Assembly: GCA_030037875.1 (NCBI GenBank)
Contig: JASHPV010000183.1
Location: 1-54,361, forward strand
Origin: Thermoplasmata archaeon
GTDB lineage: Archaea > Thermoplasmatota > Thermoplasmata > Lutacidiplasmatales > UBA184
Direction of reading: 5' to 3'
Length of the DNA: 54,361 nucleotides
The translations under genes and the position numbers were made by a program. The notes under the pieces were generated by a model. The model saw only the letters and a program-made list of their open reading frames with translations. It made no database searches and had not been told where the DNA came from. The number at the start of each line of letters is the position of its first letter. The first letter of the stretch is position 1. Positions 1 to 54,361 of the stretch are shown here, piece after piece.

Positions 1-30
1 GGACTCGGCCACGCAAGAGTTTCTGACCGA

Positions 31-198
31 TCAGCTTGTCTTCTTGGCCATTTTCATGACTTCTTCTTTGCTCACCAACTTCTGGTGCATGTCCTTCACG
101 TGCTGCTGCACATGCTGAACGAGTTCGTGTTCTTTCGCACTGATTACCGCGAATCCATCCTCACACTCGACCTTCCACTTCTGCATTGTTGACGCCAT
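31..198 (-). CDS. Small DUF1059-like metal-binding protein (55 aa; not in ORF track)
   Basis: Hand translation MASTMQKWKVECEDGFAVISAKEHELVQHVQQHVKDMHQKLVSKEEVMKMAKKTS*. The C..GF-x-I...EL....HxxxxH pattern resembles DUF1059. Divergent from rpl15e. Confidence 0.7.
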   Translation of the reverse strand: MASTMQKWKVECEDGFAVISAKEHELVQHVQQHVKDMHQKLVSKEEVMKMAKKTS

Positions 199-331
199 AC
201 TCCACACCCTCGCCTTGCGGGCGACGTCCGGCCAAAACCTCGAATTGTCATAAAATCATGGAGGGGAGCCCGAGGGGGCCGGGGCCGGTCGAGGGCCTGG
301 GCCAAATATGGGCCGTGCGCGCTCAGCAGGG

Positions 332-339
332 TTATAAAT
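332..339 (+). promoter_or_regulatory. TATA box of rpl15e
   Basis: TTATAAAT in GC-rich context, 27 nt upstream of the ATG at 367. Confidence 0.6.
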
Positions 340-366
340 GGGGCACAGGTCCCCCGCCGGCTTTCC

Positions 367-981
367 ATGTCCACCTCGTCGTATCGCTACGCGGCTCGCT
401 CGTTCCGAGCGACCCAAGGCCCGGAAGGAGCCCCGCTTCGGCATGAGCGCCTCCTGACCTGGCGACAGGAGACGACGGTTAACCGGCTCGAACATCCCAC
501 CCGGTTGGACCGGGCGCGGGCGCTCGGGTGGCGGGCCAAAGAGGGGTTCATCGTGGTTCGCGTCCGAGTCCGTCGGGGGGGCCAACGGAAACGAGCCATC
601 ATCGCGGGACGTCGGCCCAAGCACAAGGGAATCCTACGAATGACCCTTGCCAAGAGCCTGCAGCGGATCTCCGAGGAACGAGCGCAGAAACATTACCCGA
701 ATCTCGAAGTTCTCAATTCCTATTGGGTCGGCGAAGACGGGAAGCAGAAGTTCTTCGAGGTCATCCTCGTGGACCCCCATCATCCCGTCATTTTGGCCGA
801 CCCCAAGATCGCCTGGATTGCGTCACCGGCGCAGCGCGGACGGGTTTTCCGCGGGCTTACGAGTGCGGGATCCAAGGGACGGGGGCTCCGTCGAAAGGGC
901 AAGGGTGCCGAGCGAATGCGCCCTTCGCGGACGCAGAACCGGCGCGACGTCCGGCGGACCCAGGTAAAAGTCATCCCGTGA
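367..981 (+). CDS. rpl15e: 50S ribosomal protein L15e
   Basis: PTRLDRARALG, RVRVRRGG, LEVLNSYWVGEDG, FEVILVDP, RGLTSAG signatures. Confidence 0.97.
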   Translation: MSTSSYRYAARSFRATQGPEGAPLRHERLLTWRQETTVNRLEHPTRLDRARALGWRAKEGFIVVRVRVRRGGQRKRAIIAGRRPKHKGILRMTLAKSLQRISEERAQKHYPNLEVLNSYWVGEDGKQKFFEVILVDPHHPVILADPKIAWIASPAQRGRVFRGLTSAGSKGRGLRRKGKGAERMRPSRTQNRRDVRRTQVKVIP

Positions 982-1009
982 ACCGGGGGAAATGGCCCGG
1001 AGTTCCAGG

Positions 1010-1450
1010 TTACTCGCCGGGCTTCCGAAGCCAATGGTCCAGGGGGGCCCCTGCCCGTTCGGCCGACCGTTGAGCCCACCCGGCGAGTCCTTCCACATGG
1101 GCGACCTCCCCACGGAGCACTCTGGCCAACCGTCGTCGGAATTCCGCGTCGATCAGGATCCCCTCGGCGGCCAGTAATTCCGTCAACCGGTGGGCCAGAT
1201 GTCCGCCTTCACGGTCCCAGTCGGTGAGCACGACGACGTGTTGGCCGGGTTTCGAGAGAGTTTGGGTCAGTTGACTGAACCCCCGACCGGAATGGAACAG
1301 TACAACTCGCCCTGTCACCCCTAGTCGTTGGAGAGAGCGACGATCTCGTTCTCCTTCCACGACAACGACGGTGGCCCCATCCTCGGTTACGGCGAGGAAA
1401 TCCAGCCACAGTTTCAGAAAGTTCTCCCAAGCCTCGGGACGACGTTCCAT
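1010..1450 (-). CDS. Small TOPRIM-domain protein (primase-like/RNase M5-like)
   Basis: VVVEGERD and LTDWDREG (E and DxD TOPRIM motifs), C-terminal VEGL. Confidence 0.85.
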   Translation of the reverse strand: MERRPEAWENFLKLWLDFLAVTEDGATVVVVEGERDRRSLQRLGVTGRVVLFHSGRGFSQLTQTLSKPGQHVVVLTDWDREGGHLAHRLTELLAAEGILIDAEFRRRLARVLRGEVAHVEGLAGWAQRSAERAGAPLDHWLRKPGE

Positions 1451-1548
1451 CTGATGAGCTCCGAGTAAATCCCGCCCTGGCCAGGGGTATCAACTGCCGC
1501 GGACAGCGCGAAGAACTAAAGCCTCCGCCCTTTCCTCGCTCAAGACCG

Positions 1549-2214
1549 ATGGCGGACTACTACACCAAGCTCCTGGAGTTGCGTCGAGCCGAAGGCTCCG
1601 CCCACGGACTCTCGAAGATACCGGTCGACTTCTACCCTCAGACCCGGGCGTATCTCTCCGAGCTCAAGTCGACGTTCGAGACGGAGTTGCGCGAGAATCC
1701 TTCGGGCCGAAAGGGAGAGTTGGCTCGCCAGACCCATCAGCGGGCCGTCCAGACCGCGAGAGATGTGGTGGAGGCCCGCATGATGAAGATCCTCACCGCC
1801 GCGCTCCAGGCTAGTCTCGGGGGGTCACGGGACTTGCCCAACGCGCTGCCCGAGGAACGCGTTCTTCACGAGTCGCTGCTCGGCTACCTTCGCCAGCACC
1901 GGTCGGAGGTCGCTCCGTATCTCGAACCGACCGGGCCGCCCCCGGCGGCCCCAAAGCGCACGCCGTCGACGGCGTCGCGGAACCTCCCAGGCGAGCCCGC
2001 GCCGCCGCGCGCGGCGGCCCCTGCCTCCGTCGGCGGGGCAGAGACGCAGATCCTCCGCGTACTGAAGGACACTCCCAAGGTCGCTCTGGGGACGGAAACC
2101 ATCGAGCTGCGGCAGGACGACGTGGTCTCGCTCCCGGCGGATGTTGCACGTCTCCTGCTCGAGAATCGTATTGTCGAAGCGGTAGAGGTCCGCGAGAAAT
2201 TCTCTCCGGCTTAG
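1549..2214 (+). CDS. DNA replication GINS family protein (Gins51-like)
   Basis: Helical A domain (LSKIPVDFY...RMMKIL...LPEE), Pro-rich linker, C-terminal B domain (LRVLKD...LRQDDVVSLP..A.LL). Confidence 0.75.
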   Translation: MADYYTKLLELRRAEGSAHGLSKIPVDFYPQTRAYLSELKSTFETELRENPSGRKGELARQTHQRAVQTARDVVEARMMKILTAALQASLGGSRDLPNALPEERVLHESLLGYLRQHRSEVAPYLEPTGPPPAAPKRTPSTASRNLPGEPAPPRAAAPASVGGAETQILRVLKDTPKVALGTETIELRQDDVVSLPADVARLLLENRIVEAVEVREKFSPA

Positions 2215-3356
2215 ACTGAAGCGCCGGGCGGCGAAAGTTCCAGGACTTTGAACGACTCGAATCCGAAAAGGAAACTCTTCTGCGCCAACCGAAGTTTCAC
2301 GGACTCCACGGAGTCGGCGCCGACTTCGAGCTGGGACCGGACGTCGTCTACCCCCCACGATACCAAGGCTTCCGAAAGGGGGCCGTAGTACGTTTCCTCG
2401 AGACCGGACGCTTTGGCCGCCCGCCGGACTCGAGTGAAATTTACCCAGGCACTGATGTCCGCGGTCCCGGGCCGCGACAGGGGATCGACCGGGCGATGGG
2501 CCCGGATCGCCTCCAGCGTGCCGCTCCTGCCCCGGGAGATGAGGGCCTCTTCCTCGACGCCGAAGTCGATGAGCACGGCCCGGCCACCGGCGAGATGATC
2601 CGCCAGCTCCCGAATCCAGGCCTCCATGGCGCCGGAAATCTCGAGCACGGTCCCCGGGGGAGCGCTCCCAGGAAGGTCCCCCGGCAGTTCGCTCGAGGCG
2701 GGCGCCCGCGTCTCGGCCTGGAGTGGGCCCTCCGCTGGAACGATGACTCCCACCTCCGACCAACCTCGGTCCGTCCTCACCAGCCGCCGAAAGGGGAACG
2801 CATCCAGCAGTTCGTTGGCGAGGAGTATCCCACGGAGTGGTTCCAGCGAACCTAGCGACGGAGCGAAGCGCCAAGGGACCTGTCCCGGCTCGGTCCGACC
2901 AAGGCGATTTTGGATGGCGGTCCGGAGCGAGGCCGACCGTTCGACCAACACGTACTCCCAACCCGCGAACTCGGTCGACCCACGAGGGAGCGCGGTCCGG
3001 ATGTCCGCGGCCAGAGTGCCGTCGCCGGGCCCCACTTCGACGATCGGAAATCGGGAGGGGGATCCTTCCGCGCGTCGAATCTGACGGAAGTGGGCGGCCA
3101 GCGTCGCGCCGAACAGGCCATGGACGTGAGCGGCGGTATAGAAGTCGCCTTCCCGCCCGAGTCGAGTCGACGCTCGGTCGTAGAACCCTCGACCGGGGTC
3201 GTAGAGAGAGATTTCCATGAAGCGGTCGAACGGTAGAAACCCGTCCCCATCCGCCGCGCCGCGTAGTCGGCGCCTAAGTACCGGGTCGACCGACCGGTCC
3301 CTGCCCGAGTCGGAAGGAATCGGGACGCGGGGCGACCCAGAATCGTCCGGCCCCAT
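2211..3356 (-). CDS. SAM-dependent methyltransferase, MidA/NDUFAF7 family
   Basis: FDRFM..LY.P..GFY, GDFYTA, VEVGPGDG, ANELLDAFP, IDFG, DISAWVNF. Confidence 0.9.
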   Translation of the reverse strand: MGPDDSGSPRVPIPSDSGRDRSVDPVLRRRLRGAADGDGFLPFDRFMEISLYDPGRGFYDRASTRLGREGDFYTAAHVHGLFGATLAAHFRQIRRAEGSPSRFPIVEVGPGDGTLAADIRTALPRGSTEFAGWEYVLVERSASLRTAIQNRLGRTEPGQVPWRFAPSLGSLEPLRGILLANELLDAFPFRRLVRTDRGWSEVGVIVPAEGPLQAETRAPASSELPGDLPGSAPPGTVLEISGAMEAWIRELADHLAGGRAVLIDFGVEEEALISRGRSGTLEAIRAHRPVDPLSRPGTADISAWVNFTRVRRAAKASGLEETYYGPLSEALVSWGVDDVRSQLEVGADSVESVKLRLAQKSFLFGFESFKVLELSPPGASV

Positions 3357-3386
3357 GGTCCACGTGGGGGGAACAGTCCAGCCCGG

Positions 3387-4166
3387 TCAGCCGATGTAGC
3401 CCAGGTCTTCCCGAGCCTGGGCGGGCGTTTCAGCTCCGCGAGTCGGAGTCTCGGCCTCGCGGAACTTCTGGGCGATCCGGTCGATCTCCTTCGCCTTGTG
3501 CTCCAGTTCGGTGAAGTCGATCGTGAGGTTGAGCACCTTGCTCAGGACGCGCAGTACCGCTTCCGCACTCCGGGGGTCGACGAAGTACCCCGAGGTCTCT
3601 CCCATCAAACACACGCCCTCCATCCCGTAGACGCGGCCAAGCCCCAGGAAAAGCCCACTCGCTCCGATGAGGCCCCCACCCGGGTCGGTGCGGGAGAAAA
3701 CGACGCCGAACTTCTTCATCGCTTCGACGCGGGCCTCGGAGGTCGCCGCTCCCAGCACGCGAGGACCCTCCACGAGGTGACCCTGAGCGAAGCCGGCAAG
3801 GGTGTAGACCTCGCGAACGCCCATTTGACTTGCCAAAGCGAGGACGCGATCGGTGAGTTCGTACTGACCTTCCGGGGTGATGCCCTGATAATCGCCCCCC
3901 AGGAGAATCAAATCGCGCTGAGCCGGGCCGGCGGCGCGCACGTACGAGAGATCATTGGAAACCAGGCGGATCAGGCCCTCCTCGCTGACGTAGACCTGGG
4001 GTGGGAAGAACTTGGAATGGATCCAGCCGAAGGAGGTGGCATTCAGCTTCTCCTTGAGGTAGTCGATCGCGAGCTTTCCGACGTTCCCCACGCCGGGTAG
4101 GCCCTCGATCAATACGGGGTCCTGGAGCTTCACCTGCTCGGTGATGCGGATGAGTACGTCCTCCAT
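3387..4166 (-). CDS. Proteasome assembly chaperone (PAC2) family protein
   Basis: IEGLPGVGNVGK, FPPQV, GASGL.LG, CLMGETSGY.VDP. Confidence 0.92.
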   Translation of the reverse strand: MEDVLIRITEQVKLQDPVLIEGLPGVGNVGKLAIDYLKEKLNATSFGWIHSKFFPPQVYVSEEGLIRLVSNDLSYVRAAGPAQRDLILLGGDYQGITPEGQYELTDRVLALASQMGVREVYTLAGFAQGHLVEGPRVLGAATSEARVEAMKKFGVVFSRTDPGGGLIGASGLFLGLGRVYGMEGVCLMGETSGYFVDPRSAEAVLRVLSKVLNLTIDFTELEHKAKEIDRIAQKFREAETPTRGAETPAQAREDLGYIG

Positions 4167-4246
4167 GGTGCCCTCTTTCGATGGAGCGGGGAACGATAGA
4201 TAACGGTTCGGTTACCGGAGGGTCCGGGAAGAGTGAGGTCTCCGAG

Positions 4247-4996
4247 TCAGGGAGCAACGTGGAAGCCCGTGTCATCGATGGTCAACCGACGGATCTGGGT
4301 GCGCTCGGGGTGATTCCGGAGCTTCCGGACCTCGAGCGTGTGTTCGAAAGTGGCCCCGTTGGGGTCGGAGCGCAAGGTGATGCCGAGGTCCGCGACGTCC
4401 TCGAGCATCGCACTGGACTTGTTGTCGAGCGACGCCTGCTGCACCGTTACCATCGCCTTGCCTCCCAGGAGTTGGGTCCGGGAGCGAATCTGCCGGACCA
4501 GGTTGACCACCTCGGACACTTCGAGCAGCTCGAGGAGAAAGTCGAGCGAGTCCAGGACCAAACGGAACGGCGCATCGAGGCCCGCGAGGTCGTTCAGGAA
4601 CCGGTTCACTAGACTGTAGGGTCCGACGGAGACCTCCGCCCGGCGAGCGTTCCGGAGGTCGTCCAACCGGAGCCCCCGTTCCCGGATCCTAGAGACCTCG
4701 AGCTGGGGCTCCAGTACGCGCTGGTAGTAATCATCGGAAAGGTTCCCGAAGCGGATCGGCTCCGGATCCCAGTGAAAGGAGCGGAACGCGTCCTGCGAAT
4801 CGATCGTACGTTCGGCGGTAGTGTAGTAGAACACGGGCGTCGAGCCGACCCCGGCTTGGGCGAACTGTTTCGCCAGGAGGTGGGAGCCGGACCCAGGCGT
4901 GCCGATAACCACGATGAGGCAGCCGGGAGGCAGGTAAGGAGAGAGGGCGGCGTCGATATCGGGAATGCCCATGAGCGGCTCGTCCCCGGTCGTCAC
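4247..4996 (-). CDS. RAD55/KaiC-like ATPase-fold protein with degenerate Walker A
   Basis: GIPDID, GTPGSGSH (Lys lost), LVLDSL Walker B, VRKLRN motif. Confidence 0.8.
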   Translation of the reverse strand: MTTGDEPLMGIPDIDAALSPYLPPGCLIVVIGTPGSGSHLLAKQFAQAGVGSTPVFYYTTAERTIDSQDAFRSFHWDPEPIRFGNLSDDYYQRVLEPQLEVSRIRERGLRLDDLRNARRAEVSVGPYSLVNRFLNDLAGLDAPFRLVLDSLDFLLELLEVSEVVNLVRQIRSRTQLLGGKAMVTVQQASLDNKSSAMLEDVADLGITLRSDPNGATFEHTLEVRKLRNHPERTQIRRLTIDDTGFHVAP

Positions 4997-5577
4997 GAGC
5001 TGCCCCCGAGCGTGAACGATTCGTCGACCACGAGGGCGAGGATCCGGTCGAGCTCGGTTCCCTCGGTCTCCGAGGTGGAGAACAGGACGGTGAGCACCGA
5101 TCGCGTCTTCAGGTTGTTCACGAGGATATGGAAGAACTCCGACAGGACCTCCGGGGCGTTGTGGACGGCCAGGGAATTCACCGAGTCAATGATGACCATG
5201 TTGCGCTGGCTAGGGTGCCTCCGGAGCAGGTACTCGATCCGAAGCATGATCCCCTCGAGCATGGTGGGGCTCTCCACGTACGAGGCGTTGGGCAGGGTGT
5301 CCTGGTAGCTCATCATCAGGTGAGAAATGGCGTCCACGAAGGAGAGCCGGGTGGAGGGGATGTCGAGCGCCTGCAGCAGACTCCAGACGAGCGAAGCGGG
5401 ATTCGTCACCGAGACGTAAATCGTGTGCGAGTTCGTCTCGCCCCCGAGGTCACGGACCGTGAGGCCGAGCGCCGCCAGATAATTGTCCGCGTAATCCCGC
5501 GCGCCCAGTCGGAGGGCCACCGTCCCACCGCTGGTGAACGACCGCAGCCGGTCGGCTATCTCGGATTCGCGGGCCAT
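4993..5577 (-). CDS. Inactive RecA/KaiC-fold protein (DUF7504/DUF835-like)
   Basis: IYVSVTNP, FVDAIS, VIIDSVNSL..HN; no Walker A; 4-nt overlap with the downstream gene. Confidence 0.7.
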   Translation of the reverse strand: MARESEIADRLRSFTSGGTVALRLGARDYADNYLAALGLTVRDLGGETNSHTIYVSVTNPASLVWSLLQALDIPSTRLSFVDAISHLMMSYQDTLPNASYVESPTMLEGIMLRIEYLLRRHPSQRNMVIIDSVNSLAVHNAPEVLSEFFHILVNNLKTRSVLTVLFSTSETEGTELDRILALVVDESFTLGGSS

Positions 5578-5581
5578 GAGC

Positions 5582-6370
5582 CTAGGCAGTCTCCAATCGG
5601 CCGCCTTTGAGGAACGGCGCCATGAGCAGGCCGATCGGCGTGAGCTCGATGACGTACTGGGCCCGCGAGTGAACGGTTCCCCGCATCTTGATGATCTGCA
5701 GCACGCGCAGCATGTCGCCCCGGCGACGAACGTTCGAGAGCATCACGACCCCGTCGACAATCGCTTCTTCCACCCCATACAGCGAGTGGACGCCCGGTAC
5801 CGCCCCCACCTCGGCGACCATCAACGACGTGGTGCCGAGCTCCGAGAACGCCTGGGCCAACTTGAGGATGAAATCTCGGGCCTTCTCCTCGCTCCGAACC
5901 CGGAACCCCACCGAGGTTAGGGAATCCACGACGACGCGCCGGGCCCCGCTCTCCCGGACAAGGTCTTGAATCGTGCGAACCAGGATGTCCACCTCACCGG
6001 GCTTGAGTTCCTCTCGGTTGAGACCGAGACGGTCGTAGACTATCGGGAGGTCCACGATGGTGACCAGGTTGTTGTTCACGAGATCGGTGTGGAAGAACTC
6101 GAAGGTGCTGAAGTTCTGCATGAGTTTGGCCGACGCTTCGGTCACAGAGATGAAGAGTCCCTTCTCGCCCCGTTCCGCGCCCCGGACGAGGAACTCGAGG
6201 CAGAGCGTCGTCTTGCCCGTGCCGACACCCCCGGCCACGAGCACCATGTTCGCGCGCGGGATTCCACCCCCGAGAATGTTGTCGAGGCCCTCGATACCAG
6301 TGACACATCGGTCCGCCAGTGCGTCTGTGGAGGGAGTCGTCGCCGGCGGGCCGGGGCGTGTTCCGCTCAC
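5582..6370 (-). CDS. Single-domain KaiC-like ATPase
   Basis: TGIEGLD..LGGG.P, Walker A GGVGTGKT, VVVDSL, IIKMRGT.HS. Start placed at GTG 6370, just downstream of an AT-rich TTTTAG element at ~6393-6398. Confidence 0.9.
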   Translation of the reverse strand: MSGTRPGPPATTPSTDALADRCVTGIEGLDNILGGGIPRANMVLVAGGVGTGKTTLCLEFLVRGAERGEKGLFISVTEASAKLMQNFSTFEFFHTDLVNNNLVTIVDLPIVYDRLGLNREELKPGEVDILVRTIQDLVRESGARRVVVDSLTSVGFRVRSEEKARDFILKLAQAFSELGTTSLMVAEVGAVPGVHSLYGVEEAIVDGVVMLSNVRRRGDMLRVLQIIKMRGTVHSRAQYVIELTPIGLLMAPFLKGGRLETA

Positions 6371-6577
6371 GAGGGCGGGAGCCGGGGCTATGCTAAAATG
6401 CTTACCGCCGTGGATTTCTCCGGTCCTGCTCGCCGGCCGTCCGGGACCCAAGCGGGCCCGGTGGTCCCGGCAAATCCCACGGGCTCCCGAGTGAACTGTA
6501 GCGGGTTTGGGCGACCGGTTCCGGATTCCGGGCGATTCGGAAGAATACGGTGGGAACGGATAACCGCCACCGCCGGG

Positions 6578-8116
6578 CTATGGGCTCGAAGGCGGCCCGC
6601 GGGGAGACGGGTTCCACATGAAGCATTGGGAACAGCGCAACGGCCCACCCGCACCCATGAGATCATGGAAGCAATCCGTGCAGAAGGGGCGACCGCAGTC
6701 CACGCATCCCGACAACCCCGAGGCGGTCCCGACCCGCCGGTTGCACCGTACGCACGCGACGGGGCCGGCCGCGGTACTCGTGCCGGTCTCCGGCGAACGG
6801 GGGAGACCCTGATTCGGAACCGGCTCAGAGGAAAGTAGGGCGGGGGCCGGGATTTCGCTGGGGGGAGCTTGCGTGTCGGTGAGCAACTCCGGTCGCCCCT
6901 CGGTGGAAACCACTGGTCCTAGAACGGTTTCAAGGGGTTCCGCCGAGGGTGAGGGCGGTTCCGGGGCCGTTCCTTTGTACTCGTCGGGCGCGGATTCCAC
7001 CGGGTCAGGGGCGGGGAGGCTCGAGGACGGAGGTATGTCGGAGATCACAGGTCGCGCCTCCCCTGGTACGTCTGGTGGCAAGTCAGATCGGCCGAGGCGT
7101 AGCGCGCGAGCGGACATCCGCGCCGCGAGTGAGCGAATGGGAGACTCGACTGGCGGAGCGGCGCTCACCGAGGTCGAGCCAAAGGGACTCGGTTCGGTGG
7201 TGCTCTCTGCGGCGACCGTGCTAGTCGGTCCGGTTGGCTTGAGAGAAACGGCTTGTATCAGGCGCTGCCACGACGGTCGGGTATCTCGGTTATCGGTCGG
7301 AACCTCCGGCGGCGGGGGATTCTCCTCCGGCGTCGCCTGACTAACGGACCCCACTTCGGGGGTGGGCGAAGCGTTCAACGGGAGATCTTCGACCGGCCTT
7401 TCAGACACTGAGATGGTGGGCTCCAACACCGGAGCGGAATCGGGTGATTCGACCACCACCGGCTGAACCGATTCGGGAATCGCGCCGGAGATTTCGGCCG
7501 GCATTGACGGAGCAGGGTGACTCTCCGAAGCAACAAGGTCGGGAGTGGTGGGGGTATTCGATTCGGCTACATCGTCAACGGGTTCCGGAGCGGAATCCCC
7601 TATCGCCCGAGGTGGCTCTTGGGATTGCGCACCAGGTCCTCCGATATCGCGCCAAGAGCCAGGGATGTCGATCGGGAGGGGTGCTCCAGCAGTATCGGTG
7701 GCTCCGGCGAGAGTTACTGGTGTCGATGGCTGGGATGTGAACGGCTCCGGCCCGATTCGCACATCGATCAGGGTGGGTGTCCTCGGGGGGAGCGCCACGT
7801 CGTGTGCGGCGACGGGCAGATCGTGGTTCAGGGGAGTGACTGGAGAGTAAGTCTGACGCGCCGGCAGGATGAAGATGCCCCCGGCAGAGATCAGGCCCAT
7901 CCCCGCGAAGAGCGGCCAGAGCGGAAAGTGGTGGTCGGCCCCCAAGGTCAACCTCAGAACCCCGGATGCTGCGGCCGCGCCGAGAAGAAGCACTGTGAGT
8001 GCGATCAAAGGAGCGCTCCCGACCACTTTCTCCTTCACCGATTCAGCCGCTCGAGGCGTCGGGTCGGGCGGGGCCGGAGCGTCCTGGAACGTAGCGCGGT
8101 GGAACTCAGCTGACAT
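6578..8116 (-). CDS. Membrane-anchored Pro/Ser/Glu-rich protein with C-terminal Cys8 zinc finger
   Basis: Two N-terminal hydrophobic helices, ~350 aa low-complexity linker, CxxC-x12-CxxC-x4-CxxC-x12-CxxC. Confidence 0.75.
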   Translation of the reverse strand: MSAEFHRATFQDAPAPPDPTPRAAESVKEKVVGSAPLIALTVLLLGAAAASGVLRLTLGADHHFPLWPLFAGMGLISAGGIFILPARQTYSPVTPLNHDLPVAAHDVALPPRTPTLIDVRIGPEPFTSQPSTPVTLAGATDTAGAPLPIDIPGSWRDIGGPGAQSQEPPRAIGDSAPEPVDDVAESNTPTTPDLVASESHPAPSMPAEISGAIPESVQPVVVESPDSAPVLEPTISVSERPVEDLPLNASPTPEVGSVSQATPEENPPPPEVPTDNRDTRPSWQRLIQAVSLKPTGPTSTVAAESTTEPSPFGSTSVSAAPPVESPIRSLAARMSARALRLGRSDLPPDVPGEARPVISDIPPSSSLPAPDPVESAPDEYKGTAPEPPSPSAEPLETVLGPVVSTEGRPELLTDTQAPPSEIPAPALLSSEPVPNQGLPRSPETGTSTAAGPVACVRCNRRVGTASGLSGCVDCGRPFCTDCFHDLMGAGGPLRCSQCFMWNPSPRGPPSSP

Positions 8117-8223
8117 CGGATTCCTTCGCCCGGCCCCGAACGTCGGCCAACGCCGCTAGTCGAACAAGCCCTGGAAGCGGTTGGTCAGGGGCTGGCACGG
8201 CACCCCTCGAGGATGGATTTCCC

Positions 8224-8781
8224 CTATGGGCAAGTCCCCACAGCGCTACACTGCAGCCAGATCGCTTGGACACTGTTGATGATCGGGCCTGTGCTGCCGG
8301 CTCCGACGTCGTAGTAGAAGGTGAACACGACATTGGCCCCTGGCGAGGTGGCTTGGGTCTCCACGTAGGTAGTAACGGTCGTGATCGCGCCGCCCGCGCC
8401 GGTCGAGATGGTGAAGCTCAGCTCCAACTCGGAACTGGCAGTAGCCCCGGCGGCCTCTGTGAACTTCCAGAACTGCCCGACGTCGCCGGCCGTGACCGCA
8501 TTGACTGCGTAGGATGCCGCGCCTGCCGTGAATACCTGAGGCGCAGCCGCGGTGCTTCCAGTGATACTGGTCGTTCCGGCGGGAACGGTGGCGACCCCGA
8601 CACTGGTCTCACTCCACCACGCGGGGTTGGCTGTTGCGCCATTGGACACGCCCCCGCCGTTCTCTCCACTCCCATTGGTCACGGTCAAACTCGCGGCCAC
8701 GGCATACCCGGCTCCAAAGACGACCATGAGCAGGGCGATGAACACATAGGCCGTCCGTCGGTCAATTCCAATCTTCGTCAA
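8224..8781 (-). CDS. Secreted beta-rich protein, paralog 1 (candidate filament subunit)
   Basis: Start TTG 8781 after GGAGTGA SD. Signal peptide RRTAYVFIALL...AVAA. Shares YVETQ, WxFxE and the C-terminal Cys pair with two neighbours. Confidence 0.75.
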   Translation of the reverse strand: MTKIGIDRRTAYVFIALLMVVFGAGYAVAASLTVTNGSGENGGGVSNGATANPAWWSETSVGVATVPAGTTSITGSTAAAPQVFTAGAASYAVNAVTAGDVGQFWKFTEAAGATASSELELSFTISTGAGGAITTVTTYVETQATSPGANVVFTFYYDVGAGSTGPIINSVQAIWLQCSAVGTCP

Positions 8782-8901
8782 GGTCTCACTCCACCCGGTG
8801 GATACGCGTATTCCCGGGTCCGTGTATAAGAAACCGCGGGTGCGCATAGCGCCATATTAATACGCATTGCGGTCCGCCGACTTCGGGAGATCCCCCGCGG
8901 A

Positions 8902-8925
8902 CCGCCCCCGGTCGTCCGGGGGCGG
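8902..8925. repeat. Perfect 10-bp inverted repeat (intergenic hairpin)
   Basis: CCGCCCCCGG-TCGT-CCGGGGGCGG. Confidence 0.55.
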
Positions 8926-9014
8926 GATCGCTACCGGTTTCCGGACGGACGAAGGCTGGGACGACGCCGGTCCCTGTTACGGGCCGGGTCCGGACACTTC
9001 CGGTGCGCAGAACG

Positions 9015-9629
9015 TTAGGGGCAAGTACCTACTGCGGTGCACTGCTGGGACACTTGCGTGAAGGCCTGGACTGCGACCGAAGCCGGGGCTCCGGTCCCGG
9101 CATCGTAGAAGAACTGGAACACAATCGGGTTCGCGGGCGCCGTGCCTTGCGTTTCCACATAGACCGTGACCGTGTTCGTTGCACCGGTGATGCCGTAGGC
9201 AATCGTGAAGATGATCTCAAGCTCCGTGTTCACCGGGGCCGCGGTTCCTTCGGTAAAGTTCCAGCGCACCGCGAGGTGACCGGCGGTAGCCGGGTTGATC
9301 CGGTAGCTTGCCGCAGCGTGAAGAACCGTGGGAAATCGGGCGGCCCCACTCACGAAGCCTGGCAACGGCGCGTGCATGGTGTCCGCGAACGTGCCGTCGA
9401 GAGTCCAATAGGTGAGACTGGTGCTTCCCTCGTATCCCCCGCTTGCCTGCTCAGTCGTCCCGGCGGTGATGACAAGAGCCGCGACCACCCCGCCCGCAGT
9501 CGCCAACACCACCAAAACCACTGCGAACAGCATCGAGATGCGAGGGAGGGCACGGTTTCTAGCACCCCGTGGGAGCGCTCGTCGCCGCAGCGGACCTTCC
9601 GGGACATCCGCCTCCTGTTCGGTCAGCAT
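9015..9629 (-). CDS. Secreted beta-rich protein, paralog 2
   Basis: Hydrophobic signal ending VVAA; WNFTE, YVETQ, QCTAVGTCP. Confidence 0.75.
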   Translation of the reverse strand: MLTEQEADVPEGPLRRRALPRGARNRALPRISMLFAVVLVVLATAGGVVAALVITAGTTEQASGGYEGSTSLTYWTLDGTFADTMHAPLPGFVSGAARFPTVLHAAASYRINPATAGHLAVRWNFTEGTAAPVNTELEIIFTIAYGITGATNTVTVYVETQGTAPANPIVFQFFYDAGTGAPASVAVQAFTQVSQQCTAVGTCP

Positions 9630-10180
9630 GTGCCCGCTCCTCCCGAACAGAGCTGGGAGACCTCTTCCTCGGAGTTGAGGGAAATCGCGAGAGCCGATCC
9701 GGAATCCCAGTAGAACGTGAACTCCCAGTCGGGGGTGGGACCGGCCGCCTGCGTCTCGACGTACGCCACGATCGTGGTGATCGTGGGGCCAGCCCCAGTG
9801 GATACGGTGAAACTGAGCATCAATTCTCGATTCGCGTTAAATCCGTTGTCGGTCTCGTTGAATATCCACACGAGCGCCGTGTCACCGCCGGTGCCGGCAT
9901 TGATCATGTAGTCCGCGCTGGCCGAGGGTAGGGAGGTGGGACTCACCGCGCTAGTGCTGATCAGCGCCGGGGGCGTAGCGGGTGTGCTCAGGTTGTCGAT
10001 GGCCCCAATCTGATCCCAGTACTGCAGCCACGCGCCCGTATGATGGGACCCGTCGCCATTCTCGGCCGGGCCGGCGGTTACGGTAAGGCCCACCGCGGTG
10101 GCGAGTCCGGCGCCAAAAGCTATGGCAATCGCTACGACGACATAGGCCAAGCGGATTTTTTTCCGAATCCAGGGGAACAT
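9623..10180 (-). CDS. Secreted beta-rich protein, paralog 3
   Basis: Start ATG 10180 just downstream of minus-strand CTATAT; RKKIRLAYVVVAIA signal; WIFNE, YVETQ, CSGGAGTC. Confidence 0.75.
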   Translation of the reverse strand: MFPWIRKKIRLAYVVVAIAIAFGAGLATAVGLTVTAGPAENGDGSHHTGAWLQYWDQIGAIDNLSTPATPPALISTSAVSPTSLPSASADYMINAGTGGDTALVWIFNETDNGFNANRELMLSFTVSTGAGPTITTIVAYVETQAAGPTPDWEFTFYWDSGSALAISLNSEEEVSQLCSGGAGTC

Positions 10181-10371
10181 CCGTCCTTCGTGGTCTCGCC
10201 ATATAGACTCCCGGGGAGGCGTATTTCTGCGTATCGGCACAACGTCGCCCCCGTGGAGCTCGGACTATCCACGGGTGAAGTCTTCGGCGACCTGCACCAG
10301 AACCGCGACCCCAGGGCATAAAACGCCCCCAGCTTCCCGGACGTACGAAAGGTGGGGCGACCCGGCTCGGA

Positions 10372-10914
10372 ATGACCGTCTATATTGGACTCCTTCGAGC
10401 CGTGAACGTGGGCGGCTCCGGTAAGATCGACATGATCGCCCTTGCGGCGCTGTTGAGCCGTATGGGGCTTGGGGACGTGCACACCGTCCTCCAGTCCGGC
10501 AACGTCGTGTTCCGCACCGATGTCACGGAAGTGACCCCGCTGGAAGTTGCCATCGAGCGCGCACTTTCCGAGCAGCTGGGGCTCAGGACCGACGTTTTCG
10601 TTCGCACGCTCCCGGAATGGCGCTCCATCCTGAGACAGAACCCGTTTCCCCTGGAAGCGAAGACAGACCCGGCCCACCTGGTCGTTACGCTCCTGAAACG
10701 GGCTCCCGAACCGAGCGAGTGGAGAGACCTGGAACGATCCATTCCGGGCCGAGAGCGGATTCAAGGGGCCGGCCGCCACGCGTACATCGTTTACCCGGAC
10801 GGAATCGGCACTTCGAAACTCACTGCGGCTGTGATCGAGCGACAATTGTCGACGCGAAGCACGAGCCGAAACTGGAACACGGTACAGAGACTGGATCAAC
10901 TCGCTTCGTCCTGA
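10372..10914 (+). CDS. DUF1697 domain protein
   Basis: LLRAVNVGG...I.M, V.T.LQSGNVVF, NPFP, T.RNWNTV. Confidence 0.9.
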   Translation: MTVYIGLLRAVNVGGSGKIDMIALAALLSRMGLGDVHTVLQSGNVVFRTDVTEVTPLEVAIERALSEQLGLRTDVFVRTLPEWRSILRQNPFPLEAKTDPAHLVVTLLKRAPEPSEWRDLERSIPGRERIQGAGRHAYIVYPDGIGTSKLTAAVIERQLSTRSTSRNWNTVQRLDQLASS

Positions 10915-13295
10915 GATCGCTCGGTCGCCGGGTTTCCAATACTTCCCCCGGTCGCGTCGGACCCGGGAATGCCCCGCTTGGCCGGCAACATTTCGGCGAG
11001 ACGTTTCCGCGACAGTACCCAGAAGCTGCCGGCGTCGTCCTTACCGTTCCGGATCAGCGCGCCCGCCGAGGCCAGGAAGCGACCCCCGCTCCGTACCCAG
11101 CTCTCCGCGGTCCGAGGATCGACGGACCATCTCGCCCGCAGGTCCGGGAGATGCACGGTCAACTCGGCCCGGTCTCCCGAGCGTTCGACCCATTCGGTCA
11201 AGGCTTCCATCACGGGCGTCGCAGCGTCCGGCCGGGATGGGCCGTTGGGAATCGGACTTGTAGCCCGTTCGGATTTGTCGTGCACGATGGGGGTGGGTTG
11301 GTCGCCCGCCCCAACATCCGTCGGCACGATAGGCCGGAACGAGTTCGGATCCCGCTGTCCCTGGACCGGGCGAGACAACTGGACCCAGTGCGTTTCCGCC
11401 CCTTTGTCGATCAGGATGGCCGCCTCGCCCCGAGGTAATCGGAGGAGGCGCTCGGCCGTGACCTGCGGCACCCACCGGGAGACATCTCTCGCGTCGAACG
11501 GATCTCCCCGAAACAGCACCACGTCAGCCGAGTTGGTCGTAACAGCGTCCCGGACCATCTCTGGAAGGGAGCGCAGCGATTGCGTAACGCTCCAGACGTG
11601 GAGATTGAATCGCCGCCCCAGACGCAACATTTCCGCCACACCTTCGTGGGCGTACCATTGCGCCTCGTCCAGCACGAGAAACACTTTCGTTTGTCTGGTG
11701 CGCACGAGGGCCTCGTTCCATACGAGCGCGAGCACGACCGCGAGCAGGTACCGGGCCGCGGGTTCACCGACTTGGGGCGCGTCGCCGGAAATCACGGTGA
11801 TCCGGCCGGGGGTCACCGCAGCGCCGACGGACCAAGTCGGGGACCGGGCGTCCAGCATCTGCGTCAAGACCGGGCTCCGAGTTATCTCACCCAGTAGCCG
11901 CCGGGCACCGTCGCCGTCTTGGGGCGCGCGTTCAATCCGGCGTCGGATCTCGTCGACCGCTTCTCGAGCGCCGTCCGGTACGGTGCGCCGAGGAAAACCT
12001 TCGGGCGACAGTAACCGCTCGGCTAACGCAAGCGACGATCCGGGCCATTGGCCCGCGGCGCGCAGCGCTTGAAGCAACATCTCCTCGAGCCGCGGACCCC
12101 AAAAGGAGGACTCCGCGTACTGACCTGCCCGGACCCGGCGAAGCGCCGCGACGATATCGCCGAGCAACCGTTCACGGTGTGCCGCACCGTCGCTCCGTTG
12201 GGAAGCGACCTGGTGCAGGAGGTTCAGCGTCAGACCCGGCACGGCCGGCGAAACCCAGGAAACTTGGGGGCTCCTCGCATCCGGAACGCCCGACAGAAAC
12301 TCTCTCGCGGTGTCACCCACCGGATCGAACAGGATCATCGACCCCCACTGGGCGGCTTGCCAGGCGAGCCGGACGATGAGCGAGCTCTTTCCCATGCCCG
12401 TCTCTCCCAACACTAGCAAATGCCGGCCTTGTTCGGACTCGACCGGTAGGCCGACGAAGGAACCCCCCAGGTCTCGCCCAACCCAAAGCCGGGCTCGATC
12501 GGAGCCGTGGGCCGCAGTCGCGGCAATCGGGGTGGGCGGGGGAAACAATCCGACCAGCTCGGCCTCGGTCAGAACGGCATCTCTGCCTAGTCTGGCGAGA
12601 GGGGAGCCGGCGGACCGACAGGCGAACCGGTTTCCGCCTTCAAGATGGGATGTGGCCTCGAGCAGGTGGGCTACCTGGGAACCCGCATCGTCAGCCTTGC
12701 GCCGGGCATCGATCAAAATCCTTCCGGAGACCCTCCACCGCAACCCGGTGCGGCGGGCTTCCTCACGGTCTTTGAGGATGCGTTCTGGAAGTGTCCGTAT
12801 GCGCTCGTCCTTCGCGAGCGGCTCGCCCCATTCGGGGAGCCATTTCTCTCGCGAGGGGAAGCCAAGGTCTGGAACCAGTTCCCACTCCACGGCGACACCG
12901 GCTCGGCTCATGCGGAGTTGCCCCAGCACCGTCTCGGACCATGGGGGCTCATCCGGCGGGGTAGGAAACGGCTGTTCGGCCGCTCCGCCTTGCGTCACTC
13001 TGAACTCGGGTCGCGACTGGGCGAGCCCGTGCCAATCGCCCGCGGCATGCCATTGTCCCATCTCATAGGCGGAGGAGAGTCCGAAATGCAACCATCGTTC
13101 CCCCACTGGGGACGAGACCCCCAGTACCACTCCCCCCGAGTCGCCGGAGGACCATCGCATTCGAAGAGGGATTCCGAGCCCATGAGCCGCGCGAAGAGCC
13201 CGACGCAGGCGACCGACGAATTGTCGGGTTTGATCGGGAGAGACCAAGGCGGAGACCGGCCGGTACCCGTAGCTCCGCCACCCCCGCTGCAGCAC
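10896..13295 (-). CDS. HerA/VirB4/VirD4-superfamily P-loop ATPase
   Basis: HLLVLGETGMGKS Walker A, FDPVGD, LVLDEAQ Walker B, GRRFNL....TQ motif; possible C-terminal winged helix. Confidence 0.85.
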   Translation of the reverse strand: MLQRGWRSYGYRPVSALVSPDQTRQFVGRLRRALRAAHGLGIPLRMRWSSGDSGGVVLGVSSPVGERWLHFGLSSAYEMGQWHAAGDWHGLAQSRPEFRVTQGGAAEQPFPTPPDEPPWSETVLGQLRMSRAGVAVEWELVPDLGFPSREKWLPEWGEPLAKDERIRTLPERILKDREEARRTGLRWRVSGRILIDARRKADDAGSQVAHLLEATSHLEGGNRFACRSAGSPLARLGRDAVLTEAELVGLFPPPTPIAATAAHGSDRARLWVGRDLGGSFVGLPVESEQGRHLLVLGETGMGKSSLIVRLAWQAAQWGSMILFDPVGDTAREFLSGVPDARSPQVSWVSPAVPGLTLNLLHQVASQRSDGAAHRERLLGDIVAALRRVRAGQYAESSFWGPRLEEMLLQALRAAGQWPGSSLALAERLLSPEGFPRRTVPDGAREAVDEIRRRIERAPQDGDGARRLLGEITRSPVLTQMLDARSPTWSVGAAVTPGRITVISGDAPQVGEPAARYLLAVVLALVWNEALVRTRQTKVFLVLDEAQWYAHEGVAEMLRLGRRFNLHVWSVTQSLRSLPEMVRDAVTTNSADVVLFRGDPFDARDVSRWVPQVTAERLLRLPRGEAAILIDKGAETHWVQLSRPVQGQRDPNSFRPIVPTDVGAGDQPTPIVHDKSERATSPIPNGPSRPDAATPVMEALTEWVERSGDRAELTVHLPDLRARWSVDPRTAESWVRSGGRFLASAGALIRNGKDDAGSFWVLSRKRLAEMLPAKRGIPGSDATGGSIGNPATERSQDEAS

Positions 13296-13453
13296 CGTCC
13301 CGGATACCCCTCCGAAATGAACCGGTCGAAGGAGTTCCTATTGGCGGCGACGACGAACGGTGAACGCTGATCCAGCCGGGCGCGCCTCCGGGCACTCGAG
13401 GGCGAGTTAGTCTCAAGTAGCGTCCCCGGTCCTCGACCCCCGGTCGGTTCGAG

Positions 13454-14572
13454 ATGGCGTCGCTCGAGGAGCAGATCGCGGCCATCGAGGACGAGATCCG
13501 GCGGACGCCCTACAACAAGGCCACCTCGGGGCACATCGGCCGACTCCGAGCGCGGATCGCATTCCTCCGGCTCGAGCGAGAGAAGCGGAGTCGCGGGAAA
13601 GGCGGCGGGATCGGGTACGCCGTCCGGAAGTCGGGTCACGCCACGGTGGCGCTGGTGGGCTACCCTTCTGTTGGGAAGTCGACGCTGCTCACCCGGCTGA
13701 CGGGCGCGAACAGCCAAGCGGCGGCCTACGATTTCACGACGGTCTCGATCATTCCAGGCATGATGGACGCCGCCGGCGCCTCTGTGCAGGTTCTCGACAT
13801 GCCCGGCCTCGTGCCGGGTGCCTCGCGGGGCCGGGGGCGGGGCCGGGAAGTTCTCTCCGTCGTCCGATCCGCAGACCTGGTTCTATTCATGATCGACAAG
13901 GATCACCCGGATTTTCGAGGACTTCGGGAGGAGCTGGAAGACGCAGGGGTCCGGGTCAATGCCCGCCGCCCGCGAGTCATTGTTACGCCCGCGGCCCGAG
14001 GCGGGCTCACGATCACGAGCACGGTCAAGCTCACCCGACTGGATCCGGAATCCGCGACTGGCATCGCCCGGGAGTTCGGCCTCCACAACGGCTCGATCGT
14101 CTTCCGGGAGGACGCCACCGCCGAGCAACTGATCGATGTGCTGGCGGGAAACCGGGTCTACCTACCGGCCATCCTTGCCGTAAACAAGTCGGACCTCCTC
14201 GCGCCGGCGGACCGGGCGAAGATTCGGGAGCAGGTCAAGCCTTTCGAACCGATCTTCATCGCCGCCGAATCCGGACAGAACCTGGACGAGCTGGTCCTCG
14301 CCCTCGTGCGGGCGCTCGCATTCATCCGTGTCTATCTGCGCCCGCCGGGCGGCGAGGCGGACCGGGTCGAACCGCTGATCCTCCGGGGGGGCAGCCGCAT
14401 CCAGGACCTCCTGGCCCGATTGCCCCCGGACCTCGGGAAGAACTTCAAGGCCGCGCTCGTCTGGGGTCGCAGCGCACGGTTCCCGGGCCAGACCGTCGGT
14501 CGGGATCATGCGCTCGCGGACGAGGACGTCGTTACGGTGCTCGTGCAGCGCGGTCGCGCCGTTCCGGCGTAG
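13454..14572 (+). CDS. DRG/Rbg family GTPase with TGS domain
   Basis: TPYNKAT..HIG.L, GYPSVGKST, YDFTT, DMPG, NKSD, WG.SARFPGQ.VG.DH.L.DED. Confidence 0.95.
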   Translation: MASLEEQIAAIEDEIRRTPYNKATSGHIGRLRARIAFLRLEREKRSRGKGGGIGYAVRKSGHATVALVGYPSVGKSTLLTRLTGANSQAAAYDFTTVSIIPGMMDAAGASVQVLDMPGLVPGASRGRGRGREVLSVVRSADLVLFMIDKDHPDFRGLREELEDAGVRVNARRPRVIVTPAARGGLTITSTVKLTRLDPESATGIAREFGLHNGSIVFREDATAEQLIDVLAGNRVYLPAILAVNKSDLLAPADRAKIREQVKPFEPIFIAAESGQNLDELVLALVRALAFIRVYLRPPGGEADRVEPLILRGGSRIQDLLARLPPDLGKNFKAALVWGRSARFPGQTVGRDHALADEDVVTVLVQRGRAVPA

Positions 14573-15290
14573 CGACCCGGACCCGCTTAGAGACGGCCGG
14601 CGGCATCCGGGCCGCCAAGAAGCGATGCTGACGATGGAATGGCTCCAGCACGACCGGGGCCGAGAGGGCCCTCAGGGGGCGAAGCTCCGCGAGCGATCGG
14701 TCGACGAGGACCTCCGGGGATAGGTCCCTACCCAAGCTGGACAGCTTGAGCACCAACAGGAGCGGCCGACCATCACGTAGGAAAAGGTCCGCGTTGCGAC
14801 GAGCGATGCCCACCTGGTCTGGCTGAGCGACGTCGGAGTAGACTCCGTCGACCGGCGGGACCCACCCCGCGTAGTCGTCGGGCCGTCGCGCGTCGCCCAG
14901 AATAGGGAACAGGTTCGGGTACCGCTCCGCCAACCGAAGCAGGCGGGCGAACGGCCGCAAGCTGATCTCCACGGCGTAGACCGCCCCCGTCGGTCCCACG
15001 AGGTCCGCGAGGTGGGACGCGGTGGTCCCCGTAGCAGCGCCTAGGTAGAGCCATCGCTCTCCCGGCTGGGGTACCGGCCCGCCGAATCCCTTGAGCAGGG
15101 CCGATGACAGCTTGCTCCGGTACGGATCCCACCGGCGCCACCACGCGGATCGCACCGGCACGAGGCGCTCTCCGTACACGTCCGGCGGCGTACCCAGGGC
15201 CTCGGTGGCCGGGACCCGTCGGTCGCCCTCTCGAAGCTCATGAAGGCGCGGAGACCATCGTGTCCACGCCGTTGACCCGGACCCGCTCAC
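14532..15290 (-). CDS. flpA: Fibrillarin-like rRNA/tRNA 2'-O-methyltransferase
   Basis: VYGE, R.WDP.RSKL, LYLGAATGTT.SH, DAR.P..Y, DVAQPDQ, LEPFH..H. Confidence 0.93.
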   Translation of the reverse strand: MSGSGSTAWTRWSPRLHELREGDRRVPATEALGTPPDVYGERLVPVRSAWWRRWDPYRSKLSSALLKGFGGPVPQPGERWLYLGAATGTTASHLADLVGPTGAVYAVEISLRPFARLLRLAERYPNLFPILGDARRPDDYAGWVPPVDGVYSDVAQPDQVGIARRNADLFLRDGRPLLLVLKLSSLGRDLSPEVLVDRSLAELRPLRALSAPVVLEPFHRQHRFLAARMPPAVSKRVRVATPERRDRAARAP

Positions 15291-16195
15291 GACCGTCGCT
15301 TCCTGAGTTGGGCGATTCGTCGTTCTCGCCGGCTAACGAGTTCCGCCGATATCGATCGACCCGACGTGGCATCCGCACGGGCGGCGATGGCCGCTAGAGC
15401 CGCCACCGACCGGGCCAGCGCACCGGACCGGGCGGGCGGAACCTGCGACATCCCCTCCGCGTGGTAAAGGAACCCGAAACGAGGAGAACGCCCGGGACCG
15501 AAGCGTCGGCGAGCCCCGAGCAGTTGAACCCTGGATGCATCCATCCTCGACAGCGGCCCCAGACCCCCGGCAGCGGCGATGAGATGGGCCGCCACGGCTG
15601 GGCCAACGACCGTCGAGAGGTTGGGCGCAACCTTCCGGGCTTGGGCTTCGAGCGCCTCCGTCAGCTCCCTCAAGTGTCGAACCAGCTGATCTCGGGTGGA
15701 CGAAGAGAGACGGGCATAGTCCGATAGAACGGGGGCGCCTTCTGAGACCCAGCTGTCCGCCGCGTTCGTCTCCCGCCGGAGCACCCGTCGCACGCGCTCC
15801 TCTTCCCGGGCCAAGGCCGAAAGGGTGGCTTCCGGGGCTTGCATCGCTCGCTGGAGACGAAGACGGGCGAATGCGATCAGGAGCGTTCTTTCCTCTCGGT
15901 CCGGCCGGAAAGCCACGGCGCGCATCGCCCGACGTTCCGGAAGAGGAGGCACTCGCGACACCAGGTCGTGGTGCTCGAGCCACTCCTGCAAGGGTCGGTC
16001 GCTTGCGAGAATGACGGAGCCGACGGATCGTTTCCGAATCCAATCCAATAGGGCCGGCGGAATGCCGTCCAGGCCTCCGGCCAAAAGCTCTGCCGCCCGT
16101 TGCGGATTTGGGTCGACGGTGCGCTCTTCGAGGATCGTGCCCGCGGCGTCGAGCCAGCGCAGCCACCGGCCCGAGCGAACCAGGGCCTCGGGCAC
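15287..16195 (-). CDS. nop5: Nop5/Nop56-58 family C/D box RNP protein (divergent)
   Basis: APNL..VVG..VAA.LI..AGGL..L, VQLLGA, AARAD; coupled to fibrillarin by a 4-nt overlap. Confidence 0.8.
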   Translation of the reverse strand: MPEALVRSGRWLRWLDAAGTILEERTVDPNPQRAAELLAGGLDGIPPALLDWIRKRSVGSVILASDRPLQEWLEHHDLVSRVPPLPERRAMRAVAFRPDREERTLLIAFARLRLQRAMQAPEATLSALAREEERVRRVLRRETNAADSWVSEGAPVLSDYARLSSSTRDQLVRHLRELTEALEAQARKVAPNLSTVVGPAVAAHLIAAAGGLGPLSRMDASRVQLLGARRRFGPGRSPRFGFLYHAEGMSQVPPARSGALARSVAALAAIAARADATSGRSISAELVSRRERRIAQLRKRRS

Positions 16196-16198
16196 GCC

Positions 16199-17605
16199 CT
16201 AGAACTCCTCGAGCACCTTCTGGAAGCGGCGGCGCTCTTCGGGTACCTCGACCGGATATCGGCCCGTCAGGCAGCCGAGACAGAGGTTCTCCTCCGACAT
16301 CCCGATCGCCTCGACGAGGCCCGGCATCGAGAGGTAGTGGACGCTGTCCGCCCCGATCTGTTTCGCGATGCTCTCCTCGGTCCGGCCGGAGGCCACGAGC
16401 TCTCGCCGGTCCTTCATATCGATGCCGAAGTAGCAGGGAGCGGTGATCGGGGGACACCCGATTCGGACGTCCACGCGCGTGGCGCCGGCATGTCGGACCA
16501 TGGCGACGATTTCCTTGAGTGTCGTTCCGCGCACGATCGAGTCGTCCAGCAGCACGACGCGCTTTCCCTGGATGAGCCCGGGAACCGGGTGGAGCTTGAC
16601 CCGGACCTCTTCCTCCCGGCGCTTCTGGTCCGGCAGGATGAACGTCCGCTCGACGAACCGGTTCTTGATCAACGCTTCCACGTACGGGATGCCCGCGATG
16701 GCCGAGAAGCCCAGAGCCTGGGGTCGGGAGGAGTCTGGGACGGGGACGACCACGTCCGCTTCGGTCGGCCGCTCCCGGGCGAGGATCTCTCCGACCCGGC
16801 GGCGGACGTCGTAGACCAGCCGCCCCTCGACGACGGAATCCGGTCGGGAGAAGTATACCCACTCGAACATGCAGTGGGCGCGCTCGTTGGCCCCCGCATA
16901 GCGGGAGCTCCTGAGCGACGCTCCCTTCTCGATCACAAGCACTTCGCCGGGGGCGAGGTCGCGAACGAGCGCGCCGCCCATCAGCTCCAGCGCGACCGAT
17001 TCGCTCGCCACGGCGTACCCGCCGTCCAACGTTCCCAGTACCAGCGGCCGGATGCCCAGCGGGTCCCGGAAGGCGACCAGCTGACTGCCGACCAGCATGA
17101 CGACCGCGTAGCCGCCCACGAGCTCGCTCATCGATTTTCGGACCGCGGATTCGAGGTCCCGGGTCCGGCCGTACTCCAGCGCGATCAGCTGCGCCATGGC
17201 CTCGCTGTCGGCGCTGCCCAGGAATTCGACCCCCTGGGCGAGGAGTCGTCGGCGGAGGTTTTCGTGATTCACGATGTCGCCGTTGTGCGCGAGCGCGGCG
17301 TCCTCGTCGCGCAGGCGGAGGCTCAGCGGCTGGGCGTTCTCGATGTCGGACGTGCCCGTCGTGGAGTACCGAACATGGCCGATCCCGACCGGCCCGCGCA
17401 GCGACTCGAGGAGTTCCCGATTGAAGACGTCGTGGACCAGGCCCATCCCTTTTCGATGGTGCAAGGTGCCGTGCGAGGCGGTGGCGATGCCGGCGGACTC
17501 CTGTCCGCGGTGCTGAAGCGCGCGGAGCCCTCGGTAGAGGTAGGGTGCCGCTCCTTTACCGGAGAGCGATACCCCCACCACTCCACAGTGCTCATGCAGC
17601 GCCAT
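16199..17605 (-). CDS. purF: Amidophosphoribosyltransferase
   Basis: Propeptide then CGVVG, LQHRGQESAGI, GHVRYST, HNG, CMFEWVYFSRPDS, DDSIVRGTT, CLGC. Confidence 0.97.
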   Translation of the reverse strand: MALHEHCGVVGVSLSGKGAAPYLYRGLRALQHRGQESAGIATASHGTLHHRKGMGLVHDVFNRELLESLRGPVGIGHVRYSTTGTSDIENAQPLSLRLRDEDAALAHNGDIVNHENLRRRLLAQGVEFLGSADSEAMAQLIALEYGRTRDLESAVRKSMSELVGGYAVVMLVGSQLVAFRDPLGIRPLVLGTLDGGYAVASESVALELMGGALVRDLAPGEVLVIEKGASLRSSRYAGANERAHCMFEWVYFSRPDSVVEGRLVYDVRRRVGEILARERPTEADVVVPVPDSSRPQALGFSAIAGIPYVEALIKNRFVERTFILPDQKRREEEVRVKLHPVPGLIQGKRVVLLDDSIVRGTTLKEIVAMVRHAGATRVDVRIGCPPITAPCYFGIDMKDRRELVASGRTEESIAKQIGADSVHYLSMPGLVEAIGMSEENLCLGCLTGRYPVEVPEERRRFQKVLEEF

Positions 17606-17691
17606 GGGCGAGGAAACAGGTGGCTCCGCCGGGGAGGACCCGGCGGAGGGTCTTAAGGCGAACGGCGGCCGGAGGTAACCTGACGGCTTCC

Positions 17692-18003
17692 TCAGCCGAA
17701 GAGAGCGGAGAGACCCTCGGCGGCTTCCTCTTCGGTGACGCCCTTCTCTTCCTTCTTCTCTTCTTTCTTCTCGCCCTTGCCCTCTTTCTTTTCCGCGGGG
17801 GCGGCGGCCGGCGCGGCGACGGCCACGGTCTCGGCCTTCTTCAGGACCTCGGCGATGTTCACGCCCTCGAGCGAGGCCAGGAGCGCCTTCACGCGGGCGG
17901 CGTCCGCGGAGATCCCAGCGGCCTTGAGGACCCCGTCGATTCCCTTCTCGTCGATCGGCTTGCCCGCGGCGTTGAGCAGCAGGGCGCTGTACACGTACTC
18001 CAT
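17692..18003 (-). CDS. rpl12: 50S ribosomal protein L12 (P1)
   Basis: [10 protein letters not shown], Ala-rich hinge, acidic tail GLSALFG. Confidence 0.97.
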
Positions 18004-18025
18004 CGTTCTTCCTCCTCTGGTTCCT

Positions 18026-18895
18026 CTATGATGCAGGGGTTCCTGTCAGGTCGTGAAGGGCCTTCGCCTCTCGGAAGGCCCGGGCAAGGATCTCGGGAAG
18101 GGTCGTGGCCGTGGGATACGCCGATTCGACCGCCAGCGCGATGGCCCCCCGGTAGGCCTTCGAGAGGAGAATTGGGATAGATTCCGGTGTAAAGTAGCCG
18201 ACCTCGACCGCGAGGGCCAGGGCACGGAGGTGGGCCCGCGCGAGTTCCGCCCGTTGCTGGGCCAGGTCGACGGCGAGTACGTTCGGGGCGTAGAAGGTCT
18301 CTCGCTCGACGGCAGCCCGAAGGTCGAGTCCGACCTCCAGCGGGAAGATGTTGAGCCGGGTCAGCAGGTTCGCTTTCTCGGCGGAGAGGACCTCCCCGGC
18401 CTTCGCAACGACGGAGTCCTTCTTGAGCACGACCTTGCCTTTTTCGATGGCGGCGGGGAACCCCGCGTGCTGCAGCTCCGCCACGATCGGGCCCGGTCGG
18501 AACGGCGTCTCCCCGCCGGGAACGAGGATGTCGTTCGGGGCGATGGACCCGCCGCGCGCGGGCGTCGGGGAGCGCGTCTGGACCAGTTCCTGGTAGAGGG
18601 AGAACGGGTTTCCATCCGCCGCGATGATTCCCGTTTGGTCCGTGACGTAGTCGAGGAGCGGCTGGAGGGACGGACGCTCCTTGGCCGCCTGCTCGAGCGC
18701 GTGGCGAATGGCACTGTTCGGAGCGACAACCAGTGGGTGGCCCCGTTCGAGCAGGTCCTTCCGCATTTTTTGCAACGCGGCGGCGGGAACACCCCGGATC
18801 CCCACGAGCGCAGTCACGGGATGGTCGAGGACCATCTTTTGGAGGCTCGCCACTCGAGCGATCTTCTCGGGCGGCACGGAAGCGCGGCCGGGCAT
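18026..18895 (-). CDS. rplP0: 50S ribosomal protein L10 (P0)
   Basis: LQKMR, NPF.L, G.T.F.PGP, LL..L.I.P.EVGL; start at [11 protein letters not shown] (18895). Confidence 0.93.
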
Positions 18896-18908
18896 CGGTT
18901 CTCCTTCC

Positions 18909-19547
18909 TCACCAGAGCCGGATCGCGGGTCCCATCGTCGTCTTGACGTAGACCGACTCGATATTGTTGCGGCCCCGTTCCAACTTGCCGACGATGCGCT
19001 GGAGCAGAGCATCGATGTTCTGGGCCGTATCGGCCGGCGGCATGCTACGAGTGCCCACCGCGGCGTGGAGCGTCCGGTTGCCCTTGGACCGTACTCGAAT
19101 CGATCGCTTGAGCGCTTGGATGGCGTTCGAGGGGTCGCTGCCCGGTGGGAGGGGTCGAGGCATTTTGCCGCGCGGGCCCAGGACCACCCCGAGCCGCTTT
19201 CCGATCGTGGGCATCAAGGGAGCCTCGGCCAGAAAGAAGTCGATGTCTTCCACGAGCTTCTTGGCGGCTTTTTTGTTGGAGAACAGGTCGTCCATCTCGG
19301 CCGGAGAGATCGCCCGGTCCGCGACTCCGCGGACCCGCTGGAGCATTTCGGGACTGCCAAAGACCGCGACGCGGGTCGTCTTCCCTCGTCCCTTCGGGAG
19401 GGCGAGCTCCTCTTCAATCCGGTTCTTGGGAACTGAGAGGTCGAGGTCCTTGAGATTGATCGACAGATCGATGGTCTCCGGAAACTTCCGTTCCGGCGCC
19501 TTGGAGATAGCCTCGGTGACCACTTCCACCGCCGGACGATCCGCCAT
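18909..19547 (-). CDS. rpl1: 50S ribosomal protein L1
   Basis: RKF.ETIDL.INLK, LGPRGKMP, VYVKTTMGP. Confidence 0.97.
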   Translation of the reverse strand: MADRPAVEVVTEAISKAPERKFPETIDLSINLKDLDLSVPKNRIEEELALPKGRGKTTRVAVFGSPEMLQRVRGVADRAISPAEMDDLFSNKKAAKKLVEDIDFFLAEAPLMPTIGKRLGVVLGPRGKMPRPLPPGSDPSNAIQALKRSIRVRSKGNRTLHAAVGTRSMPPADTAQNIDALLQRIVGKLERGRNNIESVYVKTTMGPAIRLW

Positions 19548-19640
19548 AATCTCCTCGTGGGATGCGGGGCCGCCGAGCAGGCCCCCCTAGATAAAGACTT
19601 AGGTCGGCGCCCCCGAGAAACGAGGTCGAAGTCCTCGTCG

Positions 19641-21170
19641 CTACGGCTCGCCGCTCCGGACCGAGTCCTGGAACGCCCGCACACCGAACGGTCGACCGGT
19701 GACCTCCCGCACGCGCGGGATCCAGTCGTACCGGGCCCCCGGGGCCAACCAGTTCTCTACGAGCCACGGCCCCATAGCGGGATTGGGCCAGAGAGGACGG
19801 CCAACCTGCTCCGTGAAGGCGCGAACCAGCTGCTTGCGGAACAGGAGAGACAGCAGGTAACTTTGGCCGTACACCGGATGGGTGATGTAGGGCGTCTGGA
19901 TGAAGGACCTCGGCGCGTATCGCCCGAAACCGAACAGCGTGCGAAGGTACGAGGTCGCGCTCCGAGTGGGGTCCCCGTCCGGGTCGCGATAGAGGTCCAG
20001 TTCAGTCCGGACCCAGCTGGCCATCATTGCGGCGCGCACTAAGTGCTCGAGCGAGCGACCCTTGCGGAATCTTCGAACGGAACGGGAGTCCACTCCGCGT
20101 CGGCCCTGCAGCCATCGAGGGGCCATCGAGACCTCTTCGAAGAGGTCCCCAATCCCTTCCACAAATCCCGAGAAGCCCACATCCGGGGACCGGAGGAGGT
20201 ACCCCGGCTGATGGACGGAGGCGAAGTGGACCGCATGACCAAATTCATGGAAGGCGACCAGGTACCGTTCCCATCCGCCTTTCGGCGGAATAACGATTCG
20301 GACGTCCGTTGGGATCCGAATCGCGAAGGTCAGTCCTCCGAACGGAATGTCGTGCATCGTAACGGCGATCGGTAGCCGCGAGATCGGCAAGCCCCATCGT
20401 CGGAGGGCCGACCGAATGGCAGGCACCATTGCGGAGCCCGGAAACGACCGGTACGGGAGGGCCGCTCGTCGCTCCTGCGCGAAGCGCAGGTCCCAGGGGA
20501 ACCAGGTCGCTTCACCGGAGTGTACGAGGAAGTCGTCCCGAATCTTCCGAATCTCCCGCGCGATTGGGCGGAGCGCTTCGTCGCACAGATTCCGAAGGGC
20601 CGCGACAGTCAGGCCCTCGAAGTTGAGCCGCAGCTCGGGATAACTGGGAAAGCCAAGCGCACGAGCCCGCGCGTTCCGGGCCTGCGTGAGCCTCCGAAGG
20701 TCGGGGCCAAGACGATTCCACAATTCGTCCTCTGCGCGGTACGCTTCTTCGCGGGCGGCACGTCGGGGATTCGTGCGCAGCTCGTCCCGGATCCGTGCGC
20801 GGTCCACGCGCCGACCCTGGAACCTCGGGCGGAACCCGACAACGCGTCGTTCTAGGCGGAGTCGAAGTTGCACCACACTGGGATGCTGTTCGGAGGCTGC
20901 GTCGAGATAGAGCCGGTCCAGCAACACCAAGCGCCGGGCGAGCGCGCCATCGGTATCGGCCAGCCGCTGGGCCCTCCGGACCCACCGGTGGATCGCCGGG
21001 TCTCCGAGAAATCGGGCCCGTGCGCTGATCCAACGTTCCGATTCGGCATGCGCTCGACCCGCGTACAGTCTCCACGTCGCCAGGGAGATTGTGTGGTCGA
21101 ACGTCGCGATTCGCCGTTCGAGCCGGCGCAGAGTGGCTTCGACGGAATGGGCCGAGTCCGGAGCCTCCAG
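19641..21170 (-). CDS. Zinc metallopeptidase, gluzincin M2/M3/M32-like; start uncertain
   Basis: HEFGH zinc motif with downstream EG; RNA.AR.LGF..Y. The frame stays open ~300 nt upstream of TTG 20930 without ATG/GTG/TTG; CTG 21170 used as provisional start. Confidence 0.75.
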   Translation of the reverse strand: MEAPDSAHSVEATLRRLERRIATFDHTISLATWRLYAGRAHAESERWISARARFLGDPAIHRWVRRAQRLADTDGALARRLVLLDRLYLDAASEQHPSVVQLRLRLERRVVGFRPRFQGRRVDRARIRDELRTNPRRAAREEAYRAEDELWNRLGPDLRRLTQARNARARALGFPSYPELRLNFEGLTVAALRNLCDEALRPIAREIRKIRDDFLVHSGEATWFPWDLRFAQERRAALPYRSFPGSAMVPAIRSALRRWGLPISRLPIAVTMHDIPFGGLTFAIRIPTDVRIVIPPKGGWERYLVAFHEFGHAVHFASVHQPGYLLRSPDVGFSGFVEGIGDLFEEVSMAPRWLQGRRGVDSRSVRRFRKGRSLEHLVRAAMMASWVRTELDLYRDPDGDPTRSATSYLRTLFGFGRYAPRSFIQTPYITHPVYGQSYLLSLLFRKQLVRAFTEQVGRPLWPNPAMGPWLVENWLAPGARYDWIPRVREVTGRPFGVRAFQDSVRSGEP

Positions 21171-21249
21171 CGTCGGCGGGATGAGCGCCGGATGCGCGGG
21201 GAGCCTAAGGATTTCGCGGCGAAGAAATCCGCTTTGGTTAGCCTAATCC

Positions 21250-21255
21250 TATATA
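21250..21255 (+). promoter_or_regulatory. TATA box of rpl44e operon
   Basis: TATATA 24 nt upstream of ATG 21280 (leaderless geometry). Confidence 0.55.
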
Positions 21256-21279
21256 GGCACCCTACTTCCCCGCGCCCCG

Positions 21280-21564
21280 ATGCACTACCCTAAGGTCATC
21301 TCGACCTACTGTCCTCGGTGCCACAAGCACACCCCGCACGACGTCGAGAAAGGAAAGAAGAAGCCGGCGTCCGAGCTCAAGTGGGGCCAACGGCGGTTCC
21401 GACGCGCCACCGGCGGTTACGGCGGGTTTCCCCGGCCGAAGCCCGAGGGGCGCGCCAAGGCCGTCCGGCGGGTCCTTCTGAGGTTCCGTTGCAAGCAGTG
21501 CAAGTACATCGTCCAGCCCGTCGGCTGGCGGGCTAGCACGTTCGAGCTGACCGAGGCGGAGTGA
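21280..21564 (+). CDS. rpl44e: 50S ribosomal protein L44e
   Basis: TYCP.C.KHT.H, GYGGFPRP, L...C..C. Confidence 0.96.
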   Translation: MHYPKVISTYCPRCHKHTPHDVEKGKKKPASELKWGQRRFRRATGGYGGFPRPKPEGRAKAVRRVLLRFRCKQCKYIVQPVGWRASTFELTEAE

Positions 21565-21749
21565 GTGCTCGTTCCATGACTGCCGCTCCGTTCTGGGTCG
21601 TCAAGTGTCCAGACTGCTCGGGAGAGCAGACGATCTTCAGCCGCCCCGCCACGACGGTCAACTGCGTGGTCTGCGGCGCCACGTTGGCCACTCCGACCGG
21701 CGGCAAGGCGCAACTTCGCGGAACGTTCGTTCGACCGGCATCGGCCTAG
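21561..21749 (+). CDS. rps27e: 30S ribosomal protein S27e
   Basis: VKCPDC..EQ.IF...V.C.VCG..LA.PTGGKA. Confidence 0.95.
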   Translation: MSARSMTAAPFWVVKCPDCSGEQTIFSRPATTVNCVVCGATLATPTGGKAQLRGTFVRPASA

Positions 21750-21767
21750 GTGGGGAGGCGCTTCGCT

Positions 21768-22544
21768 GTGCCACTCCGGGGAGAATTCCCCGAAGACGGG
21801 GAACTGGTCGTCGCCACCGTGACGCAGATCCGAGACTTCGGCGCGTTCGTCACGCTGGATGAGTACGCGAACCGGGAGGCCTTCATCCACCTCTCCGAGG
21901 TCGCCACGGGGTGGGTCAAATACATCCGAGACCACATCCGAGAGCGCCAGAAGATCGTGGGTCGAGTCCTCCATATCGACACGGCCAAGGGGCAGATCGA
22001 CCTCTCCCTCAAGCGGATCAACGAGCACCAGCGCCGCGAGAAGATTCAGAGTTGGAAGAATGAGCAGCGCGCGCAGCGATTGCTCGCCATAGTCGCGAAA
22101 GCGCTCAGGATCGAGGTCGACGCCACCTATGCCTCGTTCGCGGAGAAGCTGGTCGAGGACCAAGGAAGTCTGTTTCACGCTTTCGAGGTGGCCTCGGCCG
22201 AGCCAAAGAAATTCGCCGCGCAGTACGGAAAGGCGGCCTGGGTGTCGGCCTTCCTGAAGGTGGCCGAGGAGAATCTGACTCCGCCCCACGTGACGATCCG
22301 TGGAACCCTCGAGATCTCCTCCGCCGCGCCGGAGGGCGTGAAGGACGTCCGGACCGCGCTGCGCGCCGCCGAGGAGGTGGACCCGGAGTCGGTCACGGTC
22401 CAATACGTCGGCGCCCCGCGATACCGGCTACAGGTCACCGGGACCCAGTACAAGCAAGTGGAGGAGGTCCTCAAGAAGGCCACCGAAGCCGCCCTCGCGA
22501 AGATCGCCAAGACCGGCGGGCATGGGAGCTTCGTCCGGGCATGA
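21768..22544 (+). CDS. eif2a: Translation initiation factor aIF2 alpha
   Basis: FPEDGELVV, S1 domain GAFV.LDEY, IDLSLKR, YVGAPRYR; GTG 21768 follows GGGGAGG SD. Confidence 0.95.
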   Translation: MPLRGEFPEDGELVVATVTQIRDFGAFVTLDEYANREAFIHLSEVATGWVKYIRDHIRERQKIVGRVLHIDTAKGQIDLSLKRINEHQRREKIQSWKNEQRAQRLLAIVAKALRIEVDATYASFAEKLVEDQGSLFHAFEVASAEPKKFAAQYGKAAWVSAFLKVAEENLTPPHVTIRGTLEISSAAPEGVKDVRTALRAAEEVDPESVTVQYVGAPRYRLQVTGTQYKQVEEVLKKATEAALAKIAKTGGHGSFVRA

Positions 22545-22708
22545 CCGATTCCCTTCTCCGGGTATGTCGGACCTGCGGGCGATACACCCTGTCGATGACA
22601 TGCCCGGTCGACCACGCCGAGACCCGCACCCCGCACCCCGCCCGCTTTTCTCCTCAGGACCGTTGGGGGAAATACCGCCGCGCCTTGCAGACCGGGCCGG
22701 CATCGTAG
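22541..22708 (+). CDS. nop10: H/ACA RNP protein Nop10 (55 aa; not in ORF track)
   Basis: MTDSLLRVCRTCGRYTLSMTCPVDHAETRTPHPARFSPQDRWGKYRRALQTGPAS*; YTL, HPARFSP.D.WGKYRR; ATGA overlap with aIF2a. Confidence 0.92.
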   Translation: MTDSLLRVCRTCGRYTLSMTCPVDHAETRTPHPARFSPQDRWGKYRRALQTGPAS

Positions 22709-22741
22709 GACGCGGCGCGCCAAAGGAAGCAGAAGAGGATC

Positions 22742-23269
22742 ATGATGGCCACTGGGATGCATCGAATCAAGGTCGTGAACGAGATCAGCGACCTCGTACC
22801 GGTCCTGCGCGCCGTCGACACGCCGCTCAAGCTCAAACTGCTCCAACGCCTGTCCGAAACGTGGCTCACCCCCGAGGATGTGCAGCGCGAGTTCGGGAAG
22901 GAGGGGCTGAAGGTCCTCACCCTCTTCGAGAAGCTCAAGCTGGTCGACACCCGGTGGGTGGCCCGCGAGGGGCGCAAGACGCCGGACAAGAGCTACCACA
23001 CCTACTACGGGACCATCAACATCAACACCACGGCGCCGCTGACGGAGGTCTCCGAGATCCTCGCGATCGCCAGCATGGACGACAAGGAGTACGCCAAGCT
23101 GGAGCAGAAGATCTACGACGCGGTCGGCGAGGGGGGCATGTTCTTCTCGGACATCGCCGAACAGCTCGGCATGTCGCCGACGCGGCTCAAGGGACTCGTG
23201 AAGCGATCGGACAAGCTCGAGTACCGGGGGCATCGGATCGAGCGGTTCCATGCCCGCGCCACGCCGTAA
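22742..23269 (+). CDS. Archaeal ArsR-like HTH transcriptional regulator
   Basis: KVVNE.SDLVP.L, W.T, L.DT.W, P.K.YHTYY pattern of a conserved euryarchaeal family. Confidence 0.7.
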   Translation: MMATGMHRIKVVNEISDLVPVLRAVDTPLKLKLLQRLSETWLTPEDVQREFGKEGLKVLTLFEKLKLVDTRWVAREGRKTPDKSYHTYYGTININTTAPLTEVSEILAIASMDDKEYAKLEQKIYDAVGEGGMFFSDIAEQLGMSPTRLKGLVKRSDKLEYRGHRIERFHARATP

Positions 23270-23807
23270 ACGACGTCGACCGGACGTCGCGGTGCTCCGG
23301 GTCGGCCATCGTCCGGGACGCGACCCCCGGCTCACCACCCACCTGGCCCTGGCGGCCCGGGCGCTCGGGGCGTCCCGGCTCTTCTTGCATCCTCCGGACC
23401 CCGAGCTCGCGGACCGTATCGCAGCGGTCGCTCGACGCTGGGGCGGCACGTTTGGCGTGCTCGGCGTATCGTCCTGGAAGCCGGTGCTCTCCGAATATCG
23501 AGGGGGCGTGGTGCACCTGACGATGTACGGCGAAGCCCTGACGAGCGTGCTCCCTCGGATACGGCGCGCGCCCCGGCTGCTCGTTGTGGTTGGGGGCGCG
23601 AAGGTGCCCGCCGCGCTCTTCGAGGACGCGGACTACAACCTGGCGATCGGATCCCAGCCCCACAGCGAGGTGGCGGCACTGGCGGTGTTCCTTCATCGGC
23701 TGCTCGGAGACACCCCCCCGTCTCGCTTCCGAGGTGGCGAGCAGCGCATCATCCCTCAACGCCGAGGCAAGCGCGTGCTGGCGGTCCGGGGGAGGAACCC
23801 CGGATGA
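23250..23807 (+). CDS. trm56: tRNA (cytidine-56-2'-O)-methyltransferase
   Basis: LR.GHRP.RD.R.TTH..L.ARALGA, WGG.F, VHLTMYG, QPHSEVAALAVFL. Confidence 0.95.
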   Translation: MPAPRRKRRRPDVAVLRVGHRPGRDPRLTTHLALAARALGASRLFLHPPDPELADRIAAVARRWGGTFGVLGVSSWKPVLSEYRGGVVHLTMYGEALTSVLPRIRRAPRLLVVVGGAKVPAALFEDADYNLAIGSQPHSEVAALAVFLHRLLGDTPPSRFRGGEQRIIPQRRGKRVLAVRGRNPG

Positions 23808-24772
23808 CCGAACCCTCCATCCCGCCGCAGGTTCTCCCCGTCGTCGCGCGCGCGCCCGGGAAGTGCATATTGTTCGGCGAGCACGCGGTGGTCCGGGGCC
23901 AGCCGGAAGTGCTCTTGGCCATCGACGTCTACTGCCAGGTGGGGATCCGACCCGCTCCCGAGTGGCGGCTCAACGGGCACGCGGACCCCGTCGCCGGGCA
24001 TCCGTACCTTCAGGCCGCGATCCGCGAGCTGTGGTCGAACGGGACCCCGCTCGATGTATCCGTTGTCTCCCGGATACCGAAAGCGTCGGGGATGGGGTCC
24101 TCCGCGGCGTTCGTTGCCGGCCTCGTCGCCGCGATGAGCGCGGCCCAAGGAGGCGTCGACCGGGCCAAACTCGCGCAGCAGGTCTTCGCGGTCGAGCGGA
24201 ACGCCCAGGGAGTGGGGAGTCCCGGGGACACGTCGGCCGCGGTCGCAGGAGGGTACTTGACGCTGAACACTGAGGTCGAAGCGGTCGGAGACCCGCTGTG
24301 GACGGTGACGGCGGAGCACGAACGCTGGACCATCCGGCGGGTCGCGGACCCCGGTTGGGTCTGGGTGGTGGCGTATTCCGGCCTCCCGAAAGCCACCGGC
24401 CCCAAGGTCCGGGCCGTGGCAGAGCGTTTCGCATCGGCCGAAGGACCGGAGCTCTTGCAACGGTTCTCGGAGGTGGCAACCGCGGGTCTGCGCGCCATGG
24501 CCAGCGAGGATGGACCCGAGACCGGCCGTCTCCTCGACGAGAATCAAGAGTTGCTTCGCGCCGTCGGGGTCTCGCATCCGCGTCTCGAGGCGCTGCTGGA
24601 CGCCGCCCGCCCGGCCGCCCTCGGGGCGAAGGTCACCGGCGCCGGGGGCGGCGGATCGATCGTAGCGCTTCCCAGGCCAGGGCAGGAGACCGACCTCGTC
24701 CGGCGCCTCGCCCGGGCCGGGGCGGTCCCGTTCGCGACGGGACCCGCCGCGCGCGGCGTGGAACTGGTCTGA
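23804..24772 (+). CDS. mvk: Mevalonate kinase (GHMP)
   Basis: APGK.ILFGEHAVV, P..SGMGSSAA, S..D, GVSH..L, AKVTGAGGGG. Confidence 0.88.
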   Translation: MTEPSIPPQVLPVVARAPGKCILFGEHAVVRGQPEVLLAIDVYCQVGIRPAPEWRLNGHADPVAGHPYLQAAIRELWSNGTPLDVSVVSRIPKASGMGSSAAFVAGLVAAMSAAQGGVDRAKLAQQVFAVERNAQGVGSPGDTSAAVAGGYLTLNTEVEAVGDPLWTVTAEHERWTIRRVADPGWVWVVAYSGLPKATGPKVRAVAERFASAEGPELLQRFSEVATAGLRAMASEDGPETGRLLDENQELLRAVGVSHPRLEALLDAARPAALGAKVTGAGGGGSIVALPRPGQETDLVRRLARAGAVPFATGPAARGVELV

Positions 24773-24843
24773 CGGCGGCCCTCGACCCGAACGGGCTCGT
24801 GGCGGAGTCCGGGTTTATGTCGACCTGAGGCTCACGAGCCGCG

Positions 24844-25239
24844 ATGAACGCGGTCAAAGTGGAATTCGTGTACGCCGGTTTGCGGGTCCGCCATCTGGCC
24901 CGGTCGCTCCGGTTCTACCGGAAACTCGGCTTCCGAGTGGCCCGTCGTGGAACGATGAAACACGGAGGAACATGGGTTCAGCTCTCGTTCCCAGGGGCCA
25001 GCCAAAGGGTCGAGCTGAACTACTATCCAAGGTCGAACCAGTTTTACGAACCGTTCCGCAGGGGTACCGAGTTCGACCATCTCGGCTTTCGGGTCTCGGA
25101 CGTGGAGGCTTGGGAGATCGAGCTTCGCCGGCGCAGATTTCCGATCGTGGGGAGAATCCGGGAGGGTAACGAAAACCTTGTGTTCACGCGGGACCCCGAC
25201 GGGAACTGGGTCGAATTCTTTGGACCGCCCCCGGCCTAG
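24844..25239 (+). CDS. VOC/glyoxalase family protein
   Basis: LRV..L.RS..FY..LGF, VELNYY, DHLGF.V.D, DPDGNWVE. Confidence 0.9.
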   Translation: MNAVKVEFVYAGLRVRHLARSLRFYRKLGFRVARRGTMKHGGTWVQLSFPGASQRVELNYYPRSNQFYEPFRRGTEFDHLGFRVSDVEAWEIELRRRRFPIVGRIREGNENLVFTRDPDGNWVEFFGPPPA

Positions 25240-25249
25240 GTTCCGCGTG

Positions 25250-26446
25250 TCATCGGCGCGCCACGATACGGATCACTGCGCCCGCGTCGACCGGATGGTC
25301 GGCCGCGAGCGCTCGGTGCGTCCGCCCATCGATCGCCCGAATGAAATGTTCCCCGAGCTCACTATGGACCCGGAATGCCACGGCCCGCACGGGGGTTCCC
25401 GCCGGCACGAGGAACGCGTCCGGAAGGACACGCCCCTTCGAGTCGGTCCAGTGCGTCTCGTCTTCGACCGGAAACACCACGACCTGATGGAGGCGCTCGA
25501 ACACCATCGATTCGAGGAGCGGCTGCACGCCGGTCGTACCCCACCGTTTCAGCACCTGCCGAATCCCCTCGAGCCCCTTCGCCTGCGCGGGAGATAGCCT
25601 CGAAGGGTCCGGTACTTGGAAGTCCGCGTCCCCGGGTGAGTACGCGACGAGTCCGGCTTTCACAGCCCGGCGGAGTGTTAGCTCGGCCTCGGCGCTGGTC
25701 GGCTTCGCAGGGATCGGCCGGAGCGCTTGCTCGAGTTCCGAGGCCCGGTCCGGCGCGATGCGGTCACATTTATTGAGGGCCGCCGCGCGGGGCTTGGCCG
25801 CATCGAGCAGAACGCGAGCCAGACGCAACAAGTCTTCGGCGGACCACTTGGACGGATGGGCCCGGTCGATGGGGGCCTCGCGCAGCGCCGTTTGGATCGC
25901 GGCCGGCGCGATCTTGAGCCCCGTCAACCGGTGTTCGAGGTACTCCTCGATTTTCACACCCTCGAGCTCGGCCTTTCGGACCTGCCGGTCGAACTCTCGC
26001 TCGAGGAGTCCCGCCACCCAGTACGCGAGCTCATCGCCGAGCCAGCCCACCTCCTCGGCCGGCTCCTGAGAGCCGGGCGGAACCGGGTTCCCTTCCGGGT
26101 CCGTCGCCCCGGTCGCGTCGACGACTTGGATGAAGCCGTCCGCCACGCTCAGGTCGTTCAGAAACTGATTGCCCAGGCCGCGGCCTTCGTGAGCCCCGGG
26201 GACCAGTCCCGCCACGTCGACCAGGGAGACCGGCACCCATCGCACCCCATTCCGACAGGCCGCGTTGCCGGGAGTGCATGGCGTGCCACGTTCGGTGTGA
26301 GGACAGGGGAATCGAACCGCGGCCACGCCCCGATTGGGTTTCACGGTGGTGAACGGATACGGCGCCATCGTCGCGTCCAGTAGCGTGAGCGCGTTGAACA
26401 ACGTCGATTTTCCGACGTTCGGTTTCCCGACGATGCCAACTTCCAT
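25250..26446 (-). CDS. ychF: YchF-related OBG-family ATPase/GTPase with TGS domain
   Basis: GIVGKPNVGKST, YPFTT, DVAGLVPGAH.GRGLGN.FL, NKCD, LPDAFL. Confidence 0.9.
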   Translation of the reverse strand: MEVGIVGKPNVGKSTLFNALTLLDATMAPYPFTTVKPNRGVAAVRFPCPHTERGTPCTPGNAACRNGVRWVPVSLVDVAGLVPGAHEGRGLGNQFLNDLSVADGFIQVVDATGATDPEGNPVPPGSQEPAEEVGWLGDELAYWVAGLLEREFDRQVRKAELEGVKIEEYLEHRLTGLKIAPAAIQTALREAPIDRAHPSKWSAEDLLRLARVLLDAAKPRAAALNKCDRIAPDRASELEQALRPIPAKPTSAEAELTLRRAVKAGLVAYSPGDADFQVPDPSRLSPAQAKGLEGIRQVLKRWGTTGVQPLLESMVFERLHQVVVFPVEDETHWTDSKGRVLPDAFLVPAGTPVRAVAFRVHSELGEHFIRAIDGRTHRALAADHPVDAGAVIRIVARR

Positions 26447-26475
26447 TGCGGCCCCCTATCGCTCGGCGGTCCAGT

Positions 26476-27024
26476 TTAGACCGTGTAGTCCGGTGGAATC
26501 TCGGCGAAGCCTTCGGCCCGGTTGACGGCGAGCGCCAGGGCGAACAGCAGGGAGCTCAGCCGATTCGCCCATTGGAGCAGCGTCTCCCGCTGGGGTTCCT
26601 CCGCGTGGAGCGCCCACAGATCTCGCTCGGCTCGCCGTGCGACCGCGCGGGCGTATTGAAGGTGCGCGCCGCCCGGTCCCCCCCGTGGGAGAACGAACGA
26701 ATGCATCGGGTCGAGGGAACCGGAGAGCCGGTCGGTCTCCGTCTCAAGACGATGCACGTGACGCGGCTCGATCCGATGGGCGTCTTTCGCCACCGGCCCG
26801 GGAGAAGCGATCTCGCTGTTCGCGATGAAGACCTCGTGCGATAATCGCCGGAGGAGCGCGCGCTCCTCCGGCCGGTTCGGGAGGAAGGATTCGGCCACTC
26901 CGAGCGCGGCCGCCAGCTCGTCGTAGCTGCCCAAGGCGCGGATACGCGCCGAGGCCTTGTTTACGCGCGCACCACCAGTGAGGCCGGTGTCCCCGCGGTC
27001 ACCGGTGCGGGAATAGAGCCGCGT
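26476..27024 (-). CDS. pduO: PduO-type cob(I)alamin adenosyltransferase; non-canonical start
   Basis: In-frame LYSRTGDRGDTGL upstream of the track ORF; G..DEL, FVLP.G, R.V.RRAER, NRLS. Provisional start ACG 27024. Confidence 0.85.
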   Translation of the reverse strand, partial: TRLYSRTGDRGDTGLTGGARVNKASARIRALGSYDELAAALGVAESFLPNRPEERALLRRLSHEVFIANSEIASPGPVAKDAHRIEPRHVHRLETETDRLSGSLDPMHSFVLPRGGPGGAHLQYARAVARRAERDLWALHAEEPQRETLLQWANRLSSLLFALALAVNRAEGFAEIPPDYTV

Positions 27025-27197
27025 GGAATTCGAGCCTCCGGTCGCCAGGGCAGCGCATCGAGCGGTGACCCCAACCCATGGATGGGGCAGTACGAAATAT
27101 TGAGCACCTCATTATGCTTGGCATCTTGTCGGCACGACCGACAGATGAAACCGCTGCGTTTGGCCCAGGCTATCCCCAGCTCTTCGGTTGCTTGCAT
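26961..27197 (-). CDS. Small zinc-ribbon protein
   Basis: CRSC...YCPIHG; lies between the RHH gene and pduO and overlaps the pduO 5' end. Confidence 0.55.
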   Translation of the reverse strand: MQATEELGIAWAKRSGFICRSCRQDAKHNEVLNISYCPIHGLGSPLDALPWRPEARIPRGSIPAPVTAGTPASLVVRA

Positions 27198-27212
27198 TCC
27201 CACACCCGCGCG

Positions 27213-27611
27213 TTAGCGATCAAGGAGCTCGCGCCCCTCCCGGTCGGCCCGGCGTCGTCGTTCGGATCGGCCGGCCGTCTCCCGCGCCGCCCGGCGGAGG
27301 GCCGGGAGTCGCTCACCGTGGAGACGGCTCAGCTCCTGGACTCCGAGCGTCGCGACGAGGGTCACCGCCTCGTCGAGCGTTCGGGCCCAGCCATCCTCTA
27401 CGACATCTTCCAGCTCCGCCCGCAGACTCACGGGGAATTCGGAGGCCTTGGGCGGCGCTTCGATCGATTGCCGTACGAGTAACCGCACGGCATCCGACCG
27501 GGTCGCCACCCCCCGCGATTTCTGGAACTGGTCGAGTCGCTCGACCTCTTCGGGCGTGAGTCGCACGCCCAGAAAGTACGAGGCCGACTTCGTCGGGGTC
27601 GCTGACCGCAC
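27213..27611 (-). CDS. Ribbon-helix-helix (CopG-like) DNA-binding protein
   Basis: LGVRLT.EE.E.LD......TRSDAVR.LV RHH pattern plus a second RHH-like unit (VSLRAELE..VE.GW). Confidence 0.75.
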   Translation of the reverse strand: MRSATPTKSASYFLGVRLTPEEVERLDQFQKSRGVATRSDAVRLLVRQSIEAPPKASEFPVSLRAELEDVVEDGWARTLDEAVTLVATLGVQELSRLHGERLPALRRAARETAGRSERRRRADREGRELLDR

Positions 27612-27668
27612 GCCGTTTAACAGAATTTACCAAATATTTAGATATATCTCAGATTTCGTTAAACAACC

Positions 27669-27722
27669 GGGGGCAGTCCCGCCGACCACTGACCCGAGCT
27701 TTCAAGCGCTGGCGCGCCGCCG
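27669..27722 (+). repeat. 54-bp direct repeat, copy 1
   Basis: GGGGGCAGTCCCGCCGACCACTGACCCGAGCTTTCAAGCGCTGGCGCGCCGCCG; 50/54 identical to 30937-30990. Confidence 0.9.
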
Positions 27723-27933
27723 CCGCGTTTGGATTCATGGTGACGTACGAGTGAGACTCGTCCTACGCATATTGGACGGACCGACGGGGATCTGGCCATC
27801 GACCAATACTCGATGGTCTGACCCGGACCCGTGGGGCACCTGGGAGAGCTCTTTTCTTGTTACGCGTCTTTAAACCCTCCCTATATTTCCACCTCGCGAG
27901 GCGGGCGGACATCCCGTCTCTCCGGGGGTCGTA

Positions 27934-30801
27934 GTGTGGTGTAAAGGCACCGCCGCTGAACCCTCACCCACAAACCGGAAGGCAGGTGCCCGGTGCGGAC
28001 GCGGGGCGCCATCAACACGAAGGGCAAACACCATTCCTGTCGTCGCGCTCACCCTCCTCGCGGTCGTCGCGGTTGCCGTCGTGCCTCCGCTCCAAACGGT
28101 CGCGGCAGCGAGCGGGGCGAGCGGTCATCGGACGCCCCCGTCGCAGCCCACGCCACCCCCGAGTTTCAACTGCGGGAGCTATGGCCAATCCCTCGACGTC
28201 TTTTCCCCGAACCCCGCCGCGGGCATCGCCGGAACACGGTTCACACTCCAAGGTTCGGGCTACTACAACGCCCCGTCCCCGGGAAATTTCACCATCTGGA
28301 TGGCCAGTTACACCGGCGGCGATCTTCTCTACTTCACGAAGGTAACGGCCGCCGAATACGAACGGGAGTGGCTGAAGGATCAACCCTTCTGGGTGAACGT
28401 CACCGTACCCGGAGAGGAATCCGGGAGCTCGCTTCCCCCGGGAGCCTACGAGTTCTGGTCGGTTAACGACTCCACGACGGATACGGGCTGTGCCAACTAC
28501 CCGTTCACGTTGACTGCTACCCCCCCGGCGGCGCTAGGTTGTGTGTCCTGGAACGCGACACTCACCCTCCTCTCTCCGATTCCGGCCACCGGAGGACCGG
28601 AAACTCCCGTCGTCCTGAACGGATCGGGCTTCTCCGAGACGGGGGCTACCGGGATTTACTGGGCCAACACGACCGGGTCAGCCTATCAGCTGGTCGGGTC
28701 TGCCGGCGCGGAGCCCCCAGGCGACTTTTTCGAGCTCACCGTCGACGCCCCTTCCGGTTACGCAGCGGGAACCTATGTCTTCTGGGGGGTCGATGAGGAT
28801 TCCGATTGCGCGGGCGTGGTGTTCGTACTCACCGCCGCACCGGCCCTCACCTTGTCCGCCACGTCGGGTCCCCCCGGCAGTGTCGTAACCGGAATGGGGA
28901 CCGGCTTTGCATCCGATTCGACGGTGACCTTCACCTTCGACGGCGCCCCGGCCCCCTCGGACTGTGCGACGAACAGCACCGGCGACTTCCCGGGCACCAC
29001 AGGCCTGCCGTGTACCTTCACCGTGCCACCGGTTGCGTATGGAGACGACGGGGGAGACAACGTGGCCGCCACCGACGCGTCCTCGCATTCGGCCTCGGCT
29101 TCGTTCACGGTGTTGCCTGAGATCACTCTGACCCCCAACATGGGGCCGATGGGGGGTGAATTCACCGTCACGGGCATCGGGTTCAGCCCGTCGCCGGATA
29201 CCGCCACTATCACCTTCGATGGTAATCTGATAGACCCGATCACCGACCTTCCCGCGTGCGATAACGAGACATCCCTGATCGATCTCAACGCGACCGGGGG
29301 ATTCACTTGCACGTTCACTGTACCGCCGTTTGCCACGTTCGGAGCCAACGAAGTTCAGGGAATGGATACGTCATCGGGCGCGCTGACGGCCGCGGTGACG
29401 TTCACAGTCCCGCCTGAGCTCTCGATCACGAGCTCGCCCACGGTGGGCCCCATCGGGACTCCGGTAACGGCGACGGGCGCGGGATGGACCCCCGGGGACT
29501 CGATCGCGCTCTGGGTCGCTCCGGTCAGCGACGAGTCTCAGATCACCGTGCTGAATTGTGTGGGCGCGCCCTCCGGCGAACCGACCGTCGCCTCGACGGG
29601 CGGGTTCACCTGCGATTTCGACTTCCCGTCGGTAGCCCCCGGGGCGTACACCGTCGCCGCGTCGGATGCGTCCCATGTTACCTACCCGCCCACCGTCATC
29701 TATTCGGGGAACACGTTCTACCTTGTCGGCCCCCTAATCACCGTGAATCCGAGCGCGGGTCCGATCGGATCCACTTTCACGGTGACTGGTACCGGTTTCG
29801 AGCCCTTCCCCTCTACTGCGATCGTCAGCTTTGATGGCCAACAGATCACACCGACGGGCGGTTCGGACTGCTCGTTCAACGATGTGCTGATTACGCTGAA
29901 CACGACCGGAGGATTCGTGTGCACCTTCTCGGTGCCAGAATCCGCGGCGCTCGGGGCCCACGAGGTGCGGGGCGACGACACCGGCACGGGCCTTCTCACC
30001 CCGGAGCAAACATTCATGGTCACGCTGAGTTTCGCGACGTTGTCACTTTCGCCGGATCAGGGTCCCGTCGGGACCGTGGTGTACCTGGCGGGGAGCGGGT
30101 ACGCTTCATTGGCATTGTTCGATTATTGTTTCGAGGGAAGCGGGGCGCCGGCGGCCTGCGGCAGCTCCCGGGAGTTTCTGACCACCCCTGGGGGGGACAT
30201 TCCATCGGGGACGGCCATTCAGGTGCCCTCAGGTGAAAACGCTCAGGTGGTGGTGTCCGCCCTCACGACCGGTACGCTGGAGGCCTCCGCGGCCTTCGCG
30301 TTGACCATCCCGTATGTCGAGACGGTGAGCTCGACCACGGGCACTTCGGGGTCCGCGACCTTCACCGTCAGCGGGCTGGCGGACAGCACGGCGTACTATG
30401 TCTATCTCGATACGGTACAAGGGGTGGCCTCAGTCACCTCCTACAACCCCCTGGGTACATGCACTTCCTCCGCGACCGGTGTGCTGACCGCCTGTACGGT
30501 CCCCATTCCGCACGGGCTCAGCGCGGGAACGTACTACGTAGATCTGTTCCAGGACCCTTCGCCGCCGCCTTTCATCTTCTCGGTGTTCAATTTCACAATC
30601 GCCCCCGCATCCTCGGCCGGGAACCATTTCTTCCTGTTTGGACTCACGACCCTCGAGCTCCTGATCATCGGGCTCGCCGTGATTCTGATCGCGGTACTGG
30701 CGGTAGGGATAACGATCGCACGACGACGAAGGCCGGCCCCCAGACCCCCAGCGCGTACGACGGGAACCGCTCCGAAGAGTCCTCCCAAATCGTCCTCTTA
30801 A
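27934..30801 (+). CDS. Cell-surface protein with ~8 Ig-like (IPT/TIG-like) repeats and C-terminal membrane anchor
   Basis: Signal peptide; repeated 'xTxxP..GP.G...T..G.GF' starts; paired Cys; many N-x-S/T sequons; TM helix followed by RRRR. Confidence 0.85.
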   Translation: MWCKGTAAEPSPTNRKAGARCGRGAPSTRRANTIPVVALTLLAVVAVAVVPPLQTVAAASGASGHRTPPSQPTPPPSFNCGSYGQSLDVFSPNPAAGIAGTRFTLQGSGYYNAPSPGNFTIWMASYTGGDLLYFTKVTAAEYEREWLKDQPFWVNVTVPGEESGSSLPPGAYEFWSVNDSTTDTGCANYPFTLTATPPAALGCVSWNATLTLLSPIPATGGPETPVVLNGSGFSETGATGIYWANTTGSAYQLVGSAGAEPPGDFFELTVDAPSGYAAGTYVFWGVDEDSDCAGVVFVLTAAPALTLSATSGPPGSVVTGMGTGFASDSTVTFTFDGAPAPSDCATNSTGDFPGTTGLPCTFTVPPVAYGDDGGDNVAATDASSHSASASFTVLPEITLTPNMGPMGGEFTVTGIGFSPSPDTATITFDGNLIDPITDLPACDNETSLIDLNATGGFTCTFTVPPFATFGANEVQGMDTSSGALTAAVTFTVPPELSITSSPTVGPIGTPVTATGAGWTPGDSIALWVAPVSDESQITVLNCVGAPSGEPTVASTGGFTCDFDFPSVAPGAYTVAASDASHVTYPPTVIYSGNTFYLVGPLITVNPSAGPIGSTFTVTGTGFEPFPSTAIVSFDGQQITPTGGSDCSFNDVLITLNTTGGFVCTFSVPESAALGAHEVRGDDTGTGLLTPEQTFMVTLSFATLSLSPDQGPVGTVVYLAGSGYASLALFDYCFEGSGAPAACGSSREFLTTPGGDIPSGTAIQVPSGENAQVVVSALTTGTLEASAAFALTIPYVETVSSTTGTSGSATFTVSGLADSTAYYVYLDTVQGVASVTSYNPLGTCTSSATGVLTACTVPIPHGLSAGTYYVDLFQDPSPPPFIFSVFNFTIAPASSAGNHFFLFGLTTLELLIIGLAVILIAVLAVGITIARRRRPAPRPPARTTGTAPKSPPKSSS

Positions 30802-30936
30802 CGTCGCCGGGAAAGCGCCGGGCGAGCCAGAAAACTTTCCGAGGCGCTCGGGAGCCCCGACTTCCCGGCGAAGCGGTCCCCAACGAATACGGGTCGGTGG
30901 CCTATGCCCCCACTTCGAATTCGGTCGTTTAACATA

Positions 30937-30990
30937 GGGGGCAGTGCCGCCGACCACCGACCCGAGCTTTCAACCGCTGGTGCGCCGCCG
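30937..30990 (+). repeat. 54-bp direct repeat, copy 2
   Basis: GGGGGCAGTGCCGCCGACCACCGACCCGAGCTTTCAACCGCTGGTGCGCCGCCG. Confidence 0.9.
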
Positions 30991-31474
30991 GGCTTAGGGG
31001 TCTAGAGCGCCGCAACGCAGGATCCCCCAAGAACCTGGGGGGTGCCCCGGCCGCGCGGGGCGGGCGAGGATGAGTGGCGGACTGGGGAGGGGGGTCAAGG
31101 GAGGGGGCGAAGGCTGCTTAAGACGAAATCTCCTCTCTCGCTCGTGTCAGACGTAGCCTCCTACATCGCCATCGGCCTCGTGTGGCCCCCCGACTCGATG
31201 ACCGCGTTCTCCCGCGGCCGGAATATGAGGTACTTGGTTGCGATGTTGCGCGACGCGTCGTGAGCCGGTTTCGAGGGAATCTCCGCCATGCGACGAACCC
31301 GAGATCGGCCGGCTCACTTGTAGCCCGCTGAGGGGTCGTGAAACAGAGCGGGGGAACTCCATCGCCTTCGTAGCGAGAGGGACGTGTGGGCTCGATTCTT
31401 GAGCCGCTATGTCCACGTTGGCTTTTTCGGAAGAGATGTTAATGGCCGTCCCGGCTGCAGTCCGGAACGGTGCA

Positions 31475-32014
31475 CTATCTTCGGATGCGGGAGCGGTGCG
31501 GCGTTCCGGAAGACGGGCTCAGCGCGAGCCCCATGCGACGCGCTAGTCGCCGGTGCTCGGCAGGACTGATCCATTGGACCTTGAGGTAGTCGACCAGCTC
31601 CTGGTCCGACATGCCGATCCGCTTACCTTCCTTCACAGTAAACCGGTACGCCTCGATCTCCGAGGGGGCATCCACGTAGCTGAGCTTGGGGTAGAACAGC
31701 GGCTTGTGATGCCGGAACTGATTCACGTGGCATAGCTCGTGAATGATGTCGAGGTACACGTCGCGGATGCTTCCCTCCTTGAGGTATCGATTGCTGATGA
31801 TCAAGTGGCCGTCGACGTCGCTCGTACCCATGTACCCGAACCGGGCAGAGAAGAATTCCACCTTCTGGCGACGCAGGACTTTCACCGTCTGCTTTCCAAA
31901 AAGGCCCCGGATAGCGGCCACGTCGCCGAAGCCCCGAAAGAACCGCTCAAAAGGGTACAGCTTGGTCGGCGCGTCACGCTGGATCCGCACGTGATACTTC
32001 GAATCGATCGTCAT
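31475..32014 (-). CDS. Small HExxH (zincin-like) protein
   Basis: IIHELCHVNQ and downstream EIEAY. Confidence 0.7.
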   Translation of the reverse strand: MTIDSKYHVRIQRDAPTKLYPFERFFRGFGDVAAIRGLFGKQTVKVLRRQKVEFFSARFGYMGTSDVDGHLIISNRYLKEGSIRDVYLDIIHELCHVNQFRHHKPLFYPKLSYVDAPSEIEAYRFTVKEGKRIGMSDQELVDYLKVQWISPAEHRRLARRMGLALSPSSGTPHRSRIRR

Positions 32015-32139
32015 GACTTTTGACGGCTCGAAAGTTGACAGACCGACGTGCGGAAAGAGCCTTCGACCCTTTCGGCAAGGGTCGGGCGGATCGTCTGGAC
32101 CCCGGAGGAGACGTAAGGTCCCTGGAGCCCGGGCGACTC

Positions 32140-32541
32140 TCAGCCCGGGTCCAAGGCCCGACGCGGAGGAAGGAGTGTCACCCGAATTCCGTCAGTAACG
32201 AATGCGAGCATAACGACCAGAGGTAACAGAGGGAGTCCTCCGAGGACACCCGACAACGCACCGGTCGCGAGGCTTGCCCCCGTTGCCGCTGCGGCCGCGA
32301 GCGCGACCAACGCGCCGGCAACGCGCCACATCGGGCGACTGTCGTGCGAACGCGACCGTATCGAGACGCCCAATGCAGCGACCAGCAGAACCGCAAGAAC
32401 CAGTCCTGCAACTTCGTGGAGTACGAATCCATTTCCCACGCGAGCCACGATCGCCGCGATGAAACTGATCCCGGTGGCCAGCGCAATCGTGAGCAGAATC
32501 AACAATGTCCGGCGCTTACTGGATTTCAGAAAGTCGACCAA
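32140..32541 (-). CDS. Hypothetical membrane protein (~4 TM)
   Basis: Four hydrophobic segments after a basic N-terminus. Confidence 0.6.
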   Translation of the reverse strand: MVDFLKSSKRRTLLILLTIALATGISFIAAIVARVGNGFVLHEVAGLVLAVLLVAALGVSIRSRSHDSRPMWRVAGALVALAAAAATGASLATGALSGVLGGLPLLPLVVMLAFVTDGIRVTLLPPRRALDPG

Positions 32542-32860
32542 CCCCTGGGGGTGCGATTAACCTTGGCCCGGTCGGATCCGACATTCGTTCGGCCACCGTC
32601 GTCCCAGTTCGGTTGAGCGGCGGCGTGCGCCGGCATTATGTTCCGCAGAGGCAGTCCTCTTGTTATCCGATGGAATCATCGAGGGCTTGTCTCTTATCCT
32701 CCGATGGCGCCCTCTCCGTTGTATCGGAGCTACACCCGATGCGGCCGGGCCGCTCTGGCCGATTCAAGACACTGCCCCTACTGTGCGGACGCTTTAACCT
32801 GACCTTCCCTGTTTCCTTCAGTATCGTCAGATCCGAGTGTAGACAGGTTTCGAGGGTTCT

Positions 32861-33664
32861 GTGAAGGCGTACAAGGTCCGGCCCGGCCAGCCCGCGCAAA
32901 TTGACCGGGCGGATCCGGCGGACACCTCCGGATTTGACGGGGACAAGGACGCAGGTCTCCGCCGACTGGAAAAATTGACGGTCCGATTGGAGGAGCTTCA
33001 GGAACTCCTCTATGCGGACCACCAGCAGGCGCTCTTGATCGTTCTTCAGGGGATGGACTCGGCAGGAAAGGACGGTACCATCCGCCGCGTCTTCTCCGGT
33101 GTCAACCCCGAGGGGGTACGCGTCGCGTCGTTCAAGCTCCCATCGACGCTCGAAAGCGAGCACGATTTTCTGTGGAGGATCCACCAACAGGTCCCGGCCC
33201 AGGGGGAGATCGTACTGTTCAACCGTAGCCATTACGAGGATGTGCTGATCACCCGGGTCCACGGGCTCATTCCAAAAAGCACGTGGGAGCGCCGGTACCG
33301 CGAGATCAACGAGTTCGAGCGCACGTTGACCGAAGAGGGCACGACATTTCTGAAGTTCTTCCTCCATATCAGCCGGGGCGAACAGAAACGTCGGTTGAAG
33401 GAGCGGCTCGACGACCCGACTAAGCACTGGAAGTTTCGCGAGTCCGACGTTCAGGAACGCCGGTTGTGGCCCGCCTACATGGAAGCGTACGAGGAAGCGC
33501 TCACGAAGACGAGCACGACGTGGGCGCCTTGGTACATCATTCCCTCGGACCGAAAGTGGCTCCGAGACCTGCTGGTCTCCGAGGAGATCGTTCGGACGCT
33601 CGAGGGATTCCGGATGCACTACCCGCCGCTTCCTCCCGAACTACGGGCCGCGCGAGTTCGATAA
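32861..33664 (+). CDS. ppk2: Polyphosphate kinase 2 (class III-like)
   Basis: LQGMDSAGKDG, FK.P, E..HDFLWR, FNRSHYE, KFFLHIS, APWY.IP.D.KW. Confidence 0.95.
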   Translation: MKAYKVRPGQPAQIDRADPADTSGFDGDKDAGLRRLEKLTVRLEELQELLYADHQQALLIVLQGMDSAGKDGTIRRVFSGVNPEGVRVASFKLPSTLESEHDFLWRIHQQVPAQGEIVLFNRSHYEDVLITRVHGLIPKSTWERRYREINEFERTLTEEGTTFLKFFLHISRGEQKRRLKERLDDPTKHWKFRESDVQERRLWPAYMEAYEEALTKTSTTWAPWYIIPSDRKWLRDLLVSEEIVRTLEGFRMHYPPLPPELRAARVR

Positions 33665-33667
33665 GGA

Positions 33668-34933
33668 ATGGTCTCGCAATTCGACCGACCCCCATCCGGG
33701 TTGTCCGTGTGGATGATCCGCGGTCCGCGCGGAGCCTTTCGCTGGACAGCCTACGTTCTGGCCGTCACCTCGTTCGCGGCGGCCGTCCCGTCGCCCCTCT
33801 ACCCCGTGTACGAACACCAGTTCGAGTTTACCGCGGGCGTGCTGGGGCTGGTGTTCGCCGCCTACACGCCGGGGGTGCTGCTGATGCTTTTCTTGGTGGC
33901 TCCCCAGGCCGAACGGCGGGGCCGAAGGAGGATGCTGGCCATCGGGATGATGCTGACGGCGCTCGGGGCACTCGTCTTCGCCCTGGCGCCGGGCGTCACG
34001 TGGCTCGCAATGGCGAGATTCATTTCCGGGCTAGCCGTGGGCGCCACAACGAGCGTCGCCACGGCGGCCATGAGCGACCTCGAACCTAATCGGGACGCGC
34101 ATCACGTTGCCCGAGTGGCCGTTGCGGCGAACTTCGGAGGTTTTGCGATTGGAGTGGCGCTCAGTGGGCTGACGGTACAGTTCGGCCCCTGGCCGACTCA
34201 CCTCGTGTACTTCCTGCCCGTCGCGGCGAGTGTCCTCGGACTCCTCGCGGTCTCTGTGACGCCGGAAACAGCTCCGGACATCGGTGTGAAACTGCCGTAC
34301 CGCATCCAAGGCGTCTCGGTGCCGCCGCAGATTCTGCGTCCGTTCTGGGTCGCGACCGGGGGCATCGCGGCCTGCTACTCGATCTACGGCTTCTTCGCCG
34401 CTCTTGTACCCTCGTACGTGCGAACCGTGCTGATGGATCCACACGCTTCGGCGGTCGGGCTGGTCGTGGCGTCGATGTTCGGCATGGCCGCCATCACGCA
34501 GCTGGCCACGGCTCAAATCCGGGACCGACGCGCGCTCTTGGTCGGATTTCCCCTCATGATCTTCACCCTGGTCGGCCTAGTCCTGATCCTTCCGTACGCC
34601 TCGTGGACCTTCATCTTCCCCGTTTCCGCCGGGCTGGGGATCGCCGTGGGCCTGACCTTCATGGGCAGCGTTACGCTCGTCGACCGGGTGGCACCGGATG
34701 CGGCGCGCGGGGAAACCCTCGCCGGATTTTACTCTGCCGGATACATGGCGCTCGCGGTACCCACGATTGGTATTGCCGAGGTATCGGAGCGTGTCGGGCT
34801 CGCGGATGCGGGGATTCTGTTCGGGTCCGTTTTGGCCTTGGTCGTCTGCCTGATGTACGTGGCGATACTTCGCACCCCCACCCCGCCCGGCGGCGGCGGT
34901 CGGCGGCGGAACGACCCAACCGGCCCCGCGTGA
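33668..34933 (+). CDS. MFS transporter
   Basis: ~12 TM; PSPLY..Y, E..GRR motif A variant, ARF.SG. Confidence 0.9.
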   Translation: MVSQFDRPPSGLSVWMIRGPRGAFRWTAYVLAVTSFAAAVPSPLYPVYEHQFEFTAGVLGLVFAAYTPGVLLMLFLVAPQAERRGRRRMLAIGMMLTALGALVFALAPGVTWLAMARFISGLAVGATTSVATAAMSDLEPNRDAHHVARVAVAANFGGFAIGVALSGLTVQFGPWPTHLVYFLPVAASVLGLLAVSVTPETAPDIGVKLPYRIQGVSVPPQILRPFWVATGGIAACYSIYGFFAALVPSYVRTVLMDPHASAVGLVVASMFGMAAITQLATAQIRDRRALLVGFPLMIFTLVGLVLILPYASWTFIFPVSAGLGIAVGLTFMGSVTLVDRVAPDAARGETLAGFYSAGYMALAVPTIGIAEVSERVGLADAGILFGSVLALVVCLMYVAILRTPTPPGGGGRRRNDPTGPA

Positions 34934-35009
34934 ACTTCAGCCGGCGTCGCGGTTCCTCAGGCGGTCTTAAGCTCGGCTTTTTAGGGTCCCGTTGCCCCTT
35001 CGCGGCGGT

Positions 35010-36365
35010 ATGGCGAGAAAGCGAGTCGTTGTCATGGGCGCAGCGGGCCGAGATTTTCACAATTTCAACGTCCTCTACCGGGGCCATCCGGAGTATGAGG
35101 TGGTCGCCTTCACCGCAACGCAGATTCCGAACATCGCCGGGCGAATCTATCCGGCGGTGCTCGCGGGTCCCGAGTACCCGAACGGGATCCCTATTCTCCC
35201 GGAAGAGGAACTTCCGGACCTCGTCCGGAAGCAGAGCGTAGACCTGGTGCTCCTGGCCTACTCGGACCTGCCCGAAGTCGAGGTCATGCACAAGGGCTCG
35301 ATCGCTCTCGCCGCCGGCGCCAGCTTCCTTCTCGCGGGCCCTAAGGAAACAATGCTGAGGTCGACCAAGCCGGTACTGAGCGTCTGCGCGGTCCGCACAG
35401 GGGCTGGCAAGAGCCCGCTGACTCGTTTCGTCTCCCGGTACCTGCGCTCGCGCGGATTCCGGGTGGCGATCGTACGTCACCCGATGCCGTACGGCGATCT
35501 AGCCGCGCAAGCCGTCCAACGCTTCGCGAAGCTCGAGGATCTCGACACCGCTCACTGTACCATCGAGGAACGAGAGGAGTACGAACCCCACCTCCGAGAT
35601 GGGGCGGTCGTGTTCGCCGGTGTCGATTATGAGGCAATCCTGCGACGCGCTGAGCCGGAAGCCGACGTCATCCTCTGGGACGGCGGTAACAACGATTTTT
35701 CGTTTTACCGGCCCGATCTCCAGATCGTTGTAGCGGACCCCCACCGGCCCGGTCACGAGCTTTCGTACTACCCCGGGGAGGTAAATTTCAGAATGGCGGA
35801 TGTGATTGTCGTCAGCAAGACCGACTCGGCGCTCCCTCAGAACGTGGCTTCCATTGAGGCCAACGCCGCCCGGGTCAATCCCCAGGCCGAGGTCGTTCGC
35901 GGTGCCCTGGAGTTGACCGCCGATCAACCGGAACGGCTTCGAGGCCGACGCGTACTGGTGATCGAGGACGGGCCCACCATCACCCACGGCGGCATGGCCT
36001 ACGGCGCCGGCACCTTACTGGCGCGGGCCCAGGGTGCTGTCATCGTCGATGCCCAGCCGTTCGCGGTCGGGAGCATTGCCCGCGTGTACGAGCAGTACCC
36101 ACACCTCAAGAGCATCCTTCCTGCGATGGGGTACAGTGCGGAACAGGTCCGGGAACTGGAGGAAACGATTCGACGGTCCGATGCGGAGTTCGTTGTGGAC
36201 GGGAGTCCCGTCAACTTGAGCCACCTGGTCCACGTCGACGTCCCACTGGTGAATGTGACATACCTGTACGAGGACCTGGACGGCCGGATGGCTAGGGTGC
36301 TGGAGCGGTTCGCCCTGCAGTACCTCACGTCCGCCCGTCCAGGGTCGGCCCGGACCGCCGGGTAG
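35010..36365 (+). CDS. arcE: Arginine synthetase ArcE-like protein (cDPG-synthetase-related P-loop family)
   Basis: GAAGRDFHNFN, VVAFTATQIP.I.GR.YP, AVRTGAGKS, RHPMPYGDL, CTIEEREEYE, WDGGNND, EDGPT.THGGM. Confidence 0.75.
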   Translation: MARKRVVVMGAAGRDFHNFNVLYRGHPEYEVVAFTATQIPNIAGRIYPAVLAGPEYPNGIPILPEEELPDLVRKQSVDLVLLAYSDLPEVEVMHKGSIALAAGASFLLAGPKETMLRSTKPVLSVCAVRTGAGKSPLTRFVSRYLRSRGFRVAIVRHPMPYGDLAAQAVQRFAKLEDLDTAHCTIEEREEYEPHLRDGAVVFAGVDYEAILRRAEPEADVILWDGGNNDFSFYRPDLQIVVADPHRPGHELSYYPGEVNFRMADVIVVSKTDSALPQNVASIEANAARVNPQAEVVRGALELTADQPERLRGRRVLVIEDGPTITHGGMAYGAGTLLARAQGAVIVDAQPFAVGSIARVYEQYPHLKSILPAMGYSAEQVRELEETIRRSDAEFVVDGSPVNLSHLVHVDVPLVNVTYLYEDLDGRMARVLERFALQYLTSARPGSARTAG

Positions 36366-36492
36366 AACGACGGCAAGGTTGGACGGCCCAATCTGCGCCC
36401 TGTGTTCGAGCCTCGGTCTCGGTAAGGAACCGCGGATGCAATGCGAGGCCCGATACGAACGTTAGAATAGGGGACCGCAAGTCCCCCTCGGG

Positions 36493-37014
36493 ATGAGATT
36501 CTCCCACTTGATCCCCATACTCATCGGAGTGGCAATCCTCCTCTTCGGAATCTATCTGGTCTCGACCAACGGGTATCTCGACGGAAAGTACCTTCCGAGC
36601 TTCATCGGGATTCAGCCGTGCAGCTCCGGTTCGCCGAGCTCGCCGCTCAACGGCACTGGGTGCACGGGGTTCGGGGCCTTCGAAGGCTTCGGCGTCGGCA
36701 CGATCGTGTGCATCTCTGGACTCGGGATCATAGGGGGTTCTCTCCGTCGAGGATTCTCGTCATCGGCCGCTGGCTCGACCGCTCTGACCCCTGAAGCCCT
36801 CTCCGCGCTCGTCCAGGGCCAAAGTCGGTTGCAGGCGGCTCCGGGGGCAATTGCTCCGGGTCCGCGATTGGGGACGGTTTACTGTTCCACTTGTGGTGCG
36901 GCCAATCCTTCGGAGGCCAAGTTTTGCCACCAATGCGCGACCGCGATGCCGGGCGCTGCCCCACTGGCCCAGCCTGCCGCACCGCCCTCCGTTCCTCCCG
37001 GGGCGGGGGGCTAA
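36493..37014 (+). CDS. Membrane protein with C-terminal zinc ribbon
   Basis: Two TM segments with a Cys-pair loop; YCSTCGAAN...AKFCHQC. Confidence 0.75.
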   Translation: MRFSHLIPILIGVAILLFGIYLVSTNGYLDGKYLPSFIGIQPCSSGSPSSPLNGTGCTGFGAFEGFGVGTIVCISGLGIIGGSLRRGFSSSAAGSTALTPEALSALVQGQSRLQAAPGAIAPGPRLGTVYCSTCGAANPSEAKFCHQCATAMPGAAPLAQPAAPPSVPPGAGG

Positions 37015-37070
37015 CCGGCCGCTCGACCCTTGGCGCTAAATTTCCGCGCGTATCCGAAGGGGACGATTCC

Positions 37071-37607
37071 ATGGGACTTTCTCTATCGGAGATCACGTTC
37101 ATCCTCAGTGCCATCAGCTCGACGGCGGTCATCGCGGGCGCGTTTTTCATCGTCTTTCAGTTGCGCCAGAACGCGAAGCTGATCGAGGCCACTCTGGCCC
37201 AGAATCGGAACGATGCGGCGTTCAACATCCTGGACCGGCTGACGCAAGAGGGGACCGGGCGTCGCCGGAAACAGCTCCGCGACGTCTCCACGCGACATGT
37301 CAAGGAGGGCTGGGACGGATTCATCGGGAGCCTCGAGGCGTACGAGGTGAGCGGTTTCGCGTACCAGTACGAATTGATCGGCCAGTTCGTCCGCGAGGGT
37401 ATCGTCGACCTCGACCTCGTCACTCACATGCTGAGCTACCTGATCGTCTCGGACTGGCTTCAGTTCCGGCCGATCGCGGACTATCTCAACATCCAGTTCG
37501 GAACGAAGGTCAGCCCGTGGATCCATTTCCAGTGGCTCGCGGAAAAGTGCCGGCAGCATTTGGACTCCCCTGCCCACGACGCCGAGGCGCCCATCATCGG
37601 CACCTGA
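37071..37607 (+). CDS. DUF4760-like membrane-anchored protein
   Basis: N-terminal TM then QLRQ; YE..G..V..G..D; W.HF.WLA. Confidence 0.6.
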   Translation: MGLSLSEITFILSAISSTAVIAGAFFIVFQLRQNAKLIEATLAQNRNDAAFNILDRLTQEGTGRRRKQLRDVSTRHVKEGWDGFIGSLEAYEVSGFAYQYELIGQFVREGIVDLDLVTHMLSYLIVSDWLQFRPIADYLNIQFGTKVSPWIHFQWLAEKCRQHLDSPAHDAEAPIIGT

Positions 37608-37636
37608 GCGCCCGGAGGCGCGGCGTTCGGTCCGGC

Positions 37637-40600
37637 TCAAGTGGGAGCGACGGGGAAGGCGACCTTCAACATCTCAACCTCTCCCGGGGTCAAAAGTCGA
37701 GGGTTGACCGGCACCCACACCGCGGTCCCGGAGGCCTGGGCTCGCACGTGCAGCTCCCGGAGCAGTTTCAACACGGGCGCCAGCGTGTTGACCGTGACGA
37801 GGTACTCGAAGCCTTCGAGCAGCACCGCACTGACGTGGCCCTCTCCCAGCGCACTAACGAAGAGCGTCTCGAGCGCCGCGACGTCGCTTGGCCGCACCGA
37901 GTTCTGACGCCCGACATTGGAGAGCCAGATCACGGTGATGTCCCGAGTTCCGATGCGCCGGCGGAGCCGGTCCGGAAACTCTCGCGTGACGCAAAGACCC
38001 CGGCGGCCGACCGACACGGCATCGAGGAATCGGCTCCAGGCCGCGTCCGTGGTGTCCTCGACGAGGAGTTCGATGCCTTGATGGAGCAAGGACGTCGGCG
38101 CAGGTGCCGCTTCGGCCACGTCCGCGGACACGGGCGGTTTCCACGGGGGAAGCGGAACGGCTTCGGGTCGGGGAGCCGGCGGAGCCACTGCGCGGATCAC
38201 GGGAGGGGTCGCTGCGGGACCCGCGCGCGGGAGGGCGGGAGTGGAGACACTCGGCAGAGTCGGGACCGAGGCACTGGGAGACGCCGAGGAGATCGGTTCG
38301 GGCACCGTCGGTTCTGGGAGAGACTCCGGGGGCGCAGCCTCCGGTTCGGGAGCGGGCTCCGGCTCGGGAGGCTCAACGCGCGGGGGAGGCCAGACCCAGA
38401 TACGGTCCGGGACCGCTCCTCCGAAGTGGCGGACCACCTCCCGGGCGAGATACGGTCCGAATCCGGGCACGGTGACCAGCTTCTCGTACGGCGCGTGGGA
38501 AAGGGACTCGAAATCTGTGAATCCCGCGTCCCAGGCGGCGGCGAGCTTGGTGACACCCAAGTAGGGTGCGCCGACGGCCTGGTCGAGTTGCTCCAGCGTA
38601 CCGTGGAGGGTCGTCTCCCGGTTCCGTACCTCCTCACTCAAGAAATCCGGACCCTCGGACTCCACCGGTTCGAAGCGTACGGCCTGGCGCCCCCGTCGGC
38701 CAAGATGCCGGGAAACGCGGGCCTTGCGCCGTCCCACCGGTCGTGGGAGGCCCGGTACCCAGATCCGCCATCGCGTGCCGACCGCGGTCCGGCCATTCGT
38801 GGTCTCTCCAGGGATGAACCGCGTCCCGCTCGACACCGCCTCAAAGCGAGGTACGCGAAGAGACTGTGCAATCGCCACGGCATGGCTTCGGAGCTCCTCC
38901 TCGAGCGCCGGAGGCGCCTCGACCCAAACCTCCGTGATGTTCGAACCCGCCGGCGCGGAGGTCAGTCGTCGACGCGCCGAACGCACTACGCGGTACGCGT
39001 CGGGACCTAGCCCTAACATTAGGTCGAGCGCGGCGGAGCTGGTTCCTTGGGGGAGCTTGAGATACAGCTCTCCCTGGGGCGCCGGCAGCACCATCATCCC
39101 GGGAGGGAGCGCGTCGATCAGTTCGACCATCGACGGGAGCAGCTGTACGGGGCTCGCGCCGAGCACAACGCTGAGCGTCTGATTCCGCAGCGCCTCCTTG
39201 ACCCTCTTCCCGGGCATCTGAGAGACCAACGTGGCGATCCGCCCGGCGCTCGCCCGATAGACGCGCTGGAGCTCGGCCAGGTTCGGTTCGACGCGGATCT
39301 GGCGGCCTTCCCACGGGCGGGCCGGTGAGGCGATCTCGATGCTCTCGGTTGGAAGCACGCGCGTGAGAACGGGCAGCAGGGCCTGGAGTTCCGCGGCGAC
39401 CGCCTCGTCGCGCGCATTGACCACGACGCTGGCCCACCGAATCGAACGCGGCAACGACAGCCGGTGACGGGCCCGCTCGACGGCCAGGGCGATCGGAACG
39501 AGTCGGTCCAGCAGCTTCTCGGAGGCCGGATCGACGAGACTCTGTCGGACCGGGGCAAGCGGCGCCTCGAACAGGCTCCGGGCGTCGTCCCGAAGGGAAC
39601 GGTCGATGGCCTCCATGGTGAAGGGAGCGAAGGGGGCCCACAGCTGTGCGAGCCCAGACACCACGTAGACCAGCACTCGTTCAGCGGCCGTTTTGCCGGG
39701 GCTTTGAGCGGCCTCATCGAGGCGGCTTCGAGCGATCAGCAGGTACTGCTCCCGGAGGTCGTGGTCGGCGAACCGGGTGATGCGGTCGAGCGTTTGGGGG
39801 AACCGCCCCGCGGCCAATCCCGCCAGCGCGTCGGCCCGAAACCGTTCGAAGCGGGACACGAAGGCCCGGTCCTCTTCGGGCAACGAATCTCGGACCCGGG
39901 CGAGGGACTGGTCCCCGAGCGGAAGGCCGTCCCGAGCGAGGCTTCCGGAGAGCTGGTACGCCACTCGCCAAAATCTCCGTAGGTGCCGCACATCCTCGGC
40001 CACTACGGACGCGAGGGGGGAGGCAGCCCGGCGTCGGGTGGCCATCCGAACGAGAGCGCAGCGGACCGCGTCGACGGGAGCGGCCGGGTCCACGCGAGCC
40101 GAGGCCTCGTCCACGGAACCGGTCGGCACGAGGATGAGGCGAGTGTCGGCCGGACGCGCGGACGCCGCGAACTGGCCGACGAGGTGGGTCAACAGCAGTG
40201 GCCCCCTCCGCTGTTCGGGCAATAGCAGTCCGACCCCATTGTCCGTGGGAAATGGGTTCATGCGGGCCCATCGGTAGAGCGCCTCATTGAACACCGGAAG
40301 CAGACGCCGCCGTACTTCGACTCGAACGCCTCCACAGGAGCATTTGGGACCCGTCCCCGCCGGTGCGAGCCGTGAGCAGCTTCCACACTCTTGGAGGGCC
40401 GGGTACGCGGGGTCCTCGGTGGTCCGTGCGTCGGTCGCCGGCCAAGGCACCACCTCCGACGCCAAGGGTAGCGCCTCCCCGGGCAGAAGCTGCTTGAAAA
40501 GGTACAACGTTTCGGCGTCGATCCGGTCCGGTTCCAGCCTCCACGCCCGGCCGGGCCTCCAGAAGAGACCGGTCCCGCAGTCCCCGCACCGCGGAACTCC

Positions 40601-41686
40601 GTGCCGGACGCGCAACTGAGCGAAGATGAGGGCACCGTCGTTCAGATCCCGCAGGATGAACGCCTCGGCGGTATCCACGGGGAGGCCCTGGTACTTGTGT
40701 GCCGATTGTCCTTCCAATCTCCCGTTAGCCGAGAGGACCGGCCATCCCGGGATCTCGAGTTTTTCGGCGATGCGCGCGTCCGACGCCCCGTGTGCCGGGG
40801 TCAAGGTGACGATGCCGGTACCGCTGTCTCCCACCTCGACCGACGTCTGGAGGAGCCCTCCCGGGCTGAGCAACGAGTAGAGTGGAGGGTACTCCGAGCC
40901 CAAGGGATGGACGTACGCCCGACCCTGCCAGGAGGCGCCGGGGTGCTCCTCGAGCACCTCGATCTCGGAATCGGGGAGCCACGCCCGGAGACGGTCCAAG
41001 CTGGATTTGCTGGTGAGAACCCTCTCTTCCGACCCCCGCCGGGTGAATTTTGCGATAACGTACGGCAGGGTCGGATTCAGGAGCACCGCCGTCGTGCCGA
41101 GAAGTTTCCAGGCCGAGTCCGTCCACACCAACGCGTCGACCCGGGGCTCGGTGTCGCGCAGGGCGAACCGGACGAGGTAAGCGGGACCCTCCTCGTCCAC
41201 GTAAACGAGGTTCGCAGGTCCCTTCGGCTCGCGGCAACGAGGACACCAACGGAGCGGGCCTTCCTTGGCGACCAGGACATTGGTCTCGGCCAACCGGCCA
41301 AGCATCCCATCCACGATCGTGGTGAGCTCCGGACGGACCGTCGGTTCCAGCGCACCATGGCCGTACCAGAGTCCCAACCCCTCCCACTGGGCCGCGGCCG
41401 TGGGGGGCACGCCCTCGCCGGGTCGGGTCCCGAACAGGACCGGTCCCGTGGCGGTTCGCTCGAGGAGAAGCTGCGCCCGCGCGGCCACGTCGGCGAGCAG
41501 CCCTCGCTGGAGCAACGGGAGAGGAACCTCCCCCCGAGACGGAATCCCGCCGATGGAGAGGTGCGTCGGAGGCCCCCCGCGATCCGGCCGGTCGTCCGGC
41601 CCCGGCGGCAGCCCCCGCCCCGACCAGAGCTCCCGGGCCTCGCTCTCGACCGCGTGGGGATCCAATACTGGGGCCAACGCGCGCAA
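37637..41686 (-). CDS. Degenerate isoleucyl-tRNA synthetase paralog fused to HhH, Pro-rich linker and DUF835
   Basis: Collinear IleRS landmarks (WCPRC, LVWT..W.L, GTGIV...PAHG..D, P.C..C.T.L, DR...SR, APF.PF..E); HIGH and KMSKS absent; C-terminal GLC.TR.FP..W.S...LLEG.EYL...N. Confidence 0.85.
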   Translation of the reverse strand: MRALAPVLDPHAVESEARELWSGRGLPPGPDDRPDRGGPPTHLSIGGIPSRGEVPLPLLQRGLLADVAARAQLLLERTATGPVLFGTRPGEGVPPTAAAQWEGLGLWYGHGALEPTVRPELTTIVDGMLGRLAETNVLVAKEGPLRWCPRCREPKGPANLVYVDEEGPAYLVRFALRDTEPRVDALVWTDSAWKLLGTTAVLLNPTLPYVIAKFTRRGSEERVLTSKSSLDRLRAWLPDSEIEVLEEHPGASWQGRAYVHPLGSEYPPLYSLLSPGGLLQTSVEVGDSGTGIVTLTPAHGASDARIAEKLEIPGWPVLSANGRLEGQSAHKYQGLPVDTAEAFILRDLNDGALIFAQLRVRHGVPRCGDCGTGLFWRPGRAWRLEPDRIDAETLYLFKQLLPGEALPLASEVVPWPATDARTTEDPAYPALQECGSCSRLAPAGTGPKCSCGGVRVEVRRRLLPVFNEALYRWARMNPFPTDNGVGLLLPEQRRGPLLLTHLVGQFAASARPADTRLILVPTGSVDEASARVDPAAPVDAVRCALVRMATRRRAASPLASVVAEDVRHLRRFWRVAYQLSGSLARDGLPLGDQSLARVRDSLPEEDRAFVSRFERFRADALAGLAAGRFPQTLDRITRFADHDLREQYLLIARSRLDEAAQSPGKTAAERVLVYVVSGLAQLWAPFAPFTMEAIDRSLRDDARSLFEAPLAPVRQSLVDPASEKLLDRLVPIALAVERARHRLSLPRSIRWASVVVNARDEAVAAELQALLPVLTRVLPTESIEIASPARPWEGRQIRVEPNLAELQRVYRASAGRIATLVSQMPGKRVKEALRNQTLSVVLGASPVQLLPSMVELIDALPPGMMVLPAPQGELYLKLPQGTSSAALDLMLGLGPDAYRVVRSARRRLTSAPAGSNITEVWVEAPPALEEELRSHAVAIAQSLRVPRFEAVSSGTRFIPGETTNGRTAVGTRWRIWVPGLPRPVGRRKARVSRHLGRRGRQAVRFEPVESEGPDFLSEEVRNRETTLHGTLEQLDQAVGAPYLGVTKLAAAWDAGFTDFESLSHAPYEKLVTVPGFGPYLAREVVRHFGGAVPDRIWVWPPPRVEPPEPEPAPEPEAAPPESLPEPTVPEPISSASPSASVPTLPSVSTPALPRAGPAATPPVIRAVAPPAPRPEAVPLPPWKPPVSADVAEAAPAPTSLLHQGIELLVEDTTDAAWSRFLDAVSVGRRGLCVTREFPDRLRRRIGTRDITVIWLSNVGRQNSVRPSDVAALETLFVSALGEGHVSAVLLEGFEYLVTVNTLAPVLKLLRELHVRAQASGTAVWVPVNPRLLTPGEVEMLKVAFPVAPT

Positions 41687-41834
41687 GGTACTGCCCGGAC
41701 GCTCCGAGATGCTCCGGCGAGAATGATGCGCGGTCGCGAACCTTAAGGATTGCTGGCAACGGTCGAGTGCCCGGGCTGCGCGTCACCGACAACTCTTATC
41801 ATTCGGCTCGCGTCCGCGGCGTCGGGGCAACGAA

Positions 41835-42221
41835 ATGGCGTGGACGACGGCCGAGGTCCGGGAACTCAAGGAGGGCCGGTACCTCCTCCTGGATGACGAA
41901 CCGTGCCGGATCCTCTCGATCCAAACCTCCAAACCGGGGAAGCACGGGGAAGCGAAGGCGCGCATCGATGCGGTGGGGATATTCGATGGCGCCAAGCGCA
42001 GCGTAGTGTTCCCGGTCAAGCACAAGGTCCAGGTGCCGATGATCGGCAAGCACCAGGCCCAGGTGCTCTCGCTCACGGGCTCGGAGGTCCAGCTAATGGA
42101 CCTCGAGACGTACGAGACATTCTCCCTGACGTTGGAACCCGACCAGAAGGGCGAACTCACCCCGGGCACCGAGGTCCAATACCTCGACGCGATGGGAAAG
42201 CGTCGCATCACCCGGAACTGA
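41835..42221 (+). CDS. eif5a: Translation factor aIF5A
   Basis: [13 protein letters not shown] hypusine loop; [11 protein letters not shown]. Confidence 0.97.
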
Positions 42222-42261
42222 AGCGCCGGCCCTCTCCACTATCGTTCGGCCGGGGTCGCAC

Positions 42262-42269
42262 TTTATAAA
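42262..42269 (+). promoter_or_regulatory. TATA box upstream of the large helical-repeat gene
   Basis: TTTATAAA consensus in intergenic DNA. Confidence 0.55.
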
Positions 42270-42350
42270 GCGGACCGTCCATCATTTTCGATGCGGGGTG
42301 CCTAGCCGTCCGGCAAGGGTCCGCGTCGCTTGGGGGATCGAGGGTTCGGC

Positions 42351-45300
42351 ATGGCAGGACTCGGCTCGCTTTCCTCCTCCCGGCTCACCAAGTTGCTCCA
42401 AGAAAAAGCGGAGCAGCTCAAGAAACGGCGCGAAACGGCCGAAGCCGTCTTCAACGAGATCGAGGCTCGAGCGGAGCTCCTCTCCGCGGTCGGAGTGACC
42501 CTCCCCGACCTCGCCAGCAAGATTCCACCCCTGCGCGAGCTGCAACGAAAGGCCGACTGGGAGGCCCTCGAGACCCAGGCGAAGAGCGTCCTGGCCGAGA
42601 TGGAACAGGCGGCGCGGGAGCCCGTCGAAGAACGGCAAGCCGCCTTGGTGAAGCGCGCAGACCGTGTCGCTCTCGTGGGGAATCCCCTCCCCGCCGAGGC
42701 CCGGGCCTTGCTGGACGAGGTGGGACCCAAGATCCGCGAAGGGCAGTGGCGAGAGGCGTTCGAGCGGTTGGCCGCGATCGAGGAGGCTCTCGCCGGCCTC
42801 GAAAAGGCATACGAGACCAGCCTGTCGGACCGGGTTCGTTCCTTCGTTCGATGGGCGACGGGTGACGACGCCGTTCCACCCGCGCTGGAGACCGAGGTCC
42901 AACCGGTTCTCGCGGACTTGAAGGGCGCGAACCCGGAACCGGCTCAGAAGCAACTCGCCGAGATTCTGGAGCGGGAATTCCCTCAAGCCGTCGAGCGGCG
43001 CACCGGGGTACGCGAGAGCGCGGAAAGAGCTGTCCCTGCGGCCCGTGAGCTGGGCGCTTCCACGGGGGGTATCGAAGCCGCGCTCGAGGCGGACAAGCGC
43101 TCGTTCATCCTGGATTGGCCCCAGAGCGTCACGTTGGTCGAGCAGGCGATCGAGGGCCTCCAAACCATCCTGAGGGACCGCGTGGCCTCGACGATCGGCT
43201 CCCTCCGAGACACCCTGGAGTCGCTTCGAACGCAGGGCGTCGACCCCAACGAAGCGCTCGCATCTCTGGAACAGATATCCGCCCAACTGAGCACCGCGAA
43301 GAGCTACGACCTGCCGGGACTGGTGGCCACCGCCCGGGAAGCCGCCGAGGGACCCGTCGTTGCTGTCGTGGCTGGGGTGCTCGACGAAGTGCGGCCCCGG
43401 TTGGTCGAGGCCAGGCGCCTGGGCCGTGATCCGAGTGACGTCTTCGCCGCGATGAATCGCGCCCGGGAGGCATTGCGCCTCCGGATCTACGGGGAGGCCA
43501 TCGCGGCCAGTCAGGAGGCGCTCGAACGGGTCAGTACCCTCATCCAGGACATCGAGGGGGTTCGTTCGGAGGCGGAGTCGGTACGCGACATGCTGTCCCG
43601 GCTAGCGAAAAATGGCTTCGCGACGGCTCCGTTCGATGCGCAGATCACCCGCTCGCTCCAGGCGCTCGACCTCGGCGACCTCTCCGGGGCTCGTCGGCTG
43701 CTCCAGGAATCGATTTCCTCGCTGGGCCGAGATGCGGTGGCGCATTTCCAGGGCCGATTGACCAATCTCTCCCAATCTGTCGCCATCGCCAAGGAACGGG
43801 GGTTCCTGCCCCCGGAGGTCGAGGCCGCGGAGCAACAGGCACGCGTGGCGCTCGACGGGGGACGGCTCGCGGACGCCGGAGCGCTGCTCGGACAGATCGA
43901 TGCGGACCTGCGGGCCGCCGCCGCACCGTACATGTCTCGCCGACTCGAGGAGATGGAGAAAGGGCTCGCCGAGATCCCCGAGGAACAAGCGGTGACCCCC
44001 GTCCGCTCCTCGATGGCGGACGCCGACGTGAACCTCCGAGTCAAGGAGGACCTGTCCGCCTCCCTAGACTGCCTTCGGCGGGCCGAGCGGGAATTCTCTG
44101 CGGTCTTCGCGGCGCGTGCCTCGTCGCTCGTCGAGGCCCTAGCGCAGGAACGCCGGGTTCTGGAGGAGATGGGAGGGACGGGCGATGCGATCCAGCGGGA
44201 GATCGACGAAGTCGAGCAGATCTTCAACATGGGCGACTTCGTCAAGGCCTCGAGGGCCGCCCAGGAGATCCGGACGCGGACCCTTCAGCAGCAGCTCGTT
44301 CGTAGCGAAGAGGCCGTTTCTCACGCGAAGCTGGCGCTAATCGAACTGGAGACAATGGGGCTCGATGTCTCTGCTCTTCGGACGGATCTCGAACTGGCCC
44401 AAGAGGCGGCCCGGAGTTCGAAGCATGCCGAAGCTTTCAAGGTCTCCGAGGCCACCGCCTCCACGGCCCGGAAACTCAAGACCGAAGCCCAGGAAGTCCT
44501 GGACCTGTTGGCCGAGACGGGGGAGCAGCACGCGGCCCTCGCCAAGCTGGGCCAGTCCGTCGAGGAGTACCGCGCGTCCGTTCAGGAAGCCAAGCAGGCG
44601 TACCAGTCGCTCGACTTTCCCCATGCCCGGGCCGTTCTCGCGCAACTCCGCGAGGAGCTGCAGAGCACGAGTCTGCGGACGGAGGCGGTCCGGCTACTCG
44701 CGGAGGCCAAGCTGGTCGTGGAGGACGGTCGCCGTCTCTCGGTTCCGATGGATGCCGCCATGGAACGGGTGGGTCACGTATCCAAGCTGTTGGAGGAAGG
44801 CCATCTCCGCGAGGCCGCGGCCGAGATTCGGTCCGTGCACGCCGAGCTCATCTCGCTGGTACGGCCGGTGCTGGAAGAGAACCTGCGAGCGGTGGAGAGC
44901 GACGCCGATACGGCCCGCGGCATCGGCCTCGACGTGGCAGCGGTGGCCGCGACGCTCGGGGAGGCGCGGCGTCGACTCAGCCAGCCCGTGCCGACCGGCG
45001 TGGCGCCGCTGATCGAGAGTGCCCGTTCCCAGTTCTTCGAGAGCCGGGGATTCCTGGAGCATTCCGACCGTGTGCTGCGGCGAGCCTCGGACGCACTCAA
45101 TCAGGCGGAACTGGTCCGCGTCGACGTGGCCCAGCCGCGCGAGCGACTCCGGAAGGTCCAAGAACTGATTGGCCAACGGGAGTACCCGAGGGCGATCGAG
45201 CAAGCGTCGTCCCTCGAACGGGAGCTCACCCAGGCCACGACCCAGCAGGTGTCCCGGTCGCTGGCCGGATTCCAGGGCCTGGTCGCTCGGGCCCGACAGC

Positions 45301-46814
45301 AAGGGGTCGACACAACCCTGGCAGAGAATTTCCTCCAGCAGGCGCGCGCGGCGCTCGACAATTCGCAACCGATCGAGGCCCTCCAGCTCGCGGCCCGGGC
45401 CGAGAGCGAAATCGAACGGGTCGAACTCCAGCACTCCATCGCCCAGGGCTCCCTCGAGACGATGGAACGAAAGCTGAGCGCGGCGGAGAAGGACGGCGTC
45501 GTCGCTCCCGCCGCCTCGGAGGAACTCGGCCGGGCCCGCACCGCGTTCGCGCGGCACGACTACGTCGAGGTTCTCGAGATGACACTGGCCACGTCCGACT
45601 CGCTCGCCATCGCCCGGGAGTACCACCGACGAGCCATGGAAGCGATCGAGGTGGCCGACCGGCACGTCAAGGAGGCCGGACATCTCTCGGCGGAGGTCTC
45701 CGAAGCCGCCGCCACATTGGCCTCGGCACGCGAGCTGGCGACCGCGGGCCAGTACGTGGACGCGATCCGGCGCGCTCGGGAGGGGTCCGAGAAAGCGCGT
45801 TGGGCCACCGAACGTCTCTACTCCGGCGGACTCGAAGAGGCCCGCCGGCTGCTTGAACTCGCCCAACGATGGGTACCCGATGCGGCACCCCAGATCGCTA
45901 CTAATGTGGACGACGCCGAAGCCGCGCTTAAGGCTCGTGAGTGGAACCGGGTCACCGACCGACTTCGCCGCGCGCGCGAGCTCGCCGACCTCTCGCTCGG
46001 AGGCGCGCTGGACGCCCGTCAGGACACCCTGCGTGGGCAGTACGATCGCATCCTCGGCGTCGATGCCGCCGAGAAGGATCGCCGCGCCGAGGTACTGCGC
46101 CGGCTTTCGGAGCTACGGGGCCGGCATGCCTATACCGACGCCTTCGAAACCGCTCGAGAGGAGGAGACGCGCCTCGCCGATACCCGCGTGACGGAACTGC
46201 GCCGCCGGACGAAGGACCTCGAGGATAGCCTCCTCGTCGGCGAGAAGCTCGGCCTCGACACCACGCCGGTCATGCAGCTGTTCAGCGAGGCGAAGATCGC
46301 CCTGCAGGCCGGGAAGGTCGATCCGGTGGGAGCCCTGCTCGACAAGGCGATGGCGCTCCTGGGCACCATCGTGAAGCCCCGCGTGTCGGACAAGCTGCGG
46401 GACGTCCGCGCCGAGTACGTGTTCGCCCGGGACGGTCTCAACGTGAACCTCGGAACCGTCGGGGAGATCCTGGATGGAATCCCCCGCCTCGTCGAACGTG
46501 GGGAGCTCGTGGATGCGGCCCGGATGCTGCTGAGCTGCGAGGAGCAGGTCAACCAGCGGAAGGCGCAGCAGCGCGAATTGACGAACCTGCACTATCTCGT
46601 CGACGCCGCCCTGTCCCAGGCCCGGGAAAAGGGCTTGGACACCACGAAGGCCCAGGAGTTGCTGTCGGCCTCGATACAGGCGCGGAGCACGGATTATGGC
46701 GTGGCGCTCGAAAAGGCCCGACAGGCCCATGAGACGCTCAAGGCCCTGCTGAAGCCCCCGGAGGCGCCCAGCACGTTCTGGCCGTTCCGTCGCGCTCCCG
46801 GGAGCGGGACCTAG
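42351..46814 (+). CDS. Large all-alpha helical-repeat/coiled-coil protein (~1487 aa)
   Basis: A/E/L/R-rich, recurrent xG(V/L)D turn, no Walker motifs, no TM. Confidence 0.85.
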   Translation: MAGLGSLSSSRLTKLLQEKAEQLKKRRETAEAVFNEIEARAELLSAVGVTLPDLASKIPPLRELQRKADWEALETQAKSVLAEMEQAAREPVEERQAALVKRADRVALVGNPLPAEARALLDEVGPKIREGQWREAFERLAAIEEALAGLEKAYETSLSDRVRSFVRWATGDDAVPPALETEVQPVLADLKGANPEPAQKQLAEILEREFPQAVERRTGVRESAERAVPAARELGASTGGIEAALEADKRSFILDWPQSVTLVEQAIEGLQTILRDRVASTIGSLRDTLESLRTQGVDPNEALASLEQISAQLSTAKSYDLPGLVATAREAAEGPVVAVVAGVLDEVRPRLVEARRLGRDPSDVFAAMNRAREALRLRIYGEAIAASQEALERVSTLIQDIEGVRSEAESVRDMLSRLAKNGFATAPFDAQITRSLQALDLGDLSGARRLLQESISSLGRDAVAHFQGRLTNLSQSVAIAKERGFLPPEVEAAEQQARVALDGGRLADAGALLGQIDADLRAAAAPYMSRRLEEMEKGLAEIPEEQAVTPVRSSMADADVNLRVKEDLSASLDCLRRAEREFSAVFAARASSLVEALAQERRVLEEMGGTGDAIQREIDEVEQIFNMGDFVKASRAAQEIRTRTLQQQLVRSEEAVSHAKLALIELETMGLDVSALRTDLELAQEAARSSKHAEAFKVSEATASTARKLKTEAQEVLDLLAETGEQHAALAKLGQSVEEYRASVQEAKQAYQSLDFPHARAVLAQLREELQSTSLRTEAVRLLAEAKLVVEDGRRLSVPMDAAMERVGHVSKLLEEGHLREAAAEIRSVHAELISLVRPVLEENLRAVESDADTARGIGLDVAAVAATLGEARRRLSQPVPTGVAPLIESARSQFFESRGFLEHSDRVLRRASDALNQAELVRVDVAQPRERLRKVQELIGQREYPRAIEQASSLERELTQATTQQVSRSLAGFQGLVARARQQGVDTTLAENFLQQARAALDNSQPIEALQLAARAESEIERVELQHSIAQGSLETMERKLSAAEKDGVVAPAASEELGRARTAFARHDYVEVLEMTLATSDSLAIAREYHRRAMEAIEVADRHVKEAGHLSAEVSEAAATLASARELATAGQYVDAIRRAREGSEKARWATERLYSGGLEEARRLLELAQRWVPDAAPQIATNVDDAEAALKAREWNRVTDRLRRARELADLSLGGALDARQDTLRGQYDRILGVDAAEKDRRAEVLRRLSELRGRHAYTDAFETAREEETRLADTRVTELRRRTKDLEDSLLVGEKLGLDTTPVMQLFSEAKIALQAGKVDPVGALLDKAMALLGTIVKPRVSDKLRDVRAEYVFARDGLNVNLGTVGEILDGIPRLVERGELVDAARMLLSCEEQVNQRKAQQRELTNLHYLVDAALSQAREKGLDTTKAQELLSASIQARSTDYGVALEKARQAHETLKALLKPPEAPSTFWPFRRAPGSGT

Positions 46815-46830
46815 GGCTCTCAGAAGGGTT

Positions 46831-47271
46831 TCATTCGGGCGGGAGCAAGCCGCTCCCCGGCGGAAGTCCCCGGACCGCACCGAGCTGCAACCGGTCATAC
46901 TCGACCGAGTGCTTGATGGAACGTCGCCTCAGCAAGGCGGAGACTTGCTCCGTAATCTGGACGACCTCCTGCGCTCGGAAAGCCTTGTAAAAGTAGAACT
47001 CCGGTCGACCGTCGGCCGGGATGGGAAAGATGAGTCGAATACCGGCCGCATCTTGCCGGTTGTACCCCGCCGGTTTTCGGTCTCGCTTGAGGTCTCGCAA
47101 GTTCTCGTCGAGCAGCACCTCGGGAAGAAGCGGCTCGGCCTCCTTCATGAATGGTCGATTGGCCTCGACGACCCGTTTGTGGATCTCCGGGTAGATCCGG
47201 ACGAGGTCCTTGTAGCTCCGGCGACCTTCGAGGATAATGTGCCCGCTACGCGCTTTGACGGGGGGAGTCAC
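46831..47271 (-). CDS. Hypothetical protein
   Basis: Protein-like composition in an otherwise empty interval; CATATA element upstream on the minus strand. Confidence 0.65.
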   Translation of the reverse strand: MTPPVKARSGHIILEGRRSYKDLVRIYPEIHKRVVEANRPFMKEAEPLLPEVLLDENLRDLKRDRKPAGYNRQDAAGIRLIFPIPADGRPEFYFYKAFRAQEVVQITEQVSALLRRRSIKHSVEYDRLQLGAVRGLPPGSGLLPPE

Positions 47272-47395
47272 GGCCGTTGACAGCTGTGCGCGGTATATGG
47301 CGGTCGCGGCGGTGTCCGGAACGGTGCACGCGGGATGTTGTTCGCTCTGCCGGCGAAAGCCTCAAAGAGGCTCCATCCTAACCGCCGCCGGGCGC

Positions 47396-47498
47396 GCTCC
47401 CGTAGTCTAGTGGTCAAGGATAGAGGCCTCTCGAGCCTCTGACGCGGGTTCAAATCTGCGCCGGACCGGTCCGGCCGGTGAAACTCCCGCCGGGAGCA
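47396..47498 (+). tRNA. trnE: tRNA-Glu(CTC) with 30-nt intron at position 59/60 (intron 47455-47484)
   Basis: Acceptor GCTCCCG/CGGGAGC+A, anticodon stem GAGGC/GCCTC with CTC at 47430-47432, T stem GCGGG/CCCGC. Intron removal restores TTCAAAT. CCA not encoded. Confidence 0.93.
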
Positions 47499-47569
47499 TG
47501 CCCATGCCAACTAAAGGGTCGTCCCGCACGGCGACAAGGACATCCCATTGGACTCAAGGGTCCCACCAG

Positions 47570-48151
47570 TTAGGTGGTAGGAGGCTTAGGTGGCTTACTC
47601 CTCTGCCGGCGAATCGCGAAGGCGAGGCCTGCGCCAACCCCGACAACCGGCACGGCGAGGAGCAGGAACACCGACAGAACGGAGGGCGCCACGAGAACCG
47701 CGGGGCAGCCTGCGCAGACAGCCGGATTTTCTTGAAAGAACGGACCTGTGACGTTCCCAGTGGAGGAGTTAGCCGCCCAGTACTCCTGCTCCGAACATTC
47801 ACCGAATGCATGGGCCCACGTAGTGTTCCGACATGTTGCAATCCAGACGAAACCCCAGTCGTAAAACGTCCCATTCGGCCCACCGGAGCTACCCCAGGTG
47901 AAGTTCATAATCCCCCAGGCACGAAGAGCAGCACCGAACTGAGCCTCGCTGCAGATTTCTAGGAACTGGGAGGAGTTCACCTCAGGATCTGCGTTCAGGA
48001 TCGTTGTGCAGGCGGAGGCGAGTGCCGTCTGCCCGTGGAACCCCTCCATGTCCGGACTCGCAACCGCAAGTCCTACGCCTTGCCCGCAGAGGGCAAGGAT
48101 TGCAAGGAGAACCAGCAGCTTCGGGAAGGCAAGGAAAGAGGACCGAGGCAT
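47570..48151 (-). CDS. Secreted Cys-rich protein with C-terminal membrane anchor
   Basis: Signal peptide, six Cys and several N-x-S/T sequons in the mature part, TM followed by RRQRSK. Confidence 0.7.
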   Translation of the reverse strand: MPRSSFLAFPKLLVLLAILALCGQGVGLAVASPDMEGFHGQTALASACTTILNADPEVNSSQFLEICSEAQFGAALRAWGIMNFTWGSSGGPNGTFYDWGFVWIATCRNTTWAHAFGECSEQEYWAANSSTGNVTGPFFQENPAVCAGCPAVLVAPSVLSVFLLLAVPVVGVGAGLAFAIRRQRSKPPKPPTT

Positions 48152-48217
48152 CGCGCCCTCGGCCCATAGATGGGGTTACTTGACTTGAAGTCCTCGTCCG
48201 AGACAGGCGGGGCCGAT

Positions 48218-49039
48218 ATGTCGACCCGATATCTCGTCGTGGTCAGCGAGGCGGATTCCACGGCATCGTTCATCGCCGAGCGATGGGGGACCCCGCCGAG
48301 TATCGGTGAATTCGTCGAGGGGTCCGCGCTGCGGCAACTCGCTCCGGAAGTGGAGCTGCTTCGGCGCCCGGGTCTTCATGTCCTCGATGCGTCGCTCAGC
48401 CATGCCCTGCCCGAACGGCTTCGGTCAGTTCCGATCGTATTCCCGGCCCGGCACCGGAGCGAGAGCGGCATCGCTTGTCTGACGGTTCACCCGCTTGGTA
48501 ACCTCGGACCGACGGCGGAAGTGGGGGGCGAGCCCGGCCGGCTCGTCCCCACTGCTGCCCGTCTGATGGCCGACGCGTTACGGCAGCTGGAGGAGCCGGC
48601 TCGGGCCATCGCGGTACCCGTTACCTATGAGGCCACGCATCACGGTCCTTTGCTGCACCAACCGGCCTTCTTCGTGGAAATCGCTGACGCGTTACCGGAG
48701 GCCGAAAGGCGCGCCGTGGCGATTCCTCTTGCCGACTCGCTATTGGACCTGGATGAGGATCCGGCCGACCGGGTGGTCGTCGGCGTCGGGGGAGGGCACT
48801 ACGCCCCGCACTTCACCGAACTAGCTCTGACACGCCGCTGGGCTTTTGGTCACATGGTTCCCCGACACGCCTTGGAAGGTCTCACCGCGGACGTGCAACG
48901 GCAACTTCGGGGCGGATCCCCTTCGGCGGAAGGCGTGCTCTTCCAGCGGGCGGCGGATGCGGACCGGCCCGAATGGAAGGGCTGGGGCGCGCGACTTCGT
49001 GACCCCGACGCTCCCCCGCGACCAACGGGCGAGGCGTAG
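48218..49039 (+). CDS. dtdA: D-aminoacyl-tRNA deacylase (archaeal DTD2)
   Basis: S..D.AS, RH.S, LTVH..GN, YEATHHGP, FVEI, G.GGGHYAP, FGH. Confidence 0.9.
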   Translation: MSTRYLVVVSEADSTASFIAERWGTPPSIGEFVEGSALRQLAPEVELLRRPGLHVLDASLSHALPERLRSVPIVFPARHRSESGIACLTVHPLGNLGPTAEVGGEPGRLVPTAARLMADALRQLEEPARAIAVPVTYEATHHGPLLHQPAFFVEIADALPEAERRAVAIPLADSLLDLDEDPADRVVVGVGGGHYAPHFTELALTRRWAFGHMVPRHALEGLTADVQRQLRGGSPSAEGVLFQRAADADRPEWKGWGARLRDPDAPPRPTGEA

Positions 49040-49047
49040 GATCCGTT

Positions 49048-49275
49048 TCAGTCGGAGTCGGCGCGGCGCTTGCCGGGCCGCTGGTACATGACCGCGCCGC
49101 TCCGGTAGACCGCCTTACCGATCCGTAGGGTCTGGGCCGACGCGAAGCGGGGCGCCTTTTCGGCCAGCATGAGGCTCTCGACGACTTGACGGAAGAGGGC
49201 GCTCTGGTTGATCTCCGGGTGCCGCTCCAGGAATTCGTTCTCTTCCGACGTGATTGTGATGTTCTTTCGCAGCAT
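49048..49275 (-). CDS. Small RHH-like protein (75 aa)
   Basis: MLRKNITIT.E..EFL....IN.S.L.R.....L pattern typical of RHH regulators/antitoxins. Confidence 0.65.
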   Translation of the reverse strand: MLRKNITITSEENEFLERHPEINQSALFRQVVESLMLAEKAPRFASAQTLRIGKAVYRSGAVMYQRPGKRRADSD

Positions 49276-49370
49276 CCCGACAATATCCGCGTGCAGCCGT
49301 GGCTTCCCGGGCATGGACGCTCGAACAGAGTATTCAGTATATATACGTATTCGAGTATTGGCAGCTTCTC

Positions 49371-50639
49371 TTACGGCGCCGGCGGACCCGCCGTAACGAC
49401 CACCGCATGGCCGGTGGTGAACCCCGTCTCGGCCGCCGCCCGAAGCTCCCGAGGACTGACCCGTCGAAGACGCGCGGGCCACGTCCGATAGAAGTCGCCC
49501 GGAAGACGATGATAGGCGACGTCGACGGCCAGCTCGTGGGCGGAGGCCGTGGTATCGAGTTCGAGAGGTAATGACCCGAGAGCGCTCTCCCGAATCCGTT
49601 CGAGCTCCGCCTGAGGAATGAGGTCGCTCGACAGGTTCTCGATCTCGTGGAGCATGAAACCGACGACTCGATCTCTCGTCGCGGGGTCGGTCCCGGCCAC
49701 CGCTTCCCAGTATCCACTCCAGCGCATCGCCTCGAGCTCACTGGAGGCGTGGTAGACAAGCCCGTGCTGCTCCCGAATCCGCTGGAAAAGCCGGGATAGG
49801 AGCGGGCGCCCTCCGAGCACTTCGTTCAACAGAAACAGTTCGGGATACGAGGGATCGGATCGGGCGATCGTTGACGCGCCGACGCGTACCGCGACCTGGC
49901 TCTGGCCCTTGATTGTCACGTTCAACCTCCGGCCTCGTGGCGACGCGGCCGGGAGTGAAGGAACCGGTGGATCAGAACAGAACTCGGCAGCCGGGAAGTG
50001 ACGCTCCAGAGAAAGCCTCAGGTCCCGCGGCGGCGCTCGGCTGGTGACCGCCAGGACACTTCCTCGAGCCGGGTAATGACTCCGGTGGAACCGCCGGAGG
50101 CCTTCGAGGGAAATCCGGGCGGCCGAACGCGCATTTCCGATCCCGGTGGAGCGATAGGGGTGTCCTTCTGGGAACACACGGGCCAGAAGTTCCCTCTCGG
50201 CTCGAAGGTCCGGCTGAACCATCTGACGGAGTTGACGTTCCTCCAGCTGTCGACGAGCACGCCCCAGTTCATCGGAGGCGAAGTAGGGCCGGAAGACCGC
50301 GTCGGCGAATATCTCCAGCAATGGGGCCCACGAATCCTGGGGGCCCCACAGCGTGATTTCTGCGGTCTCGGCCGCGATGCTGGCCGTCAACGACGCCCCC
50401 AGTCGGTCCAGCGTTCGGGCGAGATCTTCCCGGGAGCGTTTCCCCGGCCTTCCGACGACGAGCTTCGCGGCCACCGTCGCTAACCCCTCCGTGTCGGCAG
50501 GCTCGAATCCCCAACCCGCGGGCGCGACGTATGAAATGGAGAAGCTCCGGGCCGAAGCCGGCGGTGATTGGAGAATGACCTCGAGCCCGCTCTGGAGCGT
50601 CGTTCGTTCCATGAGCAGCGGGTCGCGCCGTTCGCTCAT
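49371..50639 (-). CDS. M16 peptidase family, non-catalytic subunit
   Basis: L.SGL, GL, LD.LGA, LN..LGG...SRLF..IRE..GL.Y; no HxxEH; ATGA overlap with the upstream gene. Confidence 0.9.
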   Translation of the reverse strand: MSERRDPLLMERTTLQSGLEVILQSPPASARSFSISYVAPAGWGFEPADTEGLATVAAKLVVGRPGKRSREDLARTLDRLGASLTASIAAETAEITLWGPQDSWAPLLEIFADAVFRPYFASDELGRARRQLEERQLRQMVQPDLRAERELLARVFPEGHPYRSTGIGNARSAARISLEGLRRFHRSHYPARGSVLAVTSRAPPRDLRLSLERHFPAAEFCSDPPVPSLPAASPRGRRLNVTIKGQSQVAVRVGASTIARSDPSYPELFLLNEVLGGRPLLSRLFQRIREQHGLVYHASSELEAMRWSGYWEAVAGTDPATRDRVVGFMLHEIENLSSDLIPQAELERIRESALGSLPLELDTTASAHELAVDVAYHRLPGDFYRTWPARLRRVSPRELRAAAETGFTTGHAVVVTAGPPAP

Positions 50640-51952
50640 TCGGCCGGTCCCCCTGTAGGTTCGTACCGGACCGTGACGCTCGACTCCTCTGAGAAGAGGC
50701 GTTCGGCCTCGAGCCGAGCCTCCGATCGCGAGACGCGGAGGACCTGCCGGAGCAGTTCGCGCTCGCGGCTCAGCGGCCCATTGATTCCGAAGAAACCGAG
50801 TCGGAATCCGGATCGAGTGCTCCCTTCGTAGGCCAGCTGAGCTCCGCGGGCGATGATCGTGCGGGCATCGGCCCATTCCGCTGGGCTGGGGCCTTCCCGT
50901 CGAAGCCGCCGAACCTCCGCTCGCAGCGCGTCCTCGACGGTCTCAATGGCGACTCGAGAGGCCGCCTGAGCCTCCAGCGTGAAAAGTCCTGGGTAGAGAC
51001 GGGGTCGATAATCGCTCGAGGCACGTACCGCTAGGCCGGCTCGAACTAGCTTCCGGTACAAGAGGGAGTTCGGGTGCTCGGTCGAACGGGACCAGAACGG
51101 TTGCGGTGAGAACAGACTGGTTTCGCCTCCGAGCAACTGGTCGAGCAACATGGTCGCCGCAGCCCGGCGATCGCCGAACGCTGGCGCTCGCCAGCCCACC
51201 TCGACAAGTGGGGTAGACCCGGGTCCACGGAGGTGGCCGCGACGGGATCCCCGGATTGCCGGTTCGGTGTCCGAGACCCCGGTCGGGTCCCCGCGGCTCT
51301 CGATGCGTCCGAACCGCGAGCGGATTTGACGCAACGCGGCCGAGGCGTCGAAGCCGCCGGTCAGAACGAGGAGCCCATTTCGCGGTCCGTAGAACCGGTG
51401 GTAATAGTCGGCCACCGCCGAGGTCGGCATGTGAGCCATGTCCCCGGCGAATCCGAGCGGATCCCAGCGATATGGGTGATGTCGAAAAGCGAGGGCGTGC
51501 AGTTCCTCTTCGACGCGGAATTCCGGACGATTTTCGTTCCCTTCTCGCTCCGACAGGATGACGACGCGTTCCCGATTCGAGTCCTTGGGCTCCATCCGGG
51601 CGTCGACCATCCGGTCGGATTCAATACGGAGCGGAACGGCCCAGTGTTCCTTCGGGACCGTGGCAAAGTAGGCCGTAAAATCGTTGTCCGTAAACGCGTT
51701 CGACGTGCCTCCGATGGCAAATATCGCTCGATCGATCTCTCCCTTCCGGTAGTGCGGGGAACCTTGGAACATCATGTGCTCGACCCAATGGCTTACCCCC
51801 GTGATTCCAGGATGTTCATTGACCGAACCAACGTGGTACCACACCCAACTGCTGACGGTCGGGCTCTGGTGATCGGGGGCAAGGATCACGTCGAGCCCGT
51901 TGGCCAGCCGCTGCCGGTACACCCGCCCCGGAAAGCCGAGGGACGACTTCAC
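50636..51952 (-). CDS. M16 peptidase family, catalytic subunit
   Basis: LANGL, VGS..E, HWVEHMMF (HxxEH), NAFT..D.T.Y, E.DRM, HPY. Confidence 0.93.
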   Translation of the reverse strand: MKSSLGFPGRVYRQRLANGLDVILAPDHQSPTVSSWVWYHVGSVNEHPGITGVSHWVEHMMFQGSPHYRKGEIDRAIFAIGGTSNAFTDNDFTAYFATVPKEHWAVPLRIESDRMVDARMEPKDSNRERVVILSEREGNENRPEFRVEEELHALAFRHHPYRWDPLGFAGDMAHMPTSAVADYYHRFYGPRNGLLVLTGGFDASAALRQIRSRFGRIESRGDPTGVSDTEPAIRGSRRGHLRGPGSTPLVEVGWRAPAFGDRRAAATMLLDQLLGGETSLFSPQPFWSRSTEHPNSLLYRKLVRAGLAVRASSDYRPRLYPGLFTLEAQAASRVAIETVEDALRAEVRRLRREGPSPAEWADARTIIARGAQLAYEGSTRSGFRLGFFGINGPLSRERELLRQVLRVSRSEARLEAERLFSEESSVTVRYEPTGGPAE

Positions 51953-52010
51953 GCGGGGCGGGAGTTGGCCCGGCTTATAACAGGCAAGTGACGGCCTGTT
52001 CCGTTAAGGC

Positions 52011-52898
52011 ATGACAATGGTTAAGTCCGGGCGCCCCCCACCGACCGCCGTGCCCGCGGCCTTCCAACTCGTTCGCTTGGGCAACACCATCGTATCGTTT
52101 GTCGGCACGATCGTCGGAGGGGTCGCGGCCCGCGGAGCGGGAGTGGAGCTGCCCGCGTCCCTGTGGATCGCCTTGGTGCTCGCCGCGTTCTCCACGGCGT
52201 TCGTGACCGCGGGGGGCAACGTCGTGAACGATATTCTGGACCGCGAGTCCGATCGAATCAACCATCCGGATCGTCCCCTCGTCACGGGCGCCATCTCGGC
52301 GGCCGCGGCTCGATGGACCGCGGCCGCGCTCCTCGTCGCGTCGGTCGTTGTGGCCATCCCCGTCATACTCGGCCGTCCGCTTGTAGGCGTCTTTCTAGCG
52401 GCGGCGCTGGTCGCGCTGCTCTCCTACGAGTTTCGGTTCAAGTCCGCCGGGTTCGGCGGTAATCTCTTGGTGGCCTTCTTGACGGGTCTGGTCTTCCTCT
52501 ACGGCGGAGCGGCGGCCGGGATGCCGGTGGCCGTCCTACCGTTTGGGTTCATGGCGTTCTTCGCCACCCTGAGTCGGGAAGTCATCAAAGACATGGAGGA
52601 CCTGGCCGGGGATGTGAACCGCCGGACACTGCCGCGAATCCGTGGGATGGGGTTCGCGAGCGGCGTCGCGCGGGGGTCTGTCGTCACCGCCCTTGCGCTC
52701 AGCGCAGTACCTCTCTTCATTCTCTTGCCGCTCGACTCCGTCGCGGGAATTATGTACGCGGCGCTGGTCCTCGTGGCGGATGCGTTGTTCGTCGTGTCGG
52801 TAGTATGGCTCCCGGCCCGACTGCATACCGAACAGACGGTGAGCAAAGGGGCCATGGCCGTGGCCCTACTGGCGTTCCTGGCGGTGGCGTTCCGGTAG
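52011..52898 (+). CDS. Digeranylgeranylglyceryl phosphate synthase (UbiA family)
   Basis: GNVVNDILD.E.D.INHP.RP, REVIKDMED..GD; adjacent to GGGPS. Confidence 0.9.
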   Translation: MTMVKSGRPPPTAVPAAFQLVRLGNTIVSFVGTIVGGVAARGAGVELPASLWIALVLAAFSTAFVTAGGNVVNDILDRESDRINHPDRPLVTGAISAAAARWTAAALLVASVVVAIPVILGRPLVGVFLAAALVALLSYEFRFKSAGFGGNLLVAFLTGLVFLYGGAAAGMPVAVLPFGFMAFFATLSREVIKDMEDLAGDVNRRTLPRIRGMGFASGVARGSVVTALALSAVPLFILLPLDSVAGIMYAALVLVADALFVVSVVWLPARLHTEQTVSKGAMAVALLAFLAVAFR

Positions 52899-52906
52899 GG
52901 GAAACG

Positions 52907-53656
52907 ATGGGTCGCGTGCTCCAGTATCTGACCGATAAACTGCGACGGGGCCCGCTCCATATGACGCTAATCGACCCGGAGAAGAAGGTTGGTCGCTCGG
53001 CGGCCAACGTCGCCGCCGCGGCGGTCGCTCTCGGCTCGGACGCGATCATGCTGGGCGGCTCGACGGGAATCTCCCCCGAGATCATGGCCGAAACGGTCCG
53101 TGCGGTGAAAGCGGCGGTCCCCGTGCCGACCATCATCTTCCCCGAGAGCCCCGCCTCCATCACCGCGGCGGCGGATGCGATTTACTTCATGAGTTTGCTT
53201 AACTCCCGAAGCGTCGACCACGTGATCCGGATGCAGGCGCATTCGGCGCTCGAGATCCTACGAATCGGACTGGAGCCGCTCTCGCTCGGGTACATCATCG
53301 TCGCTCCGGGGATGCGCGTAGGGGAGGTGGGCCAGGCCGACCCCGTCCCCCGCGAGAACGTAGAGCTGGCCCAATCGTACGCCTTGGCCGCCGAATTTCT
53401 CGGAATGCATCTGGTCTACCTGGAAGCCGGATCCGGGGCCCCCGCTCCGGTGCCCCCGGAAATGGTTCGGGCCGTCCGAAAGGTGCTGCACATCCCCGTG
53501 ATCGTCGGGGGAGGGATCCGGACGGCACAGGAAGCCGGGAATCTTCTTGCCGCCGGCGCTCAAATCCTCGTCACGGGGACCGTGACGGAACAGGAGGGCA
53601 TTGGCCCCGCGTTCGAAGGGATCCTATCGGAGGTACGTCGGGCGCGTGGCGAATGA
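52907..53656 (+). CDS. Geranylgeranylglyceryl phosphate synthase
   Basis: HMTLIDP.K, LGGST, FMSLLNS, YLEAGSGA, VGGGIR, VTG. Confidence 0.95.
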   Translation: MGRVLQYLTDKLRRGPLHMTLIDPEKKVGRSAANVAAAAVALGSDAIMLGGSTGISPEIMAETVRAVKAAVPVPTIIFPESPASITAAADAIYFMSLLNSRSVDHVIRMQAHSALEILRIGLEPLSLGYIIVAPGMRVGEVGQADPVPRENVELAQSYALAAEFLGMHLVYLEAGSGAPAPVPPEMVRAVRKVLHIPVIVGGGIRTAQEAGNLLAAGAQILVTGTVTEQEGIGPAFEGILSEVRRARGE

Positions 53657-54361
53657 TCCCACCCTCCCCACGCACTCCGTTGCCGAGGACCGCCAGAACC
53701 GGCTCTACTCCCGCTTCTTCTTCCGGGCTCCGTCGATCGCCTGGGCCGCGGTCCTTCTCGCGCTCGGCTCACTTCTTGACGCCGGTCTGACCTGGTTGCC
53801 CGGCGGCTTCCCTGTCCAATTCGCCTACGGCTGGGGGCTGGTCTTTCTCGTGCCCGGATTTGTCGGCCTGCTTCTGACAACTCCGCTGGCCCGCGCGCTA
53901 GGGGGTCATTTTCCCTGGCACCGGAACGCGCTGCTCGCACTCACCTCGAGCCTCGTTCCGATTCCGGTCCTCCTCGTATGGCGCGGCGTCGGACTGGCCG
54001 CGGGTCACCTTCCCGCGAGCATCCCGCTGATCCTGTTGTTCGTACAGGGACCGGTCCTGTGGTTTCGTCACATGACCCTGTTCGGCGTTTCCAAGCCGCA
54101 GCACGGGGCCTCTCTCCCCGCTTCGTTGTGTCAACCGTTGCTCGCGATCCTCGGCGTATTTCTACTGTACCCGCCCCCCGTACTCTGGGTCTTGGCGGCT
54201 GCCCTGTTCCTGCTTCTCGGTTTCTTGTGCGCGGCTCTGCTGCTCCGCGCGGCTGACCGACCCATCCGGCGAGAGTTCGGCGCTTCGGGCGTCTCGTTGA
54301 TCCGGCCCTTGATCGAACACGTGGGAAGTCGAGACCCCACGGCGACGGAGACGTTGGAGAA
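53653..54361 (+). CDS. DUF2070-like membrane protein (5' part; runs off window)
   Basis: ATGA overlap with GGGPS; MIPTLP...YSRFFFRAPS, multiple TMs, DRP.RR.FG.S...L; no stop before the window end. Confidence 0.7.

Follow-up and report, generated by a model that had tools for sequence, protein, structure and literature searches.

The locus at positions 4247–10180 of the window, by which we mean the whole stretch of 54,361 nt analyzed from Thermoplasmata archaeon (GCA_030037875.1 JASHPV010000183.1:1-54361), is best explained as two unrelated units lying side by side, a class-wide operon for KaiC-type ATPases and a rare cassette of four genes for exported and membrane proteins; a probability of about 0.6 is given to this reading jointly with the membrane-anchor model for the cassette proposed below. 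ORF calling on the window directly revealed seven ORFs in a row on the minus strand (Table 1). The original prediction had described them as consecutive genes for three secreted paralogs, a 2-TM protein with a Cys8 finger, and a trio of KaiC-like proteins; all seven are present and the descriptions are right, with an amended start for KaiC_A. None of the four cassette proteins reaches the cut-off of any Pfam or NCBIfam model.

Table 1. Features of the locus and its neighbor, with positions counted within the window.
Feature	Positions	Strand	Remarks
KaiC_C, KaiC-like, Walker A without Lys, 249 aa	4247..4996	-	
RecA-fold middle protein without P-loop, 194 aa	4993..5577	-	
KaiC_A, intact single-domain KaiC-family ATPase, 262 aa	5582..6370	-	most likely from GTG at 6370
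Trio promoter block	6379..6403	-	TATA-like ATTTTAGCATA at 6389-6399
Inserted cassette, ~4 kb	6404..10371	.	between KaiC_A promoter block and DUF1697 start; right edge approximate
2-TM hairpin protein with Pro-rich spacer and C-terminal Cys8 (RING/FYVE/B-box-like) zinc finger, 512 aa	6578..8116	-	
par3, best-conserved paralog, 185 aa	8224..8781	-	TTG start
par2, paralog, 204 aa	9015..9629	-	ATG overlaps par1 stop (ATGCTGA)
par1, exported or anchored beta-sandwich paralog, 185 aa	9623..10180	-	ATG at 10180
HerA/FtsK-like ATPase, 799 aa	10896..13295	-	DUF87 28.2 bits vs 23.2 cut-off

That the units are separate is suggested by a comparison of 14 related trio loci (7 of the same genus, 7 of other genera), none of which contains the cassette. 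Their gene order is HerA-like, (DUF1697), KaiC_A, the middle RecA-fold gene, and KaiC_C, and no paralog or zinc-finger gene lies between. Within the flanks fetched around six other triple-paralog clusters no KaiC gene was found, the middle gene of the trio being located on another contig in five of these six genomes, and a scan of eight paralog loci for KaiC, PAC2, and HerA yielded nothing at E ≤ 1e-3. The original prediction of a single system that includes KaiC is thus not supported, and the neighborhood analysis across Thermoplasmata gave no synteny beyond this species, an outcome that the prediction itself had named, with respect to synteny, as speaking against it. Its caveat that the linkage could be positional only was well placed: the trio is class-wide, with the middle gene in 183 of 251 Thermoplasmata genomes, and the paralog family occurs in 17 of 301 genomes of the class, all belonging to family f1. 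As nearly every cassette-bearing genome also has the trio, co-occurrence cannot separate the two units. The HerA/FtsK-like neighbor, whose above-cut-off Pfam match to DUF87 spans residues 289–350 only and which matches PADLOC mad8 at 1.2e-20, lies upstream of the trio in 14/14 loci of family f1 and 0/10 distant loci, and is an f1-only neighbor.

The linkage of cassette and trio is a genuine insertion specific to this species, placed in the same orientation next to an operon that is associated with surface structures. Contigs from public runs of other samples span both junctions (X2, 6185-11500; X6, 4587-6789 and 6847-11500), and the junction-bridging contigs come from independent peat and soil samples and from strains of at least three studies. 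An assembly chimera is ruled out, since contigs of other samples cross both ends of the block. One loose contig end lies at 6403, and among the contigs of four public runs none joins across the cassette, so that the empty-site form was not seen. In relatives the intergenic site measures 60–330 nt, and it has also received DUF1697 in the genus of this species and additional DNA in genome G320, which argues for a recurrent insertion site upstream of the trio. Read-through transcription from the cassette may occur, or the trio may act in trans.

For KaiC_A, the conserved GTG is the most likely start, rather than the TTG at 6451. The protein matches Pfam KaiC (PF06745) with 189.3 bits (9e-56; gathering cut-off 26.6) and, among PDB entries, KaiC at 6.8e-54 and PH0186 at 5.8e-35. 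The Walker A motif has the form GxxxxGK[ST], and within the trio only KaiC_A carries it, as GGVGTGKT (G[GS]xGTGKTT in 15/15 orthologs). The middle protein, with 25.2 bits just below the KaiC cut-off of 26.6 and no GK[ST] in 15/15 orthologs, is classed only as a relative with a RecA/KaiC fold. KaiC_C reaches 55 bits (9.7e-15) and so passes the same cut-off; its Walker A reads GTPGSGSH, and the Lys is absent in 15/15 orthologs (PGSG[STIL]x). Hetero-oligomeric RecA-fold rings with inactive subunits are represented by eukaryotic Elp4/5/6 and by Rad51-paralog complexes. The trio resembles these in combining one active RecA/KaiC-fold protein with two degenerate paralogs encoded alongside it, with a heteromer being putative here, and in weak Pfam matches to Elong_Iki1 (0.0024) and PAXNEB (0.0017), which lie below the cut-offs. 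The promoter block is largely conserved, with few substitutions, between the window and four genomes of the same genus that lack the cassette, and the trio's own promoter, as had been predicted, is upheld.

Small type IV pilin genes, one to three in number, lie directly downstream of the trio on the same strand at 18 of 30 loci, representing 15 of 26 other families, as detected by our own class III motif and confirmed for a subset by Pfam Pilin_N. Families f1, f2, and f3, of the order to which this genome belongs, have none beside the trio, and neither a pilin nor an archaellum gene adjoins it in this genome or its family. The predicted tie of KaiC to surface structures therefore stands insofar as trios adjoin filament genes, and falls insofar as these are ordinary type IV pilins. 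An association of KaiC-family arCOGs (arCOG01171, 01174, 01175) with T4P loci is reported by Makarova et al. (2016, PMC4858521), and the trio–pilin arrangement may already be contained in the supplementary tables of arCOG neighborhoods of that work. With the KaiC ATPases known beside T4P and archaellum genes (ArlH/FlaH), the trio thus shares a single-domain KaiC ATPase and, in those 15 families, the pilins that follow it. It differs in being a fixed set of one active and two degenerate proteins, and in this family in lacking a neighboring pilin or archaellum gene. KaiC_A (36.7 bits) and KaiC_C (37.8 bits) fall far below the NCBIfam ArlH equivalog cut-off of 215 and no archaellum family was found among the called genes of the window; the two proteins are therefore not classed as ArlH/FlaH.

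The three paralogs of the cassette are 40–43% identical over whole ORFs and 35–41% with trimmed starts, and each begins with a basic N-terminus and a hydrophobic helix, continues through a Gly-rich linker into a beta-sandwich, and ends in a C-terminal C-x5-C. A TATA-like TCTATAT lies ~21–27 nt 5' of the par1 ATG, and at par3 TATTAATAT occupies 8854-8862; although the par3 ORF extends to 8847, its start was put at the TTG because homologs have ~185 aa. The AF2 model of par3 (mean pLDDT 81) consists of a helix at residues 8–31 and a seven-stranded sandwich, and structural searches with it returned generic beta-sandwich matches only: Foldseek against pdb gave nothing at E ≤ 0.001, and the best match in a wide VIA search was a generic Ig/FN3 fold with Z 5.6, none of the 50 matches listed being a thread, TasA, or AbpA subunit. 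The three proteins match no Pfam model at E ≤ 0.01, Pilin_N (PF07790) included, no class III motif of the ..SPVI.. type is present in their sequences, and hhalign against 30 trio-linked pilins gave a probability of 0.12%. By these results, the paralogs are not classed as archaeal type IV pilins. The family comprises 148 clusters among 1.84 billion representatives, and scans of metagenome contigs with one protein and with a 7-row alignment detected no relative.

The hairpin protein has a Gly-rich TM2 and ends in the invariant motif CxxC-x11-CxxC-x4-CxxC-x13-CxxC, in which C11, C14, C27, C30, C35, C38, C51, and C54 are invariant at fixed spacing in 6/6 orthologs. In sequence it thereby provides the eight metal ligands in four pairs of a cross-brace, as do RING, FYVE, B-box, PHD, Prok-RING_1, and Prok-RING_2 fingers, but it differs from these families in giving sub-cut-off matches and in sitting at the C-terminus of an archaeal 2-TM protein. 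All Pfam matches were below threshold (FYVE, 20 vs 27.8 bits; zf-C3HC4_3, 19.8 vs 27), with weak matches to zf-B_box in 6/6 and to FYVE in 4/6 orthologs. With the AF2 model of the finger (pLDDT 75.5), Foldseek returned nothing with E below 0.3, the best E being 0.34 and the top rows PHD, RING, and FYVE, and phmmer against PDB gave a best match of E 0.17. As no gathering cut-off and no Foldseek E ≤ 0.001 was reached, the finger is not assigned by profile to RING, FYVE, or B-box. A second family of 2-TM Cys8 proteins also exists (G194:C30, G065:C30, G188:C20), and ORF lists of its neighborhoods contain no adjoining exported paralogs.

A Cys8 gene with the fixed spacing adjoins paralogs in six genomes, and a hairpin HMM adds such neighbors in G272, G010, G098, and G316, so that the genomes in which paralogs directly adjoin a hairpin or Cys8 gene are G090, G248, G260, G154, G035, G272, G010, G098, and G316. 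This observed adjacency, kept in nine genomes, indicates that the paralogs and their 2-TM partner belong together, as the original prediction had it. In all clusters it is par3 that adjoins the zinc-finger gene, and position-3 paralogs cluster together in the tree with weak support (74/73). In G194, G065, and G188 paralogs are present with no hairpin gene alongside, and eight other genomes of the same genus have no triple-paralog cluster. Elsewhere the cassette is flanked by unrelated metabolic genes.

From these gene contents and adjacencies we infer topology, binding, and function of the two units as follows. The trio is an old three-gene operon with its own leaderless-type promoter. Its products, one active ATPase and two degenerate paralogs, would assemble into a hetero-oligomeric KaiC-type ATPase with an accessory or regulatory role in a pilus-like structure, similar to ArlH. 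It is read in this way because small type IV pilin genes are what usually follows it downstream, and in this order the adjacent pilins have disappeared. The cassette is a lineage-specific envelope module that, in this species only, entered the intergenic site just upstream of the trio promoter. Its paralogs would be exported N-in/C-out via Sec, or possibly Tat given a conserved RR, and would display outside the cell a beta-sandwich ending in a disulfide loop. Of the hairpin protein only ~10 residues would be outside, with the Pro-rich spacer and a binuclear zinc finger in the cytoplasm. The paralogs would retain their N-terminal helix as an anchor and pack it through a small-xxx-small motif against the Gly-rich hairpin, tying a surface complex to a cytoplasmic partner via the zinc finger. 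Retention and packing are our preference because the paralog helix carries a G (150/172 members) followed after three residues by A or G (162/172) and because TM2 of the hairpin is Gly-rich. When par3 in full length was predicted in complex with residues 1–110 of the hairpin protein, ipSAE was 0.00 and 0.00, values obtained without controls that count neither way. ArlF/ArlG (FlaF/FlaG), which are N-terminally anchored in the pseudo-periplasm, likewise combine an N-terminal TM helix with an external beta-sandwich; the paralogs differ in having no archaellum context and no sequence similarity to them, and the VIA match to ArlF/ArlG (PDB 5tug, Z 4.1) is within the generic Ig-like range.

The n/h/c layout of the paralog N-termini and their conserved residues across 172 members equally fit a TM packing motif and a signal peptide, and G-x-A-x-A suits a signal peptidase I site as well as an anchor; cleavage there would free the paralogs from the membrane. 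On this rests an alternative that we regard as rather unlikely, namely that the cassette by itself, independently of KaiC, specifies a surface filament that is not of type IV and needs no ATPase. After cleavage by signal peptidase I behind the conserved small-x-small site, the new and likewise conserved N-terminus, hydrophobic-T-hydrophobic-T followed by the Gly-rich linker, would serve as donor strand for the next beta-sandwich. Par3 would be the major subunit and par1 and par2 minor ones or caps, with the hairpin protein acting as base or nucleator. Conservation of the residues just after the putative site, the sandwich fold of the model, the combination of one conserved paralog having its own TATA-like box with two fast-evolving ones, and cassette neighborhoods in none of which an ATPase, peptidase, or usher gene was found are all consistent with it. 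The same logic is seen in the archaeal thread locus Saci_0404-0408 of Sulfolobus acidocaldarius, for which PMC9715654 describes a Sec/SPI signal that AF2 renders as a helix, conservation of the first residues, a paralog as candidate cap, and co-occurring genes of unknown role, with no chaperone or usher. Cassette and thread locus would thus have in common a small beta-sandwich subunit that is exported by way of a helical signal of the Sec/SPI type, conserved post-cleavage residues, a paralog alongside, extra genes of unknown role, and, as far as that source goes, no ATPase, chaperone, or usher. However, no match in sequence or fold was detected between the two, there are three paralogs instead of two, the partner combines a TM hairpin with a zinc finger in the cytoplasm, and polymerization of the cassette proteins is putative. 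Moreover, the AF2 monomer is already a complete seven-stranded sandwich with the N-terminal segment undocked, the candidate donor strand comprises only ~5 residues, no solved filament subunit stands out in the structural searches, and the conserved parts of the partner, intramembrane and cytoplasmic, are a poor match for subunits released from the membrane.

That paralog structure, Cys8 transducer, and KaiC trio form one signaling system, in which the pilin-less trio now serves the cassette, appears improbable. The frequent adjacency of trio and filament subunit genes, the known T4P neighborhoods of KaiC-family ATPases (PMC4858521), and the absence of pilins at the trio in f1, f2, and f3 would suit it. 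So would the position of the cassette, which immediately precedes the trio in the same orientation in strains of at least three studies, and a zinc finger in the cytoplasm that lacks an assigned partner. But the linkage is confined to one species, missing from the related trio loci and from the six other clusters, the trio retains its promoter, the site takes insertions recurrently, the paralogs are unrelated to trio-linked pilins, and the adjacency was chosen post hoc out of a very large scan. Very improbable, too, is the reading that in this lineage the pilin-associated KaiC trio, having lost its own neighboring pilins in this order, has captured an undescribed ATPase-independent archaeal surface filament or filament-like array made of Sec- or Tat-exported beta-sandwich subunits, with the TM-hairpin protein and its cytoplasmic RING-like finger as root; if true, a KaiC heteromer would control a non-type-IV structure through a zinc finger. 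Least probable of all, we consider, is that the cassette travels on a mobile or viral element, for instance as a module for envelope modification or exclusion, and is not a cellular structure. The cassette is patchy within one family and occupies differing genomic sites, the copy in G065 lies at a contig edge beside an IS110 transposase, and the nearest ESM Atlas feature clusters are viral hypothetical proteins, yet at 0.88–0.89 these remain below the 0.9 level, at which no cluster was found for the cassette. At the window site there is no integrase and nothing convincing by way of flanking repeats or tRNA as insertion scars, PHROGs has no match for any of the four proteins, PADLOC none for these or the two degenerate KaiC proteins, and the GC content resembles that of the surrounding window. 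Three genomes of genus g2 carry the cassette at one common syntenic site, suggesting vertical descent there.

The proposed surface-filament and KaiC system is accordingly not one system, and runs of genes on the same strand can mislead. What emerges on one side is an envelope cassette of four unannotated genes, narrowly distributed among uncultured Thermoplasmata of peat and soil, in which exported Ig-like proteins are paired with a membrane protein bearing a RING-like finger, which is unusual in archaea. On the other side, the class-wide KaiC trio, usually located right before type IV pilin genes, offers a testable handle on KaiC-like ATPases at archaeal pili.

All seven consecutive minus-strand genes (4247 to 10180) of the original prediction were found by ORF analysis of the window, and the three RecA-fold proteins of its KaiC trio match their earlier description as an intact KaiC-like ATPase (KaiC_A), an inactive RecA-fold protein without a P-loop and a KaiC-like protein with a degenerate Walker A motif (KaiC_C), with motif states kept in 15/15 orthologues. 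The accompanying proposal that the trio forms one system with the cassette, i.e., three exported paralogs (par1, par2 and par3) and a 512-aa hairpin protein with a Cys8 finger, was not supported. When the region around the P-loop-less middle gene was compared in 14 same-family genomes, 7 from the same genus and 7 from six other genera, the order HerA-like ATPase, KaiC_A, middle gene, KaiC_C was observed at 14/14 loci, with PAC2 and Methyltransf_28 genes next in 12/14, and neither a paralog nor a Cys8 gene was found at any of the 14. Reciprocally, 8 paralog-bearing loci, 6 of these with three tandem copies, gave no match at E<=1e-3 for KaiC proteins, PAC2, methyltransferase, DUF1697 or the HerA-like ATPase, and the cassette neighbours in other genomes are unrelated metabolic genes (FAA hydrolase, RibD_C, FTCD, NUDIX, AHSA1, TrkA). 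The middle gene lies on a contig other than that of the cassette in genomes G065, G090, G154, G194 and G248. Cassette and trio are independent units.

The distributions of the paralogs and of the middle KaiC gene are also sharply different. Paralogs were found in 17/301 genomes of the class and in one family only (16/37 genomes there), the middle gene in 38/41 same-family genomes and in 183/251 class genomes, missing chiefly from two families (0/27 each); as these genomes are MAGs, a gene counted as absent is one not detected in the genomes searched, and each of the tallies 17/301, 38/41 and 183/251 includes one unpublished genome, G098, which also gives one of the hairpin matches below and on which no claim rests. 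The triple paralog cluster was detected in 0/8 other same-genus genomes (top match 4.9e-15). Genes in relatives were predicted with a simple in-house GC3-based caller.

Logan contigs from four runs, each of a different study, were aligned to positions 3300-11500 of the window (G+C 63-69%); homologue names point to an uncultured Thermoplasmata archaeon, and the public sequencing runs in which the stretch occurs are metagenomes of peat and soil. Record 8 of run X2 spans 6185-11500, contigs of X6 span 4587-6789 and 6847-11500, and X5 spans 9973-10915, differing by 2-4%; therefore both cassette junctions exist in other samples, and the insertion is real. A single X6 contig agrees with the window to 6403, the exact end of a conserved promoter block, and diverges beyond. 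Flanking repeats, a tRNA or an integrase were sought at the insertion and none was found. In same-genus genomes a conserved GTG that we take as the true KaiC_A start lies 19-29 nt downstream of the conserved block, which contains a TATA-like ATTTTAGCATA, and the DUF1697 start is 60-330 nt from the block, as compared to about 4 kb in the window. DUF1697 occupies this intergenic site in 6/7 same-genus loci and 0/7 loci of other genera, and genome G320 has about 270 extra bases in the same place. The site, flanked by the HerA-like gene and the KaiC_A promoter, seems prone to recurrent insertions.

KaiC_A matches PDB KaiC at 6.8e-54 and is, judged by its sequence, a bona fide single-domain KaiC ATPase. 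At 8/10 distant loci the order KaiC_A, middle gene, KaiC_C is kept, and the other two have the first two genes only. HerA-like, PAC2 and methyltransferase genes neighbour the trio only within this family (f1), the HerA-like gene lying upstream at 14/14 family loci but at 0/10 distant loci. In Pfam the P-loop-less protein weakly matches Elongator Iki1/Elp5 (0.0024) and KaiC_A weakly matches PAXNEB/Elp4 (0.0017), both below threshold, a hint of resemblance to hetero-oligomeric RecA-fold rings.

In a survey of 30 trio loci from 26 other families, 18/30 loci (15/26 families) displayed, directly downstream and on the same strand, 1-3 small tandem genes whose products begin with a class III pilin N-terminus and extend about 140-165 aa beyond the class III motif. 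All class III motif matches in the 30 loci were at this position, and Pfam Pilin_N confirms pilins in genomes G040, G047, G135, G144, G226 and G233. Pilins were not found at 12/30 loci (11 families), among them both other families of this order and one locus cut off by a contig edge. In families f17 and f24 and at one f27 locus, pilins directly follow the second gene and KaiC_C was not detected; in genome G000 and four relatives, Pilin_N genes are located elsewhere than at the trio. The trio-pilin adjacency agrees with PMC4858521, where KaiC-family arCOGs are reported to be associated with loci of type IV pili. Separately, in genomes G090 and G248 the syntenic neighbourhood of the cassette also contains an ORF of 720-825 aa with a Pilin_N N-terminus, at a distance of about 6-7 kb.

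The paralogs par1-3 share 40-43% pairwise identity, are unrelated to the trio-linked pilins (hhalign probability 0.12%), and matched no model in Pfam, NCBIfam or PHROGs. Their family is small, with 148 of 1.84 billion cluster representatives matching at E<=1e-3, almost all of them 165-215 aa long and about a dozen shorter and apparently partial. Alignment A2 (49 sequences) has 6 invariant positions, including both C-terminal Cys, and YVETQ and the GTCP end are nearly invariant. In an AF2 model (mean pLDDT 81), residues 8-31 form an N-terminal helix, followed by a disordered linker rich in Gly and a beta-sandwich of seven strands. The N-terminus carries a conserved RR (R in 134/172 members), about 15 hydrophobic residues and then G (150/172), x, small, x, A/G (162/172), A/S/T and hydrophobic-T-hydrophobic-T, a pattern that fits a signal peptidase I site and a small-xxx-small helix-packing motif equally well. 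Because TatC is encoded in the genome, Tat export is possible. The position 3 paralog, nearest the hairpin gene, evolves slowest, its cross-genome grouping being weakly supported (74/73), and those at positions 1 and 2 are fast-evolving; par3 is preceded by a TATA-like box of its own, and par1 appears to be leaderless. More distant family members form tandem pairs in genomes G272 and G188, and this genome encodes a single one, on another contig.

The 512-aa protein combines two hydrophobic segments with a Pro-rich spacer of roughly 350 aa (about 90 to about 350 residues across homologues) and a C-terminal Cys8 motif, whose spacing CxxC-x11-CxxC-x4-CxxC-x13-CxxC is identical in the window and in genomes G154, G090, G248, G260 and G035. 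In all six the Cys8 gene adjoins a paralog, downstream and on the same strand in five; in G260 it is divergent, after the second of three paralogs. A TM-hairpin HMM detected further paralog neighbours in G272 (without finger), G010 (5.6e-10), G098 (1.2e-7) and G316 (8.8e-7), with weaker matches in G147, G320, G266 and G302, and none beside paralogs in G194, G065, G188, G133, G161 and G175, where two loci end at contig edges. In the hairpin, P-[LV]-W is conserved and the second helix is rich in Gly. Profile matches of the finger are all sub-threshold but point consistently towards the RING, FYVE and B-box families, and Foldseek gave no significant match for its AF2 model (pLDDT 75.5). Elsewhere in these genomes the Cys8 finger recurs in a second 2-TM protein family, whose middle part is conserved; its genes are single, amid housekeeping genes, several per genome.

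Two very large ORFs of the window, of 955 and 1494 aa, may be surface proteins. Another ORF is an unusual fusion of a tRNA-ligase anticodon-binding domain with DUF835, a KaiC-associated domain.

Coordinates of features in the window and in related genomes (G, genomes; C, contigs; L, loci)
Feature	Location	Remark
Gap, HerA-like gene to KaiC_A promoter	window:10372-10914 (+); L074:10936-11221	holds DUF1697, G320 extra bases, or 4-kb cassette
HerA-like ATPase	window:10896-13295 (-)	HerA/FtsK-like, 799 aa; PADLOC model mad8, 1.2e-20
KaiC_A	window:5582-6451 (-)	
P-loop-less protein	window:4993-5577 (-)	
Trio-then-pilin arrangement, examples	L102:6275-10517; L118:4256-8351	among L100-L136
Pilin_N-bearing ORFs, 720-825 aa	L036:15957-18374; L037:2519-4687	
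Second-family Cys8 proteins	G000:C59:398-556, C168:2285-2461, C175:7696-7866	also L110, L111
Distant paralog-family members	L041:10003-11232; L042:7961-9232; L004:356-943	extra internal Cys pair; QQCS..TCP end
Large ORF, 955 aa	window:27934-30801 (+)	TIG domain
Large ORF, 1494 aa	window:42330-46814 (+)	no match in Pfam search
ORF, 1349 aa	window:37637-41686 (-)	anticodon-binding domain (2.1e-12); C-terminal DUF835 (2.8e-17)

For the cassette we tentatively favour, at a probability of about 0.45, an anchored complex that would be built on the hairpin adaptor. This is preferred to a thread-like filament, which we consider rather unlikely, because the conserved parts of the hairpin partner are intramembrane and cytoplasmic. 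A functional tie of the cassette to the trio could draw on the trio being a surface-structure operon and on the position of the cassette upstream of it on the same strand, but with no cassette at the related trio loci and no KaiC match at the paralog loci such a tie is improbable. The best reading of the trio is a KaiC-type ATPase complex associated with pili, whose adjacent pilins were lost in this order, and the cassette, with the anchored complex as its preferred form, is a separate envelope module in which four proteins would work together.

Follow-up and report, generated by a model that had tools for sequence, protein, structure and literature searches.

Organization of the locus

The window analysed here, 54,361 nucleotides in all, is contig JASHPV010000183.1 of assembly GCA_030037875.1, from a Thermoplasmata archaeon (Lutacidiplasmatales; UBA184). 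The host is an uncultured archaeon of peat soil, and its genome is 90.5% complete. On the minus strand, three genes in tandem (8224-8781, 9015-9629 and 9623-10180) form, together with the gene at 6578-8116, a four-gene cassette that belongs specifically to one lineage of uncultured Thermoplasmata from peat and soil. The features of the cassette are, in window coordinates:

6578..8116, minus strand: zinc-finger partner gene, 512 aa; conserved fourth gene, after the triplet
8224..8781, minus strand: paralog 1, last gene of the triplet, slow-evolving type; 185 aa from TTG 8781
8825..8862, minus strand: putative internal promoter upstream of paralog 1, with two AT-rich TATA-like elements recognized in the sequence
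8902..8925, minus strand: perfect GC hairpin, with a stem of 10 bp and a loop of 4 nt, in the intergenic spacer of paralogs 2 and 1
9015..9629, minus strand: paralog 2, fast-evolving type; 204 aa from ATG 9629
9623..10180, minus strand: paralog 3, first gene of the triplet, fast-evolving type; 185 aa from ATG 10180

Two of the three proteins have 185 residues, the length given in an earlier note on this DNA. The open reading frame of paralog 1 (8224-8847) would encode 207 residues from an ATG, as compared to 185 from TTG 8781, and that of paralog 3 (9623-10240) would encode 205 from a GTG, as compared to 185 from ATG 10180. Support for the shorter form of paralog 1 includes the lengths of its homologues, mostly 182-196 residues. 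The start codon of paralog 2 overlaps the stop codon of paralog 3 (ATGCTGA) and follows a strong GGAGGAG, and TCTATATG is located about 25 nt ahead of the ATG of paralog 3. The TATA-like element and Shine-Dalgarno sequence that the earlier note assigned to paralog 1 are both present. Two TATA-like elements, TATTAATA at 8862-8855 and TTCTTATA at 8832-8825, precede TTG 8781, and an SD-like GGTGGAG lies 8-14 nt before it. Eight-mers with at least seven A/T are scarce in the window (113 of 54,353 positions, including these two).

Conservation of the protein family

The similarity among the three genes is far beyond chance. The second and third paralogs are 40% and 43% identical to paralog 1, with 44 invariant columns, and a profile of the family finds the three genes in their own genome with E values of 5e-64, 8e-61 and 1e-52. 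Every motif that had been noticed in the earlier reading is found. With the paralogs in the order of the list above, these are the strand motif (LTVTNGSGENGGG, LVITAGTTEQASGG and LTVTAGPAENGDGS), WxFxE (WKFTE, WNFTE and WIFNE), EL...FT (ELELSFT, ELEIIFT and ELMLSFT), FxF..DxG (FTFYYDVG, FQFFYDAG and FTFYWDSG) and YVETQ, which is common to all three. The proteins end in CSAVGTCP, CTAVGTCP and CSGGAGTC, the last of these, in paralog 3, without the terminal proline. The terminal cysteine pair is conserved across the family: the mature protein has exactly two cysteines in 93 of 97 members, and the Cys-Pro end is present in 87.

The genes are real and belong to a small family of about 117 clusters, confined almost entirely to one family of uncultured Thermoplasmata. 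An initial set of 47 homologues has lengths of mostly 182-196 residues (range 173-228), and a wider search gave 117 cluster representatives. Tandem copies are present in 10 of the 16 genomes having the family. A strain-variant contig from another study spans 6847-10400 with 95 substitutions and no indels. Among the 20 runs from seven studies in which the sequence is listed, all of peat or soil metagenomes, none is of RNA, which has no bearing on expression. A scan for related loci with a single protein returned four loci, all in Thermoplasmata archaeon MAGs. Longer or fused forms of the family were looked for and none was found, which is weak evidence, and no two-domain tip adhesin was found. 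A giant PKD-repeat protein (P0153) gave 19 matches to profile positions 129-180, which were taken as general sandwich likeness.

The three genes evolve at different rates. The median identity between genes at the same position, over the 15 pairs of six triplets, is 32.0% for the first gene, 34.1% for the second and 46.1% for the last, and the tree agrees that the last gene is slow and the first two are fast. As judged from these sequences, one slow gene and two fast ones fit the pattern of major and minor subunits proposed earlier.

Secretion signal

Each paralog is a small acidic protein and has a predicted Sec-type signal with a canonical signal-peptidase-I site and a conserved AxA, in agreement with the earlier note. 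In paralog 1 the predicted signal covers residues 1-29 (ending in AVA, followed by A), and the mature protein would have 156 residues, a mass of 15.2 kDa and a pI of 4.05. The residue at position -1 is A, G, S or T in all 97 members, the -3/-1 rule holds in 96, and 81 have a glycine at -5. The hydrophobic core is preceded by a median of four K/R residues. The core itself is weakly conserved (10-40% per column), which would be expected if the signal is cleaved but not if it served as a specific membrane helix. A class III site is lacking, as also noted before: members show RRT, RA, KA or PR ahead of the helix, and no conserved [KR]-[GA]. A prepilin peptidase (Peptidase_A24) was not found in the host's 90.5%-complete genome, in a search that was positive in 12 of 14 control genomes.

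Predicted structure of the domain and its N-terminal extension

Two AlphaFold models, of the full-length and of the mature protein, both have a confident seven-strand Ig-like β-sandwich as the core. For the blocks of the core, pLDDT in the full-length model is mostly 90-97, with a single dip to 76; in the mature-only model it ranges over 72-97. Directly after the predicted cleavage site is a conserved, strand-like extension of about 25 residues, with the strand motif [LF]-T-[VI]-T and then a Gly-rich hinge, E-x-G-x-G. Its two blocks reach pLDDT values of 64 and 60 (full-length model) and of 74 and 57 (mature-only model), and in neither model is the extension packed against the domain. An unstructured linker separates the N-terminal helix from the domain. 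Some of the best-conserved residues of the family are in the extension (Gly44 in 88 of 97 members, Glu40 in 70). That a conserved segment is not packed against the domain to which it belongs is suggestive of a role between molecules. The C-terminal end forms a Cys-x(3-7)-Cys-Pro loop. The β-sandwich and the conserved, strand-like N-terminal stretch described in the earlier note are supported.

No close relative of the fold was found among solved structures. Foldseek searches against the PDB found nothing at E<=0.001 with either model, nor did a search of viral models (BFVD) with the mature one. No fold link to any solved structure was found, and TasA, AbpA, thread, CanA and Taf proteins are not listed in VIA searches. 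The best matches are ordinary Ig/FN3 domains and glycosidase accessory domains, with every score in the range reached by unrelated sandwiches. Whole small Ig/FN3 domains superpose nearly end to end on the core (76 of 76 residues for 7skp_B, 87-91 of 96 for 4gio_B and 86-87 of 95 for CsgC). The self-complete fold that the earlier note had set against strand donation is partly seen: the modelled core has seven strands, and whole domains superpose on it.

A conserved zinc-finger membrane protein

The gene at 6578-8116 does not appear in the earlier account. It encodes a protein whose two transmembrane helices, near the N terminus, are joined on the outside by a short loop (R-x-P-L-W). A long Pro-rich linker and, at the C terminus, a zinc finger complete this two-helix membrane protein, with the finger on the cytoplasmic side. 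The finger is of the C4C4 type (CxxC-x12-CxxC-x4-CxxC-x12-CxxC), and its eight cysteines are invariant in 13 of 13 sequences. Relatives have 219-540 residues, and the partner follows a family gene in 13 of the 17 loci with enough downstream DNA. This count excludes a zinc-finger motif in L048, which is upstream and belongs to a protein that has no membrane helices.

The spacing of the eight cysteines may correspond to that of the cross-brace fingers of RING, B-box and FYVE domains, to which the matches are weak. Its Pfam zinc-finger matches are all below their cut-offs, and profile matches in the PDB to the Midline-1 B-box and the rabphilin FYVE domain have E values of 0.003-0.004 (best, 0.0032). 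It differs from such fingers in its fusion to a two-helix hairpin and its pairing with secreted sandwiches, for which no precedent was found in the literature consulted.

The other neighbours in relatives are housekeeping genes (primase, RIO kinase, KH protein, FTCD), and no conserved chaperone, usher, ATPase or peptidase is present near the cassette in their loci. A HerA/TraD-like ATPase of 799 residues, encoded next to the triplet, was weighed as a possible assembly motor and discarded. No counterpart of it was found by tblastn in the eight loci of relatives that were searched, and a DUF1697 gene on the opposite strand stands between it and the triplet. One relative locus has an unrelated MoxR-type AAA gene; no other ATPase recurs.

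Possible functions of the cassette

To our knowledge, the cell surfaces of the uncultured Thermoplasmata of peat and acid soil have hardly been described, and chaperone-free strand-donating fibres have been recognized in archaea only since 2022; those recognized so far belong either to the TasA superfamily or to the DUF1102/Taf type. Strand-donating polymerization into an extracellular fibre is the leading reading of the cassette, with a probability of about 0.35. Once exported and cleaved, the mature proteins would stay extracellular and associate with one another. Through the strand and hinge at its N terminus, each subunit would add to the sheet of a neighbour, so that a fibre or matrix would form without a chaperone, and the C-terminal loop would be closed by a disulfide. 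The slow-evolving last gene would supply the bulk subunit and the two fast genes minor or variable subunits, with the zinc-finger membrane protein as a base or feedback regulator. Such a fibre would be comparable in operation to the archaeal threads, the bundling pili or the cannulae, but would not belong to those families.

The general build of the proteins is shared with solved archaeal strand donors (PMC9715654; PMC9245690; bioRxiv 10.1101/2024.12.30.630787): a Sec/SPI signal, a conserved N terminus immediately behind the cleavage site, and a gene neighbourhood that lacks chaperone and usher. Against a fibre, the sandwich looks complete in the models, with no missing strand or groove evident. 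The strand motif is short (5-6 residues), and the partner, being almost without an extracellular part, cannot accept a strand. In a co-variation analysis (mutual information, 181 sequences), which is noisy, the strand motif itself (residues 32-36) is connected with the core by a single pair, Asn36-Thr154, at rank 30. The higher-ranked pairs Thr50-Glu58 (rank 4) and Asn47-Phe104 (rank 8) concern the end of the extension that adjoins strand 1, and none was used.

A second reading, on balance somewhat unlikely, is that the proteins do not polymerize and are secreted or surface binding proteins. A self-complete Ig- or CBM-like domain would bind a ligand, for instance a polysaccharide or a metal or else another component of the cell surface, the paralogs would have diverged in specificity, and the zinc-finger protein would relay or regulate. 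The complete seven-strand sandwich agrees with this, as do its top fold matches to Ig/FN3 and glycosidase accessory domains and the fast evolution of the first two genes. Acidic and aromatic residues are conserved as a cluster (Trp105, Glu109, Glu118, Glu141, Gln143 and Asp158), which holds the top co-varying pairs, Glu109-Gln143 and Asp100-Asp158. In the ESM Atlas all scores are below 0.9, and the weak neighbours include carbohydrate-binding DUF642 clusters (0.82-0.84), to be taken as a lead only. However, no known binding family was matched, the fold scores are no better than those of unrelated sandwiches, and the conserved 25-residue extension beside the cleavage site is left unexplained. 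Even without polymerization, the family is a new one of secreted proteins with a very distinctive Cys-x-Cys-Pro C terminus, and the conserved two-gene module can now be searched for and tested.

In a third reading, which we consider improbable, the helix is not cleaved. The paralogs would then be three single-pass membrane proteins with sandwiches on the surface. Packed together with the two-helix partner, their helices would form a receptor-like complex that signals towards the cytoplasm. The tight conservation of the gene pair and a partner that is nearly all membrane and cytoplasm are consistent with such a complex. The helix is modelled confidently (residues 8-30, pLDDT 88-97 in the full-length model), and Gly25 and Ala/Gly29 can be read as a small-xxx-small packing motif. 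The same residues, however, make up the textbook cleavage site described above, and the remainder of the helix is poorly conserved. In favour of an uncleaved helix, and against the fibre, the signal peptidase I model TIGR02228 is below its cut-off in the host's genome (E 0.0026; genome 90.5% complete), where the weak match falls on an S26-like ORF (contig C55) that carries SMVPTL and KRV motifs. The lineage nevertheless has the enzyme, with matches over the cut-off in 8 of 41 family genomes, including 3 of the 8 of the same genus.

The TasA/AbpA-like identity suggested in the earlier note did not hold up. Divergent membership of the TasA superfamily (TasA, AbpA, AbpX, CanX or the thread subunit) is very unlikely for these proteins, despite a shared size class, Sec/SPI signal and conserved N terminus. 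The family profile has no match at E<=10 among all PDB chain sequences, the hhalign probability against Thermoplasmatota TasA homologues is 0.3%, and the fold searches list none of the superfamily. PF12389 is not among the families listed for the 97 members. Of 301 Thermoplasmatota genomes 17 contain it; none of the 5 from the host's family does, nor does the host's own genome. No SipW- or TapA/AbpB-like gene lies beside family genes in relatives.

Type IV pilin-like subunits, whose hydrophobic helix would stay in the core of the fibre and whose head would be Ig-like, can be given hardly any weight: the order of helix and β-sandwich is similar and a C-terminal disulfide loop also occurs in bacterial type IVa pilins, but a conserved processing site, its peptidase and a recurring ATPase were not found in the searches described above, and the unstructured linker separates helix from domain. 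A chaperone-usher pilin, defined by an Ig fold without its last strand and by chaperone and usher genes, was also rejected; the modelled fold has seven strands on which whole Ig domains superpose, and no such genes are conserved nearby.

Comparison with known fibre systems

The family is new, and showed no link to TasA/AbpA, DUF1102/Taf or solved structures in sequence, profile and fold searches. No sequence or profile link to a known strand-donating family was found with PDB chains and the TasA and DUF1102 profiles. The proposed fibre is compared here with three such systems.

The thread subunit Saci_0406 of Sulfolobus acidocaldarius is also a small β-rich protein, with a Sec/SPI signal, a strongly conserved N terminus after the cleavage site, a paralog in the same cluster, no chaperone, usher or ATPase nearby and no class III peptidase dependence (PMC9715654). 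It has no detectable sequence or fold similarity to the family. In the threads the tail runs into an acceptor site, and none is evident in the models of the family. The threads have an isopeptide Asp and a YYY motif in that description (PMC9715654), whereas the family has the Cys-x(3-7)-Cys-Pro loop and the zinc-finger membrane partner.

TasA, AbpA/AbpX and CanX/CanA are likewise secreted and chaperone-free, with paralog genes side by side (PMC9245690; bioRxiv 10.1101/2024.12.30.630787). The calcium sites of the cannulae may have a parallel in the conserved acidic residues of the family. TasA-type subunits are described there as jelly rolls, in contrast to the Ig-like sandwich modelled here, and the AbpA strand was folded back on itself by AlphaFold (PMC9245690), whereas that of the family stays free.

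The Tat-fimbriae and the DUF1102/Mth60 fimbriae have several Ig-like paralogs of about 17-19 kDa per cluster, one major and the others minor (PMC11821415). Strand exchange without chaperone-usher and a membrane protein as the base have been proposed for them (PMC11821415). The hhalign probability with DUF1102 of the same phylum is 0.2%. PF06510 is found in 7 of 301 genomes of the phylum and in 0 of 5 of the host's family; it had no match in the host's own genome, in a search whose controls were silent as well. Taf has a dedicated peptidase, TafD, and a two-domain tip, TafC, neither of which is present in the cassette, and the proposed Taf anchor has a subunit-like domain (PMC11821415), unlike the partner.

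The cassette could represent a further independent class of archaeal fibres, a rather doubtful proposal as a whole. Its Ig-like subunits would be unrelated to the TasA superfamily and DUF1102/Taf, with a short N-terminal strand, a disulfide-closed Cys-Pro loop and no chaperone, usher or ATPase. Production or anchoring would be coupled to a membrane protein with a cytoplasmic RING-like zinc finger, a coupling that is not known to have been described for any pilus. If this is true, a third unrelated subunit family would mean that the principle of strand donation arose repeatedly, and the membrane zinc-finger protein that is constantly paired with the subunits would offer a first handle on the anchoring or regulation of such fibres.

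Three predicted secreted paralogs and a zinc-finger partner

The minus strand of the window carries three paralogous genes, head to tail, and a fourth gene directly downstream of the last of them (ORF calling).

9623-10240, minus strand: paralog 3, first gene of the triplet
9015-9629, minus strand: paralog 2, second gene
8224-8847, minus strand: paralog 1, last gene
6578-8116, minus strand: partner gene (512 aa), membrane zinc-finger protein

The sequences and models settle the assignment of the paralogs to a new, lineage-restricted protein family, with predicted Sec export, a predicted Ig-like fold, a conserved and free N-terminal extension, and a Cys-Pro C-terminal loop. The family is genetically tied to the membrane zinc-finger protein. 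The presence of this partner gene in the cassette is a new finding, beyond the earlier note.

Homologues are typically 182-196 aa long, and the shorter starts of the earlier note, TTG 8781 and ATG 10180 (185 aa each), are therefore preferred. The most likely start of paralog 2 (204 aa) is ATG 9629, a codon preceded by GGAGGAG and overlapping the paralog 3 stop; translation of paralog 2 looks coupled to that of paralog 3. Paralogs 2 and 3 share 40% and 43% identity with paralog 1, and none of the motifs noted earlier for three tandem paralogs is missing. Paralog 1 had been credited with its own TATA-like element and SD, and AT-rich elements, which are rare, do stand upstream of it together with an SD-like motif. 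A separate AT-rich element precedes paralog 3. In a diverged strain from another study, the region 6847-10400 shows 95 substitutions and zero indels, indicating that the reading frames are maintained. The spacer between paralogs 2 and 1 contains a GC hairpin with a perfect stem of 10 bp and a loop of 4 nt (8902-8925, minus strand), just upstream of the AT-rich elements and with no T-run after it.

Conserved features of the family

Features counted on 97 family members
Small residue at -1 of the predicted cleavage site: 97/97
-3/-1 rule satisfied at this site: 96/97
Gly at -5 of this site: 81/97
Glu at position 40 (extension): 70/97
Gly at position 44 (extension): 88/97
Exactly two Cys in the mature part: 93/97
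Cys-x(3-7)-Cys close to the C-terminus: 95/97
Cys-Pro as the final two residues: 87/97
N-glycosylation sequons per mature protein: median 1; zero in 21/97

The predicted Sec-type signal, noted earlier in the triplet as ending in A/G, ends in A, G, S or T in all 97 members, and the terminal Cys pair is conserved as well. The cleavage site is followed by [LF]-T-[VI]-T, and Glu-40 and Gly-44 come next. The mature proteins of the window have computed masses of 15-16 kDa and pI values of 4.05-4.6, with one to three basic residues.

The full-length AlphaFold2 model, built on the 97-row alignment, has a mean pLDDT of 89.7. It contains a helix at residues 8-30 (the signal), a coil at 31-55 (block pLDDT 64 and 60), and seven strands within 56-177 (pLDDT mostly above 90). 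In the mature-only model (mean pLDDT 86.6), the first 26 residues remain coil (pLDDT 74 and 57), so that the extension is not folded back onto its own domain in the model. Small, complete Ig domains can be superposed on the model over nearly their full length (76/76 for 7skp_B and 87-91/96 for 4gio_B), and the modeled sandwich therefore seems to have no missing strand. Foldseek found no match at E<=0.001 for the mature model among viral models.

In P0153, a 3669-aa giant protein with PKD/Big_9/cadherin repeats, 19 repeats match positions 129-180 of the family profile (overall E 1e-10). These matches hint at a likeness between PKD-type strands and the C-terminal half of the sandwich.

The zinc-finger partner

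In the partner, two membrane helices and a Pro-rich linker precede a C-terminal CxxC-x12-CxxC-x4-CxxC-x12-CxxC finger. Among 22 loci, window included, 13 have the eight-Cys motif downstream on the same strand; of the other 9 loci, 5 run out of contig within roughly 1 kb and 4 lack the motif. Counting only loci with sufficient downstream DNA, the share is 13 of 17. The motif is rare, with 5 ORFs in the entire 1.77-Mb genome, and the pairing extends to single-copy and distant members (loci L014, L017, L050-L053, L055 and L056). All 13 partner sequences share an order of PLLxxG helix, short loop, R-x-P-L-W helix, V-x-x-P-R-x-E-W motif, variable linker, and eight invariant Cys. The finger weakly resembles B-box/FYVE/RING domains (E 0.003 and upwards), with all Pfam matches below cut-offs.

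Three more eight-Cys-finger ORFs lie on other contigs of this genome (C59:2-874, plus; C168:2252-3310, minus, also with a membrane hairpin; C175:7609-8883, minus), with no family gene detected next to any of them. The C59 ORF starts at the end of its contig and may be the partner missing from the C45 family copy.

Otherwise, relatives have housekeeping genes in the neighborhood (primase, RIO kinase, KH protein, formiminotransferase-cyclodeaminase). In the window, the triplet adjoins a gene for a 799-aa P-loop ATPase (10896-13295, minus) with weak HerA (DUF87), AAA_16, TrwB/TraD and CedB-like matches, which may belong to a mobile or DNA-transfer element. Between them stands a DUF1697 gene (10372-10914, plus; E 6e-37), divergent from paralog 3. 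Three consecutive KaiC/ArlH-like ATPase genes (5582-6451, 4993-5577 and 4247-4996, minus) lie just downstream of the zinc-finger gene. None of these neighbors was matched in the eight relatives' loci searched.

Distribution and evolution

A three-protein profile finds 117 cluster representatives among 1.84 billion, nearly all of 165-200 aa. Source records name the homologues only 'hypothetical', and there is no Pfam or NCBIfam match. Matches occur in 16 of 301 genomes of the class: 13 of these belong to the window's own taxonomic family, which is represented by 37 genomes, and two weak matches lie elsewhere. Copies are in tandem in 10 of the 16 genomes and form a triplet in 7, this one included. 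The unpublished genome G098 is counted in the denominators of this survey and of the 41-genome signal peptidase survey, and supports no positive claim. The window's genome has a fourth, distant copy (C45:359-937, minus; C-terminus CSTGTTCP) and a possible fifth (C172:5605-6396, minus; signal-like start, C-terminus CSTATECP, Cys-x5-Cys-Pro), both at contig ends.

In a tree of 28 family genes (without the L015-L018 rows and rows of 150 aa or less), first- and second-position genes form one long-branched clade (support 80/88), last-position genes have short branches, and a distant subfamily splits off at 100/100. When genes at the same position are compared in the 15 pairs among six triplets, median identities are 32.0% (first), 34.1% (second) and 46.1% (last); the differently arranged G260 triplet was excluded.

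The window carries archaeal markers (fibrillarin, Nop56, archaeal L10, proteasome assembly chaperone) and has a G+C content of 62-69%. The homologues of the triplet proteins come from Thermoplasmata archaeon MAG records, and 7 studies of peat and soil have metagenomes in which the stretch is present. The genome was assembled into 187 contigs totalling 1.77 Mb, with a completeness of 90.5%. Elsewhere in the window, an ORF of 955 aa that contains an IPT/TIG domain (27934-30801, plus) is possibly a large surface protein. A very long frame with a tRNA-ligase anticodon-binding domain and DUF835 (37637-41686, minus) may be more than one gene, and another without Pfam match (42330-46814, plus) may be a high-GC artefact.

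Possible modes of action

The leading candidate mechanism, at a probability of about 0.35, is chaperone-free self-assembly through the N-terminal strand, with one major and two variable subunits as the proposed roles. It is favored because the extension next to the cleavage site is conserved yet unpacked in the models, and because of the major/minor evolutionary pattern. Against it speak a sandwich that looks complete, the shortness of the strand, the absence of kinship with known systems, and a partner without an extracellular domain. The paralogs may instead be secreted binding proteins that do not polymerise, a reading only slightly less likely.

Within the taxonomic family, 8 of 41 genomes score above the cut-off of the archaeal signal peptidase I model, among them 3 of 8 from the same genus; the window's own, incomplete genome does not. 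The sole signal-peptidase-like match there is a frame on contig C55 (1603-2868, minus) with bacterial-type S26 motifs (SMVPTL, KRV, GD..S.DSR) in its C-terminal part and no obvious membrane helix. Uncleaved signal anchors that form a receptor complex with the zinc-finger protein are an unlikely alternative, given a predicted cleavage site in nearly all members.

The suggested identification as TasA/AbpA-like fibre subunits finds no support in the comparisons made. The family profile has 0 matches at E<=10 among all PDB chain sequences, and Foldseek has none in the PDB at E<=0.001 for either model. TasA homologues (PF12389, 17/301 phylum genomes) and DUF1102 proteins (PF06510, 7/301) from Thermoplasmatota genomes were each aligned and compared profile to profile with the family, giving probabilities of 0.3% and 0.2%, respectively. 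Both are absent from the window's genome and 5 sampled genomes of its family. In none of the tests run, then, do the triplet proteins prove to be TasA-, AbpA- or Taf-like, and a hidden TasA kinship is highly improbable. Type IV pilin-like subunits are the least credible reading, and no prepilin peptidase was found in the 90.5% complete genome.

Full-text literature searches found no description of such a family in Thermoplasmatota. Among the papers listed, only the one on the bundling pilus combines Thermoplasmatota with the donor strand, its subject being TasA homologues. By analogy, self-assembly of the triplet proteins through the N-terminal strand would resemble that of threads, bundling pili and cannulae, as described in the reports on these systems (PMC9715654, PMC9245690, bioRxiv 10.1101/2024.12.30.630787).

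Follow-up and report, generated by a model that had tools for sequence, protein, structure and literature searches.

The window, by which we mean the whole analysed stretch of 54,361 nucleotides, carries on its minus strand a 1349-codon gene with a TTG start, P0001 (37637..41686, stop codon included). Its product is predicted to be a catalytically dead paralog of isoleucyl-tRNA synthetase (IleRS) that continues into a helix-hairpin-helix (HhH) module, a linker and a DUF835 domain. P0001 is the terminal member of the loss series of a wider IleRS-HhH-DUF835 fusion family. Newly observed is that, in four related genomes, an intact IleRS-DUF835 fusion was the one IleRS detected. As the leading but tentative explanation (probability roughly 0.45), we propose that P0001 is a pseudo-enzyme, subfunctionalised from an ancestral bifunctional IleRS-HhH-DUF835 protein, that would act as a receptor of tRNA(Ile) status and signal via DUF835.

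Over roughly its first 1000 residues, P0001 has a complete IleRS fold in the AF2 model, with CP1 domain, Zn knuckles and anticodon-binding domain (residues 1-1100, pLDDT 86.5, pTM 0.77). The top PDB match in Foldseek was IleRS 8c9d (E 6.9e-50, TM 0.58/0.62), further IleRS matches including yeast IleRS-tRNA 8wnd and 1ile (8.9e-35), and IleRS ranked above ValRS 1gax (1e-30) and LeuRS. Alignments extended over ~1107 columns to IleRS2 8c8v/8c9d and to 8wnd. The P0001 body is derived from IleRS, not from ValRS or LeuRS, and the near full-length IleRS scaffold of the original prediction is recovered by this structural comparison.

The domains follow one another on the minus strand. Residues 1-145 (41252..41686) form a remnant of the first Rossmann half in alignments and the AF2 model and are the least conserved segment of the body (3/145 positions conserved at >=95%). 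The editing-type CP1 domain (residues 146-395, 40502..41251) is flanked by the Zn knuckle C148, C151, C367, C370. Residues 396-600 (39887..40501) are what is left of the catalytic core's second half, with a second Cys cluster (C434, C437, C449, C451) and a low-pLDDT loop at 521-530. The anticodon-binding domain (residues 601-830, 39197..39886), helical in the AF2 model, matches IleRS chains (693-934) and contains Pfam Anticodon_1 (residues 606-750, E 2.1e-12), while tRNA-synt_1 gave no match at E<=0.1 in the Pfam scan of P0001. Residues 831-985 (38732..39196) correspond in AF2 and Foldseek to the beta-rich C-terminal domain of archaeal/eukaryal-type (type 2) IleRS; the segment is DUF5915-like, yet had no Pfam match in P0001, DUF5915 being detected in intact fusions. 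The net charge of the putative tRNA-binding half (residues 396-1017) is +19, above that of the canonical enzyme, with ranges that overlap across families.

All five motifs of the synthetic site, HIGH, GWDxHG, WxDSG, DQxRGW and KMSKS, are absent from P0001. VPLPL stands at the HIGH position, inside GGIPSRGEVPLPLLQ, and GWDxHG is deleted from residues 1-145. Residues 396-600 have other residues in place of WxDSG and DQxRGW, lack the KMSKS loop through a deletion and retain a D539-x2-R542 motif. HIGH and KMSKS are missing in 37/37 aligned family-A sequences; the other three motifs are missing in all 15 family-A sequences inspected (15/15). The TIGR00392 model scores P0001 at 115.8 bits, under its curated 621.4-bit cut-off, and finds it in the genome scan as two pieces of 75.9 and 45 bits. 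Amino-acid and adenylate pocket elements of a functional IleRS are lacking. The altered HIGH region and missing KMSKS had been noted in the original prediction, and its proposal of an aminoacylation-dead paralog is strongly favoured by these motif and profile data. Its alternative, that the synthetic pocket senses an amino acid, is unlikely given the deletion or replacement of GWDxHG and DQxRGW.

A search for a canonical ileS elsewhere in the genome, suggested as a check of the dead paralog, found a 997-aa IleRS on contig C151 (781.8 bits against the 621.4 cut-off) with HLGS, WTTTPWT, KMSKS and a complete editing site. This copy rules out P0001 as the only ileS of its genome. Stand-alone IleRS were also found in 8/8 other genomes of the genus.

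The reading frame, predicted earlier to be intact, contains no internal stop over its 1349 codons. The TTG start is backed by orthologs, with ATG at the same position in one genus member, and the 32 in-frame codons upstream of it are near-neutral (dN/dS 0.2-0.95). A 7590-bp contig from a different sample covers positions 37400-41957 with 10 differences. Additionally, the ortholog search yielded 71 related protein clusters in Thermoplasmata (35-84% identity), 64 of which carry Anticodon_1 plus DUF835; together with the independent contig, this argues that the fusion is not a misassembly. Genus-level dN of P0001 (0.094-0.191) is comparable to that of the canonical IleRS for the same genome pairs (0.073-0.158). 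DUF835 is the most constrained part of the protein (dN/dS 0.02-0.09), followed by CP1 (0.04-0.10), and the Pro-rich linker evolves fastest (0.20-0.30), all values being approximate because dS is saturated (1.2-1.7). Taken with the ortholog clusters, these substitution patterns place P0001 under purifying selection.

Conservation in the body centers on CP1, its most conserved domain family-wide. CP1 and the Zn knuckle hold 41 of the 88 positions conserved at >=95%, amounting to 16.4% of their residues compared with 2.1% of the N-terminal Rossmann remnant. The Cys sets C148/C151/C367/C370 and C434/C437/C449/C451 are retained in P0001 and invariant in the alignments. Also kept are the GTG loop (289-291) and the HG..D303 motif, and D303 corresponds to the Asp that binds the aminoacyl moiety by its alpha-amino group in class Ia editing sites.

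The body is followed by a disordered, strongly basic linker (residues 986-1017, 38636..38731, minus strand; net +5, pI 11.8; pLDDT <50 at 988-1012), the HhH module (residues 1018-1095, 38402..38635), a disordered Pro-rich linker (residues 1096-1198, 38093..38401; 31% Pro over 1096-1205) and DUF835 (residues 1199-1349, 37640..38092), all on the minus strand. Pfam DUF835 (PF05763) matches residues 1221-1342 with E 2.8e-17 and 63.2 bits, over the gathering cut-off of 33.1 (68.8 bits in the genome scan). The predicted order of anticodon domain, Pro-rich linker and DUF835 is therefore present as described.

DUF835 adopts a KaiC/FlaH/RecA-like alpha/beta fold. VIA-align superposed it on FlaH 4yds (Z 13.3, rmsd 2.9, 142 aa) and KaiC CII 8dba (Z 13.3), followed by PH0284 (Z 12.2) and PH0186 (Z 11.3), and Foldseek found Dmc1, FlaH, RadA and KaiC. 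A Walker A motif ([AG]xxxxGK[ST]) occurred in the last 190 residues of 0/108 fusion proteins. The domain is listed as 'iKaiC' in PMC5847659, so the earlier description of DUF835 as an inactive KaiC-like domain agrees with fold, missing P-loop and that listing. In the architectures tabulated there, DUF835 is an output that follows receiver and PAS domains on their C-terminal side. In the P0001 genome itself, ~12 ORFs score as KaiC-like above the Pfam cut-off.

Relatives of P0001 display every stage of charging-site loss. The sole IleRS over the cut-off in G031, G032, G034 and G037 is an intact fusion (908-984 bits) with all eight motifs and DUF835. Fusions that occur beside a stand-alone IleRS score 747, 712, 712, 705, 463, 335, 308, 257 and ~76 bits; where the stand-alone enzyme is present, the fusion copy has decayed partly to completely, with the exception of G033, whose fusion is still intact. 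The DUF835 tail is always kept in decayed fusions. In a quick IleRS tree of unrooted quality, stand-alone copies formed one clade (99*), and decayed fusions fell into at least three branches (the f2 clade, G038 and a 'dead' clade, 96*). The 'dead' clade joins long branches and is compatible with a single or multiple origin of complete decay. This wider family, with intact members serving as sole IleRS in some relatives, had been missed in the original prediction, and a literature search found no publication on an IleRS-DUF835 fusion.

Given this series of charging-site loss, we propose that P0001 is probably a tRNA-linked sensor. An ancestral bifunctional IleRS-HhH-DUF835 protein would have subfunctionalised, leaving charging to a separate canonical IleRS. 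The dead body would still bind tRNA(Ile) via its anticodon-binding and C-terminal domains. As the synthetic pocket is lost, the tRNA 3' end could enter only the conserved CP1 pocket, in which the Asp used for the aminoacyl alpha-amino group in class Ia editing sites is retained. Whether the pocket is occupied, and perhaps whether the 3' end is charged, would be signalled across the flexible linker to HhH-DUF835, where DUF835, as a non-ATPase KaiC-like output domain, may contact KaiC-type ATPases or other partners. The original idea of a dead synthetase paralog coupling tRNA or amino-acid status to KaiC signalling is hence supported in part: the dead paralog, the canonical ileS, purifying selection and a KaiC-like DUF835 stand, and amino-acid sensing by the pocket and trans-editing are unlikely.

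Signal flow could also run in reverse, with DUF835 receiving a signal from a KaiC-type ATPase and the dead body as effector, a tRNA(Ile) sponge or competitor under regulation, which would slow translation by withholding tRNA(Ile) from the canonical enzyme. A tRNA-binding architecture retained without catalysis and a strongly constrained tail would fit this equally, as they are shared with tRNA sensing. In lineages whose only IleRS is an intact fusion, the tail might just as well regulate the enzyme's activity as take part in sensing. However, a stoichiometric sponge needs high expression, and DUF835 is an output domain in the PMC5847659 tables. We therefore consider the reverse direction unlikely.

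The genomic neighbourhood bears on another proposal, in which the IleRS-shaped body would be a docking surface (with aIF5A, a multi-synthetase assembly or the translation machinery as possible partners) that tethers HhH-DUF835 and senses no tRNA. As predicted, P0001 is divergently transcribed from aIF5A (41835..42221, plus strand, identified by Pfam). The 148-bp spacer between them (41687..41834, no strand assigned) is a putative divergent promoter on the basis of motif conservation, with TATA-like CTTATCA at 41795-41801, 34-40 nt ahead of the aIF5A ATG, and CCTTAAGG at 41741-41748, 55-62 nt ahead of the P0001 TTG, both kept within the genus. Both aIF5A and the downstream gene, which encodes a 1494-aa coiled-coil protein, are conserved neighbours in 9/9 examined family-A loci, even where protein identity falls to 35-38%, which would suit a scaffold. 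There is also bacterial precedent, since aminoacyl-tRNA synthetase (aaRS) paralogs (PoxA/EpmA) act on EF-P, the aIF5A homolog. Yet aIF5A adjoins the fusion in 0/13 family-B loci, so the fusion does not by itself entail this linkage, and conservation is centered on the CP1 pocket motifs instead of being spread across the surface. Overall, we rate a pure docking role as slightly less probable again than reversed signalling. No KaiC-like gene was a conserved neighbour of the fusions; TrmB-like regulators were found, in 4/13 family-B loci only.

HhH motifs more commonly bind DNA, and the module together with the basic linker might bind DNA or another RNA and make P0001 a regulator at the level of transcription or chromatin, with the body as a ligand-sensing or dimerising part. 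The original prediction of an HhH stands as a five-helix module with a PGFG hairpin in the AF2 model, but the Pfam match (HHH_2, residues 1048-1088, E 0.011) lies below the cut-off in P0001; related fusions give strong HHH_5 matches. G1075, F1076 and G1077 of the hairpin are conserved at >=95% in the family, and the linker ahead of it has the high pI given above, both in favour of nucleic-acid binding. Further, HhH plus DUF835 resembles Rad51/RadA (HhH N-terminal domain plus RecA core) over 335-363 columns, although full-length Rad51 alignments have an rmsd of ~19-21 A. HhH was not detected at E<=1e-5 in G032, G034 and G037, three of the four sole-IleRS fusions, and is therefore not an obligatory part of the fusion. 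Such a regulator seems improbable to us.

Trans-editing, in which CP1 would act in trans and hydrolyse an aminoacyl-tRNA such as mischarged Val-tRNA(Ile), had been offered as a second possibility. The outstanding conservation of CP1, its GTG loop and the editing-site Asp equivalent speak for it. In IleRS, the Thr-rich motif, an editing His and a conserved Asp make up the editing site. Of these the Asp alone remains in P0001, alongside the GTG loop: WTDSAWK is found where WTTTPWT is expected, W[TV]D..W[KR] replaces the Thr-rich motif in 37/37 aligned family members, and the editing His is lost in the same 37/37. The altered Thr-rich motif, the persisting Cys motifs and the kept GTG...HGASD stretch with its last Asp are all as first described. 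The loss of these residues makes trans-editing very improbable, as does the complete editing site present in the genome's own canonical IleRS. Trans-editing would also leave DUF835, the most constrained part, without a role. With the Thr-rich motif and His gone, the CP1 ligand may differ from aminoacyl-A76, or CP1 conservation may be structural. Finally, a decaying pseudogene or assembly chimera, as the lost catalytic motifs might suggest, is refuted by the intact frame, the related clusters down to 35% identity, a dN similar to the one seen for the canonical, essential IleRS and the independent contigs covering the gene.

The proposed tRNA(Ile)-status receptor can be set against known systems. 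With canonical type 2 IleRS it shares CP1, Zn knuckles, the helical anticodon-binding domain and the C-terminal tRNA-binding domain; it differs by the missing synthetic-site motifs and Thr-rich/His editing residues and by an extra 350-residue HhH-linker-DUF835 extension. The HisRS-like domain of GCN2 is aminoacylation-inactive, fused to a signalling module and thought to report tRNA charging status, and P0001 may resemble it as an inactive aaRS-derived domain with a signalling module in one polypeptide. GCN2, however, is eukaryotic and couples a class II HisRS to a protein kinase, whereas P0001 has a class Ia IleRS-derived body and a P-loop-less KaiC-like domain, with neither HisRS homology nor a fused eIF2alpha kinase. 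Any similarity is a functional analogy only. The tRNA-side domains of P0001 are kept and under constraint, and may bind (uncharged) tRNA as an inactive sensor domain of this type would. HisZ, a HisRS paralog, is a regulatory subunit of ATP-phosphoribosyltransferase that has kept its amino-acid pocket and senses histidine. Like P0001, it is a catalytically inactive paralog maintained beside an active synthetase; P0001, in contrast, preserves its tRNA-side domains and has a ruined pocket for amino acid and ATP.

The DUF835 proteins of PMC5847659, whose distribution includes Thermoplasmata, likewise have DUF835 C-terminal to an N-terminal input module. That module is REC or PAS in the architectures given there and a whole IleRS body in P0001, a combination without mention in the iKaiC/DUF835 description of that paper. 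The closest counterparts are the intact IleRS-(DUF5915)-HhH-DUF835 fusions of other Thermoplasmata, called 'isoleucine--tRNA ligase' in NCBI MAG records. They share with P0001 the domain order, the tail motifs G..G.C.TR.[FY]P..[LIV]R and WLSN and the fusion-type side of the IleRS tree. Unlike P0001, they are not adjacent to aIF5A, retain all catalytic and editing motifs and, in the four genomes named above, are the sole IleRS.

The window gene (37637-41686, minus strand) forms an unbroken frame of 1349 codons that opens with TTG. Same-genus orthologs share this start residue, which is encoded by ATG in one of them, and the TTG start is sound because the 32 in-frame codons 5' of it evolve almost neutrally (dN/dS 0.2-0.95). 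Pfam placed Anticodon_1 at residues 606-750 (2.1e-12) and DUF835 at residues 1221-1342 (2.8e-17, over the cut-off), and gave no match to tRNA-synt_1 at E<=0.1. Against the NCBIfam models, the protein reached 115.8 bits for ileS (cut-off 621.4) and 95.4 bits for valS. Searching PDB sequences with phmmer brought up IleRS chains at the top (9w01_B, 3.5e-18; 1ile_A, 4.5e-17), matching about residues 104-388 (the editing-type domain CP1 and Zn knuckle) and 600-838 (the anticodon domain). We conclude that the protein is an IleRS paralog by homology that these tests place outside functional IleRS, and that it is a bona fide DUF835 protein.

An AlphaFold2 model of residues 1-1100, built from a 52-row alignment, had a mean pLDDT of 86.5 and a pTM of 0.77. 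When compared with the PDB using Foldseek, this model matched the type 2 IleRS of Priestia megaterium first (8c9d, E 6.9e-50, TM 0.58/0.62), in an alignment of about 1107 columns that includes the C-terminal tRNA-binding domain. Next came yeast IleRS-tRNA complexes (8z1p, 8wnd) and T. thermophilus IleRS (1ile, 8.9e-35), with ValRS (1gax, 1.2e-30) and then LeuRS (<=1e-22) ranking below. From this order and span, the body is predicted to be a complete IleRS scaffold. In a second model, covering residues 1010-1349 (pLDDT 84.3), five helices make up the HhH module, and a Pro-rich linker (31% Pro), which is disordered, leads to a compact alpha/beta domain. VIA-align finds this last domain similar to FlaH/ArlH (4yds; Z 13.3, rmsd 2.9 A over 142 residues), to KaiC CII (8dba; Z 13.3) and, among KaiC-like proteins of archaea, to PH0284 (Z 12.2) and PH0186 (Z 11.3). 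No Walker A (P-loop) motif occurs in the last 190 residues of any of 108 fusion proteins. The fold and the missing motif bear out the earlier identification of DUF835 as an inactive KaiC-like domain, and the tail agrees with the label 'DUF835 (iKaiC)' in PMC5847659, used there for an output domain of archaeal response regulators that is KaiC-like and inactivated. A predicted complex of two DUF835 copies (score 0.05, mark 0.42) weighs neither way.

Motifs were compared by aligning the protein with the canonical enzyme of its own genome and with other IleRS. The HIGH position reads VPLPL, GWDxHG and the KMSKS loop are deleted, WxDSG has become VFNEA and DQxRGW has become EQRRG-P. HIGH and KMSKS are absent from all 37 aligned members of family A (the orthologs of the window protein); GWDxHG, WxDSG and DQxRGW are absent from all 15 of these that were displayed. 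Two Cys clusters are kept (C148, C151, C367, C370 and C434, C437, C449, C451), both invariant or nearly so with canonical IleRS included, as is the motif D539-x2-R542 in the window protein. These alignments reproduced every motif reading of the original prediction, and the canonical ileS that was to be sought elsewhere in the genome lies on contig C151 (997 aa, 781.8 bits with TIGR00392, carrying HLGS, WTTTPWT and KMSKS). Judged by its motifs, the window protein is CATALYTICALLY dead.

A homologous-protein search returned 74 matches, 71 of which are family members (35-84% identity, mostly 1326-1880 aa); the other three are ordinary IleRS (E 1e-7 to 1e-9). All organism-named members come from Thermoplasmata MAGs. 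Anticodon_1 and DUF835 occur together in 64 of the 71, and the seven members without DUF835 are short or flagged as partial at the source. A protein Atlas search found nothing outside the family's own cluster. Among 41 related genomes, orthologs are present in nine of nine from the same genus (two split at contig ends) and in five of six from another two genera within its family, G017 being the genome where none was found with the query used; the ten genomes from the four remaining genera of the family have none. Over six genus pairs, Nei-Gojobori dN was 0.094-0.191 for the window gene versus 0.073-0.158 for canonical IleRS, with protein identities of 74-85% versus 78-88% for the same genome pairs. 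Since dS was saturated (1.2-1.7), the dN/dS ratios (about 0.08-0.14 overall) are approximate; they were lowest in DUF835 (0.02-0.09) and CP1 (0.04-0.10) and highest in the Pro linker (0.20-0.30). In the family alignment (82 sequences, reduced to <80% identity), 88 positions are at least 95% conserved; 41 of them fall in CP1 and the Zn knuckle (16.4% of the residues there) and only three in the N-terminal Rossmann remnant (2.1%). Neither absence of orthologs nor neutral decay was seen, and these sequence comparisons show family A to be conserved and under purifying selection.

Residues 1-1000, used as query in an exhaustive HMMER search, retrieved 1061 proteins at E<=1e-3, including a second tier of long proteins (1228-2329 aa) with 19-27% identity. 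Seventeen of 20 scanned second-tier proteins combine tRNA-synt_1, Anticodon_1 and DUF835; most of these also have DUF5915 and HhH, and some have Zn ribbons or TPR. The remaining three comprise one without a DUF835 match, one unrelated phosphatase insertion and one ordinary IleRS. The tRNA-synt_1 scores in this tier run from 445 down to 61 bits. Below, family A is kept apart from family B, the wider set of IleRS-DUF835 fusions, intact ones included.

The 41 genomes were scanned with TIGR00392, followed by Pfam and motif tables on the fusion ORFs. In four genomes from four families (G031, G032, G034 and G037; 78-95% complete), no IleRS other than the fusion exceeds the cut-off; the fusion scores 908-984 bits and has all eight catalytic and editing motifs as well as DUF835. 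G033 carries an intact fusion (980 bits) beside a stand-alone IleRS (837 bits), and in G036 (74% complete) an apparently intact fusion is split across two contigs. All other fusion-bearing genomes pair a stand-alone IleRS over the cut-off with a decayed fusion. The fusion of G038 (747 bits) has lost HIGH and KMSKS; those of G025, G027 and G029 (705-712 bits) keep HIGH and GFDMHG and have lost KMSKS, the Thr-rich motif and the editing His; and those of G039 (463 bits), G040 (335), G026 (308) and G028 (257) have lost all synthetic motifs. The window's family stands at the end of the scores listed, at about 76 bits. Two further candidates were rejected: in genera g3 and g4, ORFs about 1050 aa long, considered as further-decayed copies for their weak DUF835-region matches, are P-loop (GPAGIGKS) ATPases and not IleRS-like, and on contig C101 a 1465-aa open frame around ValRS resolves into an ordinary ValRS with a non-coding open frame ahead of it.

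A quick maximum-likelihood tree of IleRS was computed from 43 rows and 972 columns with ValRS as outgroup. Canonical IleRS as phmmer query did not retrieve family-A ORFs at E<=1e-5, and these entered the tree as the longest ORF per locus. The stand-alone IleRS of two-copy genomes form one clade (branch value 99), with the fusion-type enzymes outside it. Decayed fusions appear at three places: in the f2 clade, at G038, and in a fully dead clade with the window's family (96), whose stem branch measures 2.88 substitutions per site. On this quick tree, the partly decayed fusions of f2 and G038 stand apart from the dead clade; complete decay may have occurred once or several times, as that clade joins long branches in a quick search. 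The sole IleRS of G035 (L041 on contig C25; 1005-aa frame, 938.8 bits) has no tail and groups inside the fusion-type clade beside the G037 fusion (97); it either descends from a fusion and shed the tail or is a pre-fusion relic. As read from these sequences, the decay pattern is that which subfunctionalisation predicts: with a second IleRS present, the catalysis of the fusion is dispensable, and the tail and the IleRS-shaped body are kept.

The analysis thus establishes an IleRS scaffold without its synthetic site, a KaiC-like tail without a P-loop, strong constraint on tail and CP1, a coexisting canonical enzyme and a fusion series from intact to dead. We propose, with a probability of about 45%, that the dead body binds tRNA(Ile), that CP1 reads its end and that DUF835 passes the signal on. 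The body would still hold tRNA(Ile) through its anticodon-side domains, and the CCA end could go only to the CP1 pocket. The Asp retained there is the residue by which class Ia editing sites hold the aminoacyl moiety at its alpha-amino group. Occupancy of the pocket would be relayed to DUF835, whose output, as with the REC/PAS-DUF835 proteins, would go to KaiC-type ATPases or to other partners. No tRNA-Ile, the gene for the putative ligand, was among the 25 tRNAs that aragorn found in the incomplete MAG. Compared across families, net charge gave overlapping ranges. No conserved KaiC-like neighbour of the fusion was found. The 13 family-B loci have no widely conserved partner, NUDIX genes occurring at two to three of them and genes for TrmB/MarR-like double winged-helix proteins, convergent to the fusion, at four, in four different families (L032 3093-4316, L034 11083-12147, L035 2880-4031, L039 3-461). 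Of roughly a dozen KaiC-like ORFs in the genome, three that are adjacent on the minus strand at 4250-6301, about 31 kb away (PF06745: 189.6, 51.8 and 24.3 bits), are candidate DUF835 partners. The only other DUF835 match in the genome lies on contig C65 (21369-21587, 35.7 bits, in a 301-aa open frame). In G029, a second DUF835 protein (L029, 8647-10686, plus strand, 680-aa open frame) lies divergently beside the fusion.

Signalling might also run in reverse, with the body serving as a tRNA sponge, which we regard as unlikely.

It is rather improbable that the protein is a docking adaptor, perhaps related to aIF5A. The aIF5A gene (41835-42221) is indeed divergent from the window gene, as had been noted, across a 148-bp spacer with two TATA-like elements that are kept within the genus. 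At all nine family-A loci examined, a count that leaves out two loci at contig ends, aIF5A and the next gene, for a 1494-aa coiled-coil protein, adjoin the fusion, three of them at 35-38% protein identity. Neither gene was found at any of 13 family-B loci within the fetched flanks; the aIF5A pairing therefore belongs to this lineage, not to the fusion in general. The predicted coiled-coil protein, encoded directly 3' of aIF5A (42330-46814, plus strand), has no Pfam family (best match E 0.066), and its N-terminus is kept beside aIF5A at nine of nine family-A loci (34-82% identity). On the other side lie, on the plus strand, a DUF4760 gene (36891-37607) convergent to the window gene, beside it a gene for a small membrane protein with a C-terminal zinc ribbon (DUF7577; 36493-37014) and a 457-aa P-loop protein (34992-36365) with weak LpxK and CobW matches, both under the cut-off. 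The DUF4760 gene adjoins the fusion at six of six loci of the genus and at none of three loci of other genera.

That the protein regulates from DNA, bound through its HhH, is doubtful; the HHH_2 match (residues 1048-1088, E 0.011) is under threshold. The 13 family-B loci have no widely conserved partner, NUDIX genes occurring at two to three of them and genes for TrmB/MarR-like double winged-helix proteins, convergent to the fusion, at four, in four different families (L032 3093-4316, L034 11083-12147, L035 2880-4031, L039 3-461). A trans-editing factor, also raised originally, has very little likelihood: of its editing site, CP1 keeps the GTG loop and, from HG..D303, the Asp; in family A, W[TV]D..W[KR]LLGT stands in place of the Thr-rich WTTTPWT, and the editing His is lost. 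Contigs from other samples cover the window gene, one of 7590 bp spanning 37400-41957, the 20 records carrying the sequence are peat and soil metagenome contigs with no RNA data set among them, and we give a pseudogene or assembly artefact a negligible chance.

Extending the reading of a tRNA-binding receptor, the Thermoplasmata IleRS-iKaiC fusions may, as a tentative possibility, form an archaeal pathway that senses the supply of amino acids through tRNA(Ile) and is functionally analogous to GCN2 or RelA. Ancestrally, it would be the working enzyme that reports to a KaiC-type network. Once charging had passed to a stand-alone IleRS, the fusion copy would become a dedicated receptor, on at least three branches of the quick tree. 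The former editing pocket (GTG...HG..D and the new motif W[TV]D..WKLLGT) would tell tRNA with an amino acid on its 3' end from tRNA without one, and the divergent aIF5A pairing would, in this lineage, couple the sensor to elongation control.

Full-text searches of the literature brought up nothing on IleRS-DUF835 fusions and, for DUF835, only PMC5847659; supplementary tables might still list the architecture. Databases name intact fusions 'isoleucine--tRNA ligase' and dead ones, including family A at NCBI, 'class I tRNA ligase family protein' or 'DUF835 domain-containing protein', so that neither the common tail nor the lost activity can be seen from the names.

Within the family, nature has laid out a series that begins with a working enzyme bearing a signalling tail, passes through partly decayed forms and ends in a fully dead receptor, so that the origin of a pseudo-enzyme can be compared directly across living lineages. 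It also suggests a link between tRNA status and archaeal KaiC-type signalling. To our knowledge, how archaea monitor tRNA charging or amino-acid supply is an open question, and we know of no such sensor in Archaea. Pseudo-enzymes derived from aminoacyl-tRNA synthetases are known as regulators, as in GCN2 and HisZ; we know of none that has a complete class Ia IleRS as its scaffold and connects to archaeal KaiC-type signalling. The window protein would act in the manner of HisZ or of the HisRS-like domain in GCN2, although it is unrelated to either.

Follow-up and report, generated by a model that had tools for sequence, protein, structure and literature searches.

A tRNA-Glu(CUC) Gene Interrupted Within the T Loop

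The window studied, i.e., the whole stretch of 54,361 nucleotides analyzed from a Thermoplasmata archaeon (GCA_030037875.1, JASHPV010000183.1:1-54361), contains a 103-nt tRNA-Glu(CUC) gene at positions 47396-47498 (plus strand), in which tRNA positions 59 and 60 are separated by 30 nt. This locus raises the question of whether the insert is an intron removed from the precursor by splicing, a lesion that has inactivated the gene, or a lasting addition to the tRNA. The gene reads GCTCCCG-TA-GTCT-AGTGGTCAA-GGAT-A-GAGGC-CTCTCGA-GCCTC-TGAC-GCGGG-TTCA-AAT-[CTGCGCCGGACCGGTCCGGCCGG]-TGAA-ACT-CCCGC-CGGGAGC-A. Its acceptor stem (GCTCCCG/CGGGAGC) consists of seven perfect base pairs, and CCA is not encoded at the 3' end. 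The following features were distinguished:

47362-47369, plus strand: possible TATA-like box TCAAAGAG, lying 27-34 nt upstream of the gene and proposed from the sequence only
47396-47454, plus strand: 5' exon with tRNA positions 1-59 (acceptor 5' strand, D arm, anticodon arm, T stem 5' strand and T-loop nucleotides 54-59), equal to the first 59 nt of the intronless orthologues L016-L018
47430-47432, plus strand: anticodon CTC, as read
47444-47448 and 47486-47490, plus strand: T stem GCGGG/CCCGC, as read
47449-47452, plus strand: 5' strand of the central helix of the bulge-helix-bulge (BHB), TTCA, i.e., T54, T55, C56 and A57, from the sequence and a constrained fold
47453-47455, plus strand: 5' bulge AAT with a predicted cut at 47454/47455, placed by the BHB rule and the intronless orthologues
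47455-47484, plus strand: 30-nt intron, the in-silico removal of which leaves a 73-nt tRNA-Glu(ctc) according to ARAGORN
47456-47478, plus strand: intron hairpin h' of 23 nt, obtained by folding (3 bp, a bulged C, 6 bp and a tetraloop)
47479-47482, plus strand: 3' strand of the BHB central helix, TGAA, within the intron, as read
47483-47485, plus strand: 3' bulge ACT with a predicted cut at 47484/47485, from sequence and BHB geometry
47485-47498, plus strand: 3' exon with T60, the 3' strands of T stem and acceptor stem, and discriminator A, from the sequence

The exon-intron boundaries form a 3-4-3 BHB, featuring two 3-nt bulges on opposite strands with a 4-bp helix between them. Helices are located on both sides of this motif, namely the T stem (h) and the intron hairpin (h'), so that it is classified as hBHBh'. 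In silico, cutting after the second bulge base takes out 30 nt and restores the T loop TTCAAAT. When the complete 103 nt were folded (-48.1 kcal/mol, z = -2.5), acceptor stem, T stem and intron hairpin all formed. For T arm plus intron, the 4-bp central helix was open in the minimum free energy structure (-23.0 kcal/mol, versus -22.7 kcal/mol for the BHB-constrained fold); in this folding model, both structures are isoenergetic, forcing of the BHB costing only 0.3 kcal/mol. The putative TATA-like box resembles A/T-rich boxes located equally far upstream of other tRNA genes in the same genome. As a separate observation, the 16 nt directly upstream of the tRNA (47380-47395, AACCGCCGCCGGGCGC) resemble its 3' end (47482-47497, AACTCCCGCCGGGAGC), with 13/16 identical positions.

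Default tRNA scans had been expected, in the preliminary description, to mishandle such genes, and this proved correct. ARAGORN called the gene with a wrong 3' half (47396-47468), and the match of the unspliced gene to the Rfam tRNA model (RF00005) was partial, reaching 31.5 bits over model positions 5-66 only and thus passing the gathering cut-off of 29 bits. An intronless orthologue identical to the spliced product achieved 68.2 bits over positions 1-71 of the same model.

Intronless Orthologues and Covariation Within the Insert

After removal of 47455-47484, the tRNA was found to be 73/73 identical to the intronless tRNA-Glu(CUC) genes of three genomes (G019, G014 and G016; loci L016-L018), and 69-72/73 identical to five other intronless orthologues. 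Since these natural intronless genes equal the predicted product, the spliced form is supplied by nature. Orthologues were searched for in 40 related genomes, 24 of which belong to the family. The gene carries the intron in 14 of these 24 genomes (8/8 of genus g1, to which the genome under study, G000, belongs, 3/3 of g5 and 3/3 of g6) and is intronless in eight (three of g7, three of g3, one of g2 and one of g4), while it was not recognized in the remaining two, both from g4. Furthermore, an exact-pattern scan using one genome per species recovered the interrupted gene in at least 119 species-level records, and the records with the gene are deposited as 'Thermoplasmata archaeon', 'Candidatus Lutacidiplasmatales archaeon' or 'Candidatus Lutacidiplasma silvani'.

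The 119 scan loci and 15 loci from the related-genome search were combined into a set of 134. Within this set, the 5' exon is identical in 105 loci and the 3' bulge is ACT in 105, while 120 loci possess distinct T-arm-plus-intron sequences. Intron lengths vary from 16 to 37 nt (mostly 28-32 nt), and the 3' tetramer of the central helix is GGAA in 76 loci, TGAA in 31 and another sequence in 27. A covariance model was supplied with 100 of the 134 loci and returned 101 matches, one of them being the second T-loop-intron tRNA in locus L034. Among the 101 aligned sequences, 90.6% of cells were paired versus 81.9% after shuffling, the alignment for this count having been fitted to the structure of the model. 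The covariation score amounted to 0.235 versus 0.088 for shuffled data, with 0/500 shuffles as high and slid controls not exceeding 0.059; for the 119 scan loci, the search pattern itself prescribed the T stem and TTCA, whose pairs are uninformative for this reason. In the inner helix, changes on both sides were observed for 8/8 pairs, with 89% of cells paired, and this helix begins immediately after the bulge in 99/101 sequences. The bulges are invariant in length and form gap-free columns. U54 and U55 each lie opposite A or G in all 101 sequences and C56 opposite G likewise in 101/101, whereas A57 faces U in 26 and another base, almost always G, in 74. Across these loci, the intron hairpin is hypervariable in sequence yet stays paired.

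These data bear on two rival interpretations of the insert. According to the first, tRNA-Glu(CUC) was killed by a 30-nt insertion into the T loop, GAG being read by another tRNA-Glu. Such a pseudogene would explain the poor or truncated calls of default finders, and tRNA-Glu(UUC) was not found in the 90.5%-complete assembly, so that redundancy is not assessable. However, the exons are strongly constrained, as illustrated by the 5' exon being identical in most loci, and exon mutations were not seen accumulating in close relatives. The insert itself varies freely and nevertheless keeps its pairing and exact bulge lengths, and it was retained in all eight genomes of the genus as well as in two further genera. 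A separate intronless tRNA-Glu(CTC), regarded in the preliminary description as the sign of a pseudogene, was not found: the genome under study as well as G006 and G008, two nearly closed genomes of the same genus, each encode a single full-length copy, a second one being absent from all three. Considering also that twelve other tRNA genes of the genome share the same architecture, a pseudogene is the least credible reading of the locus.

The second interpretation proposes that the insert is retained, yielding a mature tRNA with an extra hairpin arm protruding from the T loop, and it draws on the fact that the insert always forms a stable hairpin. Conservation, however, applies to the geometry of a splice motif and not merely to a hairpin, as seen from the invariant bulges, the C56-G pair and the constant start of the inner helix. 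Retention would moreover sequester the T loop, with loss of the G18/G19 contacts and of T-loop modifications in a third of the tRNAs. This tRNA is used without an intron in sister genera, and the genome encodes both EndA and RtcB. This possibility is very remote as well, albeit slightly less so than inactivation of the gene.

BHB geometry by itself does not carry the case. A purely geometric hBHBh' scan, accepting any 3-4-3 motif with short flanking helices, delivered 105,843 candidates in the 1.77-Mb genome, so that geometry alone does not exceed chance. An ARAGORN tRNA across the junction is restored by only 23 candidates, including the tRNA-Glu(CUC) locus. It is this small number, together with the complete identity of the product to natural genes and the covariation reached by none of the shuffles, that places the locus beyond chance. 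The comparative evidence thus bears out the original proposal of a tRNA-Glu(CUC) with an intron at 59/60 in a strict BHB, the removal of 30 nt restoring TTCAAAT. We consider it highly probable that 47396-47498 represents a functional single-copy tRNA-Glu(CUC) gene whose 30-nt intron at 59/60 is BHB-spliced as proposed; splicing of the pre-tRNA is what we infer from these sequence comparisons.

Thirteen T-Loop Introns in the Same Genome

The sequences flanking weak Rfam tRNA hits revealed this architecture at other sites of the genome as well. A T-loop-specific scan of the genome resulted in 16 candidates, 13 of which are tRNA genes interrupted at 59/60 by an intron of 29-35 nt. The genes concerned are Glu-CTC (the window gene), Ser-GGA, Arg-TCT, His-GTG, Ala-GGC, Ser-CGA, Lys-TTT, Ser-GCT, Gln-CTG, Gly-TCC, Asn-GTT, Arg-TCG and Asp-GTC. 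The remaining three candidates (one on contig C105 and two on C110) were false. The central helix is fully paired (4/4) in six of the 13 genes and contains an A57·G mismatch in seven. Accordingly, the designation 'perfect BHB' used initially is appropriate for the window gene but does not extend to the class, in which A57·G predominates both within this genome and among the aligned tRNA-Glu(CUC) sequences.

Approximately 39 tRNA genes are recognizable in the genome (34 Rfam hits plus His, Pro-GGG, Trp, Lys-TTT and Pro-TGG), about a third of which feature the 59/60 intron. Canonical introns were identified in four genes (Tyr, Met, Leu-TAA and Trp), and D-arm inserts in three:

C28:1056-1112, plus strand: Met-CAT with a D-arm insert
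C69:3452-3591, plus strand: Lys-TTT with D-arm and T-loop introns
C142:4677-4781, minus strand: Pro-TGG with a D-arm insert

Once the four canonical and three D-arm introns are added, about half of the tRNA genes are interrupted; for Euryarchaeota, a proportion of about 8% is given in the relevant part of a review (PMC4090602).

A covariance model of the T arm plus BHB, termed R1, detected the 13 genes with 39-52 bits, the next match, which does not represent a tRNA, achieving 20.5 bits. A weak R1 match on C128 was rejected as a tRNA on inspection. ARAGORN with the -i option, applied to the whole genome, produced many false positives with long introns, and its intron-mode calls on C11, C151, C57 and at C61:998 were likewise rejected on inspection. 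Apart from a YGRR-NN 3' end common to them and hairpins rich in G+C, no likeness among the 13 introns that would be a sign of recent transposition was obvious by eye. The genome also contains two tRNA-Thr(TGT) genes on different contigs (C53:6763-6835, plus strand, and C161:2890-2962, minus strand), both with 73.4 bits against Rfam, a pair that may stem from redundant strains or from a contig present twice in the assembly.

Distribution of T-Loop Introns in the Family, Order, Class and Phylum

To evaluate the prevalence of these introns, R1 was applied at three taxonomic levels. In the order scan (151 genomes), 144/144 genomes of the family (f1) displayed 4-15 matches, typically 9-14; this tally includes the unpublished genomes G043, G054 and G066, without which it amounts to 141/141. 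One weak match each was found in 4/4 genomes of family f2, and none in the two genomes of f3. The class scan (151 genomes) revealed 6-14 matches in 15/15 genomes of f1 and 1-3 matches (six in one genome) in 45/135 others, none being detected in families f8 (0/16), f10 (0/10) and f20 (0/12). In the phylum scan, comprising 151 genomes of at least 85% completeness, 1-2 matches were obtained for 14/147 genomes outside f1. The preliminary description had regarded such intron sites as uncommon in euryarchaea; for the organism studied here, this assessment of rarity does not hold in view of same-site introns in 13 tRNA genes of one genome and in every sampled genome of its family.

Among 52 matches from five other f1 genera, 40 were assignable, and these are located on the same isoacceptors as in the genome under study. 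The set of 13 introns is therefore old and maintained. Position 57 covaries with the opposing intron base: G57 pairs with C, and A57 mostly faces G, which is far commoner than U. The genes for Asp-GTC, Gly-TCC and Arg-TCT switch between the position-57 states among genera. Twenty matches outside f1 exhibit the same geometry, with TTCR opposite YGRR and the bulges AA|N and NN|T, and reside in Leu-TAA, His, Lys-TTT, Ser-TGA and a doubly interrupted tRNA classified by ARAGORN as Arg-CCG or Trp-CCA.

Within the same order, a tRNA-Glu(CUC) of family f3 (L028:1501-1600, genome G026) contains a 13-nt mini-intron at 59/60 (TTCA-AAG-CTATGT-TGAA-AAT), and its anticodon arm carries another short insert on the 3' side. 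Since R1 misses this mini-intron, the counts outside f1 are lower bounds. Locus L034 harbors two T-loop-intron tRNA genes about 100 nt apart (172-225 and 326-376, both on the minus strand), the intron hairpins of which are A+T-rich, unlike those of the Lutacidiplasmatales relatives.

The publication naming the order Lutacidiplasmatales used tRNAscan-SE, and the word 'intron' is absent from its main text (PMC9287336). In the literature on tRNA introns of Thermoplasmata and Lutacidiplasmatales, supplements aside, no description of the present pattern was found.

Splicing and Modification Machinery

The genome encodes a single splicing endonuclease gene (contig C32), the 355-aa ORF of which is matched twice each by PF01974 and PF02778. 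Judged from its sequence, this EndA is of the two-unit α'2-type architecture, a dimer being presumed by type only. Its closest solved relatives are the enzymes of M. kandleri (5X89, a fused enzyme; E 2e-36) and A. fulgidus (1R0V; E 9e-31). The C-terminal unit is the catalytic one: among the aligned Thermoplasmata EndAs, Y291, H299 and K330 do not vary (16/16), and these residues align with Y295, H303 and K334 of M. kandleri 5X89, which are described as catalytic in the pertinent section of PMC5829648. RtcB is present on contig C64 (575 bits).

Non-canonical introns are tied, in the portions of the literature considered, to (αβ)2 or ε2 EndA with an inserted loop, and reviews, in their relevant passages, limit α4/α'2 lineages to 37/38 introns, except for M. 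kandleri and M. thermautotrophicus. The Crenarchaea-specific loop, as described in the corresponding part of PMC3241643, replaces EKGDL (174-178) of A. fulgidus between β3 and β4. A specific-loop insertion (CSL/L1, ASL/L2) is absent here: EndA YGSRIGSRLELSL aligns gap-free to A. fulgidus YGSEKGDLVTLSL, and the EKGDL site is occupied by 'RIGSR' of the same length. The length at this site is equal in 14/15 other Thermoplasmata EndAs, from intron-rich and intron-free genomes alike, G174 being too diverged to judge. A loop difference in EndA was rejected as the cause of the intron expansion, as intron-rich and intron-free families do not differ in length. In the assays reported for the α'2 EndA of A. 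fulgidus, a D-loop BHB intron was hardly cut (relevant section of PMC3241643), and a relaxed T-loop intron was barely cut in the data consulted; by analogy, these assays would count against easy cleavage in the organism studied here.

The window additionally carries a gene relevant to the T loop:

23250-23807, plus strand: gene for aTrm56, the tRNA C56 2'-O-methyltransferase (PF01994, 126.4 bits in the genome search and 125.2 bits for the ORF)

Proposed Order of Splicing and T-Loop Maturation

In the precursor, U54-U55-C56-A57 would pair with the terminal UGAA of the intron, flanked by the two 3-nt bulges. The α'2-type EndA is predicted to cut after the second base of each bulge (47454/47455 and 47484/47485), and RtcB would then ligate A59 to U60. 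Because U54, U55 and C56 are paired in this precursor, the T loop and the D/T elbow would form only post-splicing; the T loop would then fold, meet the D loop and become modified, including Cm56 formation by aTrm56. Cm56 and the other T-loop modifications thus probably follow splicing, and the earlier suggestion that methylation comes after splicing appears reasonable given the aTrm56 gene in the window and the C56-G pair present in every aligned sequence.

The common site may be explained by the exon half of the motif, which is the near-universal TTCRA, so that an intron ending in YGAA-NN would fit any tRNA; this exon strand is likely the reason for the shared 59/60 position.

The Region Downstream of the tRNA and a Possible Use of the Intron

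A further alternative accepts splicing but assumes that the intron is kept for use, either by disrupting the T-arm/3'-end sequence serving archaeal integrases as an attachment site (the Randau-Soll idea) or by gating the order of T-loop modification and end processing. In favor of such a use, the intron persists in the same 13 isoacceptors of different genera despite sequence turnover, and a variable slot lies exactly at the tRNA 3' end and differs among same-genus genomes:

47504-48169, no strand: variable slot, about 650 bp long, which separates the tRNA from the gene for D-aminoacyl-tRNA deacylase (48170-49039), delimited by same-genus comparison

Homology to same-genus genomes ends 5 nt past the tRNA and resumes inside the deacylase gene. 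The latter is located about 650 bp nearer to the tRNA in G006, G007 and G008, while G005 contains a different filler of similar size. A protective role has already been published as a hypothesis. On the other hand, no attL/attR-like repeat of the tRNA 3' part was found in 47380-48300, and the slot does not qualify as an integration site on this basis. The ORFs of the slot (47498-47962, plus strand, and 47570-48151, minus strand) matched no Pfam or PHROG family, leaving no integrase or phage family there, and no viral contig of the collection matched the intronless 25-nt T-arm/3' end exactly. As BHB introns are rarely deleted precisely, neutral retention predicts persistence too. A selected use is accordingly viewed as doubtful, although it deserves distinctly more credit than a pseudogene or a retained insert.

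Two long ORFs were also recorded in this part of the window. The one just upstream of the tRNA (1494 aa; 42330-46814, plus strand) has no Pfam family, and the other (1349 aa; 37637-41686, minus strand) contains only a class I tRNA ligase anticodon-binding domain (residues 606-750) and a C-terminal DUF835.

Implications

On balance, we lean towards the broader view that a family of soil Thermoplasmata has fixed about 13 introns at 59/60, more than half of them with A57·G, while possessing only a loop-less α'2-type EndA. If this is true, the textbook link, according to which α4/α'2 EndA processes canonical 37/38 introns only, fails, and the universal TTCRA represents a ready-made exon half by means of which one intron type could colonize many tRNAs. 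The apparent processing of 13 T-loop introns, seven of them with A·G, by such an enzyme would offer a natural test of the limits of EndA specificity. In a third of the tRNAs, elbow formation, T-loop modifications and possibly RNase P/Z recognition would have to be timed relative to splicing.

For genome annotation, the consequences are practical ones. A third of the tRNA genes of this lineage is truncated or missed by default finders, which distorts the tRNA counts used in grading metagenome-assembled genomes, and missed tRNA genes can suggest false gaps in the decoding set. Furthermore, the combination of one site, the same isoacceptors across genera and fast intron turnover provides a clean system for dating gains and losses.

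Comparison with Known Systems

The BHB intron at 59/60 is a known type, whereas the lineage is new and the scale unexpected. The position is probably a frequent intron site in Thermoproteales too.

Compared to the 37/38 introns of Euryarchaeota (A. fulgidus, 1R0V/2GJW), the introns described here share the 3-4-3 motif and the α4/α'2 enzyme architecture. They differ by their location in the T loop, by an exon strand represented by TTCR instead of the anticodon, and by a fourth pair that is mostly A·G.

Thermoproteales/Crenarchaeota and Thaumarchaeota, as far as described in the relevant parts of PMC3241643 and PMC8450103, resemble the present case in that BHB introns occur at sites other than 37/38, among them the T loop, many of the genes are interrupted, and default finders mis-annotate them. 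In those groups, however, many positions are interrupted and the enzyme is an (αβ)2 EndA with the Crenarchaea-specific loop, whereas in this study a single position is affected in a lineage of euryarchaeal type.

In Asgard archaea, according to a preprint (bioRxiv 10.64898/2026.10.13.758758), the canonical site and the T arm are the places where introns accumulate, and insertions in the T arm form canonical motifs most often. The likeness applies at the level of the T arm; Asgard archaea belong to another phylum, and their EndA is described with an L1 loop in the section concerned of PMC5829648.

For ARMAN-2 (Candidatus Micrarchaeum acidiphilum), the pertinent passages of Fujishima et al. 2011 (PMC3239211) report a 13-nt relaxed hBH intron at 59/60 in pre-tRNA-Cys(GCA) and strict hBHBh' introns at 53/54 and 59/60 in pre-tRNA-Pro(GGG), the sites overlapping with major insertion sites of archaea with the (αβ)2 enzyme. 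ARMAN-2 and the genome under study thus have in common the 59/60 site, the BHB logic and many interrupted tRNA genes (56% in ARMAN-2, as stated there). In contrast, the EndA of ARMAN-2 is, by the same source, a three-unit ε2 enzyme with a broad-specificity loop, while the one encoded here is of the two-unit α'2 type and contains no insertion, and in the genome studied one site accounts for 13 genes, the introns of which are 29-35-nt hairpins.
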